This document shows positions 1-13,030 of a stretch of DNA of 13,030 bases, piece by piece (position 1 is the first letter of the stretch; every line of letters starts with the position of its first letter). The DNA is taken from positions 1-13,030 of the forward strand of contig NZ_RAWB01000277.1 in NCBI RefSeq assembly GCF_003612055.1. Direction: 5' to 3'. Made by a program: the position numbers and the translations under genes. Origin of the DNA: Corallococcus llansteffanensis (GTDB lineage: Bacteria > Myxococcota > Myxococcia > Myxococcales > Myxococcaceae). The notes under the pieces are model-generated. The model did no database searches. It saw only the letters and a program-made list of their open reading frames with translations, and was not told where the DNA came from.

Positions 1-1
1 G

Positions 2-751
2 CTGTGGCTCACCACGGGCGATGCGCTCCTGTGGCGGCAGACCGGCACGACATCGCCCTGGACGCCGTCCCTGTACCTGCTGGAGGACTTCGCCTCGCCC
101 CAGGTGCAGCTGCGAGCCATCAGCGTGGGCTTCTTTGGATTCTCACCCCTGGGTGGAGGATCCAGCGCCCTGGACTTCCGGGTGGAGTGGCGCACCGCCC
201 ACGAACCCCTGCCCGCGGGCACGCTGCGGCCCGTGAGCCGGGGCGCGACATGCGTGCCGTCCATCCCGGAGGGCTGTCCCTGGACGGACGGCCGGCTCGA
301 AACCGTGGCCCTGTCCAACCCCAAGACAGACCCACGCGTGTACGGCCTCACCGTCACGCTGCCCCAGCCCACGCGCCCGCGCCACGCGGTGGTGCGCGGC
401 CTGCGCCATGCGCACGGCTACGAGGGCAAGGAGTGGCTCGTCCTGGAGGGCAGCCTGGATGGCGAGCACTGGCAGCTCCTCAACCGGACCGTGCTGCGGG
501 ACATGGACTCACGCACCCGGGCCGTGAACGCCGTCCTGCACAACCCCTACGGCGACCTCGCCCCACAGGACTCGCCCTACGGGGATGCCCCCATCCTCCT
601 GGGAGACGAAGAGCCCGTCTTCATCGAGCTGCCCCTGTCCGACGCGGAGCCCGCGCGCTACGTCCGGCTCTCCGTGGAGCTGTTGGACTTCGAAGGCAGT
701 ACATCCCCCGGAGCGCTCATGAAGCTCGCGGAGTTCTCCGTCTTTGAATAG
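2..751 (+). CDS. 3' part (C-terminus) of a larger protein ending in a discoidin / F5-8 type C (galactose-binding-like) domain; 5' end lies outside the window
   Basis: Frame 2 is open from nt 2 (no stop before the first Met at 104) to TAG at 749-751. GC3-rich codons. The C-terminal motifs 'EWLVLEGSLDGEHWQLL' and 'ARYVRLSVELLDFEG' are typical of discoidin domains. The competing frame-1 ORF 4..747 is Arg/Pro/Gly-rich shadow. Confidence 0.6.
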   Translation: MWLTTGDALLWRQTGTTSPWTPSLYLLEDFASPQVQLRAISVGFFGFSPLGGGSSALDFRVEWRTAHEPLPAGTLRPVSRGATCVPSIPEGCPWTDGRLETVALSNPKTDPRVYGLTVTLPQPTRPRHAVVRGLRHAHGYEGKEWLVLEGSLDGEHWQLLNRTVLRDMDSRTRAVNAVLHNPYGDLAPQDSPYGDAPILLGDEEPVFIELPLSDAEPARYVRLSVELLDFEGSTSPGALMKLAEFSVFE

Positions 752-772
752 CGCCGGGCGTTGATGGGTGAC

Positions 773-791
773 GCTGGCAAGCGTTGCCAGC
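773..791 (+). terminator. Perfect 8-bp stem hairpin GCTGGCAA-gcg-TTGCCAGC, 22 nt downstream of the stop at 751; possible terminator or regulator site
   Basis: Read directly from the sequence. No U-tract follows. A near-identical palindrome GGCAAGCATTGCC recurs at 809-821. Confidence 0.3.
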
Positions 792-886
792 AGCTCCCGC
801 CCCCGGACGGCAAGCATTGCCGGGCGCTCCCTGTCAAAACCCCGTGGGCGGGGGGCTTCCGGGCCGGCACGTGGAGTGCACTGCGT

Positions 887-905
887 GTGAACGCAATCCG
901 TTCAC
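887..905 (+). promoter_or_regulatory. 7-bp inverted repeat GTGAACG-caatc-CGTTCAC immediately upstream of the RBS (AGGAG at 910-914) of the gene starting at 924; candidate operator
   Basis: Palindrome seen in the sequence. Position about 20-35 nt upstream of the start codon. Confidence 0.25.
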
Positions 906-923
906 CCCCAGGAGCGCTTCCCC

Positions 924-2729
924 ATGTCACAAAGACTCTCCCTCGGTGCCTTTGGCGCCCTGGCCTCGCTTTGCCTTGCCTCCAGCGCATGGGCCGGCGC
1001 GGTCGAAGACTTCAAGAAGGGCAAGGACGTCCAGCTCACCGCCGTCTCGGCGGTCATGGACGGCGAAATCTACTCCATCGCCGGCTTCCAGATTCCCAAG
1101 GCCGCCGACACGCTCAACATCACCCTCACGGGCGCGGACCTGGGGCTGAACTTCTCCCAGTCCGTCTTCCTCACGGGCGTGCAGAGCGGCAACTCCATCC
1201 TCTGGACGTTCAACCAGACGTTCAATCCCCCCATCGCCGTCGATGGGACGACCGTGGTCAACCACGTCTCCGGGTTGCTCATCGTCAACGCAACCCTGCT
1301 CGCGGGCACCCACCACCCGCTGTGCGGCTTCCAGCCCTGCCTTCGCGACGTGCTGCTCACGCACGCTCCCGGCTCCTGGATCCTCGTGGAGGGAGAGGGC
1401 GCGCTCGGCATCGATTTCTCGCGGCTCGTCATGGTCGACTACTTCCGCGCGCTGGGAGGAATCCCCCAGCCCGGCCTCTCCGCCTTCTACGTCCCGGGCA
1501 CGGCCAAGGTCTGCTCTTCGCCCGTCACGACCTACCTGCCGATGACCGCGTTCCTCACCGGGTTCGCGCCGTCAGGGGGCACGAAGGTCGACTTCGTGAG
1601 CGCCTACCCCAAGGGCCTCAAGGTTCCGCCCAACCTCACCGTCCCCGGCGGTCAATCTACCGCGTCGTTCAAGGCCGCGGTGGCGCCTGACTTCACCGGC
1701 CAGGTGAACGTGGTCGCGTCGTCCGCGGGCGCCATCTACTCCCGCCTGGTGCAGATCTTCCCCCAGGCGGACTGTGACAGCGGCGGCAACCGGAACGACC
1801 CGTTCGACGTGCGGGCCTACGTCCCGGACCTGCTCCTGGGATGCATCAACTGCTCGGAGCTCATCGACCTGGGCATCCGGGGCCAGGGCCTCCTCCGCGT
1901 GCAGGGCCTGGATGTGTACTTCAATGGCAGTCAGCTCCGCCGCCTCTCCAGCGTGTTCGACGTGGTCTCGGTGAGCGCCGTGGACATGACGGACAGCGGG
2001 CTCGTCACCGGCTCGATGGTCGTCCGCGCGGGAGAGGCTCCGGTGGCGTTCAGGGCCAGCCTGGAGGGCGGCCCCACCACCCCGATCGTACTGGGTGCCT
2101 TCACCCCCACCGCCATCACCGCGAGCGGCGTCGTGATTGGCAATCACACCTCACGCACCAGCAGCGTCGCCATGTATCACGATGGCAGGTCGCTGAAGGA
2201 GCTGCCCATCCCCGGCGCCACCCGCAGCCAGGCCCTCGCGGTGAGCGAGGCCGGACACATCGTGGGCACCTACGAGCGGGACGGTGACGTGCGGGCCTTC
2301 CTCTTCACGGAGGGCGTGTTCCGGACGCTTCCCCAGCTTTCGCGCGCCACCACGACGGTCCCCGTGGCGGTCAACAACCGGGGACAGGTGGTCGCCCACT
2401 CCGTGGACGCCACCGGTGCCGTGCTCGCGGTGGCCATCATCGAACCCAATGACACCTTCCACCTCCTCGGCGTGCCCTCCGGCTTCACCGGGCTCACCGC
2501 CACCTCCATCAATGCACGGGGTTGGGTCTCGGCGACCGCCACCTCCCACACCGGGACGAGCGGCTTCCTCTACACCCGCGAGGATGGATGGGTGGATCTC
2601 AACCGCCGGCTCTCTCCGGCCGGCAGCGTGGTGGTGACGGACGCCCTGCGCATCACGGATGCGGATCAGGTGCTGGTGCACGGGACCGCCAACGGCAACC
2701 GCGCGCTCTACCTGCTCACCCTTCCCTGA
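924..2729 (+). CDS. Secreted 601-aa protein with N-terminal signal peptide and C-terminal degenerate ~45-aa repeats resembling the HAF extracellular repeat family
   Basis: ATG at 924 with AGGAG 9 nt upstream. N-terminus 'MSQRLSLGAFGALASLCLASSAWAGA' is a signal peptide with an AWA-G cleavage site. Repeats of the form '…IVGTYERDGDVRAFLFTEGVFRTL…NNRGQVVAHS…' and '…ARGWVSAT…SGFLYTREDGWVDL'. GC3-rich codon usage. Confidence 0.8.
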   Translation: MSQRLSLGAFGALASLCLASSAWAGAVEDFKKGKDVQLTAVSAVMDGEIYSIAGFQIPKAADTLNITLTGADLGLNFSQSVFLTGVQSGNSILWTFNQTFNPPIAVDGTTVVNHVSGLLIVNATLLAGTHHPLCGFQPCLRDVLLTHAPGSWILVEGEGALGIDFSRLVMVDYFRALGGIPQPGLSAFYVPGTAKVCSSPVTTYLPMTAFLTGFAPSGGTKVDFVSAYPKGLKVPPNLTVPGGQSTASFKAAVAPDFTGQVNVVASSAGAIYSRLVQIFPQADCDSGGNRNDPFDVRAYVPDLLLGCINCSELIDLGIRGQGLLRVQGLDVYFNGSQLRRLSSVFDVVSVSAVDMTDSGLVTGSMVVRAGEAPVAFRASLEGGPTTPIVLGAFTPTAITASGVVIGNHTSRTSSVAMYHDGRSLKELPIPGATRSQALAVSEAGHIVGTYERDGDVRAFLFTEGVFRTLPQLSRATTTVPVAVNNRGQVVAHSVDATGAVLAVAIIEPNDTFHLLGVPSGFTGLTATSINARGWVSATATSHTGTSGFLYTREDGWVDLNRRLSPAGSVVVTDALRITDADQVLVHGTANGNRALYLLTLP

Positions 2730-2766
2730 CCCACCTCCCTGCCCACACCCTCAAAGGATTTCCATC

Positions 2767-3519
2767 ATGATGAAGCACAAGAACAAACTCCTGCTCATGG
2801 CGGTCGTGTTCACCCTGTTCCAGGGTTGTGCGAGCTGCCTGCAGGAACCCTGCGTCCCCGGCATCAAGTTCCCGGAGCCCGGGTCCTGTCCCCTCAAGGG
2901 ACATCCCCAGGGCTCGTCCGGAGGAAAGTGCAACAACTTCATCGGCAACTTCGGTTGCGATGATCCGGACCACACGTGTGTCTCCAACACCTGCATTCCT
3001 TGCGGCCAGCCCGGCTCGGTCTGCTGCGAGCATCAGGGGTGCGACGGCATGGCGACGTGCGTGAAGCCCAAGGAGGACCACACCTTTTCCGTCTGCTCCA
3101 ATGAGTGCGTCCAGGTGGGCGACAGCTGCTGCACGAACAACCAGTGCGGCTCCGGCATGGTGTGCAACGCCAACCTCAAGCAATGCGTGCCGGCGAACGA
3201 GCCCACGTGCGGAATGGGCCCCACCCTCTTCGCGCTCGGGGTGATCTCCGACAACACGAAGTGCGGCGACGTGATCTTCATCAAGGAAGCCAGCCTGCAG
3301 GCCGCGAAGCAGTGCGTCCAACCCCAGGTCCAGGCCGCCGGGACGCACTTCGCCCCGGACAACACGCCGCTGCAGGAGTTCACCTTCTGCAACTCCGGCT
3401 CGGGGATCGACCCTTCGGCGACCGTGACCGTGGCGGCGTTCTCCTCAACCGATGCGGCGACGTGCGCCCACAACCTGTGCACCAACTGCGCGAGCACGGC
3501 TCCCGGCCCCTGTCCGTAG
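2767..3519 (+). CDS. Cysteine-rich lipoprotein (~250 aa) with duplicated CC-x3-[GQ]-C-x(1-2)-G-x(2-3)-C modules
   Basis: ATG ATG at 2767 with AAGGA at 2753-2757. 'MMKHKNKLLLMAVVFTLFQGC' contains a lipobox LFQG-C. About 30 Cys residues. Repeated blocks 'GSVCCEHQGCDGMATC' and 'GDSCCTNNQCGSGMVC'. It lies 37 nt after the upstream gene, consistent with an operon. Confidence 0.75.
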   Translation: MMKHKNKLLLMAVVFTLFQGCASCLQEPCVPGIKFPEPGSCPLKGHPQGSSGGKCNNFIGNFGCDDPDHTCVSNTCIPCGQPGSVCCEHQGCDGMATCVKPKEDHTFSVCSNECVQVGDSCCTNNQCGSGMVCNANLKQCVPANEPTCGMGPTLFALGVISDNTKCGDVIFIKEASLQAAKQCVQPQVQAAGTHFAPDNTPLQEFTFCNSGSGIDPSATVTVAAFSSTDAATCAHNLCTNCASTAPGPCP

Positions 3520-3532
3520 CCGCGGGCCCATG

Positions 3533-3574
3533 AAAAAAGCCCGGTCGGCCCTCTGGGAAAGAGGGCCGCCGGGC
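3533..3574 (-). terminator. Intrinsic terminator for the minus-strand gene 3604..5247: 14-bp stem with a 1-nt bulge and a 7-nt loop, followed on the minus strand by a U6 tract; also lies 3' of the plus-strand gene
   Basis: aaaaaa-GCCCGGtCGGCCCTC-tgggaaa-GAGGGCCGCCGGGC read from the sequence. The A6 on the plus strand gives U6 after the stem on the minus-strand transcript. Confidence 0.7.
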
Positions 3575-3603
3575 GAGCTCACAAGCGTGGGAGGCGGGGA
3601 CGA

Positions 3604-5247
3604 CTACCCGTTGCGGCGCACCATCGCGACGTCGTAGCGGCGGTCCGTCACGTAGCCCTCGGCGGCCTTGCCGGGGCGGGTCATCGCGCCCGTCTTCTCA
3701 TCCACGTAGAAGCGGTTGTTGGGGTTGGTGTCCTTGCCCTTGCTCGCGTTGGTCGTCCCCGGGTCGTGGAACGTGTAGTAGGTGCGGCCCTTGTCGTCGA
3801 CGCCGCGGCCCGTGATGGTCACGAAGTGGTCCGTGAGCCCGTCCGCGTTGTACTTCGCGTCCTTGTGGCTGACGCCCACCACCACCGGCTTGCCGGCGTC
3901 CAGCTGCTGGTCGATGTACTTGCGACCCTCGGCGGCCTTCTTGGAGTTCACCGAGAGCTGGCCGGTGCTGTTCTCGCTGGTGCCCACCTGGATGCGGCTG
4001 TCCGGGCCCGTCACGTTCGCGCCCACCTTGCCGGCCATCGCCTTCGCGGCGTCGAAGCACGCGGTCTTGCTGGGGGTGAAGCCGTGGCCGCCCTCGAACT
4101 GGCTGTAGTACGGCACCTTCACGTGCACCGCGGGGCCCGACTTGGACGGCGCCACCGTCTGCGTGTCGTTGAGGTCCACTTCCGTGGTGGGCTTCTGCGA
4201 GTTGGCGCCCGTCGTGTTGCTCGTGGCCGGCTTCGTGTTGCTCGTGGCCGGCTTCGTGCCGCCCGTCGTGTTGCTCGTGGCCGGCTTCGTGTCTGCCGTC
4301 GTGGTACCCGGGGTCGTGGTGCCGCCCGCCTTCTCCTTCTTGAGCAGCGCGAGCGCGTCCTTCACCTCGGACTTGAAGCGGTTGGCCACGCCCTCCTGCA
4401 CGCTCTTGGAGTTGCTGGAGAAGTGCACCAGCGTGCCGCTGGAGTTGGTGCGGCCGCGCTCGGCGTAGATGTCCTTGATGAGCTGCTCGTCGCTCACCTT
4501 GGAGGGGTCGCGGCCGGCCAGCGCCTTCTTGAAGATGTCATCCGCCGCGCCCGGCCCGTGCTGCACGGACGTGGACCAGGCCACGTCGCGCAGCGCCGCG
4601 GACCGCGTGTCCAGGTCGATGCCCGTCGCCTTCTTGATGTTGGCGGCGCCCACGTCGTAGTGCGTGGCCTTGATGTAGTCGTGCTGCGCCTTGTCGAAGC
4701 CCTTGGGGTCCTTCGCCGCGAGCTGCTTCCACGCGTTGGAGAACGCCTCCGAGCCCGGCTTGCTGCCCGACAGCGCCGCGTGGAACTCCGGGTTGCTCTT
4801 CTTCAGCGAGTTCACGAACGACTGCGCGGACCCGTTCGCCGACGCGAACTGGTAGGAGCCGTACGACACGCCGCCGTGGTCGCCCTTGCCCGTGGACACC
4901 GTGCCGGGGCCACGCGCCTCGTACTTGCGGCTCAGCCCGCCCAGCTCGCCGCCACCCGCCGGAGCCGTCGTCTGCTTCGTGGTGTCCGTCGCCTTCGTCC
5001 CGCCCGTGTTGGACGTCGCCGGCTTGGTGGTGTTGGTGGCCGGCTTCGTGCTCGTGCCACGCGGGGGCTTCGTGTCGAAGCCGTCCGGGATGCGCAGCGA
5101 CTGGCCCGCGCGGATGCGGTCCGGGTCCTTGATGTTGTTGGCCTTGGCCAGCGCCGCCACCGTCGTGTCGTTGCGCTTCGCGATCGCGGAGAGGGTGTCG
5201 CCGGAACGGACGCGGAGGCTGGAGACGGTCATCGAAGGCACCTTCAT
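3604..5247 (-). CDS. Multidomain putative peptidoglycan hydrolase: N-terminal LysM domain, Thr-rich linkers, a central lysozyme-like (GH108-like?) domain, and a C-terminal papain-fold Cys peptidase (Peptidase_C39_2 / YvpB-like). No signal peptide
   Basis: LysM: 'SLRVRSGDTLSAIAKRNDTTVAALAKANNIKDPDRIRAGQSLRIP'. Central domain: 'GDHGGVSYGSYQF…FDKAQHDYIKATHYD', resembling the D-x-GG-x-T-x-YG muramidase motif. C-terminal 'VPYYSQ…KTACFDAA…DHFVTITG' carries a catalytic Cys/His pair. An alternative start at the in-frame ATG 5232 (Met6) has an AAGGTG SD-like sequence 7 nt upstream. The antisense ORF 3766..5295 is shadow. Confidence 0.85.
   Translation of the reverse strand: MKVPSMTVSSLRVRSGDTLSAIAKRNDTTVAALAKANNIKDPDRIRAGQSLRIPDGFDTKPPRGTSTKPATNTTKPATSNTGGTKATDTTKQTTAPAGGGELGGLSRKYEARGPGTVSTGKGDHGGVSYGSYQFASANGSAQSFVNSLKKSNPEFHAALSGSKPGSEAFSNAWKQLAAKDPKGFDKAQHDYIKATHYDVGAANIKKATGIDLDTRSAALRDVAWSTSVQHGPGAADDIFKKALAGRDPSKVSDEQLIKDIYAERGRTNSSGTLVHFSSNSKSVQEGVANRFKSEVKDALALLKKEKAGGTTTPGTTTADTKPATSNTTGGTKPATSNTKPATSNTTGANSQKPTTEVDLNDTQTVAPSKSGPAVHVKVPYYSQFEGGHGFTPSKTACFDAAKAMAGKVGANVTGPDSRIQVGTSENSTGQLSVNSKKAAEGRKYIDQQLDAGKPVVVGVSHKDAKYNADGLTDHFVTITGRGVDDKGRTYYTFHDPGTTNASKGKDTNPNNRFYVDEKTGAMTRPGKAAEGYVTDRRYDVAMVRRNG
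4213..4290 (-). repeat. In-frame tandem 21-nt repeat (three copies of CGTGTTGCTCGTGGCCGGCTT at 4213, 4234 and 4267) encoding KPATSNT linker repeats on the minus strand. A second Thr/Pro-rich linker region lies at about 4960-5060
   Basis: Perfect 21-mer copies read directly from the sequence. Translation of the minus strand gives TKPATSNTKPATSNT. Confidence 0.65.
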
Positions 5248-5424
5248 GTCGGGCCGCGAACAACGGGGGTCGCGGACGTGATTGGATTGCCGTGATTATC
5301 GACAGGCAATGAAGGCAGTTTCTCATTCTCAGTCACAATCGTGTCAAACCAGTGATTCCAGTAACTTCAGTTTCGGCGGATCAATCCGCTGAGACTAGAG
5401 AACCCGCCCAGGAGGCCCAATCGG
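5248..5424. promoter_or_regulatory. Divergent intergenic promoter region, locally AT-richer, between the LysM-peptidase gene (minus) and the secreted protein gene (plus). Contains GTGATT x3, the inverted repeat ATTGCC-n13-GGCAAT and the palindrome CGGATCAATCCG (5377-5388)
   Basis: Drop in GC compared with the flanks. Divergent gene starts on both sides. AGGAGG RBS at 5410-5415 for the plus-strand gene. Confidence 0.4.
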
Positions 5425-6456
5425 ATGTCCAGGATCCAACCGGATTTCAAAATTTTGCCATTGCTGTTCGCCCTTGGCCTCACGGGCGCGGTCCCGAATG
5501 CCTCGGCTCAGGGGCCTGGAGGACTCACGGGCGTCTATTCCAAGGATGGCGGGGCGCTGGCCATCGTCGAGGGGAGCAACGAGACGCTGATCCACTACTC
5601 GGCCGGCTTTCCGCAGGGCGACAGCGTGGGCACGTGCGACTGCGCGCTGGTCGTTCAACGCAAGACGTCAACGCGCTGGACGCTGAACGTGGCCGGGGAG
5701 AAGGAGCCCTGGACGCTGCGCGTCGAACCCAAGCAGCTCGTCCTGGAGACGAAGGCGCCCACCTGCTGCGGCGCGGGCTACCCGGGCAAGGACACCTTCA
5801 CGCGGGGCACGCCCCAGCCGCTGACCGTCTGCAAGGTGAAGGCATCCAAGGCGGGCTTCTTCGCGTCGGATGAAGCCAATACGCCGCGCAAGACGTTCGT
5901 GGTGTCTGGCGACGCGGTGGAGGCCTACCTGGACCCCGTGGAGCCGGACCTCATCCCCGCGCGCTTCCAGGGGCCCCAGAAGGCCACGGCGGGGCTGCTC
6001 AAGCGCGCGGACCTGGACTGCGAGGCGGCCAAGGCCCCCACGGCGAGCAAGGCGCCCGTGGCGGCCGACAAGCTCCAGCCCTTCGCGGGCACATGGGTGG
6101 AATTGACGCGCAAGGGCAAGGGCTTCGTCATCCTCAAGCCCTGCTCCGCCAAGAACCGCAGCTTCACCGTCAAGCCCGCGACGGGCGAGGTGGAGGTGCA
6201 GCTGGGACAGGAGGCGACGACACTGAAGGCGACGTCGCTGGAGCCCGGCAAGGGCGCCGGGGCCTGGGTGCTGGGGCTCACGTCCACGGAGGGCAAGCCG
6301 GAGGCGCTCCAGTGGAAGACGGCCGACGCGGCGAAGGGCACCGTGTCGGTGACGAGCCCGGACCTCTTCTCCCAGAGCCATGACTACGTGCGTCAGGAGA
6401 AGCAGTCCGCGTTCCCGGTGAAGCAGGAGACCGGCTGCGACGAGTACGAGCAGTAG
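5425..6456 (+). CDS. Secreted hypothetical protein (343 aa) with signal peptide
   Basis: ATG at 5425 with AGGAGG 9 nt upstream. N-terminus 'MSRIQPDFKILPLLFALGLTGAVPNASAQG' is a signal peptide. GC3-rich coding frame. The antisense ORFs 5668..6381 and 5925..6341 are shadows. Confidence 0.75.
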   Translation: MSRIQPDFKILPLLFALGLTGAVPNASAQGPGGLTGVYSKDGGALAIVEGSNETLIHYSAGFPQGDSVGTCDCALVVQRKTSTRWTLNVAGEKEPWTLRVEPKQLVLETKAPTCCGAGYPGKDTFTRGTPQPLTVCKVKASKAGFFASDEANTPRKTFVVSGDAVEAYLDPVEPDLIPARFQGPQKATAGLLKRADLDCEAAKAPTASKAPVAADKLQPFAGTWVELTRKGKGFVILKPCSAKNRSFTVKPATGEVEVQLGQEATTLKATSLEPGKGAGAWVLGLTSTEGKPEALQWKTADAAKGTVSVTSPDLFSQSHDYVRQEKQSAFPVKQETGCDEYEQ

Positions 6457-6460
6457 CGCG

Positions 6461-7372
6461 TCACGGGTCCGGGCGCTCCGCCCCCGGGTTCAGCCGGGGC
6501 GCGCCTCCCGGGCCCAGCAGGCCCTGCATGGCGTCGAAGAGGTTGAGGTTGGAGCCGCTGGGGAGGAAGACGACCTTGTCCAGGCCTCCCACGACGGCGG
6601 CCTGGGCCTGGGCCGCGACGGCCTTCACGAAGTTCTCCCCGCCCCCCAGCGCCTCCACGCGCTGGCGGAACTGCGAGGCCTCCACCTCGGCGAGCCGGGA
6701 CTGGCGCTCCACCTCCAGGTCGTTCAGGCGCTGCTGCCGCTCCAGGGCCATCTGGGTCGTCAGGCGCTCGCGCTCCAGCTCCGCCTCGGAGCGGATGCGG
6801 GAGGCGCGGGCGTCGGACTCGGCGCGGGCCAGGGCCTCCTCGCTCTCCACGCGGGCCTTCTCCAGCGACACGACGGTGACGGACTCGTCGGGCACGTAGC
6901 GACCGGGCCCGCGCACCAGCCACTCGTCGCCGGCCTCGCGGCGGCGGGGCGCGTCCGGGGCGCGTGCGTCCGTGAAGGCGGTGAGCGCGCGCAGGCGCAG
7001 CGCTTCCGACACGCCCAGCACGTACTCCGGGACGATGTCGCCCTCCAGCTCCTCGCCCGGATACAGCGGGAACACCTTGGGGCCGACGCGGACCTCGCGG
7101 TCCCCCACCGCCAGCCGGGCCTGGCCGAAGTCGTCCAGCACCACCTGGCCGTCCACGCGCACCACGGGGTTGCGCACCACGCACCAGTTGCCGGCGCCCA
7201 CCTCCACCATCCGCTCCTTGGCGACGAGCGTGAGGTGCGCCTCCAGGGTCAACACCCGGGGCCCCACCTCCATCAGCACCACCCCCCGGTTGGCGTCCTC
7301 GATGTATGCGTATTCGCGATTCTTCAGGGAGATGCGCTGGATGGCTTCGGTGCTGGGGAGGGCGGACGGCAC
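6461..7372 (-). CDS. Major vault protein (MVP)-like protein, 303 aa: MVP repeats 1 to ~3 fused through a short coiled coil to an MVP cap-helix/cap-ring-like C-terminus; repeats 4-9 and the shoulder domain are absent
   Basis: GTG start at 7372 (first in-frame start; no SD). The N-terminus aligns with human MVP repeats 1-3 and the C-terminus with the MVP cap-helix end (details in findings). The other-frame ORF 6393..7379 is Gly/Pro/Arg-rich shadow. GC about 75 %. Confidence 0.8.
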   Translation of the reverse strand: MPSALPSTEAIQRISLKNREYAYIEDANRGVVLMEVGPRVLTLEAHLTLVAKERMVEVGAGNWCVVRNPVVRVDGQVVLDDFGQARLAVGDREVRVGPKVFPLYPGEELEGDIVPEYVLGVSEALRLRALTAFTDARAPDAPRRREAGDEWLVRGPGRYVPDESVTVVSLEKARVESEEALARAESDARASRIRSEAELERERLTTQMALERQQRLNDLEVERQSRLAEVEASQFRQRVEALGGGENFVKAVAAQAQAAVVGGLDKVVFLPSGSNLNLFDAMQGLLGPGGAPRLNPGAERPDP

Positions 7373-7467
7373 GGGGCACCTGCTCGGGGCGGAGGGTTCA
7401 CCCGCGAGTCATTGCCAGCCGCGTGCCGCGCCCTGCCCGTCCTGAAACGATCCTGCGATGTTCCGAC

Positions 7468-7519
7468 CTGGAACAGCCGCCCGCTCCATTCCGGAGCGGG
7501 CGGCGGTCCAGACTGGCGC
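7468..7519. repeat. 52-nt imperfect hairpin repeat, copy A (CTGGAACAGCCGCCCGCTCCATTCCGGAGCGGGCGGCGGTCCAGACTGGCGC), immediately 3' of the minus-strand gene ending at 7525; terminator-like (11-bp stem, 5-nt loop), no U-tract
   Basis: 50/52 identical to copy B at 8824-8875. Core CCGCCCGCTCC/GGAGCGGGCGG stem plus outer CTGGA/TCCAG arms, read from the sequence. Confidence 0.6.
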
Positions 7520-7524
7520 GCCTT

Positions 7525-8700
7525 TCAGTCCTTGTGGATCCACACGAGCATGCGCGTCGCGTCATAGAGCACGAACCTGGCGTCCCGAAGGAAGGAATTG
7601 CCAACCTGCGCCGCCGGGGTGGTCCAGGTAGCAATCCCCCCACACTTGAGGCTTGCCGGCGTCGGTGTCTTGATGAACAGGTGGGCATCTCCATAGGAGC
7701 GCACGGGCTGATCGTCGGTGCCCATGAACTCCAGCCGCGCGCCTTCGGGAAGGAGAAACTCCTGGACCGTGTCGTTGGCCCCTCCGCACGCACTCAGCTG
7801 GCTGGGCGGCGTCCCGACCGGAACGGTTTTGACTCCCGCCTTGGTCAACATCTCAAGCAACGCCTTGTTGCCATAGAGGCTGTGCCTGACGATTGAATCA
7901 TCAAGCCCTGAGTCCAGCTGGCCTATGAAACGCGCCCCGCCCATCCGCAATGGAACGGTAGGCACGTTCGGCACAAGCTCACTGGCACCCGCGCCTGAAC
8001 GGAGCCGGGTCATGTTGAACAACCCCGAATCGTTGATCGCGAAGTAGCCGCGGGTTGTGAGCGGCCGCAACCCGGCACTCTTGAGCTGGTCGTCATCGCA
8101 CAAGGATCCAGAGCGATTCCGGAAGACAAGCGAGCGCTCATAGTCGAGCGCGAAGGTATTGAGCACCAGGAAGTCAGCCCCCACGATACCCGCCTGTCGC
8201 CCGACTGTCGGGTCTACTTTGTTGCCCGAGTGGTCAGCTTGTGCAAGGCACACGTTTCCCCATCCACCAAAGAAATCAAAGTTCCCAAAGCGGCAAAACG
8301 TGCCCGCGACTCCTGACTGGCAGAGGGTTTGATCTCGAGCGCAGTTATCAACAATCACCTCCGGCTCGTTCTGTCCGAACGCTTGGTGCGCCCGGTCAAT
8401 CGTGCTGTACGTCGAACCGAAGTCCAGCAGGAACCTACCCGTGAGCGGAGCGCCCGAGGGTGCCGACAACTTGACCTCAACAAATGGCCATTGGCCAGAC
8501 ACCCAGAGAGGTCTGCGCTCCCCCAGACACGCATCCAAGCTGGAGAACGGCCGACTGCTGGCGACTTCTGGCTGAGCAGGGGCGGCTTGTTCAGGTTTGT
8601 GGGCACAGGCAGGCAACAGCCAAAGCGCCAGCACTGCCGCGCCCAGGCGCCAAAGCAGCCCAGCGTCGAGACTGGCATACCCCTGTTTTTCGGCAGACAT
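7525..8700 (-). CDS. Lipoprotein (391 aa). Two D-x-G motifs ('LLDFGSTYS' and 'IGQLDSGLDDS') about 170 residues apart suggest a pepsin-like (A1) aspartic peptidase fold; function tentative
   Basis: ATG at 8700. 'LALWLLPAC' lipobox. Clearly lower GC (about 55-63 % per 60-nt line) than the neighbouring genes (about 70-78 %), with a less GC-biased third position. The spacing of the two Asp motifs resembles pepsin D32/D215. Confidence 0.7.
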   Translation of the reverse strand: MSAEKQGYASLDAGLLWRLGAAVLALWLLPACAHKPEQAAPAQPEVASSRPFSSLDACLGERRPLWVSGQWPFVEVKLSAPSGAPLTGRFLLDFGSTYSTIDRAHQAFGQNEPEVIVDNCARDQTLCQSGVAGTFCRFGNFDFFGGWGNVCLAQADHSGNKVDPTVGRQAGIVGADFLVLNTFALDYERSLVFRNRSGSLCDDDQLKSAGLRPLTTRGYFAINDSGLFNMTRLRSGAGASELVPNVPTVPLRMGGARFIGQLDSGLDDSIVRHSLYGNKALLEMLTKAGVKTVPVGTPPSQLSACGGANDTVQEFLLPEGARLEFMGTDDQPVRSYGDAHLFIKTPTPASLKCGGIATWTTPAAQVGNSFLRDARFVLYDATRMLVWIHKD

Positions 8701-8823
8701 GTACAGTCATCCCCCAGATGGTGATTGCGGCCAACACCCTAACACGAACACCGCGGCGGGGACGCTTGGTGCCCTCCCCGGTGAAGTGCAGTTCCTGGAA
8801 GCGGGCCCAGGAAGCCAGGGATG

Positions 8824-8875
8824 CTGGAACAGCCGCCCGCTCCATTCCGGCACGGGCGGCGGTCCAGACTGGCGC
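8824..8875. repeat. 52-nt hairpin repeat, copy B (…CATTCCGGCACGGGCGG…), immediately 3' of the GDSL lipase gene ending at 8886 and about 120 nt 5' of the low-GC lipoprotein gene
   Basis: Direct repeat of copy A in the same orientation. The two mismatches sit in the loop-proximal stem, leaving a 7-bp core stem plus outer arms. Confidence 0.6.
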
Positions 8876-8885
8876 ACCGGGGTGA

Positions 8886-9779
8886 CTACTGAGCGCTCCA
8901 CGCCTCCACGGTCCACTCGTCGGCGGAGAGGCCGGCGCTGAAGCCGAGGGCGTCGGAGACGAGGTCATGGCCGTAGTCCGCGAAGATGCGGTGGCTGTAG
9001 CTCGTGGGGTGGATCTCATCCCAGAACAGGTACGTGTCCGGGTTGACAGCCTTGCCCTTGCTGGTGCCGGTGACGTTCGTCAGGCCGTACGCGGACGGCG
9101 ACGCGATGATGGCGTTGAACTGGTTGTAGGCGTTCATCCCGATGAAGGTGACGGACGGGAAGTCCTGGCGCAGCTTCGTCAGCGATTGCGCCCACAGGGT
9201 GTTGAACTGGCTGGTGGGAGGAGCGAGCACGGTGGTGCCCAGGCCGCCCGGGACGGACAGCGCCGCCGGCGTCTTGTTCAAGGGCGGCATGTTCACCCAC
9301 AGGATGCGCTTCGCGCCCGCCGCGACGAGCTTGCGGATCTGCCCATTGATGTTGGAGACGGCCGTCGTCGCCGCGGCCTTGATGCCAGCCGAGTCGAACG
9401 GGTTCGCCTGGGCCTTGTAGTTGATGTCATTGCCCCCGCCCCAGAGGACATACAGCGCCGTGGAGGACGCCGTCGGGTGGGCCGCCAGGTAGCTGTTCAC
9501 CTGGCTCGTCATCCCGCTGGTGACGGCGCCGCCCCGGGCATAGTTCGTGCCGCCGCTGTCGGACGCCGTCAGGGGCAGGCCCAGCTGCGTAGCGAGCTGC
9601 TTCACCCAGGTGCCGGCAATCTGGCTGGAGGGATTCGTCGTCGGACCGCTGGTGGCGATGCCGTTGTTGCCGTTGTCACTCAGGCTGTCGCCAAACACGA
9701 CGATGCTGCTCTGCGCGCCAGCGTGGAACGGGAGGAGGACGGCCAAGATGGCCGCGAGCAACAGGAAGGGATGCTTCAT
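8886..9779 (-). CDS. Secreted GDSL/SGNH-family lipase/esterase (copy 1)
   Basis: ATG at 9779 (GAGGAG RBS upstream). An in-frame GTG at 9794 is the track start, but the ATG matches the paralog alignment. 'MKHPFLLLAAILAVLLPFHAGAQS' is a signal peptide. SGNH blocks: 'VVFGDSLSDNGN', 'YARGGA', 'WGGGNDI', 'DEIHPT'. The start ATG overlaps the upstream gene's stop TGA as ATGA. Confidence 0.85.
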   Translation of the reverse strand: MKHPFLLLAAILAVLLPFHAGAQSSIVVFGDSLSDNGNNGIATSGPTTNPSSQIAGTWVKQLATQLGLPLTASDSGGTNYARGGAVTSGMTSQVNSYLAAHPTASSTALYVLWGGGNDINYKAQANPFDSAGIKAAATTAVSNINGQIRKLVAAGAKRILWVNMPPLNKTPAALSVPGGLGTTVLAPPTSQFNTLWAQSLTKLRQDFPSVTFIGMNAYNQFNAIIASPSAYGLTNVTGTSKGKAVNPDTYLFWDEIHPTSYSHRIFADYGHDLVSDALGFSAGLSADEWTVEAWSAQ

Positions 9780-10672
9780 GGCTGCGCGCTCCACTCCTCA
9801 ACGGTCCACTCGTCGGCGGTGAAGCCGGCGCTGAAACCGAAGGCATCGGAGACGAGGTCGTACGCGTAGTTCGCGAAGATGCGGTGGCTGTAGCTCGTCG
9901 GGTGGATTTCATCCCAGAACAGGTACTTGTCCGGGTTGACCGCCTTGCCCTTGCAGGTGCCGGTGACGTTCGTCAGCCCATACGCGGACGGGGCCGCGAT
10001 GATGGCGTTGAACTTGTTGTAGGCGTTCATCCCGATGAACGTGACGGACGGGAACTCGCCGCGCAGCTTCGTCAGGGACTGGGACCAGAGCGTGTTGAAC
10101 TGGGAGCTGGGCGGCGAAAGCACGCTGCTGCCCAGGCCGAACGGGATGGACAGCGCCGCGGGCGTCTTGTGGAGCGGCGGCATGTTCACCCACAGGACGC
10201 GCTTCGCGCCCGCGGCGACGAGCTTGCGGATCTGCCCTTCGATGTTGGAGACGGCCTTGGTCGCCACGGCCTTGATGCCAGCCGAATCGAACGGGTTGTC
10301 CATCGCCTTGTGATGGATGTCGTTGCCGCCGCCCCAGAGGACATACAGCGCCGTGGACGACGCCGTCGGGTGGGCGGTGAGGTAGGCGTTGACCTGGTTC
10401 GTCATGTCGGCCGTGACCGAGCCGCCCTGCGCGTAGTTCGTGCCTCCCTCGTCAGAGGCCACGAGCGGCAGGTCCAGCTGGTCCGCGAGCTGTTTCACCC
10501 AGGGACCGGAGATCTGGCTGGAGGGATTCGTCGTCGGACCGCTCGTCGCGGTGCTGTACTTGCCGTTGTCACTCAGGCTGTCGCCAAACGCGACGATACT
10601 GCTCTGCGCGCCAGCGTGGAACGGGAGGAGGACCGCCAGGGCGGCCGCGAACGACAGGAAGGGATGTTTCAA
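9776..10672 (-). CDS. Secreted GDSL/SGNH-family lipase/esterase (copy 2, tandem paralog). Start uncertain: TTG at 10672 (aligned with the copy 1 start) or GTG at 10720
   Basis: Protein about 80 % identical to copy 1, with the same SGNH blocks ('VAFGDSLSDNGK', 'WGGGNDI', 'DEIHPT'). 'LKHPFLSFAAALAVLLPFHAGAQS' aligns with the copy 1 signal peptide. GGAG lies 8 nt upstream of the TTG. No in-frame ATG near the N-terminus. Confidence 0.8.
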   Translation of the reverse strand: MKHPFLSFAAALAVLLPFHAGAQSSIVAFGDSLSDNGKYSTATSGPTTNPSSQISGPWVKQLADQLDLPLVASDEGGTNYAQGGSVTADMTNQVNAYLTAHPTASSTALYVLWGGGNDIHHKAMDNPFDSAGIKAVATKAVSNIEGQIRKLVAAGAKRVLWVNMPPLHKTPAALSIPFGLGSSVLSPPSSQFNTLWSQSLTKLRGEFPSVTFIGMNAYNKFNAIIAAPSAYGLTNVTGTCKGKAVNPDKYLFWDEIHPTSYSHRIFANYAYDLVSDAFGFSAGFTADEWTVEEWSAQP

Positions 10673-10784
10673 GGAGGGCTCCGAGAGGGGGGAACACAGG
10701 CGTCTGCCGCACTGTGTCACCGATCTCGGAGCTTTTCCAGGTTTCTCTACGCTTCCATGTTTTATTCCGGATGTTTCAGCGGGC
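10673..10784 (-). promoter_or_regulatory. Putative promoter/leader of the tandem GDSL operon (AT-richer 'ttccatgttttattccggatgtttcagc') and 3' region of the upstream minus-strand gene
   Basis: Local AT enrichment between the stop at 10785 and the GDSL start. Inference only. Confidence 0.25.
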
Positions 10785-11474
10785 TCAGCCCCGCGCGGCG
10801 CGGGCGTCGCGGCCCTTGGCGCGGGCGGCCTTGGAGAGCAGGTCGGAGCCCTTCTCCTCGCCCTTCATCCACGCCTTCATCGCGGGGACGACCTGCTTGC
10901 TCCACGCGCGGCCGCCGCGCACGGCGAGGAAGGCCGTCACCAGCGCGTCCACCAGGGCGGAGAGCTGTTCGGTCAGCTCCAGGCGCTCGGTGAGCTGATC
11001 ATCCTCCTCCTCGGTCATCAGGGCGGGCAGCTTGGCGGCGCGGATGTCCAGGAACTCCGCATCCAGGGTGAGCTCGAACTCGCGCTCGCCGTGGGAGATG
11101 CGCAGCCGCGCCTGGGACACAAGCAGCCCCCGGTCCAGCGAGTGCCGCACGTTCTCCGAGTACGGAGCCAGCGTGCCGCGCGCGCTCAACTCCGTGACGT
11201 CACCGGCCACGCCGCGCAGCACCACCTTGCCCAGGTAGAGCGCCGTGACGGACGCGCCGTCGTGCTCCACCAGCGGGTCGCCGGACTCCGTGCGCCACAG
11301 CAGCCACGTCAGGAACTCGCGCCCCAGGTAGGCCCGGCCGCGCAGGAGCTGTTCGCGCGCCTTGCCCTGTTCGACCTCGGCCTCGTCCTTGACCTCTTCG
11401 GTCGAGCCACCATCCACGCCCACGTCGCCCCGGGCGAACGCCGCCTCGATCCGCGCCTGCTCACCCTTCGCCAT
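10785..11474 (-). CDS. Protein resembling the C-terminal half of recombination-associated protein RdgC (229 aa), with an acidic N-terminal extension
   Basis: ATG at 11474 with GGAGGACAGCC upstream, a strong SD. 'LGREFLTWLLWRTESGDPL…GKVVLRG…LRISHGEREFELTLDAEFLDIRAAKLP…DDQLTERLELTEQLSALVDALVTAFL' parallels E. coli RdgC 'LTLTEWVRSGSAPQGF…GGVIRAKK…[26 protein letters not shown]…[30 protein letters not shown]' (E. coli sequence recalled from memory). Overlaps the upstream ORF by 14 nt in a different frame. Confidence 0.6.
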   Translation of the reverse strand: MAKGEQARIEAAFARGDVGVDGGSTEEVKDEAEVEQGKAREQLLRGRAYLGREFLTWLLWRTESGDPLVEHDGASVTALYLGKVVLRGVAGDVTELSARGTLAPYSENVRHSLDRGLLVSQARLRISHGEREFELTLDAEFLDIRAAKLPALMTEEEDDQLTERLELTEQLSALVDALVTAFLAVRGGRAWSKQVVPAMKAWMKGEEKGSDLLSKAARAKGRDARAARG

Positions 11475-12111
11475 GGCTGTCCTCCACCGAAGCCGTCGCC
11501 GGCAGGTCCATTCCGATGAGCTCCGCCGTGGGGCCCAGGGCCTTGTCGTCGATGCCCGCGCGCTGCGCCATCGAGGCGGGCGTGATGCCAATCACCTTCA
11601 CCGCCAGGGCGCCTTCCAGGGCCACGGAGATCTCATCCACCGTCTTGCGGGACGCGGCCCAGATCTGCACCTGCTGCGTCTTCAGGTTCCACGTCACGTC
11701 CAGCACGCTGGTGCGCGGCACGGCCCGCTGCCGGAGCAGCTGCTTCAACTCCGCGCGCTGCTTGTTCTTCTCCGCGCGCGCGGGCGGGCGGCTGTTCTCC
11801 TTGGCGAAGGCGGAGGACCACTTGTCCAGCTCCGCCTTCATCATGGAGGCGGGGACCTTCAGGGTGTCGATGCGGAAGGCGAAGAGGGCGTACTCGCCAT
11901 AGAAGAGGTTGCTGGTGGAGAAGTCGGAGGCCTCCGCGTTCTCCAGCTCCACGAAACCGGCCGCGCGCTCATCTTCGGAGCGGCGGTCGATGGGCTCGAA
12001 CGCATGGGACTTGAGTCCCTTGGTCAGCCAGCGCTTCACGTCGGACGGCGCATCCTTGGCCGGCTCGGTCCGGAAGCGCGAAAAGGTCACGGCACCACGT
12101 AGGACAGGCAT
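11461..12111 (-). CDS. rdgC: RdgC-family (recombination-associated) protein, N-terminal two-thirds (216 aa)
   Basis: ATG at 12111 (no SD). 'MPVLRGAVTFSRFR…LKSHAFEPI…FAFRIDTLKVPASMMKAELDKW…RAEKNKQRAELKQLLRQRAVPRTSVLDVTWNLKTQQVQIWAASRKTVDEISVALEGALAVKVIGITP' aligns with E. coli RdgC residues about 1-180 ('MLWFKNLMVYRL…[23 protein letters not shown]…[69 protein letters not shown]'). The upstream in-frame extension to 12783 is Arg/Pro/Gly-rich non-coding shadow. Confidence 0.6.
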   Translation of the reverse strand: MPVLRGAVTFSRFRTEPAKDAPSDVKRWLTKGLKSHAFEPIDRRSEDERAAGFVELENAEASDFSTSNLFYGEYALFAFRIDTLKVPASMMKAELDKWSSAFAKENSRPPARAEKNKQRAELKQLLRQRAVPRTSVLDVTWNLKTQQVQIWAASRKTVDEISVALEGALAVKVIGITPASMAQRAGIDDKALGPTAELIGMDLPATASVEDSHGEG

Positions 12112-12324
12112 GGGGCGCGGGAGGATGGGGGGCCGGTGCCGTGGCGTCAAGGCACTCGGGGTGGCTGGACGCACTCGCGTGGGAATAGCCGGCGCACCCG
12201 GCCGTTGCGCGCCCGTCGTCCCTGCCCGGTCGCCCTCCGGGCCGTCTTCCCGTGCACGCCCGCCCGTCCCCGCCGGCCGGAAACCATGACACTCCCAGGC
12301 ACGCGACATACGGTGGCCGCCGCC
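12112..12324. promoter_or_regulatory. Divergent intergenic region between the rdgC-like gene (minus) and the PBP4-like gene (plus)
   Basis: Bounded by two divergent start codons. Very GC-rich, with no recognisable SD for either gene. Confidence 0.3.
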
Positions 12325-13030
12325 ATGCGCCGAGCCCTCCTCCCCGTCAGCGTCTCCACCGCCACCGTCCTGCTGTCCGCCTGCGCCCACGTGCCTTCCG
12401 GGCCGGAGGCCCCCCCGGGGAGCACCCTGCCCGGCGTCACCCGCACCCTGCTGGAGACGCTGGAGGCGGACGGCGCGCTCGCCGGCGCGTATGTGGTGGA
12501 CGCGCGCACCGGCGAGCCCCTCTTCAAGCACCGGGAGAACGTGCGGCTCCTGCCCGCGTCCACGATGAAGGTGGTGTCCACCTCCGCGGCGCTGTCCGCG
12601 TTGGGGGCGGACTTCCGCTTCGTGACGCCGGTGTCGCTGGAGGGTTCGCAGGTGGGCGGCCTGTTCCTGGGCGACATCGTGGCGCAGGCCTCCGGCGACC
12701 CGTCCCTGGGCTCGTGGCGCTTCCCGGAGACGGCGCTCGCCTGCGACCGCATCGCGGAGGCGTTCCAGGCGCGCGGCATCCACCAGTGGCGCGGCAACGT
12801 GCGCATCGCCGGCACCGACGGCGTGGACGGCCTCATGGGGCCGGGCTGGGCCTGGGATGACGCCGCCTATGCCTACAGCGCGGCGCCCACCCCGTTCGTC
12901 TTCCGCGAGAACGTGGTGGACCTGGCCCTGGCCCGCGCCCCCGGCTCCACCTGCGCGGACGCGCCCGCCGTCCAGTGGACCCCCACCTTCGCCACGCTGT
13001 CCGCCGTGGTGCGCGTGGACGTCAACGCGG
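12325..13030 (+). CDS. dacB: D-alanyl-D-alanine carboxypeptidase/endopeptidase, PBP4 (peptidase S13) family lipoprotein; 3' end lies outside the window
   Basis: 'MRRALLPVSVSTATVLLSAC' is a lipoprotein signal peptide with an LSAC lipobox. 'LLPASTMKVVSTSAALSALG' contains the SxxK active-site motif in the PBP4-typical context (E. coli DacB 'LPASTQK'). The frame is open to the window end. An alternative in-frame ATG lies at 12286. ORFs 12252..12860(+) and 12147..12836(-) are shadows. Confidence 0.7.
   Translation, partial: MRRALLPVSVSTATVLLSACAHVPSGPEAPPGSTLPGVTRTLLETLEADGALAGAYVVDARTGEPLFKHRENVRLLPASTMKVVSTSAALSALGADFRFVTPVSLEGSQVGGLFLGDIVAQASGDPSLGSWRFPETALACDRIAEAFQARGIHQWRGNVRIAGTDGVDGLMGPGWAWDDAAYAYSAAPTPFVFRENVVDLALARAPGSTCADAPAVQWTPTFATLSAVVRVDVNA

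Follow-up and report, generated by a model that had tools for sequence, protein, structure and literature searches.

A leaderless three-module predicted peptidoglycan hydrolase of Corallococcus and its conserved divergent partner, a candidate effector/immunity pair

The window analysed here is a stretch of 13,030 nucleotides from Corallococcus llansteffanensis (contig NZ_RAWB01000277.1). The ORF list and translation place an ORF of 547 aa on its reverse strand, from an upstream ATG at 5247 down to 3604. Because its GC3 is 0.97 in a window with a GC content of 68%, we regard it as a real gene. The encoded protein is basic (pI 9.65, about 57 kDa), has a single cysteine and consists of a LysM domain and two putative catalytic domains that are joined by linkers; the identity to its orthologues ranges from 95 down to 34%. 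A second gene, g5, lies divergently next to it. The features are collected in Table 1.

Table 1. Features of the hydrolase gene, its partner g5 and the surrounding DNA (hydrolase residues are numbered from ATG 5247)
Feature	Position	Strand	Basis or remark
Intrinsic terminator, GC-rich hairpin and U6	about 3533..3574	-	30 nt past the stop codon
Three-module hydrolase CDS	3604..5232	-	542 aa counted from the conserved ATG 5232
BtaeB-CTD-like papain-fold Cys peptidase/amidase domain, residues 375-547	3607..4125	-	homology
Asp495	3763-3765	-	predicted catalytic
His474	3826-3828	-	predicted catalytic
Cys397, sole Cys of the hydrolase	4057-4059	-	predicted catalytic
Gln383	C-terminal domain	-	predicted oxyanion Gln
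Linker 2, Thr/Pro-rich, residues 306-372, TKPATSNT repeats	4132..4332	-	composition, alignment
VgrG3-C-like glycoside hydrolase domain, residues 102-294	4366..4944	-	PF21277
Asp123 in GDHGG, predicted catalytic	4879-4881	-	aligned with 4NOO_A
Glu110 in KYE, predicted catalytic	4918-4920	-	aligned with 4NOO_A
Linker 1, Thr/Pro/Lys-rich, residues 58-100	4948..5076	-	composition, alignment
LysM domain, residues 12-54	5086..5214	-	Pfam PF01476 2e-16; PDB LysM matches
Likely ribosome-binding site GAAGG	5241..5245	-	read from sequence; GAAGG/GAGGG in relatives
Divergent intergenic region	5248..5424	.	common to the hydrolase gene and g5
g5, candidate immunity gene, 343 aa	5425..6456	+	conserved divergent neighbour

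In a comparison of 8 Corallococcus genomes, the ATG at 5247 was not kept (relatives have CTG, ACG or ATA at that position). The ATG at 5232, with GAAGG 8 nt upstream, is kept across all of them and is the predicted true start. Upstream, the frame is open only to 5295, i.e. for 16 codons without a single start codon, before an in-frame stop is reached. An upstream leader is therefore impossible, and this stop and the conservation of the start codon rule out the one circumstance that could have overturned the original prediction on this point, a concealed in-frame start with a signal peptide. The first 60 residues reach a Kyte-Doolittle maximum of 0.88 (10-aa window), as opposed to 2.61 for the genuine signal peptide of g5, and no hydrophobic 19-aa stretch above 0.51 was found anywhere in the hydrolase. 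The protein thus lacks a signal peptide at either candidate start, as had been claimed. In all ~120 homologues, the LysM strand forms the immediate start of the protein, and the absence of a leader is a trait of the LysM-headed family.

LysM is a module that binds peptidoglycan and GlcNAc glycans. Its N-terminal placement is kept in all homologues, and in the protein counted from ATG 5232 it begins at about residue 5; its location at the extreme N-terminus is borne out by the Pfam match. The Thr/Pro-rich linkers between the domains were likewise recovered, both with 30-33% Thr and 10-12% Pro. Linker 1 differs in length among orthologues, and in some relatives it harbours a second LysM.

The middle domain matches PF21277 over profile positions 1-182 of 183 with 181.1 bits (cut-off 27; E 2.8e-53), and a PDB search aligned its KYE and GDxGG motifs with 4NOO_A/4NSO_A (E 7e-28). 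Both motifs are retained in every PF21277-bearing orthologue. Glu110 and Asp123 are presumably the counterparts of the catalytic pair E827/D842 of VgrG3. As judged by homology, the domain is a lysozyme-type member of PF21277, the family of the VgrG3 C-terminal toxin, and a putative peptidoglycan hydrolase. The central domain had been predicted to be lysozyme-like, which stands, and to be of the GH108 type, which does not: there were no Glyco_hydro_108 matches at E <= 1, and PF21277 explains the whole region. The C-terminal domain of VgrG3 from Vibrio cholerae is likewise a peptidoglycan-degrading toxin without a Sec leader. However, it is fused to a VgrG spike and has an immunity protein (TsiV3/TsaB), whereas the Corallococcus domain sits between LysM and a second catalytic domain, has no spike, and has neither an adjacent TsiV3- or LprI-type gene nor T6SS genes nearby.

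In homologues, PF21277 is found together with CHAP, M23 and PG_binding domains, and its genomic settings are diverse. In Erwinia, it forms a VgrG extension that is followed by an LprI lysozyme-inhibitor gene. In Acidobacteriota, a leaderless LysM-PF21277 gene lies inside a housekeeping block, and in three species of Caulobacter a leaderless 2xLysM-X-PF21277 gene and a lipoprotein gene are found among non-flagellar T3SS genes (SctU, FliO-like, SctV and the SctC secretin) and further leaderless toxins. Since the Caulobacter copies adjoin T3SS genes and the Acidobacteriota copies housekeeping genes, the LysM-PF21277 family is not tied to T6SS.

Jumbo Erwinia phages also carry the domain, in 'putative endolysin' proteins that are 41-47% identical to it. 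The original prediction had likened the protein to endolysins, and this resemblance persists at the domain level only; no phage, holin or spanin genes were found in the window or the syntenic loci. An endolysin- or autolysin-type factor, stored in the cytoplasm and freed onto the producer's own wall in developmental lysis, sporulation or phage-like lysis, would lack a leader as canonical endolysins do, and the LysM domain matches endolysin PHROGs. Phage endolysins and virion lysins also combine wall-binding and catalytic modules. Here, however, LysM is N-terminal, the C-terminal domain has no family in the phage collections searched (PHROGs), and the gene is chromosomal, syntenic across genera and accompanied by a dedicated exported partner. 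We consider this explanation very improbable.

The C-terminal domain shows significant sequence and structure similarity to a solved toxin domain, BtaeB-CTD. BtaeB (Bfe7), a T6SS effector of Bacteroides fragilis, and BtaiB, its immunity protein, are represented by 9JDD/9JG8 (Li et al. 2025, Cell Host Microbe 33:1901, as cited in PMC13402684). Cys397 and His474 align with 9JDD_A. The predicted oxyanion Gln and the Cys-His-Asp triad are invariant in 40 relatives, and among 81 distant members the Cys and His vary little or not at all. The domain is predicted to be a C39-like papain-fold amidase or endopeptidase. This agrees with the C39-like fold called earlier: several homologues score PF13529 (Peptidase_C39_2), and the PDB title of 9JDD reads 'Peptidase C39-like domain-containing protein'. 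The hydrolase itself stays below the PF13529 threshold; its best Pfam match in this domain is BtrH_N (E 0.015, 16 bits where 29.7 are required). The identity to BtaeB is only ~30%, and the activity of BtaeB is taken from its name and PDB title alone. BtaeB has 617 aa and uses its N-terminal part to bind an adaptor and spike, whereas the corresponding part of the Corallococcus protein consists of LysM and the muramidase. The hydrolase differs from C39 and C39_2 peptidases (bacteriocin-processing, YvpB-like) in that it has no ABC transporter fused to it and in that its family goes with peptidoglycan-binding domains and not with leader-peptide substrates. Among the 81 distant relatives, PG_binding_1 is present in 27 and LysM in 7, and others carry PG_binding_2/3, Amidase_2, VanY/M15_4, Hydrolase_2, SH3_3 or SLH.

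Because the relatives of both the C-terminal domain and PF21277 carry such peptidoglycan-binding or -peptidase partners, peptidoglycan is the supported substrate. Corallococcus also preys on fungi, and LysM binds chitin too. The VgrG3-C fold resembles GH46 chitosanases, and two orthologues (P0037 and P0039) have a precomputed GH46 match (PF01374). Fungal chitin or chitosan as the target instead of peptidoglycan nevertheless seems extremely unlikely to us, given the overwhelming share of peptidoglycan-related partner domains for both catalytic modules, a C-domain relative that is an antibacterial effector with an immunity protein, and the degradation of peptidoglycan by VgrG3 (PMC6099711).

Downstream of the hydrolase gene, the strong intrinsic terminator that had been read from the sequence was supported by RNA folding. 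It has a GC-rich stem of 15 bp followed by U6, and the 82-nt stretch that contains it folds with -41.9 kcal/mol (z = -4.2); none of 200 shuffled sequences was equally stable. A consensus terminator scan near the gene reported no terminator, because the stem contains a bulge.

The g5 product has an N-terminal Sec signal peptide, cleaved after ASA at about residue 29, and 8 invariant cysteines. Its gene is divergent from the hydrolase gene, not co-operonic with it, and adjoins it in this arrangement in 20 other genomes (44-91% identity) from five genera, namely Corallococcus, Cystobacter, Archangium, Pyxidicoccus and Myxococcus sp. For the other neighbours of the hydrolase gene, conservation stops at Corallococcus. 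The intergenic region is presumably a common regulatory region of both genes: in the 8 Corallococcus genomes, its mean identity is 86%, compared with only 75-80% for the flanking proteins, and it includes a near-invariant block, GAAACTGAAGTT..GGAATCACTGGTTTGACA.

Searches with g5 returned no match in Pfam (E <= 10), PHROGs (E <= 0.001) or, by profile, the PDB (E <= 10), and no sequence similarity to BtaiB or other known immunity proteins was seen. A structure model predicts an all-beta protein with three modules (at about 33-126, 134-200 and 210-340) whose fold matches BtaiB, making g5 a candidate immunity protein. BtaiB has 125 aa, as opposed to the 343 aa and three modules of g5, and its N-terminal barrel has no detectable similarity to the C-terminal one. 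The presence of g5 tracks the PF21277 middle domain and not the BtaeB-like domain. In the M. xanthus-group orthologue and that of Archangium primigenium, the C-domain triad is intact, but no g5 adjoins the gene; a 455-aa gene upstream of the former was considered as an immunity gene and rejected, as it has an OprO/P-type porin motif and no g5 similarity. A G-x-Y first strand and Cys pattern in common had raised the suspicion that the N-terminal barrel of g5 corresponds to lipoproteins of Luteimonas and Caulobacter that adjoin LysM-PF21277 genes. With hhalign probabilities below 2%, this idea was rejected as unproven.

No holin, T6SS or kil genes were found within 10 kb of the hydrolase gene in more than 20 genomes, which answers the neighbourhood check that the original prediction had proposed. 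A phmmer probe was run against every ORF of the window and of 51 loci. With Erwinia VgrG as the query, neither the window nor a related locus had a vgrG homologue within 10 kb, and with Caulobacter SctU/V/C as queries, no homologues were seen near any myxobacterial copy. Where the neighbours were annotated with Pfam (the window and four loci, the set in which PAAR, hcp and adaptor genes were covered), there were no T6SS families. Pfam also revealed no loading domain (PAAR, MIX, FIX, Rhs) in the hydrolase. In M. xanthus, however, orphan loci are commonly scattered (PMC10433427). Secreted hydrolases make up the neighbourhood in the window (GDSL lipases and an S13 peptidase); in Archangium, it comprises a GH19 and a ricin lectin.

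We lean, with slightly better than even confidence, towards an effector/immunity pair: a bifunctional peptidoglycan-degrading toxin that is delivered independently of Sec, preferably by a T6SS, with g5 as its periplasmic immunity protein. This is supported because both catalytic modules are homologous to T6SS effector toxin domains. Neither this relationship, i.e. that the closest characterised relatives of both domains are injected effectors, nor the conserved partner with a matching immunity fold had been recognised in the original prediction. The N-terminal LysM would anchor the toxin on the glycan strands, where the VgrG3-type domain (Glu110/Asp123) would cleave the sugar backbone and the BtaeB-type domain (Cys397/His474/Asp495), acting as an amidase or endopeptidase, the peptide moiety; both cuts combined would dissolve the sacculus. 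The g5 protein would reach the periplasm via Sec and act there as the cognate immunity protein, with one or more of its beta-barrel modules blocking the toxin as BtaiB blocks BtaeB. For an antidote to be of use in the periplasm, the toxin must get into this compartment of sister cells, which argues for a Sec-independent machine that passes the toxin from cell to cell. Most plausibly, the toxin would be an effector carried as cargo by the T6SS of myxobacteria, comparable to TsxE.

Several observations count against an effector. The partner gene is divergent and not co-operonic, and a terminator lies 3' of the toxin gene. The distribution of g5 follows PF21277 and not the domain whose inhibitor fold it resembles. 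There is no vgrG within 10 kb and no known T6SS loading domain, and Thr/Pro linkers and secreted-hydrolase neighbours would also suit a freely released extracellular enzyme.

Such a free bacteriolytic enzyme would leave the cell by a non-classical route (sibling lysis or outer-membrane vesicles) and attack exposed walls of Gram-positive prey or damaged cells from outside; g5 would then be a periplasmic inhibitor of leaked enzyme or unrelated. We rate this explanation as rather unlikely. Besides the linkers and neighbours, the wall-binding module and the high pI are features commonly seen in extracellular lysins, some other family members (e.g. P0133 and P0141) do have classical signal peptides, and a leaderless GH19 of Corallococcus with an N-terminal LysM is predicted to be non-classically secreted (PMC10875029). 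However, if the outer membrane already shielded the producer, the strict co-conservation of an exported BtaiB-like partner in five genera would be difficult to account for, and injected effectors remain the nearest characterised relatives of both catalytic domains. The C. silvisoli secretome supplement contains GH19 sequences only and nothing that indicates secretion of the hydrolase.

A further option for the same pair is delivery at predator-prey contact through the needle-less T3SS*, the Tad-like Kil system or both, with the toxin as an effector of prey lysis. According to a review, prey lysis requires the T3SS*, whose effectors have yet to be identified (PMC10433427). T3SS substrates have no Sec leaders, and the Caulobacter genes described above lie among T3SS genes, although the three loci are syntenic and amount to one independent observation. 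On the other hand, the myxobacterial loci have no T3SS or kil genes nearby, the LysM at about residue 5 leaves no space for a disordered N-terminal secretion signal, and a weapon against prey only would less likely come with an immunity protein. We judge this route unlikely.

T6SS delivery, which we prefer, has a precedent in TsxE of M. xanthus, a proven T6SS effector. This LysM-amidohydrolase protein with the start METYVVK depends on the T6SS, and its immunity gene lies downstream (PMC5801462). Going by the published description, TsxE/TsxI (MXAN_5572/5571) resembles the Corallococcus pair in coming from the same clade, in lacking a leader, in starting on a LysM-type strand and in having a predicted wall target and a dedicated immunity gene. 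It differs in carrying amidohydrolase_2 instead of PF21277 and a BtaeB-like domain, and tsxEI lies directly downstream of vgrG2 and co-directional with it, whereas the Corallococcus pair has no vgrG and a divergent partner. The glycan- and peptide-cleaving activities against peptidoglycan that the preprint on Tse4, a bifunctional T6SS effector of Acinetobacter baumannii, describes in one polypeptide (bioRxiv 10.1101/2021.03.04.433973) are, by that description, like the dual cutting predicted here, with different catalytic families.

Tentatively, the leaderless LysM head might be a common trafficking or targeting module of polymorphic myxobacterial wall toxins, a reading that goes together with contact delivery and a composite g5. 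Its members might include, with similarly low confidence, TsxE with its amidohydrolase_2, the LysM-GH19 enzymes, the PF21277 and BtaeB-like protein, and the M. xanthus version of the latter with its swapped middle module. On this rather unlikely reading, the protein would be one of the missing contact-dependent effectors that dissolve the walls of prey or non-kin via T6SS or T3SS*/Kil, with the three-module g5 as composite immunity.

When myxobacteria touch their prey, they kill and lyse it, but the effectors of Kil, T3SS* and largely also T6SS have yet to be found (PMC10433427). The locus provides a concrete candidate, a leaderless predicted wall toxin with two enzymes and a putative antidote that is conserved in five genera, and probably represents an uncharacterised weapon/antidote system. 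It also ties a T6SS effector/immunity pair of Bacteroidota, solved only in 2025, to soil predators, and illustrates that the VgrG3-type muramidase circulates as a free cassette through settings as different as T6SS spikes, T3SS-linked loci, jumbo phages and housekeeping regions. As a basic, single-cysteine, putatively bifunctional lysin with a wall-binding module, the protein is a plausible enzybiotic scaffold.

The hydrolase gene encodes a predicted bifunctional cell-wall toxin of predatory myxobacteria, conserved and uncharacterised, for which the divergent neighbour g5 is a candidate composite immunity protein. It falls, as a variant, among the polymorphic peptidoglycan-targeting effectors, a known kind. 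The finding is real and goes beyond the original prediction, which had described a leaderless LysM, GH108-like and C39-like enzyme.

Features of the window (nucleotides) and of the hydrolase (residues, counted from the ATG at 5247)
Feature	Position	Strand	Remarks
Secreted protein	924-2729	+	601 aa; no Pfam match
Cys-rich lipoprotein	2767-3519	+	lipobox LFQGC; convergent on hydrolase terminator
Hydrolase gene	3604-5247	-	GC3 0.97
LysM	residues 12-54		Pfam 2e-16
PF21277, T6SS VgrG3-like C-terminal	residues 102-294		Pfam 2.8e-53, near full profile
Papain-fold C-domain	residues 375-547		PDB 9JDD_A/9JG8_C, 1e-21
Intergenic region	5248-5424
g5	5425-6456	+	divergent from hydrolase gene, ~180 bp apart
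Major Vault Protein homologue	6461-7372	-	303 aa; Vault_2 and Vault repeats
Lipoprotein-like ORF	7525-8700	-	391 aa; GC3 0.72
GDSL lipase/acylhydrolase	8886-9794	-	tandem paralogue
GDSL lipase/acylhydrolase	9776-10720	-	tandem paralogue; 19-nt overlap
Peptidase S13 (D-Ala-D-Ala carboxypeptidase)	start 12103	+

The GC3 of the hydrolase frame in a window of 68% GC identifies it as a genuine gene. When the upstream regions of eight Corallococcus genomes were aligned, the ATG at 5247 varied, but the ATG at 5232 was kept, with GAAGG before it; a product of 542 aa starting there is thus most likely. Upstream of 5247 the frame closes after 16 codons with no start codon in between, and a hidden leader is therefore impossible. 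Hydropathy peaks at 0.88 within residues 1-60, compared with 2.61 for the real signal peptide of a neighbour, and no membrane-spanning stretch was found over the whole protein. Because all ~120 retrieved homologues (Myxococcota and apparent Acidobacteriota, the named ones being Pyrinomonadaceae) start directly with the first LysM strand, leaderlessness is a conserved trait of these proteins rather than an error of annotation. The absent signal peptide of the original prediction is thus confirmed. Its terminator also stands: a 15-bp GC-rich hairpin with U6 follows the gene, and RNA folding gave -41.9 kcal/mol (z = -4.2) for the 82-nt stretch, although a consensus terminator scanner missed the hairpin.

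The middle domain had been taken for a GH108-type muramidase. Pfam gave no GH108 match in the hydrolase and assigned this domain to PF21277. The VgrG3 C-domain structures 4NOO and 4NSO align with it at E 7e-28, and the motifs KYE and GDxGG coincide; their 15-residue spacing in VgrG3 fits E827 and D842, which we take to be its catalytic pair. The C-terminal domain matched Pfam weakly (BtrH_N, 0.015). PDB entry 9JDD is titled a type VI secretion system effector-immunity complex, BtaeB CTD-BtaiB, from Bacteroides fragilis; BtaeB is the Bfe7 of Li et al. 2025 (as cited in PMC13402684). Gln383, Cys397 (the sole cysteine of the hydrolase), His474 and Asp495 are invariant. Thr makes up 30-33% of the linkers.

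The C-domain family has 1,638 members in a profile search covering 1.84 billion representatives. Partner domains in the 81 long members were PG_binding_1 (27), LysM (7), PG_binding_3 (4) and, more rarely, PG_binding_2, SH3_3, SLH, Amidase_2, VanY/M15_4 and Hydrolase_2; an eCIS cargo domain occurred in one. Homologues also show PF21277 fused with CHAP, M23 and PG_binding domains. Judging from these peptidoglycan-related partners, both modules would belong among the peptidoglycan hydrolases, and the protein itself is very probably one. The modules are also found apart, as LysM plus PF21277 (~300 aa), LysM plus C-domain (~280 aa) or C-domain alone, and the Myxococcus xanthus-group orthologue (loci L025-L029 and L046; protein P0060) keeps LysM and the BtaeB-like domain around a different, Pfam-less middle module ('...TSEGNRTP...'). 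Such cassette behaviour is typical of polymorphic toxins. In one Corallococcus sp. (CP114039.1; L050, 6190-8849) the cassette has expanded locally: a paralogue of 282 aa (P0122), with LysM and C-domain, follows the three-domain gene in tandem. In P0044, an orthologue from Archangium, the catalytic half of the middle domain is gone.

When all window genes were compared by tblastn with 49 fetched loci, g5 was the one neighbour accompanying the hydrolase gene outside Corallococcus. By profile search it occupies the corresponding place in 20 further genomes, which belong to Corallococcus, Cystobacter, Archangium, Pyxidicoccus and a single Myxococcus sp.; identities are 44-91%, and one copy, that of Cystobacter fuscus NCWS, is frameshifted. 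The family comprises 22 clusters in a database of 5.8 billion proteins, none with a Pfam domain; those with a named source are all myxobacterial (Corallococcus, Archangium). Its Sec signal peptide and eight invariant cysteines predict an exported, disulfide-bonded protein, and the AlphaFold model (pLDDT 79) is all-beta, with an SH3-like module between two barrels. hhalign did not support a relationship of the first barrel to lipoproteins adjoining LysM-PF21277 genes in Luteimonas and Caulobacter. Among eight Corallococcus species the intergenic region is 86% identical and includes a near-invariant block, GAAACTGAAGTTnCnGGAATCACTGGTTTGACAnGATTG; the proteins on either side are less conserved, which suggests that the two genes are regulated together. 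A scan of the region found no sigma-70-type promoter. The occurrence of g5 follows the PF21277-type middle domain, not the BtaeB-like one: g5 is not adjacent at the M. xanthus-group orthologue, which lies between an OprO/P-like porin gene and an ATP-grasp-like gene, or in Archangium primigenium, both with intact C-domain triads. We consider it likely that the hydrolase and g5, which is BtaiB-like in fold, form an effector/immunity pair.

Three lines point to contact-dependent delivery. The nearest characterised relatives of both toxin modules and of the g5 fold are T6SS effector/immunity systems; an antidote in the periplasm is superfluous unless sister cells poison one another; and TsxE, a validated M. 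xanthus T6SS effector, is likewise leaderless, with a LysM-type start (METYVVK, from the cloning primer) and an immunity gene (PMC5801462). Export by a T6SS is the leading, though tentative, reading. The neighbourhood check for holin, T6SS and kil genes proposed earlier was negative: homologues of vgrG, SctU, SctV and SctC are absent within 10 kb, both at the window gene and at every myxobacterial locus, and Pfam annotation of neighbouring genes, covering the window and four loci, revealed neither holin nor Kil genes nor any others for secretion. In M. xanthus, T6SS effector loci are described as dispersed over the chromosome (PMC10433427). Export by the predation machinery T3SS*/Kil, unlikely in our estimate, is a serious rival, since prey lysis depends on T3SS* and no effectors of this system are known (PMC10433427). 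In three Caulobacter species (L036 6260-21656, L041, L042), genes for leaderless, putatively antibacterial toxins flank a non-flagellar T3SS set (SctU, FliO-like, SctV, SctC secretin). They encode a 2xLysM-X-PF21277 protein of 576 aa, which has a lipoprotein gene downstream, as well as an Endonuclease_NS_2 toxin and a class-3 lipase, and the whole may form an interbacterial toxin locus linked to the T3SS. In Pyrinomonadaceae (Acidobacteriota; L003-L005, about 9000-9924), a leaderless LysM-PF21277 gene of ~300 aa, with many near-identical clusters in soil metagenomes, lies directly 3' of alanine racemase in a housekeeping block of ribosomal-protein and dnaB genes, and jumbo phages carry a PF21277-type domain in 'putative endolysins'. 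Given these three contexts, the T6SS link is not exclusive. The PF21277 domain of Erwinia piriflorinigrans extends a VgrG protein, whose gene precedes one for an LprI lysozyme inhibitor and a further vgrG. A third and rather unlikely route is passive release through lysis or in vesicles, which has been assumed for a Corallococcus LysM-GH19 enzyme that also has no leader (PMC10875029). The leaderless start M-x-x-Y-x-[IV]-[RK]-x-GDTL is common to several myxobacterial lytic proteins (PMC10875029, PMC5801462), with GH19 (C25GH19C and relatives), amidohydrolase_2 (TsxE) or PF21277 plus the BtaeB-like domain behind it, which suggests a common head module.

Elsewhere in the window, residues 1-178 and 170-298 of the vault protein match opposite ends of the closest relative's full-length gene. 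Other Corallococcus have 758-759 aa with an MVP shoulder, and the window gene is thus an internal-deletion allele lacking about 1.3 kb. The lipoprotein-like ORF, whose GC3 compares with about 0.9 in its neighbours, matches no Pfam family, lacks a counterpart in any related Corallococcus locus and was probably inserted recently between the vault and GDSL lipase genes. The adjoining genes for the Cys-rich lipoprotein and the 601-aa secreted protein are shared only with the closest relative, Corallococcus sp. CA053C.

What the first reader, a model, noticed from the sequence alone, without database searches (positions are those of the whole stretch)
6461..7372. Compact 'mini' major vault protein: MVP repeats 1-3 fused directly to a cap-helix/cap-ring C-terminus
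Seen in the sequence: the 303-aa minus-strand ORF (GTG start) aligns at both ends with eukaryotic MVP. N-terminal side: '…EAIQRISLKNREYAYIEDANRGVVLMEVGPRVL…NWCVVRNPVVRVDGQVVLDDFGQARLAVGDREVRVGPKVFPLYPGEELEGDIVPEYVLG…ALRLRALTAFTDARAPD…EAGDEWLVRGPGRYVPDESVTVV'. This tracks human MVP '…[31 protein letters not shown]…[59 protein letters not shown]…[41 protein letters not shown]' (repeats 1-3). C-terminal side: 'DLEVERQSRLAEVEASQFRQRVEALGGG…VVGGLDKVVFLPSGSNLNLFDAMQGLLGPG' matches the end of the MVP cap-helix/cap-ring, '[28 protein letters not shown]…[28 protein letters not shown]'. The human sequence is from memory. Between the two matched regions there is only a ~70-residue Glu/Arg/Ala-rich coiled coil. 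Repeats 4-9 and the SPFH-like shoulder domain are missing. Established knowledge: in vaults, repeats 1-2 form the waist contact between the two half-shells and the cap helix forms the coiled-coil barrel. Inference: this protein keeps exactly the two self-assembly interfaces and could form a miniature vault-like or ring assembly. Its GC (~75 %) is typical of the host genome, so it is not a recent eukaryotic contaminant. Bacterial MVP-like database hits exist, but a 2-3-repeat + cap architecture is to my knowledge undescribed.
Basis: partly seen in the sequence, partly recalled or inferred. Interest (0 to 1): 0.9.

Follow-up and report, generated by a model that had tools for sequence, protein, structure and literature searches.

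The report
Internally deleted bacterial vault protein gene
The 303-residue "mini vault protein" is real, but it is a one-off copy of the normal ~760-residue myxobacterial vault-protein gene that recently lost its middle 452 codons by slippage between two short repeats, so it is most likely a decaying gene, not a new kind of miniature vault.

Summary
ORF 6461..7372(-) encodes 303 aa. Residues 5-180 match rat MVP repeats R1-R3, and residues 170-290 match the last ~75 residues of the cap-helix plus the cap-ring (PDB phmmer E~1e-53; Pfam Vault_2 and Vault; no shoulder hit).

The "compact architecture" reading does not hold. The window is a whole contig of Corallococcus llansteffanensis. In 20 of 21 related genomes (Corallococcus, Archangium, Hyalangium, Vitiosangium) the ortholog is a single ORF of 756-765 aa with extra repeats, the shoulder and a full cap-helix. 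The window is collinear with Corallococcus sp. CA053C at 91-95% DNA identity, and it lacks exactly 1356 bp (residues 170-621).

The junction lies in a direct repeat matching at 17 of 18 nt. This repeat encodes LEKARV at both the R3/R4 border and inside the cap-helix, so the in-frame outcome is a by-product of the repeat. The close relative C. sicarius carries an independent 5' deletion plus a frameshift in the same gene.

An exhaustive search of 1.84 billion representative proteins found no conserved short family. Low dN/dS on the window branch (5 syn : 2 nonsyn) is uninformative, because the dead C. sicarius remnant shows the same pattern (9:2). Verdict: a recent lineage-specific deletion allele of a known bacterial MVP homolog. 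Low interest.

The parts
6461..7372 (-). 303-aa ORF with a GTG start and its stop at 6461-6463. It is an internally deleted allele of the myxobacterial MVP homolog.
   Evidence: Searches give the ORF and its translation. It is 100% identical to an NCBI hypothetical protein of Corallococcus llansteffanensis, with one member sequence and one contig of 13030 bp. A GTG start is the norm in orthologs.
6866..7372 (-). Residues 1-169, which are MVP repeats R1-R3 and are complete. Pfam Vault_2 covers residues 55-113 (7034-7210) and Vault covers residues 117-162 (6887-7024).
   Evidence: Pfam; query 9-179 aligns to rat MVP 5-171; window residues 1-169 correspond to CA053C residues 1-169.
6848..6866 (-). 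Deletion junction. This is the single hybrid copy of the direct repeat CTGGAGAAGGCCCGCGTG (LEKARV). The left flank comes from the R3/R4 border and the right flank comes from the cap-helix.
   Evidence: window 6849-6866 aligns to both L002 ~9507-9524 and L002 ~10863-10880. Searches give the base-level alignment with both parental sites in CA053C and C. coralloides.
6638..6865 (-). Residues 170-245, the distal ~76 residues of the cap-helix. The proximal ~80 residues are missing.
   Evidence: query 170-245 aligns to rat 730-805; this segment corresponds to CA053C residues 622 onward; the AF2 helix 170-241 is the only confident part of the model.
6464..6637 (-). Residues 246-303, the cap-ring region and the variable C-terminal tail.
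   Evidence: query up to residue 290 aligns to rat 853. The GGGENFVKAVAAQAQAAVVGGLDKVVF block is conserved in all orthologs.
7373..7467 (-). Upstream region of the gene (5' UTR or promoter region). It is retained and collinear with relatives.
   Evidence: window 6849-7522 aligns to L002 9524-8851 at 94.8%. No sigma-70 consensus was found by the simple scan.
7468..8878 (-). Neighbouring lineage-specific insertion. It is 1301 bp of lower-GC DNA (7523-8823) carrying a 391-aa lipoprotein-like ORF (7525-8700), bracketed by 55-nt direct repeats (7468-7522 and 8824-8878). Each repeat holds a GC-rich hairpin, which is a duplicate of the hairpin downstream of the GDSL lipase gene.
   Evidence: absent from L002, L005, L007, L022. 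(repeats). (no family or PDB hit). (GC 0.61, GC3 0.71, no homolog in the related loci).

Best explanation
The ORF is a recent, lineage-specific, in-frame deletion allele of the conserved ~760-aa myxobacterial major-vault-protein homolog. The ancestral gene held two copies of an 18-nt sequence, identical at 17 positions, that encodes LEKARV. One copy sat at the R3/R4 domain border and the other inside the cap-helix, 1356 bp apart and in the same reading frame. Replication slippage or short-homology recombination between the two copies removed 452 codons. The lost segment holds the remaining repeats (second Vault_2/Vault pair, Vault_4, Vault_3), the SPFH-like shoulder and the proximal half of the cap-helix. 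The deletion is in-frame only because both repeat copies encode the same peptide. Promoter-proximal DNA, the GTG start and the stop codon are intact, so a 33-kDa product consisting of R1-R3, a half cap-helix and the cap-ring may still be made (inference). It lacks the shoulder and half of the helix that laterally zips MVP chains, so it most likely cannot build the normal shell (inference). The gene is best read as an early stage of loss, as in the close relative C. sicarius.
For: 1. Full-length orthologs: the genome scan found 21 loci. In 20 of them the gene is one uninterrupted ORF of 756-765 aa. The Pfam architecture is Vault_2 x2, Vault x2, Vault_4, Vault_3 and MVP_shoulder, followed by the helix.
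2. Synteny: the window is collinear with Corallococcus sp. CA053C over 765..13030 at 91-95% identity.
3. Exact lesion: window residues 1-169 correspond to CA053C residues 1-169, and window residues 170-290 correspond to CA053C residues 622-742. That leaves 452 codons (1356 bp) missing.
4. Junction: it lies inside the 18-nt repeat, matching at 17 positions, that is present at both parental sites.
5. Independent loss nearby: C. sicarius has a 1324-bp deletion that removes the upstream region and about 416 codons. It also has a 1-nt insertion frameshift.
6. Singleton status: one member sequence on one contig. The junction pattern is absent from the metagenome collection. In the exhaustive phmmer search the best hit, at 76% identity, is the 762-aa P0010. 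Only two other short proteins combine N- and C-terminal hits, both single and unrelated to each other.
7. The Corallococcus full-length homolog was already listed as a bacterial MVP homolog (PMC3762200; 10.1101/872010).
Against: The reading frame, the start codon and the upstream 150 bp are intact. The retained parts show few amino-acid changes against CA053C (omega 0.08; window branch 5 syn: 2 nonsyn). That would also fit a product still under selection. However, the demonstrably dead C. sicarius remnant gives 9 syn: 2 nonsyn, so this signal only says the lesions are young. A second in-frame internal deletion that also keeps both termini exists in a soil metagenome contig (P0002/L023). This leaves a small chance that such forms are tolerated or favoured. 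Reads were not available, so the assembly could not be verified.
Confidence: 0.8

Rival explanations
1. An evolved, functional mini-MVP. Under this reading, the protein keeps the N-terminal waist contact (R1-R2) and the C-terminal cap contacts and assembles into a small ring or miniature vault-like cage.
For: The ORF is intact, with the usual GTG start and a conserved upstream region. R3 is complete, and the deletion ends exactly at a domain border. There are few nonsynonymous changes on the window branch. A second, different in-frame deletion keeping both ends exists in L023/P0002.
Against: It is a singleton, with no second genome, metagenome contig or representative cluster showing this architecture. 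The in-frame outcome is forced by the peptide-encoding repeat. C. sicarius has destroyed the same gene, and its dead remnant has the same low nonsynonymous count. The protein lacks the shoulder and half of the cap-helix. From published work on rat MVP, recalled and not checked here, the cap-helix drives lateral MVP-MVP association.
Confidence: 0.07
2. An assembly artefact. Under this reading, the real genome holds the full-length gene and the assembler joined the two LEKARV repeat copies.
For: The junction falls exactly in a repeat. The source is a draft short-read assembly in small contigs, and the window is a whole 13-kb contig. No independent assembly of the strain was found. There is an odd length coincidence with the neighbouring insertion.
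Against: The repeat is only 17-18 nt and imperfect. From my own knowledge, that is shorter than the smallest k-mer normally used by short-read assemblers such as SPAdes (k of 21 or more), so it should not collapse a graph. The flanks are otherwise cleanly collinear for 6 kb on each side. C. sicarius shows that real deletions hit this gene in this clade.
Confidence: 0.08
3. The short form is ancestral, and the long form arose by insertion.
For: None found.
Against: Twenty genomes from at least four genera carry the long form. Eukaryotic MVPs have the same domain order. The window's closest relative at 91-95% DNA identity has the long form.
Confidence: 0.01

Closest known systems
Myxobacterial full-length MVP homolog (e.g. 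Corallococcus coralloides H8MNI3, listed by Daly et al. 2013, PMC3762200; Myxococcales MVP homologs in Sokolskyi 2019, bioRxiv 10.1101/872010)
   Same: It is the orthologous, syntenic gene. The retained 290 residues are 94-96% identical to those of Corallococcus relatives. It has the same GTG start, the same R1-R3 and the same cap-ring block.
   Different: It lacks residues 170-621 of the ortholog. That segment holds four further repeat domains, the MVP_shoulder (423-539) and the first ~80 residues of the cap-helix.
Eukaryotic major vault protein (rat MVP; PDB 4v60, 4hl8, 2qzv)
   Same: R1-R3 align over 170 residues at E 1e-27, and the end of the cap-helix plus the cap-ring align over 120 residues at E 1e-10.
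   Different: Rat MVP has 9 repeats, a shoulder and a 156-residue cap-helix (domain limits from Tanaka et al. 2009, recalled). This protein has 3 repeats, no shoulder and ~76 helix residues. No vault particle, vault RNA, TEP1 or PARP4 partner is known or was looked for in this bacterium.
C. sicarius MVP pseudogene (L022 8364-9516; protein P0009)
   Same: It is the same gene in the same three-species clade, also hit by a ~1.3-kb deletion.
   Different: There the deletion removes the 5' end and the start codon, and a frameshift follows, so it is unambiguously dead. In the window the deletion is internal and in-frame.
P0002 / L023 (soil metagenome, 413 aa)
   Same: It also joins the repeat region just after R3 to the C-terminal part of the protein in frame.
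   Different: The breakpoints differ (1041 bp deleted, with a 4-nt filler and no long repeat). It keeps the whole cap-helix. It sits on a 1.5-kb contig of uncertain assembly quality.

Membership tests
Major vault protein (MVP) family | N-terminal MVP repeat domains (Pfam Vault / Vault_2) above the gathering threshold | tested here: met
   Vault_2 scores 83.3 bits (cutoff 23.6) and Vault scores 59.3 bits (cutoff 27). R1-R3 align to solved rat MVP.
Major vault protein (MVP) family | SPFH-like shoulder domain (PF11978) | tested here: not met
   There is no hit in the 303-aa protein. The domain is present at residues 423-539 of the ortholog.
Major vault protein (MVP) family | Full-length cap-helix (~155 residues) following the shoulder | tested here: not met
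   Only residues 170-245 remain, matching rat 730-805. About 80 proximal residues are deleted.
Major vault protein (MVP) family | C-terminal cap-ring region | tested here: met
   Query residues 246-290 align to rat 806-853. The block is conserved in all orthologs.
Major vault protein (MVP) family | Self-assembly into a closed multimeric shell (39-mer half vaults) | not testable with these tools
   No multimer prediction or experiment was available. The monomer AF2 model with a 5-sequence alignment was poor (pLDDT 46.7).
Myxobacterial MVP ortholog group (single-copy, syntenic) | Same genomic position and flanking genes as the full-length gene in relatives | tested here: met
   The window is collinear with L002 over 765-13030, and it shares the MVP-flanking segments with the other Corallococcus loci.
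Decaying gene / deletion allele | Intact full-length orthologs in the nearest relatives, with the lesion confined to one lineage | tested here: met
   Twenty of 21 loci are full-length. The protein is a singleton, and the junction is absent from metagenomes.
Decaying gene / deletion allele | Lesion with a mutational signature (a deletion between short direct repeats) | tested here: met
   An 18-nt repeat, identical at 17 positions, is present at both parental sites, and a single hybrid copy sits at the junction.
Decaying gene / deletion allele | Broken reading frame or lost start codon | tested here: not met
   The deletion is 452 codons and in-frame, and the GTG start and the stop are kept.
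Decaying gene / deletion allele | Relaxed selection (raised dN/dS) after the lesion | tested here: inconclusive
   The window branch shows 5 syn: 2 nonsyn. The certainly dead C. sicarius remnant shows 9: 2. The branches are too short to discriminate.

The most novel reading that the evidence does not exclude
The in-frame deletion allele is expressed. Its 33-kDa product (R1-R3, distal cap-helix and cap-ring) still self-associates through the retained helix, ring and waist contacts into a small ring or cage, making it a natural minimal vault scaffold. In-frame internal deletions that keep both termini recur in myxobacterial MVP genes (window; P0002/L023), which could mean such forms are tolerated or useful.
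Probability: 0.06. Interest if true: 0.6.

Novelty: new member of a known kind. Interest (0 to 1): 0.22.

Why it matters
As found, it matters little. It is a strain- or species-specific deletion allele of an already reported bacterial MVP homolog, so it should not be catalogued as a new protein architecture.

Two modest points are worth keeping. First, the full-length MVP homolog is conserved as a single-copy gene under strong purifying selection across Myxococcaceae and Archangiaceae (pairwise omega of about 0.03-0.2). Yet it has been hit by separate deletions in two of three closely related Corallococcus species, which suggests it is dispensable there. Second, the allele is a ready-made natural construct for asking which MVP parts suffice for assembly. 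It could be compared directly with the 759-aa CA053C protein.

Tried and rejected
Only helix 170-241 was confident. The model was too poor for a fold search, so it was not used. Fold assignment rests on the direct sequence match to solved MVP structures.
2. Looking up the exact protein in other assemblies, which could have verified the junction independently, found nothing on record.
3. A degenerate junction pattern scanned against metagenome contigs gave 0 hits.
4. I tested whether the 1301-bp insertion upstream is the displaced deleted segment, because both events measure 1356 bp. There is no similarity by blastn or tblastx, and the base composition differs. Rejected.
5. NCBIfam has no model for either the short or the full-length protein.
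6. I tried dN/dS as a test of function. I rejected it as uninformative after the dead C. sicarius remnant gave the same low ratio.
7. My first alignment (A1) was distorted by frameshifted tails of P0003, P0009 and L001, so I rebuilt it as A2.
8. Literature searches found no description of natural or engineered R1-R3-plus-cap mini-MVPs in the held library.

Full report
OBSERVATION.
- Pfam finds Vault_2 at residues 55-113 (E 1.7e-23) and Vault at residues 117-162 (E 3.7e-16). It finds no MVP_shoulder, Vault_3 or Vault_4.
- phmmer against all PDB chain sequences gives rat and human major vault protein at E about 1e-53. Query 9-179 aligns to rat MVP 5-171, which is repeats R1-R3. Query 170-290 aligns to rat 730-853, which is the last ~75 residues of the cap-helix plus the cap-ring.
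- One correction: the Glu/Arg/Ala-rich "linker" is itself the distal half of the cap-helix.
- GC3 of the ORF is 0.96, so it is native, high-GC bacterial DNA.

SOURCE AND RELATIVES. The protein is 100% identical to an NCBI "hypothetical protein" of Corallococcus llansteffanensis, and its only contig is 13030 bp long, so the window is that whole contig.
- The other hits in that search were telling. Several proteins carried Vault_3 plus MVP_shoulder and matched the query's C-terminal 40% at 85-98% identity. They read "...AEAQLEKARVESEEALARAE..." inside a long helix.
- A scan of one genome per bacterial species returned 21 loci from Corallococcus, Archangium, Hyalangium, Vitiosangium and related MAGs.
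- In 20 of them the gene is one uninterrupted ORF of 756-765 aa.
- The 759-aa ortholog of Corallococcus sp. CA053C (L002) has Vault_2 x2, Vault x2, Vault_4, Vault_3 and MVP_shoulder (423-539), followed by the helix and the ring.
- A GTG start is the rule in these orthologs.
- C. coralloides H8MNI3 was already listed as a bacterial MVP homolog by Daly et al. 2013 (PMC3762200). Myxococcales MVP homologs are discussed in bioRxiv 10.1101/872010.

THE LESION. BLASTN shows the window is collinear with L002 from 765 to 13030 at 91-95% identity. There are two exceptions.

The first exception is the deletion.
- Window 6849-7522 aligns to L002 9524-8851, and window up to 6866 aligns to L002 from 10863 on. 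An 18-nt stretch of the window therefore aligns to both places.
- In the protein alignment, window residues 1-169 correspond to L002 1-169 and window residues 170-290 correspond to L002 622-742. That means 452 codons (1356 bp) are missing.
- At base level, L002 reads ...GTCGTGTCG CTGGAGAAGGCCCGTGTC CTCAAGGAG... at the R3/R4 border. It reads ...GAGGCACAG CTGGAGAAGGCCCGCGTG GAGAGCGAG... in the cap-helix. The window reads ...GTCGTGTCG CTGGAGAAGGCCCGCGTG GAGAGCGAG....
- So the deletion lies between two direct copies of a sequence identical at 17 of 18 nt, both encoding LEKARV in the same frame. This is the classical signature of slipped-strand or short-homology deletion.
- It also explains why the deletion is in-frame without invoking selection.
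- The left breakpoint falls exactly at the end of R3, so R1-R3 stay whole.

The second exception is an insertion.
- The window carries a 1301-bp segment (7523-8823; GC 0.61) just upstream of the gene's own upstream region.
- It holds a 391-aa lipoprotein-like ORF with no family, PDB or locus homolog.
- It is flanked by 55-nt direct repeats that contain a GC-rich hairpin.
- The ~150 bp between the proximal hairpin and the MVP start is retained.

INDEPENDENT LOSS IN A CLOSE RELATIVE. C. sicarius (L022) is as close to the window as CA053C, at about 92% identity in the flanks.
- It has a different lesion in the same gene. A 1324-bp deletion (L002 8926-10249) removes the upstream region, the start codon and about 416 codons. 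A 1-nt insertion then shifts the frame near "QQRL|N".
- In this three-species clade, one species therefore has the intact gene, one has an unambiguous pseudogene, and one (the window) has the in-frame deletion.

IS THERE A MINI-MVP FAMILY? No.
- The cluster holding the window protein has one sequence on one contig.
- An exhaustive phmmer search of 1.84 billion representatives gave 590 hits. The best, at 76% identity, is the 762-aa P0010.
- Among the 158 proteins retrieved, only three combine N-terminal repeat hits and cap hits within fewer than 690 residues. These are the query itself, P0002 (413 aa, from a 1.5-kb soil metagenome contig), and P0137 (a 225-aa protein whose C-terminal match stops inside the cap-helix region, with no cap-ring block).
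- P0002/L023 is a different in-frame deletion of 1041 bp, with junction TACTGC|TGGA|TGCGC.
- A degenerate pattern for the window's junction found nothing in the metagenome collection.

SELECTION. Across intact ortholog pairs, omega is about 0.03-0.2, so the full-length gene is strongly constrained.
- Window versus CA053C over the retained 290 codons gives 22.5 synonymous and 5.5 nonsynonymous differences, for omega of 0.08.
- Polarised with outgroups, the window branch carries 5 synonymous and 2 nonsynonymous changes, A78V and V87L.
- That could suggest continued constraint. However, the certainly dead C. sicarius remnant shows 9 synonymous and 2 nonsynonymous changes on its branch.
- The ratios therefore only say that both lesions are young.

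MECHANISM (shown versus inferred).
- Shown: orthology and synteny with a full-length gene; the exact 1356-bp deletion and its repeat-bounded junction; singleton status; and an independent disruption in a close relative.
- Inferred: the event was replication slippage or short-homology recombination.
- Inferred: the product, if made, cannot form the normal shell, because it lacks the shoulder and half of the cap-helix. In rat MVP these mediate lateral chain-chain association; this is my recollection of van Zon et al. 2002 and Tanaka et al. 2009, not checked here.
- Inferred: the gene is on its way to loss.
- Confidence that this is a lineage-specific deletion derivative and not an evolved architecture: about 0.8.

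RIVALS.
- A functional mini-vault (about 0.07) is not excluded. The frame, the start codon and the upstream DNA are intact, and a second in-frame deletion exists elsewhere.
- An assembly artefact (about 0.08) cannot be excluded without reads. However, an imperfect 17-18-nt repeat is, to my knowledge, shorter than the k-mers used by short-read assemblers. The flanks are also cleanly collinear.
- The idea that the short form is ancestral is refuted by the distribution of the long form.

COMPARISON AND NOVELTY. The protein is a member of the MVP family by descent and by its repeat and cap-ring sequences. It fails two defining architectural features, the shoulder and the full cap-helix, because they were deleted. 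It is best filed as a new (defective or derived) allele of a known bacterial MVP homolog. It is not a new variant class. Interest is low (0.22). The residual value is as a natural construct for assembly experiments, and as evidence that MVP is dispensable in part of Corallococcus.

LIMITS.
- No reads, expression data or multimer modelling were available.
- The AF2 monomer model was poor (pLDDT 46.7 with a 5-sequence alignment) and was not used.
- The equality of the deletion length and the repeat spacing of the neighbouring insertion (both 1356 bp) is unexplained and is probably chance.

Noticed in passing
window 7468-8878: A 1301-bp lower-GC insertion (GC 0.61; ORF GC3 0.71 against 0.96 for the MVP ORF) is absent from the closest relatives compared across this junction (L002, L005, L007, L022). 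It encodes a 391-aa protein with a lipoprotein-type signal (…LWLLPAC…) and has no Pfam, NCBIfam or PDB match. It is bracketed by 55-nt direct repeats (95% identical) that each hold a 15-bp GC-rich hairpin. It looks like a horizontally acquired gene inserted at a terminator-like hairpin that was duplicated in the process.
   Followed up: partly
window 6848-6866 versus 7468/8824: The MVP deletion (1356 bp) and the start-to-start spacing of the insertion's flanking repeats (1356 bp) are numerically identical. The locus length is therefore unchanged relative to Corallococcus sp. CA053C. The two DNA segments are unrelated, and no mechanism was found.
   Followed up: partly
L022 8364-9516 (Corallococcus sicarius): The MVP ortholog here is a pseudogene. 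A 1324-bp deletion removes the upstream region, the start codon and about 416 codons. There is also a 6-nt in-frame GGAGGC duplication and a 1-nt insertion frameshift in the cap-helix. NCBI nevertheless lists a 369-aa 'hypothetical protein' (P0009) from it.
   Followed up: yes
L023 174-1415 (JGI soil metagenome 3300005617; protein P0002): This is a second, different in-frame internal deletion of a myxobacterial MVP gene (1041 bp, 347 codons). It joins the start of R4 to the end of the shoulder with a 4-nt filler. The contig is only 1561 bp and is reported in 2 samples. It could be real or a chimeric assembly.
   Followed up: partly
L002 9001-11280 and orthologs in L003-L021: The full-length myxobacterial MVP homolog is 756-765 aa, about 100 residues shorter than eukaryotic MVP. 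It has fewer Pfam-detectable repeats than the nine of rat MVP, and a Pro/Ala-rich variable insert before Vault_3. It found one locus per genome in this scan, starts with GTG in most genomes, and is under strong purifying selection (pairwise omega about 0.03-0.2). Its function in bacteria is unknown.
   Followed up: partly
L001 1-2819 (ENA metagenome contig): Here the MVP ortholog is split into two called genes (449 aa and 500 aa, P0003) by a frameshift, and the 3' end reads through into nonsense. This looks like indel errors in the assembly and not biology.
   Followed up: no
window 8886-10720: Two tandem GDSL-lipase paralogs (302 and 314 aa, minus strand) lie upstream of the MVP locus. They are about 86-88% identical to each other's counterparts in relatives, judging by crosswise BLAST hits.
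   Followed up: no
window 3604-5247: A 547-aa minus-strand ORF has an N-terminal LysM domain and a T6SS VgrG3-like C-terminal (peptidoglycan hydrolase-type) domain (E 2.8e-53).
   Followed up: no
window 1-764: The first ~760 bp of the contig, including ORF 4-747 with no Pfam hit, have no counterpart in L002 or any other related locus, although L002 extends further. This is possibly another indel, or a repeat that ended the contig.
   Followed up: no
P0137 (225 aa, from the representative search): This is another short protein in which an MVP repeat region runs directly into cap-helix sequence. It has no cap-ring block and is of unknown origin. It may be an exon-skipped eukaryotic gene model.
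   Followed up: no

Follow-up and report, generated by a model that had tools for sequence, protein, structure and literature searches.

The two 55-nt elements described here mark the two junctions of an insert and derive from one conserved hairpin, which related Corallococcus species have once, between a GDSL lipase gene and a vault-protein-like gene. The gene enclosed by the two copies is, on the grounds of its composition and its homologues, of foreign origin. Very probably, foreign DNA of 1.3 kb was inserted at this site, with duplication of the target, in the lineage of Corallococcus llansteffanensis. The event represents a well-documented and fairly ordinary gain of a single gene, and no mobile-element gene is present. 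Taken as a whole, the locus is best explained by an insertion into the hairpin, most likely through a crossover between the hairpin and a circular molecule, and to this overall reading a modest preference is given. The single reciprocal crossover itself, as a mechanism, is put forward tentatively.

The repeat pair and its hairpin

The window, namely the whole stretch of DNA that was analyzed, is a complete contig of C. llansteffanensis with a length of 13,030 nt. The features of interest are the following.

6461..7372, minus strand: truncated gene for a major-vault-protein-like protein, the conserved downstream neighbor (760 aa in relatives)
7468..7522, minus strand: hairpin copy A, which joins the left (vault-gene) flank, lies 2 nt 3' of the cargo stop and has AG at repeat positions 28-29
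7523..8823, minus strand: DNA inserted between the copies, 1,301 bp long (1,356 bp when one of the repeats is included), absent in eight related genomes
7525..8700, minus strand: cargo gene, 391 aa, with a signal peptide, a conserved lipobox cysteine (LLPAC) and a predicted pepsin-like fold
8701..8823, minus strand: upstream region of 123 nt that came in with the cargo gene and presumably holds its promoter
8824..8878, minus strand: hairpin copy B, which joins the flank on the right (the GDSL lipase side), lies 7 nt beyond the stop of GDSL gene 1 in the 3' direction and has CA at repeat positions 28-29
8886..9794, minus strand: GDSL/SGNH lipase gene 1, the conserved upstream neighbor, which in relatives is followed at its 3' end by a single hairpin

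A first-pass annotation of the window had described a direct repeat of 52 nt with 50 identical positions. A repeat search of the window recovered this pair and extended it by 3 nt, such that 52 of 55 positions (95%) are identical. The copies differ at three repeat positions, 28-29 (AG/CA) and 53 (G/A). The annotation was also correct in placing each copy just 3' of a minus-strand gene and in describing it as an imperfect hairpin. Indeed, when folded as minus-strand RNA, both copies form long GC hairpins with energies of -39.8 kcal/mol (z -3.8) for copy A and -32.2 kcal/mol (z -1.5) for copy B, the weaker fold of the latter arising from its CA variant. Within positions 28-29 of copy A, an A converts the T.C mismatch of all relatives into a T-A pair, which results in a perfect 12-bp core stem. 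The core of the stem is identical across nine sequences.

No run of T residues lies 3' of the stem in either copy or in any relative, and a terminator scan of the window did not call the hairpin. Given a stem that lacks a U tract, the word "terminator" is an assumption. In high-GC bacteria, many terminators have no U tract. An Rfam scan of the window gave no family match.

When a 38-nt degenerate core pattern was searched with up to three mismatches, only these two sites in the window matched, and 0 of 200 dinucleotide shuffles did so. The same pattern occurs once, and always at this locus, in each of the genomes of C. sp. CA053C, C. praedator, C. terminator and C. sicarius; the copy count for C. 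llansteffanensis covers the present contig only. No match to the hairpin was observed in the metagenome and viral collections.

These counts bear upon the first reading offered in the annotation, that of a dispersed family of REP-like terminators in which the two copies are ordinary members following adjacent genes. REP and BIME sequences are extragenic palindromes known to serve as insertion targets (PMC1525189). The hairpin resembles them in that a GC-rich extragenic palindrome downstream of a gene is the point of insertion, and each copy trails a gene end and folds into a stable stem-loop. The REP and BIME sequences, however, form multi-copy families that are hit by transposase-bearing IS elements, whereas here a single-copy palindrome received something other than an IS. 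The family reading is at odds with a lone match in each of four sister genomes, always at this locus, with the absence of matches from the metagenome and viral collections, and with a window that contains no further copies (three or fewer mismatches; local alignments not above chance). In addition, the empty site described below reveals that the second copy was born with the insertion. This reading is already largely refuted and is scarcely tenable. A survey of the literature on REP elements in Myxococcus yielded nothing relevant.

The empty site in related genomes

The comparison with relatives that the annotation had proposed supports its second reading, in which a foreign gene entered a hairpin that was already present and the target was duplicated. 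Empty sites with a single hairpin copy occur in eight Corallococcus-related genomes. These belong to C. sp. CA053C, C. praedator, C. terminator, C. sicarius, a Myxococcaceae MAG (L017), the Logan assembly SRR19369617, C. sp. BB11-1 and C. sp. ZKHCc1 1396. In all eight, both flanks of the window overlap on one hairpin copy: the flank ending at window positions 7520-7522 overlaps that starting at position 8824, and at the CA053C empty site the overlap amounts to 55 nt. From the structure of the empty site it follows that the second hairpin copy arose together with the insertion. The intergenic region upstream of the vault gene runs unbroken into copy A, and in no relative is the site occupied by two hairpins or by a larger element. 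After the insertion, the new gene and both of its neighbors each retain a whole hairpin at the 3' end.

The right flank of the window is 94.8% identical to that of CA053C, 92.2% to that of C. sicarius and 85-86% to those of the other clade, and CA053C and C. sicarius are themselves 93.2% identical over the same region. The window is thus nested among its relatives at this locus, and one gain is therefore preferred over at least three losses. It is highly unlikely that the gene was ancestral and was lost repeatedly through recombination between the hairpins, or that the structure is an artefact of assembly. Direct repeats of 55 bp can mediate a precise deletion that leaves one copy behind, but the locus tree demands that the losses be independent of one another, and the foreign GC3 and the lack of Corallococcus homologues of the cargo would be left unexplained. 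As to an artefact, 55 is among the default k-mer sizes of SPAdes, and the contig names of the relatives are SPAdes-style. Against this, the two copies differ at three positions and their flanks are distinct, and the joining of contigs in a de Bruijn graph would not be expected both to duplicate and to diversify a 55-mer.

Several other aspects of the locus were considered. The vault-gene deletions in SRR19369617 and C. sicarius spare the intergenic sequence on the hairpin side and end ∼25-100 nt from the hairpin, which rules out the latter as a general breakpoint hotspot. In C. carmarthensis, a candidate for a second hairpin-flanked insertion, none is present, and only GCCAGTCTGG remains after the GDSL stop. 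A tandem duplication of the GDSL gene with its hairpin, in which the second lipase was then replaced, was rejected in that two precise events would be needed. The tandem lipases of the window have no hairpin between them. The locus also codes for lipases and for a LysM/VgrG3-like protein (Pfam family names only), and the region downstream of the GDSL genes differs between species.

The inserted segment and the cargo protein

The annotation had placed exactly one gene, of low GC content, between the copies, and both statements hold: the segment contains one long coherent open reading frame. The GC content of the insert is 0.614 versus 0.687 outside, and the GC3 of the cargo reading frame is 0.71 as compared to 0.81-0.98 for the other reading frames. 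The region upstream of the cargo contains a short inverted repeat (TTCCTGG/CCAGGAA) and, ahead of the start codon ATG, a Shine-Dalgarno-like motif, GGGGGA; a scan for a sigma-70-like promoter site found none. The insert has no terminal inverted repeats, its ends matching at 14 of 40 positions in register. Nor does it contain a third, degenerate hairpin, the best local alignments scoring 21-24, within the shuffled range (mean 20, maximum 30). No recombinase gene is found among the window reading frames or in the syntenic regions of the relatives, and no tRNA was found at the locus.

The cargo protein is best described as a lipoprotein with a predicted pepsin-like aspartic-protease fold. The first of these assignments, already made in the annotation, is supported by the signal peptide and by a cysteine that is conserved across the family. 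The AlphaFold model (pLDDT 78) resembles a bilobal pepsin-like aspartic protease. A Foldseek search of the PDB gave proteinase A and BACE1 as the best matches, with E values of ∼1e-7 and TM scores of only ∼0.4, and by sequence profile each half of the protein weakly matches the retropepsins. Asp 263 (QLDSGLDD) is invariant among the homologues in a D-[ST]-G motif, which reads DSG in the window, and Asp 93 (LLDFGS) is nearly invariant in an atypical D-F/Y-G/A motif. Searches of Pfam, NCBIfam and PHROG gave no match to the cargo, no Pfam family reaching threshold.

Homologues are rare. A search of 5.8 billion protein clusters yielded only 18, none of them from another Corallococcus, and the closest is 42% identical. 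The best metagenomic relative is 41% identical, and an exact match to the cargo exists in a single contig, the window's own. Exact-protein look-ups returned no record for either the cargo or the GDSL gene 1 reading frame; the public gene calls use other starts, and of the cargo PGAP annotates no more than the C-terminal 219 aa. The C-terminus of the protein aligns with the ends of its homologues, and its natural stop lies 2 nt from the repeat. No similar hairpin is located downstream of the closest cargo homologue (P0002, locus L104). In 48 of the 49 metagenomic cargo loci with enough flanking sequence, the longest exact match between the flanks is 13 nt or less, and the remaining locus (L171) has on its flanks an unrelated 70-nt repeat that occurs in multiple copies. 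A cargo family that is generally carried as a repeat-flanked cassette is thereby ruled out.

Possible mechanisms of insertion

In the proposed mechanism, an incoming circular DNA of ∼1,356 bp or larger would carry the same 55 bp and would recombine with the chromosomal hairpin through a single reciprocal (Campbell-type) crossover, catalyzed either by a recombinase supplied in trans or by RecA. The repeats would then be attL/attR-like, and the locus would constitute an islet devoid of an integrase, much like a "cis-mobilizable" element that has decayed. Recombination between the repeats is predicted to lose the gene now and then. Integrase-less elements that keep attL and attR are of a documented kind (CIME; PMC5704250). 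As in attL/attR elements and CIMEs, a foreign segment lies between direct repeats of one chromosomal target, those at its two ends corresponding to the single target copy at the eight empty sites, and the duplicated block restores an intact unit beside the upstream gene. The absence of recombination genes from the interior is likewise a trait of CIMEs. The present element differs in its size (only 1.3 kb and one gene), in its target, which is an intergenic hairpin rather than a tRNA or protein gene, and in that no related integrase-bearing element is known at the site, its mobility being presumed.

Several observations argue for the crossover. A stop codon positioned 2 nt from the repeat would be expected if the gene and a hairpin came as a pre-existing unit. 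The duplicated block begins 7 nt past the GDSL stop and ends at the base of the stem on its far side, and each hairpin is whole; islands that target the 3' ends of tRNA genes follow the same logic of restoring a whole unit. Finally, the right-hand part of copy A accounts for two of the three differences, which would follow if this part derived from a slightly different incoming copy. Against the crossover stand the lack of a recombinase in the window and the syntenic regions, and of a tRNA. A search of the phage and plasmid collections by blastn with the entire repeat-insert-repeat sequence gave no match. Neither the hairpin nor anything close to the insert turned up in phage, plasmid, viral or metagenome sequences that could have served as the donor, and no related element was found in the phage, plasmid, viral and genome collections. 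Moreover, a Corallococcus-specific hairpin and a foreign gene on the same circle would require an earlier, unexplained joining, and no placement of the crossover accounts for all three repeat differences, such that a later point mutation has to be invoked for one or more of them. Only one such event is at hand.

The main rival to the crossover is the capture of a fragment at a staggered break, which is considered rather unlikely. Here the hairpin, as a cruciform or a replication-stalling palindrome, would be nicked 55 nt apart on opposite strands, a foreign linear fragment would be joined by its ends, and fill-in of the overhangs would duplicate the 55 bp with no transposon involved. The donor then needs no hairpin, in keeping with the compositionally foreign character of all the DNA between the copies, with the failure to find a hairpin-bearing donor in any collection searched and with the absence of a recombinase nearby. 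With three differences, the copies do not exceed the divergence of orthologous hairpins in equally close genomes (those of SRR19369617 and CA053C differ at ∼4 of 55 positions, as counted on the alignment), and copies that were identical at birth therefore fit the data. Were the fragment randomly broken, however, its end 2 nt past a natural stop codon would be a coincidence. The capture of foreign genes by end joining is rarely documented in bacteria, which also counts against this route.

The bracketing of an insert by direct copies of its target is shared with transposons, and CRISPR adaptation likewise duplicates its target, a repeat of partly palindromic character that is attacked at both borders. 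The target duplications known from transposases and casposases measure 2-15 bp, which a stagger of 55 nt far exceeds. Unlike transposons, CRISPR arrays and casposons, the locus has neither terminal inverted repeats nor a transposase or Cas1 gene, and the insert is a complete gene. The inverted repeats and short, fixed duplication that mark a transposon or MITE are thus not seen, and the lack of the former is a further point against the staggered break.

Alternatively, a replication fork may have stalled at the hairpin, and the nascent strand copied ∼1.3 kb of foreign DNA before returning to the chromosome upstream of the hairpin, which would thereby be copied twice. Palindromes promote template switching, as is known from quasipalindrome mutagenesis, and the C-to-A change in copy A perfects the palindrome, a signature of that process. 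Neither a recombinase nor a hairpin on the donor is required. Yet the microhomology at the junctions is no more than 1-2 nt, two precise switches are demanded, and a lone perfecting substitution is explained equally well by ordinary mutation. This alternative is regarded as improbable.

The third reading in the annotation, that of recombination sites of a cassette system, found no support. In its non-integron form, units of a gene and a hairpin would be moved by a trans-acting recombinase that reads the folded hairpin. The layout is indeed compact, with a stop 2 nt from an imperfect hairpin of ∼55 nt in a unit of 1,356 bp, and, as in integron cassettes, a single open reading frame of foreign origin is attached to a nearly adjacent, host-type hairpin of attC-like length; the variation between species downstream of the GDSL genes would also be in accord with such a system. 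In contrast to integron cassettes, there are no R''/R' core boxes: as the annotation had stated, attC core sites are lacking, and a regular-expression scan of both strands found neither RYYYAAC nor GTTRRRY in 7440-7550 or 8796-8906, that is, within 30 nt of either copy. An integron integrase, an attI site and an array are likewise missing, the hairpin is single-copy in relatives, and the unit brings with it 123 nt of its own upstream sequence. The cassette stands alone, four sister genomes have one hairpin each, no integrase was found, the other variation at the locus (the vault-gene deletions) breaks away from the hairpin, and all but one of the 49 cargo homologues elsewhere are not repeat-flanked. 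A cassette system is accordingly very improbable.

Slightly less remote, albeit still a long shot, is the idea that the hairpin is the site of a new myxobacterial, non-integron system in which an enzyme acting in trans attacks both borders of the palindrome. Candidates for such an enzyme would be a recombinase and an integrase of the Cas1/casposase type. If this were true, a hairpin-directed system would insert single foreign genes with the whole palindrome duplicated each time, and each newcomer gene would arrive insulated between two terminator-like hairpins.

Significance

As a single case with an inferred mechanism, the locus is of moderate interest only. It provides, nevertheless, a clean and polarized example of the gain of a single gene for a predicted secreted enzyme by a predatory myxobacterium, with exact junctions and a foreign cargo. 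If the hairpin is a terminator, the insertion should be near neutral for the transcription of the neighboring genes. Further cases would consist of duplicated long hairpins flanking a gene, with mobile-element genes absent. If more such insertions exist, genes would seem to be gained also by a hairpin-directed route, one that is overlooked by current island and transposon finders.

Results

Arrangement of the repeats

Listed below are the features of the window in the order in which they are read along the minus strand.

Table. Features in minus-strand order
(-), RdgC-like gene
(-), gene without a family match, 229 aa long in relatives
9776-10720 and 8886-9794 (-), two GDSL/SGNH lipase genes in tandem
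8824-8878 (-), hairpin copy B
7525-8700 (-), 391-aa ORF, the cargo gene
7468-7522 (-), hairpin copy A
6461-7372 (-), major-vault-protein-like gene, truncated
3604-5247 (-), further along, protein with LysM and a VgrG3-like C-terminal domain

The first-pass annotation had described two direct hairpin copies, each lying 3' of a minus-strand gene, and a repeat search, RNA folding and the ORF positions bear this out. The repeat itself was found to be 55 nt, which is 3 nt longer than the 52 nt originally noted, and the copies at 7468-7522 and 8824-8878 are identical at 52 of 55 positions. Copy A is situated 2 nt past the stop of ORF 7525-8700, and copy B 7 nt past that of ORF 8886-9794. With up to three mismatches allowed, a 38-nt degenerate core pattern locates these two sites and no others in the window, and matches in 0 of 200 dinucleotide-preserving shuffles. 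Both copies form long, GC-rich hairpins composed of an outer CTGGA/TCCAG stem, a 12-bp core and a 5-nt loop, with folding energies as minus-strand RNA of -39.8 kcal/mol (copy A) and -32.2 kcal/mol (copy B). No recombinase, transposase or phage family was observed among the window ORFs tested, no tRNA was found, and an Rfam scan of the window returned 0 families.

The tandem lipase genes overlap by 19 nt and contain a paralogous repeat (8889-9188 versus 9782-10081, spacing 893, 90% identity across 300 nt). There are two lipase copies in the window, C. sp. CA053C, C. praedator, C. terminator, C. sicarius, a Myxococcaceae MAG and C. carmarthensis, and one in the Logan assembly SRR19369617, C. sp. 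BB11-1 and C. sp. ZKHCc1 1396. In the last two the bacterial major-vault-protein homologue measures 760 aa, with Vault, Vault_2, Vault_3 and MVP_shoulder domains. The vault gene is decaying independently across this clade: in the window an internal loss of ~1.3 kb (junction about 6849-6866) leaves a 303-aa remnant, in C. sicarius the 5' half is gone (L089, 1500-2220), and in the Logan assembly it is almost entirely gone (L105, 5780-5900). The LysM/VgrG3-like ORF carries 21-nt (and 12-nt) tandem repeats at 4192-4313 and 5005-5051, which would encode a repetitive linker.

Empty sites in relatives

A scan of species-representative genomes for the hairpin core yielded 103 loci, nearly all of which were unrelated GC hairpins from other phyla. 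Five were of the Corallococcus type, with one match each. When the window was compared with these five by blastn, the sequence up to 7520-7522 and that from 8824 were both present and overlapped on one hairpin, the overlap in CA053C being 55 nt. In nucleotide alignments of the junctions, the left flank of the relatives runs on into copy A and the right flank into copy B, including a CCGGGGTGACTAC stretch that is unchanged as far as the lipase stop; what lies inward of each copy has no equivalent in the aligned relatives. Three more empty sites were located through contigs bearing lipase homologues, namely the Logan assembly (94% identity), BB11-1 and ZKHCc1 1396 (also L109 and L110). In C. carmarthensis and C. 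exiguus the hairpin is absent and different genes follow the lipase. The eight relatives with an empty site display a single hairpin and lack the 7523-8823 segment, and in no genome compared except the window does anything lie between two hairpin copies. Insertion into a pre-existing hairpin, one of three readings proposed earlier, is supported by this direct empty-site evidence.

Two further observations were made at these loci. In C. carmarthensis an extra segment of ~2 kb (L107, 3965-6001), encoding a PLA2G12-like phospholipase, separates the 229-aa gene from the first lipase. The other relatives do not have this segment, which represents a further strain-specific gain at the same locus, with no flanking repeat found. 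The contigs of L109 (3554) and L110 (3538), assembled independently from short reads of the ZKHCc1 1396-type locus, stop ~85-95 nt after the lipase stop, ~30 nt beyond the hairpin, and coverage or assembly may break down there on account of the very stable GC hairpin.

Direction of the event

For 2.7 kb in the right flank, identity of the window is 94.8% to CA053C, 92.2% to C. sicarius and 85-86% to the praedator/terminator/MAG clade; the value between CA053C and C. sicarius is 93.2%. Because of these values the window is nested among genomes with empty sites, and parsimony favors a single gain over three or more losses; repeated loss and assembly artefact, even taken jointly, are highly improbable. 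The composition of the segment agrees with gain: its GC content is 0.614 as compared to 0.687 outside, and GC3 of the cargo ORF is 0.71 versus 0.81-0.98 in nine other window ORFs, confirming the single lower-GC gene between the copies that had been pointed out.

The cargo protein

Only 18 homologues of the cargo were identified in a collection of 5.8 billion protein clusters, the nearest at 42% identity and none from another Corallococcus; those with names derive from uncultured Myxococcota-type bins. Metagenomic relatives numbered 135 (best 41% identity), and the sole exact match in the protein search was D7V93_24285. That public annotation covers only the last 219 residues, from an internal GTG. 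Compared with its homologues the 391-aa ORF is complete, natural C-terminus included, and full-length homologues together with the conserved lipoprotein signal support a gene model starting at 8700. Since the N-terminal signal peptide ends in a cysteine conserved across the family, the protein is probably a lipoprotein, as it had been labeled.

Searches of Pfam, NCBIfam and PHROG gave 0 family matches. An AlphaFold model built with 16 input sequences has a mean pLDDT of 78, and among solved structures it is matched best by yeast proteinase A and BACE1 (E about 1e-7, probability 1.0, TM only about 0.4). Each half also matches retropepsins weakly by sequence profile, and Asp 93 (LLDFGS) and Asp 263 (QLDSGLDD) are conserved. 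We read the predicted fold as that of a divergent bilobal pepsin-like aspartic protease. Whether it is active is uncertain, since D-F-G stands in the first motif in place of D-T/S-G.

One metagenomic homologue (L171) is flanked by four copies of an unrelated ~70-nt repeat with the core ACAGGGGTCGGGACATTTCATATTTCATTT, three upstream (2457-2743) and one downstream (3934-4003), apparently an intergenic element that this organism has in multiple copies.

Nature of the hairpin

The hairpin is kept in eight genomes with an invariant stem core and is single-copy in the sister genomes scanned, and deletion of the vault gene leaves it in place at the 3' end of the lipase gene. This pattern of conservation agrees with a role at the 3' end of the lipase transcript. 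No U tract follows the stem in the copies or the aligned relatives, and a terminator scan did not call the hairpin; a role as a candidate terminator in a high-GC organism is plausible.

At repeat positions 28-29 all relatives have CG except C. praedator (GG), whereas AG is found in copy A and CA in copy B. Position 53 is G in copy A, as in the Logan assembly, and A in copy B, as in CA053C and C. sicarius. Each copy has one private change. That in copy A, C to A at window position 7495 (repeat position 28), replaces a T.C mismatch, found in all relatives, by a T-A pair and renders the core stem perfect, as would be expected of a template-switch mutation at a quasipalindrome or of selection favoring a more stable hairpin after the newly gained gene. 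The insertion itself might also have arisen by template switching at the palindrome, an improbable route. The divergence between copies neither dates the event nor discriminates between mechanisms because the equally close orthologous hairpins of the Logan assembly and CA053C differ similarly, at about 4 of 55 positions by our count on the alignment.

The pattern scan also matched, in an unrelated organism (Candidatus Borkfalkia faecigallinarum MAG, L002), two 39-nt copies at 5598-5636 and 6557-6595, 92% identical and 959 bp apart, that form a perfect GCCGCCCGCTCC/GGAGCGGGCGGC hairpin adjoining a region of other intergenic repeats.

Discussion

A single crossover classically yields direct repeats, tens of base pairs long, that each correspond to the one target copy. 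We accordingly rank first, as a possibility somewhat short of probable, a Campbell-type event in which the chromosomal hairpin would have recombined with circular DNA carrying the same 55 bp. The duplicated block is so placed that each gene retains a whole hairpin, which counts in favor of a crossover. The natural stop of the cargo lies 2 nt from the block, suggesting that gene and hairpin may already have been one unit before insertion. Against a crossover, no recombinase, donor or sister element was found in the window ORFs, the species-representative genomes, or the phage, plasmid, viral and metagenome collections, and a prior event joining a host-type hairpin onto foreign DNA is needed. 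Wherever a single crossover is placed, the copy differences require one or more later mutations. Capture of a fragment at a staggered break avoids the donor problem, but the 55-nt stagger would be unusual and the end of the fragment coincidental, and we regard it as rather unlikely.

In its workings the structure resembles an att-flanked genomic islet, a likeness that does not place it in any element family; integrase-less elements that keep attL and attR are termed CIMEs (PMC5704250). The earlier suggestion of a cassette recombination system is very unlikely, as the R''/R' boxes, array and intI of integrons are lacking. Unlike transposons and MITEs, the insert lacks terminal inverted repeats, and as many as 55 bp are duplicated. 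Membership in a REP-like family, also raised previously, is the least probable reading of all, the hairpin being single-copy in the scanned sister genomes. REP palindromes are known insertion targets of IS elements (PMC1525189), although neither the target nor the insert observed here fits that case. The case is one event, with a mechanism proposed by inference: a single-gene insertion without a recombinase, in which the duplicated stretch of a conserved hairpin is unusually long.

Follow-up and report, generated by a model that had tools for sequence, protein, structure and literature searches.

A probable lipoprotein with a predicted bilobal, pepsin-like (clan AA) fold encoded by a recently acquired gene in Corallococcus llansteffanensis

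A low-GC gene and its truncated annotation

The window analysed here, 13,030 nucleotides of Corallococcus llansteffanensis (NCBI RefSeq contig NZ_RAWB01000277.1), is a whole 13-kb contig and contains, on its minus strand at 7525–8700, a complete ORF for a probable lipoprotein with a predicted bilobal pepsin-like (clan AA) fold. The ORF is intact, with 391 open codons encoding 391 aa. Its GC content is 0.612 and its GC3 is 0.714; the 11 neighbouring genes, used as the compositional yardstick, range from 0.643 to 0.749 in GC and from 0.864 to 0.978 in GC3 (mean 0.922, sd 0.036), which places the ORF at z = -5.8 in GC3. Its codon usage also departs from that of the neighbours (CTT, 0.20 versus 0.03; TTG, 0.20 versus 0.04; AGT, 0.18 versus 0.02). 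GC dips to 0.57–0.60 in other places too (300-nt windows 2701–3000 and 5251–5550), and the robust compositional signal of the ORF is the GC3 contrast. A preliminary description of this DNA had attributed a weaker GC3 bias to the gene and a GC of 68–78% to all the others; the weaker bias was borne out (0.71 versus 0.92 ± 0.04), as was the lower GC, but the range was drawn too narrowly, with neighbours reaching 64%. Another ORF on the minus strand, at 12147–12836, was discarded as spurious, lying antisense to a peptidase S13 gene that extends beyond the window end.

Only part of the gene is annotated in RefSeq and GenBank. A database match retrieved a RefSeq entry (P0001) that begins with MGADFL and is 100% identical across 56% of the ORF. 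The corresponding gene call, D7V93_24285 (7525–8184, minus strand; 219 aa), starts with GTG at V173 and covers only the C-terminal 219 aa, leaving out the signal peptide and the entire N lobe; it is a truncated gene call. GC3 is 0.64 in the N half of the ORF and 0.77 in the C half, and the low value of the N half probably misled the gene caller. Both the existing annotation and this difference between the halves would fit a real 219-aa protein starting at V173, that is, a single-lobe retropepsin-like unit that needs homodimerisation. Such a product is nevertheless highly improbable: 172 further codons are open upstream of V173, homologs align with them at residue level across the signal peptide, the Cys58 region and the conserved N lobe, and a start at V173 would split the N-lobe psi loop in two and deprive a protein with conserved cysteines of its export signal.

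Insertion at a terminator-like hairpin

The ORF lies within an inserted foreign segment of 1301 nt (7523–8823), delimited by GC content and by empty sites in relatives and composed of 123 nt upstream, the ORF itself and 2 nt after its stop codon; its GC is 0.614, against 0.687 for the remaining window. The segment is bounded by a 55-nt direct repeat that the preliminary description had missed (7468–7522 and 8824–8878; 52 of 55 positions identical), each copy of which is a hairpin on the minus strand. Copy A (8824–8878), identified by repeat and fold, occupies a native, terminator-like position directly after the stop codon of a GDSL lipase gene (8886–9794); it has an RNA fold of -32 kcal/mol, and its left flank matches the lipase side in the relatives. 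Copy B (7468–7522), identified by its match to copy A and located 2 nt past the stop codon of the inserted gene, has a perfect 12-bp stem and a fold of -39.8 kcal/mol (z -3.8), and its right flank is the native side towards the MVP gene, continuing into homology with the locus L083 of a relative. Copy B is the duplicated copy, and copy A is at the native position. The 123-nt upstream region (8701–8823, minus strand), read from the sequence as having arrived together with the gene, contains a Shine-Dalgarno-like GGGGGA 9 nt ahead of the ATG and shows no match to the sigma-70 consensus; it presumably holds the gene's own promoter.

At six loci from other Corallococcus (L082, L083, L086, L087, L088 and L089), the lipase gene is followed by a single hairpin, ~12 nt after the lipase stop codon in every case, and then by the next gene. 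The flanks of these gene-less loci are 88–94% identical in the comparison that marks out the segment and span ~80–94% across the relatives, and tblastn detected no homolog of the ORF product at the six sites. The absence of close orthologs rests on a k-mer search of 5.8 billion proteins, in which the best homolog is 42% identical. The family is not intrinsically low in GC; its members match their hosts, with a median gene-minus-flank difference of +0.01 in 80 other genomes. Horizontal acquisition, which the preliminary description had read from composition, is shown directly by the empty single-hairpin site in six relatives together with the GC3 deviation (z = -5.8): the C. llansteffanensis lineage gained the gene recently. 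Precise deletion can also be mediated by 55-nt direct repeats, and the region is plastic, with lipase copy number and an MVP-like gene differing among species; the gene might then be ancestral, its relatives having lost the segment by recombination between the repeats, and its composition would not stem from a foreign origin. This is very unlikely, since six gene-less relatives with one hairpin each would need several independent precise deletions, GC3 and codon usage lie far outside the local range, family members elsewhere match host GC, and no homolog exceeds 42% identity among the 5.8 billion proteins. An NJ tree pairs the query with P0002, a gene on a JGI metagenome contig, but at 42% identity and on long branches this is too distant to name a donor. 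P0002 is itself low in GC relative to its flanks (0.59 versus 0.68).

In this acquisition, the low-GC segment of 1301 nt entered at the terminator-like hairpin behind the GDSL-lipase gene, with duplication of the 55-nt hairpin. The layout, a single promoter-poor ORF between imperfect hairpin repeats of ~55 nt, resembles that of integron cassettes with their attC sites, and is what one crossover of a resident hairpin with a cassette in circular form would produce. Unlike attC, however, the repeat lacks R''(RYYYAAC)/R'(GTTRRRY) cores and ends in GTTCCAG, no integrase is seen in the window, and in six relatives the hairpin is conserved in one copy, as an element that follows a core lipase gene; an integron gene cassette was rejected on the core site, RYYYAAC being absent from the repeat. 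The hairpin was also rejected as a dispersed REP-like element, with 0 matches to two patterns in metagenome contigs and one copy per Corallococcus locus. As to mobility associations, neither a tRNA nor an Rfam match was found in the window, the gene has no PHROG or PADLOC match, and Pfam revealed no integrase or transposase domain in ten window ORFs, six of which are without any match. In C. carmarthensis, a low-GC phospholipase gene is found beside a diverged copy of the hairpin, which may reflect the same kind of event.

Protein architecture and family relationships

The product begins with a signal peptide and a lipobox-like L-L-P-A-C (residues 1–32; 8605–8700, minus strand, as for all protein parts below), recognised by sequence reading and from the aligned lipoboxes of homologs. 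The lipobox of the preliminary description is indeed present at residues 28–32, with Cys32 as the putative lipidated residue, but L-P-A-C fails the strict PROSITE pattern PS51257 because of Pro at -2. The strict pattern is matched by 40 of 131 homologs and a relaxed one by 60, and canonical lipoboxes (e.g., ALVAC, LSAC and GIAC) occur at the aligned position. A low-complexity linker of Pro/Ala/Gln follows (residues 33–52; 8545–8604), delimited by pLDDT (<50 at residues 33–49) and by comparison with homologs, in which the linker varies in length and is rich in D/A/P/S; it is probably a flexible tether. The protein is probably exported and, given the lipobox-like motif, would be lipid-anchored, with ~360 mature residues including eight cysteines.

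The N lobe (residues ~53–200; 8101–8544) is a retropepsin-like half by comparison of the family profile with the PDB and by its beta-rich secondary structure, and the C lobe (residues ~243–391; 7528–7974) is a second such half by profile matches to HIV-1 protease. The N lobe carries the active-site-type motif FLLDFGSTYSTID at residues 90–102 (8395–8433), placed by column counts and by alignment with ASPRV1 and HIV protease, and the C lobe carries the active-site motif IGQLDSGLDDSIV at residues 259–271 (7888–7926), placed by column counts and by alignment with HIV-1 protease. Both D-x-G motifs stand where they had originally been described, ~170 residues apart; the exact distance from D93 to D263 is 170 residues. 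Psi-loop motifs follow in both lobes: G-I-V-G-A-D-F-L in the N lobe (8167–8190; family G-I-I-G-T-D-F-L; column counts and alignment) and A-Q-V-G-N-S-F-L in the C lobe (7588–7611; family A-Q-[LIV]-G-A-S-F; column counts and model). The N-lobe triplet I172-V173-G174 fits hydrophobic-hydrophobic-Gly, and in the C-lobe triplet Q365-V366-G367 a conserved Gln occupies the first position; in the structural model, the C-lobe psi loop is a strand followed by a short helix, like that of the N lobe. When the two lobes are aligned with each other by hhalign, the Asp motifs and psi loops are in register (P = 0.01). A beta-hairpin with F-D-F-F-G-x-W-G (residues 135–154; 8239–8298), defined by strands E135–138 and E150–154 of the model and by conservation of F141, F143, F144, G145 and W147, is a candidate flap, lying as it does after the Asp motif and before the psi loop; family column counts identified no conserved Tyr equivalent to Tyr75 in it.

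The family to which the protein belongs is uncharacterised and spans ~360 clusters (at least 360) at 50% identity, with hosts in Polyangia and other Myxococcota, Zoogloea and other Burkholderiales, Cyanobium and Flavobacteriaceae. The query alone has no match in Pfam (E up to 10), NCBIfam, PADLOC or PHROGs, and no match in Pfam or NCBIfam places the family or gives it a functional annotation. Across 80 family loci, no gene neighbourhood is conserved beyond lineage-specific synteny, so that no operon partner hints at a function. When residue conservation was counted on 131 members, D93 was kept in 129 and D263 in 128 (98%). Position 94 is Y in 45, F in 44, T in 16, L in 11 and W in nine (Y/F/W/L, 83%; T, 12%), and position 95 is G in 96 and A in 29 (22%), so that the N-lobe family motif is D-[FYWLT]-[GA]. 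The D-F-G-S of the query had been flagged as noncanonical, and canonical D-T-G is found in only 12% of the family; these 16 members tie D-F-G to the classical motif. Position 264 is T in 91, S in 24 and P in 13, the last giving D-P-G, and position 266 is F, Y or L family-wide. G265 is kept in 125 and D268 in 123; in the psi loops, G171, G174 and D176 are kept in 127, 124 and 122, and Q365 and G367 in 119 and 110, respectively. Four cysteines are at least 88% conserved, as are G171, G174, D176, G265 and D268. The query is an average member of this family, not a degenerate one. Covariation of position 94 with the C-lobe active-site positions gave no clear signal, probably because of confounding by phylogeny.

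A model built by AF2 without templates, on an alignment of only 18 sequences, has a pLDDT of 85 and a pTM of 0.81, and Foldseek matched it to BACE1/2 at E ~1e-6 with a probability of 1.0. The product is predicted to adopt a bilobal beta fold with a psi loop per lobe and a cleft between the two; the similarity to the pepsin fold on which the original suggestion hinged was found in this structure comparison. At the sequence level, phmmer with the query against the PDB returned nothing meaningful, and the query alone matches none of Asp_protease_2, RVP and gag-asp_proteas; sub-threshold matches to these Pfam families occur in 32, 20 and 14 of the 131 members, respectively. Searched against the PDB, the 131-member profile detected ASPRV1 (retroviral-like aspartic protease 1) over the N lobe (E 2.9e-6) and a tethered HIV protease (E 8.5e-6) in stretches of both lobes, with the motifs in register. 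D93 lies opposite the catalytic Asp in the D-S-G of ASPRV1 and the D-T-G of HIV protease, and the N-lobe psi loop, GiiGTDfL, lies opposite AIIGTDVL in ASPRV1 and IIGRDLL in a variant HIV protease. The C-lobe motif is aligned to a 10-residue stretch of HIV-1 protease with LLDTGADD, D263 being opposite Asp25, and the HIV-1 protease matches cover the C-lobe profile positions NVPTVPxxxGG..AQLDTGxDD. By these alignments, the family is homologous at the superfamily level to retropepsin-like proteases of clan AA, over the loop of the catalytic Asp as well as the psi loop I-I-G-x-D.

Single-lobe retropepsins (HIV-1 protease, human ASPRV1/SASPase, Rickettsia APRc and Pseudomonas RloA) are the sole families with significant profile similarity, and share with the present family hhDxG, the C-lobe D-T-G-x-D-D and the N-lobe I-I-G-T-D-x-L. 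In those enzymes, two copies of one lobe associate and their D-T/S-G motifs form a symmetric pair (PMC11957051), whereas here two diverged lobes with asymmetric active-site motifs are joined in one chain of 391 aa. A single retropepsin-like lobe of clan AA has ~100–130 residues. An exported Bacteroides fragilis protein, the 'putative endopeptidase' of PDB 9iy9, is 13% identical to the query; no sequence link to it was obtained from the query, from family profiles or from a Bacteroidota (Tamlana) member by phmmer against the PDB, and no account of this structure was found in the literature searched. The C-terminal aspartic-protease domain of mycobacterial PE_PGRS (Rv0977; PDB 4ehc) is 14% identical and occurs in a PE/PGRS fusion, unlike the lipoprotein described here.

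The active site and its interpretation

Enzymes of family A1 (pepsin, BACE1, plasmepsins, and shewasins A and D) share with the product a bilobal, monomeric architecture, a strand-terminal Asp in either lobe with a psi loop after it, and an Asp-Asp spacing of ~170–180 residues. In this family, the active-site motif is defined as hydrophobic-hydrophobic-Asp-[Thr/Ser]-Gly-[Ser/Thr] in both lobes (PMC2761423), from which the product deviates with L-L-D-F-G-S in the N lobe and Q-L-D-S-G-L in the C lobe. Its family also differs from A1 in having N-lobe D-F-G instead of D-T/S-G-S/T, no flap Tyr conserved in the column counts, no structured prosegment, and no detectable sequence similarity. PF00026 (Asp) or TAXi matched neither the query nor any of the 131 members at E up to 1, the best 60 PDB matches of the family profile hold retropepsins and no A1 chain, and hhalign against porcine pepsin yielded a probability of 3.7% with a spurious match of 17 columns. 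Moreover, shewasins have no signal peptide and are cytoplasmic (PMC4814920), whereas the product is probably exported and lipid-anchored. It is therefore very improbable that the protein is a true A1 member, that is, a bacterial pepsin homolog of the shewasin type that shares its lineage of origin with the eukaryotic enzymes. From the initial assignment as a pepsin-like aspartic protease, the architecture is retained and membership in family A1 is dropped, the Pfam Asp/TAXi profiles having matched 0 of 131 members; proteolysis itself is what we infer from the motifs.

With moderate confidence, we regard the product as a membrane-tethered aspartic endopeptidase whose chain joins two retropepsin-like lobes and whose active site is asymmetric, encoded by a gene recently acquired horizontally. 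In pepsin and HIV protease, paired Asp residues activate water for peptide-bond hydrolysis. Here, each lobe provides one near-invariant Asp where a beta-strand ends (D93 of hh-D-F-G, D263 of hh-D-S-G), and a psi-loop 'x-h-Gly' motif with a short helix comes further on in either lobe. Facing one another in the cleft, D93 and D263 would activate water for hydrolysis, and the aromatic-rich hairpin 135–154 may cover the active site as a flap. On the N-lobe side, Phe or Tyr takes the place of the 'fireman's grip' Thr, which makes the active site asymmetric; this is plausibly tolerable in a covalently fused enzyme. The T26A variant of HIV protease is reported to be virtually inactive, mainly through failure of dimerisation, and to keep residual activity only (PMC7212762, citing Strisovsky 2000).

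A pepsin-fold protein of this kind might instead not cleave peptides at all, its cleft only binding a ligand in a binding or inhibitor role like that of TAXI-I/IIA from wheat, Basic 7S globulin from soybean, Bla g 2 from cockroach and the pregnancy-associated glycoproteins. The N-lobe motif is without the Thr/Ser that the A1 definition demands, Ala replaces Gly at position 95 in 22% of the family, and the C-lobe motif is D-P-G in 13 members; such deviations also occur in inactive pepsin-fold proteins. In inactive pepsin-fold homologs, however, one or more residues of the catalytic motifs are usually lost or more drastically changed, and both aspartates are present in 98% of the 131 diverse members here, unlike in inactive TAXI-I/IIA, Basic 7S globulin and Bla g 2. 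Conservation extends to D176, D268 and the glycines of the two psi loops, and 16 members have the full canonical D-T-G. A non-cleaving role seems unlikely on this balance, though far from negligible.

The endopeptidase reading can be carried further, to a natural 'fused retropepsin' that is active with an asymmetric centre (D-F/Y-G plus D-T/S-G) and whose gene was delivered as a hairpin-integrating single-gene cassette; this combination is speculative, and we give it limited credence. Such a protein would have arisen by independent duplication and fusion of a bacterial retropepsin-like gene, or would be a surviving early offshoot of the event from which pepsins came. By sequence, both lobes would still be retropepsin-like, half of the fireman's grip would be dispensable, and the cassette would have recombined at the terminator hairpin in a Campbell-type or attC-like manner.

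Pepsins are thought to stem from a retropepsin-like, homodimeric ancestor that underwent duplication and fusion (PMC2761423, PMC4814920), a model that is directly testable in the present family because both of its lobes still match retropepsin profiles. The near-invariant Asp pair combined with a one-sided D-[FYW]-G is a natural experiment on the extent to which the fireman's grip is needed when the lobes are covalently linked. Were the family recognised as bilobal and protease-like (clan AA), hundreds of 'hypothetical protein' calls would be put right, and a new entry in Pfam or MEROPS could be warranted. The duplication of a 55-nt hairpin is unusual, and the locus, a single-gene gain within the secreted-hydrolase cluster of a predatory myxobacterium, is a clean case that can be dated.

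The gene at 7525-8700 and its neighborhood

The ORF at 7525-8700 on the minus strand is open over 391 codons, and the motifs that a preliminary description had read in its product are all found at the claimed spacing: LLPAC at residues 28-32, FLLDFGSTYSTID at 90-102 and IGQLDSGLDDSIV at 259-271. The sole identical database protein is D7V93_24285 (P0001), a 'hypothetical protein'. This GenBank/RefSeq call comprises only the C-terminal 219 aa (7525-8184) from a GTG start at V173, which falls within the psi loop of the N lobe and leaves out the signal peptide. Alignment with homologs shows that the true gene is the full 391-aa ORF and that the annotation is N-terminally truncated, probably because GC3 is very low in the N half (0.64).

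The GC content of the gene is 0.612, and its GC3 of 0.714, compared with 0.864-0.978 in eleven neighboring genes (mean 0.922, sd 0.036, n=11; z = -5.8), bears out the weaker GC3 bias noticed previously. Its codon preferences are clearly unlike those of the same neighbors, and the third-position signal is unambiguous. The statement that every other gene lies at 68-78% GC was right about the low value of this gene but somewhat overstated, as other genes reach 0.643; two further short stretches of the window fall under 0.60.

Gene order was derived from GC3 and Pfam and by comparing the window with relatives. An incomplete gene stops at 751 (+); it is followed by genes for a HAF-repeat protein (924-2729, +), an unknown protein (2659-3519, +), a protein with LysM and a VgrG3-like C-terminal domain (3604-5247, -), another unknown protein (5425-6456, +) and a truncated major-vault-protein-like product (6461-7372, -). 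Beyond the ORF at 7525-8700 (-) lie two tandem GDSL lipase genes (8886-9794 and 9776-10720, both -), a gene for a conserved 229-aa protein (10785-11474, -), RdgC (11461-12111, -) and a peptidase S13 gene running from ~12289 off the window end (+). The S13 product (PBP4-like) carries a signal peptide, and its plus-strand gene reaches the contig end. A high-GC3 ORF of 229 aa at 12147-12836 (-) was rejected as an antisense artefact opposite this true gene (~12289-13030, +), an example of how long ORFs mislead at 70% GC. The LysM/VgrG3-like gene contains 21-nt tandem repeats at 4192-4313 and 5005-5051, whose unit, translated by eye on the reverse strand, reads approximately K-P-A-T-S-N-T, a Pro/Thr-rich linker repeat.

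A hairpin-bracketed insertion

The gene is bracketed by a 55-nt direct repeat (7468-7522 and 8824-8878, 52/55 identical), which the preliminary description had missed. Both copies fold as a strong hairpin whose GC stem spans 12 bp (-39.8 kcal/mol, z -3.8 for the copy at 7468-7522). Between them lies a segment of 1301 nt (7523-8823), made up of 123 nt upstream, the ORF and 2 nt downstream, with a GC content of 0.614 versus 0.687 elsewhere.

Orthologous regions were fetched via orthologs of the adjacent lipase from six related loci: a Logan assembly (L082) with flanks ~94% identical to the window, Corallococcus sp. BB11-1 (L083), sp. ZKHCc1 1396 and a second assembly (L086, L087), C. praedator (L088) and C. 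sicarius (L089). All six share S13, RdgC, the 229-aa gene and one or two lipases, and each has exactly one hairpin, ~12 nt past the last lipase stop, with the next gene within 100-160 nt; tblastn with the 391-aa protein gave no match in any of them. The left flank of the copy at 8824-8878 and the right flank of the copy at 7468-7522 correspond to the two sides of the relatives' single hairpin. Therefore, 1301 nt of foreign DNA is inserted here and the resident 55-nt hairpin is duplicated; the horizontal acquisition proposed from composition is upheld by this low-GC segment without a counterpart at the relatives' orthologous sites. Each copy carries no more than one or two substitutions relative to the inferred ancestor, so both stem from the resident hairpin, and the event is recent.

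Window scans detected no tRNA near the gene and, among the ten window ORFs searched against Pfam, no integrase or transposase; the repeat as read lacks integron attC core sites, and the hairpin pattern had zero matches in the metagenome collection. Exactly this structure would result if the chromosome underwent one crossover with a circular molecule bearing the same hairpin; alternatively, a staggered break at the hairpin base could have been followed by fill-in repair. No donor can be named, because the closest protein anywhere by k-mer search is only 42% identical. This relative (P0002) is likewise low in GC against its own contig. The family has no intrinsic low GC (homolog minus flanks, median +0.01 in 80 other genomes). 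Members 7-10 GC points under their host flanks, P0002 included, occur in a JGI metagenome contig (L085, 6001-7212), Polyangium sp. y55x31 (L002, 8001-9023) and a further locus, L079, so some of the family may be spreading among high-GC hosts out of an unsampled lower-GC source.

Other rearrangements are seen at this locus. The GDSL/SGNH lipase gene is tandemly duplicated (8889-9188 / 9782-10081; period 893 nt, 90% identity over the first 300 nt), and its copies vary: one in L082, L083 and L086, two in the window, L088, L089 and C. carmarthensis (L084). Corallococcus species also encode a bacterial protein homologous to the eukaryotic major vault protein, of 758-760 aa with Vault repeats and an MVP shoulder domain (L083 7071-9353, L086 8064-10346, L088 8058-10334). 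The protein has 371 aa in C. sicarius (L089 8929-10044), and the gene is absent from L082. In the window (6461-7372, -) it is cut to 303 aa via a ~1.3 kb internal deletion, whose junction lies around 6849-6866, in an 18-nt overlap of the two blast segments.

In C. carmarthensis, the neighboring intergenic region holds a second, independent low-GC insertion (3969-5869; GC 0.603 versus 0.676) encoding a PLA2G12-like phospholipase. It has a diverged hairpin copy at its edge (5808-5856, 9/49 mismatches) and a ~20-nt direct repeat at both junctions (GCCGCCCGGGGCTG.G.CGC), which suggests that the locus is a hot spot capturing foreign single secreted-enzyme genes with target duplications.

Fold and family of the product

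AlphaFold2, run without templates on an 18-sequence alignment, gave a model with pLDDT 85 and pTM 0.81. Foldseek matched it to BACE1/2 (E ~1e-6, probability 1.0) with a low TM (0.35-0.39), which is read as reflecting another lobe orientation and insertions. Both modeled lobes follow the same pattern of an Asp-ending strand, a later strand, Gly and a short helix, which is typical of clan AA. The pepsin-like assignment made earlier thus holds for the fold; by sequence, the family profile matches retropepsins instead. Neither PF00026 nor TAXi matched any of the 131 family members in the Pfam search that had been proposed, and hhalign of the family profile with porcine pepsin (its sequence verified beforehand as identical to PDB 1f34_A) gave no match (probability 3.7%). 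The 18-sequence profile aligned the C-lobe stretch NVPTVPvrIGGvaalAQLDTGfDD to HIV-1 protease (E 0.0075). The 131-sequence profile matched tethered HIV proteases in two stretches (~1e-5) and, along the entire N lobe, human retroviral-like aspartic protease 1 (E 2.9e-6), with D93 opposite the D-S-G aspartate and GiiGTDfL opposite AIIGTDVL. Single members matched Asp_protease_2 (32/131), RVP (20/131) and gag-asp_proteas (14/131) weakly. Since the N and C lobes of the family also align in register with each other (hhalign P = 0.01), the protein is best seen as a fusion of two diverged retropepsin-like lobes in a pepsin architecture. This fusion may go back to the event that gave rise to pepsins or may have occurred independently.

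The k-mer search recovered 18 relatives. When 1.84 billion representatives were searched exhaustively with an HMM, 362 clusters scored E <= 1e-3 (141 below 1e-30). Genome scanning located relatives in Sorangium, Polyangium, Labilithrix, Archangium, Zoogloea, Leptothrix, Cyanobium, Tamlana and others. No member found has a Pfam domain or a name, and no conserved neighboring gene was found at 80 loci. Near-invariant in the 131-sequence alignment are D93, G171, G174, D176, C201, P247, D263, G265, D268, N278, C305, K344, C353-G-G-I, P362, Q365 and W387. The protein retains 40 of the 44 most conserved columns, the family median, and is therefore an intact member. In many members a canonical lipobox precedes a linker of low complexity; here L-L-P-A-C precedes a Pro/Ala-rich linker, disordered in the model. 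Four cysteines are conserved in the family and eight occur in the mature protein, a content that fits an exported protein.

Predicted active site and activity, and known relatives

By definition, each lobe of a family A1 protein has hh-D-[ST]-G-[ST], and there is a pair of hydrophobic-hydrophobic-Gly psi loops and a Tyr in the flap (PMC2761423). The C-lobe motif here is Q-L-D-S-G-L-D-D, and the family consensus, D-T-G-[FY]-D-D, is very like D-T-G-A-D-D of HIV protease. The N-lobe motif, L-L-D-F-G-S, does contain the D-F-G-S earlier read in place of the canonical D-T/S-G. Among 131 members, D93 is followed by Y (45), F (44), T (16), L (11) or W (9), and then by G (96) or A (29). Through the 16 members with canonical D-T-G, the unusual motif is tied to the classical form. 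The Thr of D-T-G makes the 'fireman's grip'. HIV protease T26A is described as virtually inactive, mainly through failure to dimerize, with only residual activity left (Strisovsky et al. 2000, as cited in PMC7212762). A covalently fused enzyme could plausibly tolerate loss of one side of the grip.

With both aspartates retained in 98% of diverse members, the product is rather likely to be a membrane-tethered, extracytoplasmic aspartic endopeptidase. Counted against activity are an Ala in place of the N-lobe Gly in 22% of members, D-P-G in the C lobe of 13 members, and a candidate flap (hairpin 135-154, F-D-F-F-G-x-W-G) without a conserved Tyr. The main rival, a non-catalytic binding protein of TAXI or 7S-globulin type, is less likely. 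The genomic setting does not point to a specific substrate, since the gene was inserted and lacks conserved partners. Secreted hydrolases are frequent among the products encoded around it (the GDSL lipases and the LysM/VgrG3-like muramidase-type protein), a setting compatible with myxobacterial predation only in a general way.

Several pepsin-fold proteins of bacteria were known before: the shewasins, which are cytoplasmic A1 members in seven species (PMC4814920, PMC2761423), the mycobacterial PE_PGRS protease domain (4ehc) and the unpublished 9iy9. APRc and RloA are known bacterial single-lobe retropepsins (PMC4140852, PMC11957051). The present family differs from all of these in being bilobal yet retropepsin-like in sequence, in its predicted export, with a lipobox in many members, and in its asymmetric D-[FYW]-G / D-[TS]-G pair. 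It is relevant to specialists in proteases and evolution, the sharply bounded and recent acquisition being a secondary point.

Follow-up and report, generated by a model that had tools for sequence, protein, structure and literature searches.

Two overlapping genes of Corallococcus llansteffanensis likely represent a genuine and ancient fission—or a two-gene form that was never fused—of a gene for an RdgC-like DNA-binding protein. The upstream gene, ORF1, codes for RdgC's centre and tip domains; the downstream gene, ORF2, encodes a linker-like tail followed by the RdgC base domain. RdgC itself dimerises into a ring around a hole of ~30 Å, inhibits RecA, and interacts genetically with priA and recFOR. 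Sequence comparison places the cut between the two genes at the centre/base domain boundary, at about RdgC residue 167/168. The pair lies within the 13,030-nt stretch of DNA that was analysed (hereafter the window; contig NZ_RAWB01000277.1 of assembly GCF_003612055.1). Its recurrence, junction included, at 79 of 79 myxobacterial loci is far beyond chance.

The gene pair and its junction

Both genes are encoded on the minus strand (Table 1). As a preliminary description of this locus had stated, they overlap by 14 nt in different frames: read directly from the sequence, the shared nucleotides are ATGGCGAAGGGTGA (11474..11461), and relative to ORF1, ORF2 occupies the +1 frame. The same description placed a GGAGG motif 7 nt upstream of the ORF2 ATG; the motif is there, but its spacing is 6 nt. 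The ORF1 product begins MPVLRGAVTFSRF and ends SHGEG*, and the ORF2 product begins MAKGEQAR. GC3 in the ORF2 frame is ~0.9, a value typical for real genes in a window with a GC content of 68%. A scan around the pair that was not tuned to myxobacteria detected no sigma-70-type promoter or intrinsic terminator. Downstream of the pair, the window contains two GDSL lipase genes; upstream lies a divergent gene for an S13 peptidase.

Table 1. Positions of the two genes, their junction, and the segments of their products in the window.
Feature	Positions	Strand	Basis or remark
ORF1, RdgC-N gene, 216 aa	11461..12111	-	ATG at 12111, TGA 11463..11461
ORF1 aa 8–170, aligned to RdgC centre (1–73, 121–167) and tip (74–120)	11602..12090	-	hhalign; domain limits from PMC1885664
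ORF1 aa 171–216, conserved C-terminal extension	11464..11601	-	alignment A2
GGAGG SD-like motif for ORF2, within the ORF1 coding sequence	11481..11485	-	6 nt before the ATG (-11..-7)
14-nt overlap, ORF2 start through ORF1 stop	11461..11474	-	putative translational coupling site
ORF2, RdgC-C gene, 229 aa	10785..11474	-	ATG 11474..11472, TGA ending at 10785
ORF2 aa 1–45, mildly acidic, partly disordered N-terminal tail	11340..11474	-	pLDDT < 50 for aa 13–27
ORF2 aa 49–60, YLGREFLTWLLW, subfamily hallmark helix	11295..11330	-	alignments A1, A3, A4
ORF2 aa 77–182, core aligned to RdgC base domain 188–297	10929..11246	-	hhalign; weak match of the fused-protein profile HMM

ORF1 carries the centre and tip domains

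NCBI names the ORF1 product 'recombination-associated protein RdgC', and the earlier assignment of ORF1 to the RdgC N-terminal region is borne out by Pfam, where family PF04381 is matched above its cut-off (E 5.4e-9; 36.2 bits against 25) with residues 29–169 aligned to positions 22–156 of a 298-position profile. The match to NCBIfam PRK00321 falls far below its cut-off (31.9 against 227); ORF1 also matches PHROG 724, "exonuclease recombination-associated". For profile–profile comparison with hhalign, canonical RdgC was represented by an alignment of 11 sequences, E. coli RdgC and ten phage RdgCs. The ORF1 alignment (A2) matches it with residues 8–170 opposite RdgC 7–159 (Prob 95%, E 2.5e-8).

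The conserved C-terminal extension that follows has P178, A182, G186, L192, P194, T195, L198, G200, and E210 invariant in A2, and terminates in a disordered tail, ..EVxHGEA (pLDDT < 50 for aa 200–216). Single-chain relatives, in which both parts are fused, also carry this segment; it is possibly a docking segment for ORF2. The predicted model of the ORF1 monomer is of low confidence (pLDDT 63.8). A weak match of a helical region of ORF1 to type IV Cas11 in PADLOC (E 9e-4) was treated as a coiled-helix artefact.

ORF2 carries the base domain

Independent lines of evidence—profile–profile alignment, structure comparisons, and single-chain relatives—show that ORF2 is the remainder of RdgC. Plain sequence searches do not reveal this: ORF2 has no match in Pfam (the RdgC family included), NCBIfam, PHROG, PADLOC, or PDB sequences, even with the profile of a narrow myxobacterial ORF2 alignment (A1). 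PDB searches with profiles A1 and A4 and a tblastn search of phage genomes for ORF2 gave nothing useful, and weak ORF2 matches to Med15, PsaM, an interferon, L31, and a cyclase were attributed to chance. Alignment A1 also has no significant hhalign match to RdgC (Prob 4.5%). Significant matches came solely from A4, a diverse alignment of the family (53 sequences), and from the alignment of the fused proteins (A3); with A4, residues 77–182 of ORF2 are opposite RdgC 188–297 (Prob 94%, E 1.3e-7). Two structure comparisons likewise reveal the likeness of ORF2 to the C-terminal part of RdgC. The resemblance proposed in the preliminary description is thus confirmed, and profile–profile comparison, which could have found ORF2 unrelated to RdgC, instead relates the two. 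The halves are not paralogues of one another (hhalign Prob 0.1%).

Upstream of this core, ORF2 had been described as bearing an acidic N-terminal extension of ~45 aa. It is indeed an extension, since stand-alone homologues of ~175 aa are without the tail and begin just before the FLGREFLTWL motif; its acidity is only mild, with 11 acidic and 7 basic residues in aa 1–45. The tail corresponds to the acidic inter-domain linker of the fused proteins P0244 and P0306. The FLGREFLTWL helix is the most conserved motif in split and fused members (A1, A3, and A4); in hhalign with the fused-protein profile it falls opposite RdgC ~175–183, a weak placement.

Conservation of the pair across Myxococcota

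A scan of one genome per species recovered 79 loci with an ORF2 relative, from Corallococcus, Myxococcus, Archangium, Hyalangium, Anaeromyxobacter, and deep Myxococcota MAGs. In all 79, an ORF1 relative lies directly upstream on the same strand. The 14-nt overlap, ATG-N8-TGA, is identical in 63 loci and prevails in most Myxococcaceae, Archangiaceae, and Anaeromyxobacter genomes; other junctions are overlaps of 11 nt (three loci), 8 nt (three loci), and 1 nt (two loci), and the deepest branches have gaps of 1–6 nt. Every junction thus lies between +14 and -6 nt, and the stop and start are always present. Two apparent exceptions were not real ones: at L028 the match to ORF1 ends at aa 109, and this MAG may have a frameshifted ORF1; the junction of L078, read by eye, is TGAcccaccATG. 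ORF2 relatives have their own ATG or GTG start codon, with an SD-like motif at -16..-4 in 78 of the 79 loci. The 14-nt geometry appears frozen because the same nucleotides serve several purposes at once: those encoding the conserved ORF1 end (..EVxHGEA*) and the conserved ORF2 start (MGKREQAR..) are shared with the SD motif, the start codon, and the stop codon.

Pairwise dN/dS ranges from 0.1 to 0.6 for ORF1 and ORF2 alike, and both genes are under purifying selection. Separate products also populate hundreds of database clusters (~212–229 aa for the ORF1 type and ~224–232 aa for the ORF2 type), among them those of Corallococcus sicarius and Corallococcus praedator at 97–98% identity, with others from Myxococcus, Pyxidicoccus, Archangium, Hyalangium, Stigmatella, and Cystobacter. 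ORF1 and ORF2 lie side by side in the same orientation in every case, and nothing else is conserved around them; flanking genes are common only to close relatives (GDSL lipases at 7 loci, the S13 peptidase at 21), which indicates that the pair is a self-contained unit. The preliminary description had offered two readings, a genuine two-gene split RdgC and a single gene frameshifted by sequencing error or pseudogenisation, and had proposed orthologous loci as the arbiter. The constancy of the two-gene arrangement, the conserved overlap, and selection on both genes rule out an error or a pseudogene and favour a real split.

Single-chain relatives and wider distribution

A profile search with the ORF2 alignment, run exhaustively, recovered at least 1064 cluster representatives (at 50% identity). 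Among 152 representatives (the best 150 of the 1064, and two others), 23 contain both parts in order within one chain, ~21 of them full length at 346–437 aa; the remaining 129 are stand-alone, mostly of 150–225 aa. Pfam detects RdgC only in the N-terminal half of the fused proteins. The fused-protein profile, by comparison, is collinear with RdgC 7–297 (Prob 99.2%, E 9.5e-20) and matches 2owl (E 4.8e-15), with a weak second collinear match to residues 185–266 of 2owy; the fused protein P0352 matches PHROG 724 over positions 9–274 of 312. It is this collinearity of single-chain relatives (350–440 aa) with full-length RdgC that locates the gene cut at the centre/base boundary. The fusions are real: P0306 occurs in identical form on 8 contigs from several samples.

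Three stand-alone ORF2-type genes outside the core set have an ORF1-type gene directly upstream (hmmsearch E 1e-26 to 1e-33). The spacing from ORF1-type to ORF2-type gene is 9 nt at L097/L098 (the "Myxococcota PWKZ01" bin), 103 nt at L099/L100, and 183 nt at L080. One ORF2-family cluster has a member from a Byssovorax sp. MAG. On an approximate NJ tree calculated from the base-domain part without support values, fused forms are scattered among split forms, and a fused group of P0244, P0246, P0391, and P0392 adjoins the Myxococcaceae/Anaeromyxobacter clade. P0391 and P0392 lie on phage-like or mobile-looking contigs, with DUF3799, a P22-like gene, AAA, HNH, an SNF2 helicase, and an N6/N4 methylase as neighbours.

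The position of the cut and the fate of RdgC residues

In Pseudomonas aeruginosa RdgC, the centre domain comprises residues 1–73 and 121–167, the tip 74–120, and the base 168–306; interface A is formed by tip and centre domains, and interface B by the beta-sheets of the base domains (PMC1885664). ORF1, as centre and tip, would therefore hold interface A, and ORF2, as base, interface B. Centre, tip, and base are found in this order across the two products; in place of a single chain of ~300 aa, centre and base are separated by a stop codon, a start codon, and an SD motif in 79 of 79 loci. The homologous parts are separated by the ORF1 extension (aa 171–216), the ORF2 tail (aa 1–45), and the FLGREFLTWLLW helix.

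Basic residues lining the hole of P. aeruginosa RdgC are R4, K70, R81, R122, K146, R198, R208, and R252, its DNA-binding basic residues were established by mutagenesis, and its interface residues are F120, R211, Q212, and K227 (PMC1885664). Basic residues appear to be retained in the pair at several DNA-binding positions, as judged from remote hhalign alignments at ~15% identity: R80, K92, R129, and R133 of ORF1 align to RdgC R69, K/R81, R118, and R122; R87 and R99 of ORF2 align to K/R198 and K210; and a basic residue is also retained at the position of K145. R145 and K148 of ORF2 align to K251 and K254, which flank the DNA-binding R252, with R252 itself represented by A146. Other residues are replaced in the same alignments: K70, F120, and K146 by I81, V131, and T157 of ORF1, and R208 and K227 by S97 and L117 of ORF2.

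A possible ring of four chains

The ORF2 start lies within the upstream gene, its SD motif lies inside ORF1, and this arrangement is conserved across relatives, as in coupled gene pairs. The overlap may consequently mediate translational coupling, by which both chains would be made together and in roughly equal amounts. The two chains would then associate non-covalently at the former centre–base junction, perhaps through the conserved ORF1 extension and the helix that follows the ORF2 tail. Two ORF1 chains would pair by their tip domains (interface A) and two ORF2 chains by their base-domain beta-sheets (interface B), such that four chains (2+2) could rebuild an RdgC-like ring encircling double-stranded DNA. 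This model accords with the partial retention of the basic residues that P. aeruginosa RdgC uses to bind DNA. If it behaves like E. coli RdgC, the ring would bind DNA without sequence specificity, as a RecA-modulating or nucleoid-associated factor; we extrapolate both DNA binding and the RecA link from distant proteobacterial homologues at ~15% identity.

A more elaborate version of this model, which we regard as unlikely, is a four-piece clamp that assembles on demand: with the centre–base link of the closed RdgC dimer cut, a stable base-domain dimer of ORF2 would recruit two ORF1 chains around DNA, with the mildly acidic ORF2 tail and the FLGREFLTWL helix as a docking or auto-inhibitory element, and the subfamily might serve phage–host conflict and not RecA housekeeping. 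The latter role may apply because single-chain relatives occur on phage-like contigs near helicase, nuclease, and methylase genes. If true, an on-demand clamp would answer an open question about RdgC, namely how circular DNA comes to be loaded with a ring that is closed.

Alternative explanations

It is also conceivable, if quite improbable, that the products have diverged and act separately, ORF2 as a base-domain homodimer that binds DNA and ORF1 as a separate factor, with no shared ring. RdgC base domains do dimerise alone through a merged beta-sheet (PMC1885664), related folds occur in other arrangements such as the RexA dimer and the IML3–CHL4 heterodimer (PMC11077077), and in some lineages the genes are 100–180 nt apart and not tightly coupled. 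Yet adjacency is strict, at 79 of 79 loci and also at L080 and L097–L100, and fused forms are scattered on the unsupported NJ tree; both are expected for obligate partners.

Programmed +1 frameshifting in the overlap, of the kind known from prfB, could in principle yield a fused RdgC-like protein, alone or beside the separate chains. ORF2 is in the appropriate +1 frame, the last ORF1 sense codon in the window is GGG, followed by TGA (GGG_TGA), a GGAGG lies upstream, and, as fused relatives exist, a fusion product could in principle work. We nevertheless consider this very improbable. Stimulation of the prfB type requires an SD ~3 nt from the shift codon; here the SD motif is ~14 nt upstream of the candidate codon, a distance that suits initiation at the ORF2 ATG. 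Most relatives have GCG_TGA, at which the P-site tRNA is unable to re-pair in the +1 frame, so that the codon is not slippery in most loci. Finally, in deeper lineages the two genes are separated by short gaps and ORF2 falls in frame 0 or +2; as the frame varies among 0, +1, and +2, no single frameshift mechanism is conserved, and it is the start and SD motif that are conserved instead.

That ORF2 is an independent small protein, unrelated to RdgC and downstream of ORF1 by chance, might be suggested by its failure to match any of the databases searched, even with profile A1, and by the non-significant alignment of A1 itself; we give it very little weight, given that the A4 profile matches the RdgC base and that fused relatives are collinear with RdgC over nearly its whole length (7–297). 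A sequencing or assembly indel, or a recent pseudogenisation breaking one rdgC-like gene, would likewise leave two neighbouring ORFs that overlap briefly in different frames, but its probability is practically negligible against independent assemblies from many species and genera with the same junction (identical geometry in 63 of 79), an ORF2 start codon (ATG or GTG) accompanied by an SD motif at 78 of the 79 loci, deeper lineages with 1–6-nt gaps or other overlaps and always a stop and a start, dN/dS below 1 for both genes, and ~70 residues of additional linker and extension between the homologous parts, because of which deleting 1 nt would fail to recreate canonical RdgC.

Implications

The reading of the pair as a genuine two-gene RdgC shows that the gene products of Myxococcota annotated as "RdgC" make up just one half of it. 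Neither Pfam nor NCBIfam has a family for the ORF2 relatives, and wherever a source name was met for stand-alone ORF2-type proteins it was "hypothetical protein"; at least 1064 clusters (at 50% identity) of such relatives can now be identified as RdgC base domain. The locus is a clean case of a split at a domain boundary, locked by a 14-nt overlap that is unchanged across families of the phylum. A natural cut at the centre/base hinge offers a way to ask which RdgC interfaces have to open when DNA is loaded, and whether the function of the ring needs covalent continuity. Among the papers searched, none dealt with a split RdgC or with myxobacterial RdgC. Existing knowledge of RdgC is not overturned by these findings, and the pair is not a new kind of system.

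Comparison with known systems

RdgC of E. coli and P. aeruginosa (PF04381; 2OWL, 2OWY) has the same fold in both halves and the same domain order as the myxobacterial pair. In the remote alignments, several of the basic residues lining its DNA hole appear to be kept in ORF1 and ORF2, and some interface and DNA-binding residues appear to be replaced. Canonical RdgC is, however, one chain of ~303 aa that forms a homodimer, whereas here two chains, of 216 and 229 aa, are encoded by overlapping genes; the pair has ~140 additional residues (the ORF1 extension, the acidic ORF2 tail, and a basic C-terminal tail), and identity is only ~15%. Canonical RdgC is a non-enzymatic, non-specific dsDNA-binding ring (PMC1885664), and by analogy an RdgC-like DNA-binding ring is probably common to it and the split pair.

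The single-chain relatives (P0244, P0246, P0391, P0392, P0306, P0352, and others; metagenomic proteins of 350–440 aa) are far closer, at up to ~55–60% identity to the myxobacterial pair, and have the same FLGREFLTWL helix and ..L.PT.EL.. extension. Unlike the split pair, they join both parts in one polypeptide by an acidic linker, and several are on phage-like or mobile-element-like contigs.

An RdgC-like protein is also encoded in the 'RdgC histone' operons of Bacillus and Halobacteria (Schwab et al. 2024, PMC11390915). It too has a divergent RdgC fold (~18% identity to RdgC) with extra small domains, and occurs outside Proteobacteria (PMC11390915), but it is a single chain whose gene follows a histone-fold gene and precedes that of a membrane protein; the pair described here has no such neighbours. 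More distantly, lambda RexA and the IML3–CHL4 kinetochore heterodimer contain domains like the RdgC centre and base and bind DNA non-specifically (PMC11077077). IML3–CHL4, in particular, shows that such a fold can function when built from two distinct chains (PMC11077077).

Genes flanking the split RdgC

Immediately downstream of ORF2, the RdgC C-terminal gene, lie two tandem GDSL genes on the same minus strand, which overlap each other by 19 nt according to their listed coordinates (Table). Within 2.5-kb flanks, a GDSL homolog occurs near the ORF1-ORF2 pair in 7 of the 79 related loci, all of them from the closest Corallococcus relatives. The S13 D-Ala-D-Ala carboxypeptidase gene adjoins the pair in 21 of these 79 loci. 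Major Vault Protein repeat domains occur in the bacterial protein encoded by one gene elsewhere in the window, and another gene there encodes a LysM protein whose VgrG3-like C-terminal domain is of a peptidoglycan-degrading type.

Table. Coordinates of features in the window and in compared sequences
Feature	Location	Strand	Remarks
LysM (N-terminal) and T6SS VgrG3-like C-terminal domain protein, 547 aa	window 3604..5247	-	PF21277, E 2.8e-53
Major Vault Protein repeat-domain protein, bacterial, 303 aa	window 6461..7372	-	PF17794, E 1.7e-23; PF01505, E 3.7e-16
GDSL lipase/acylhydrolase, first	window 8886..9794	-	tandem with second
GDSL lipase/acylhydrolase, second	window 9776..10720	-	tandem with first
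S13 D-Ala-D-Ala carboxypeptidase, N-terminal part	window 12103..13029	+	divergent from ORF1; cut by window end
ORF1 match in L028	MAG contig CAVYSY010000002.1, ~1857..2500		aa 1-109 only
Single-chain (fused) relative of pair	L095 5001..6161		metagenomic contig
Single-chain (fused) relative of pair	L096 385..1569		metagenomic contig
P1-type RdgC homolog, named 'RdgC1' and 'RdgC2'	ON470615.2 (Escherichia phage vB_EcoM-673R5) 2570..3459		tblastn

Possible frameshifts, and relatives on phage-like contigs

In one related locus (L028), the best match to ORF1, the RdgC N-terminal gene, is truncated, and the automated reading then continued in a different frame; this ORF1 may be frameshifted, possibly through an assembly indel. 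No other locus among the 79 has a truncated ORF1 match of this kind. The RdgC homolog of the Escherichia phage record is matched in two pieces; the gene is probably frameshifted there, and it is unrelated to the myxobacterial split.

The closest fused relatives of the myxobacterial pair (~55% identity) are carried by two phage-like or mobile-element-like contigs (L095 and L096), where neighboring genes include DUF3799, a P22-like gene, AAA, HNH, SNF2 helicase, and N6/N4 methylase. Such a setting suggests gene exchange between phages and Myxococcota chromosomes.
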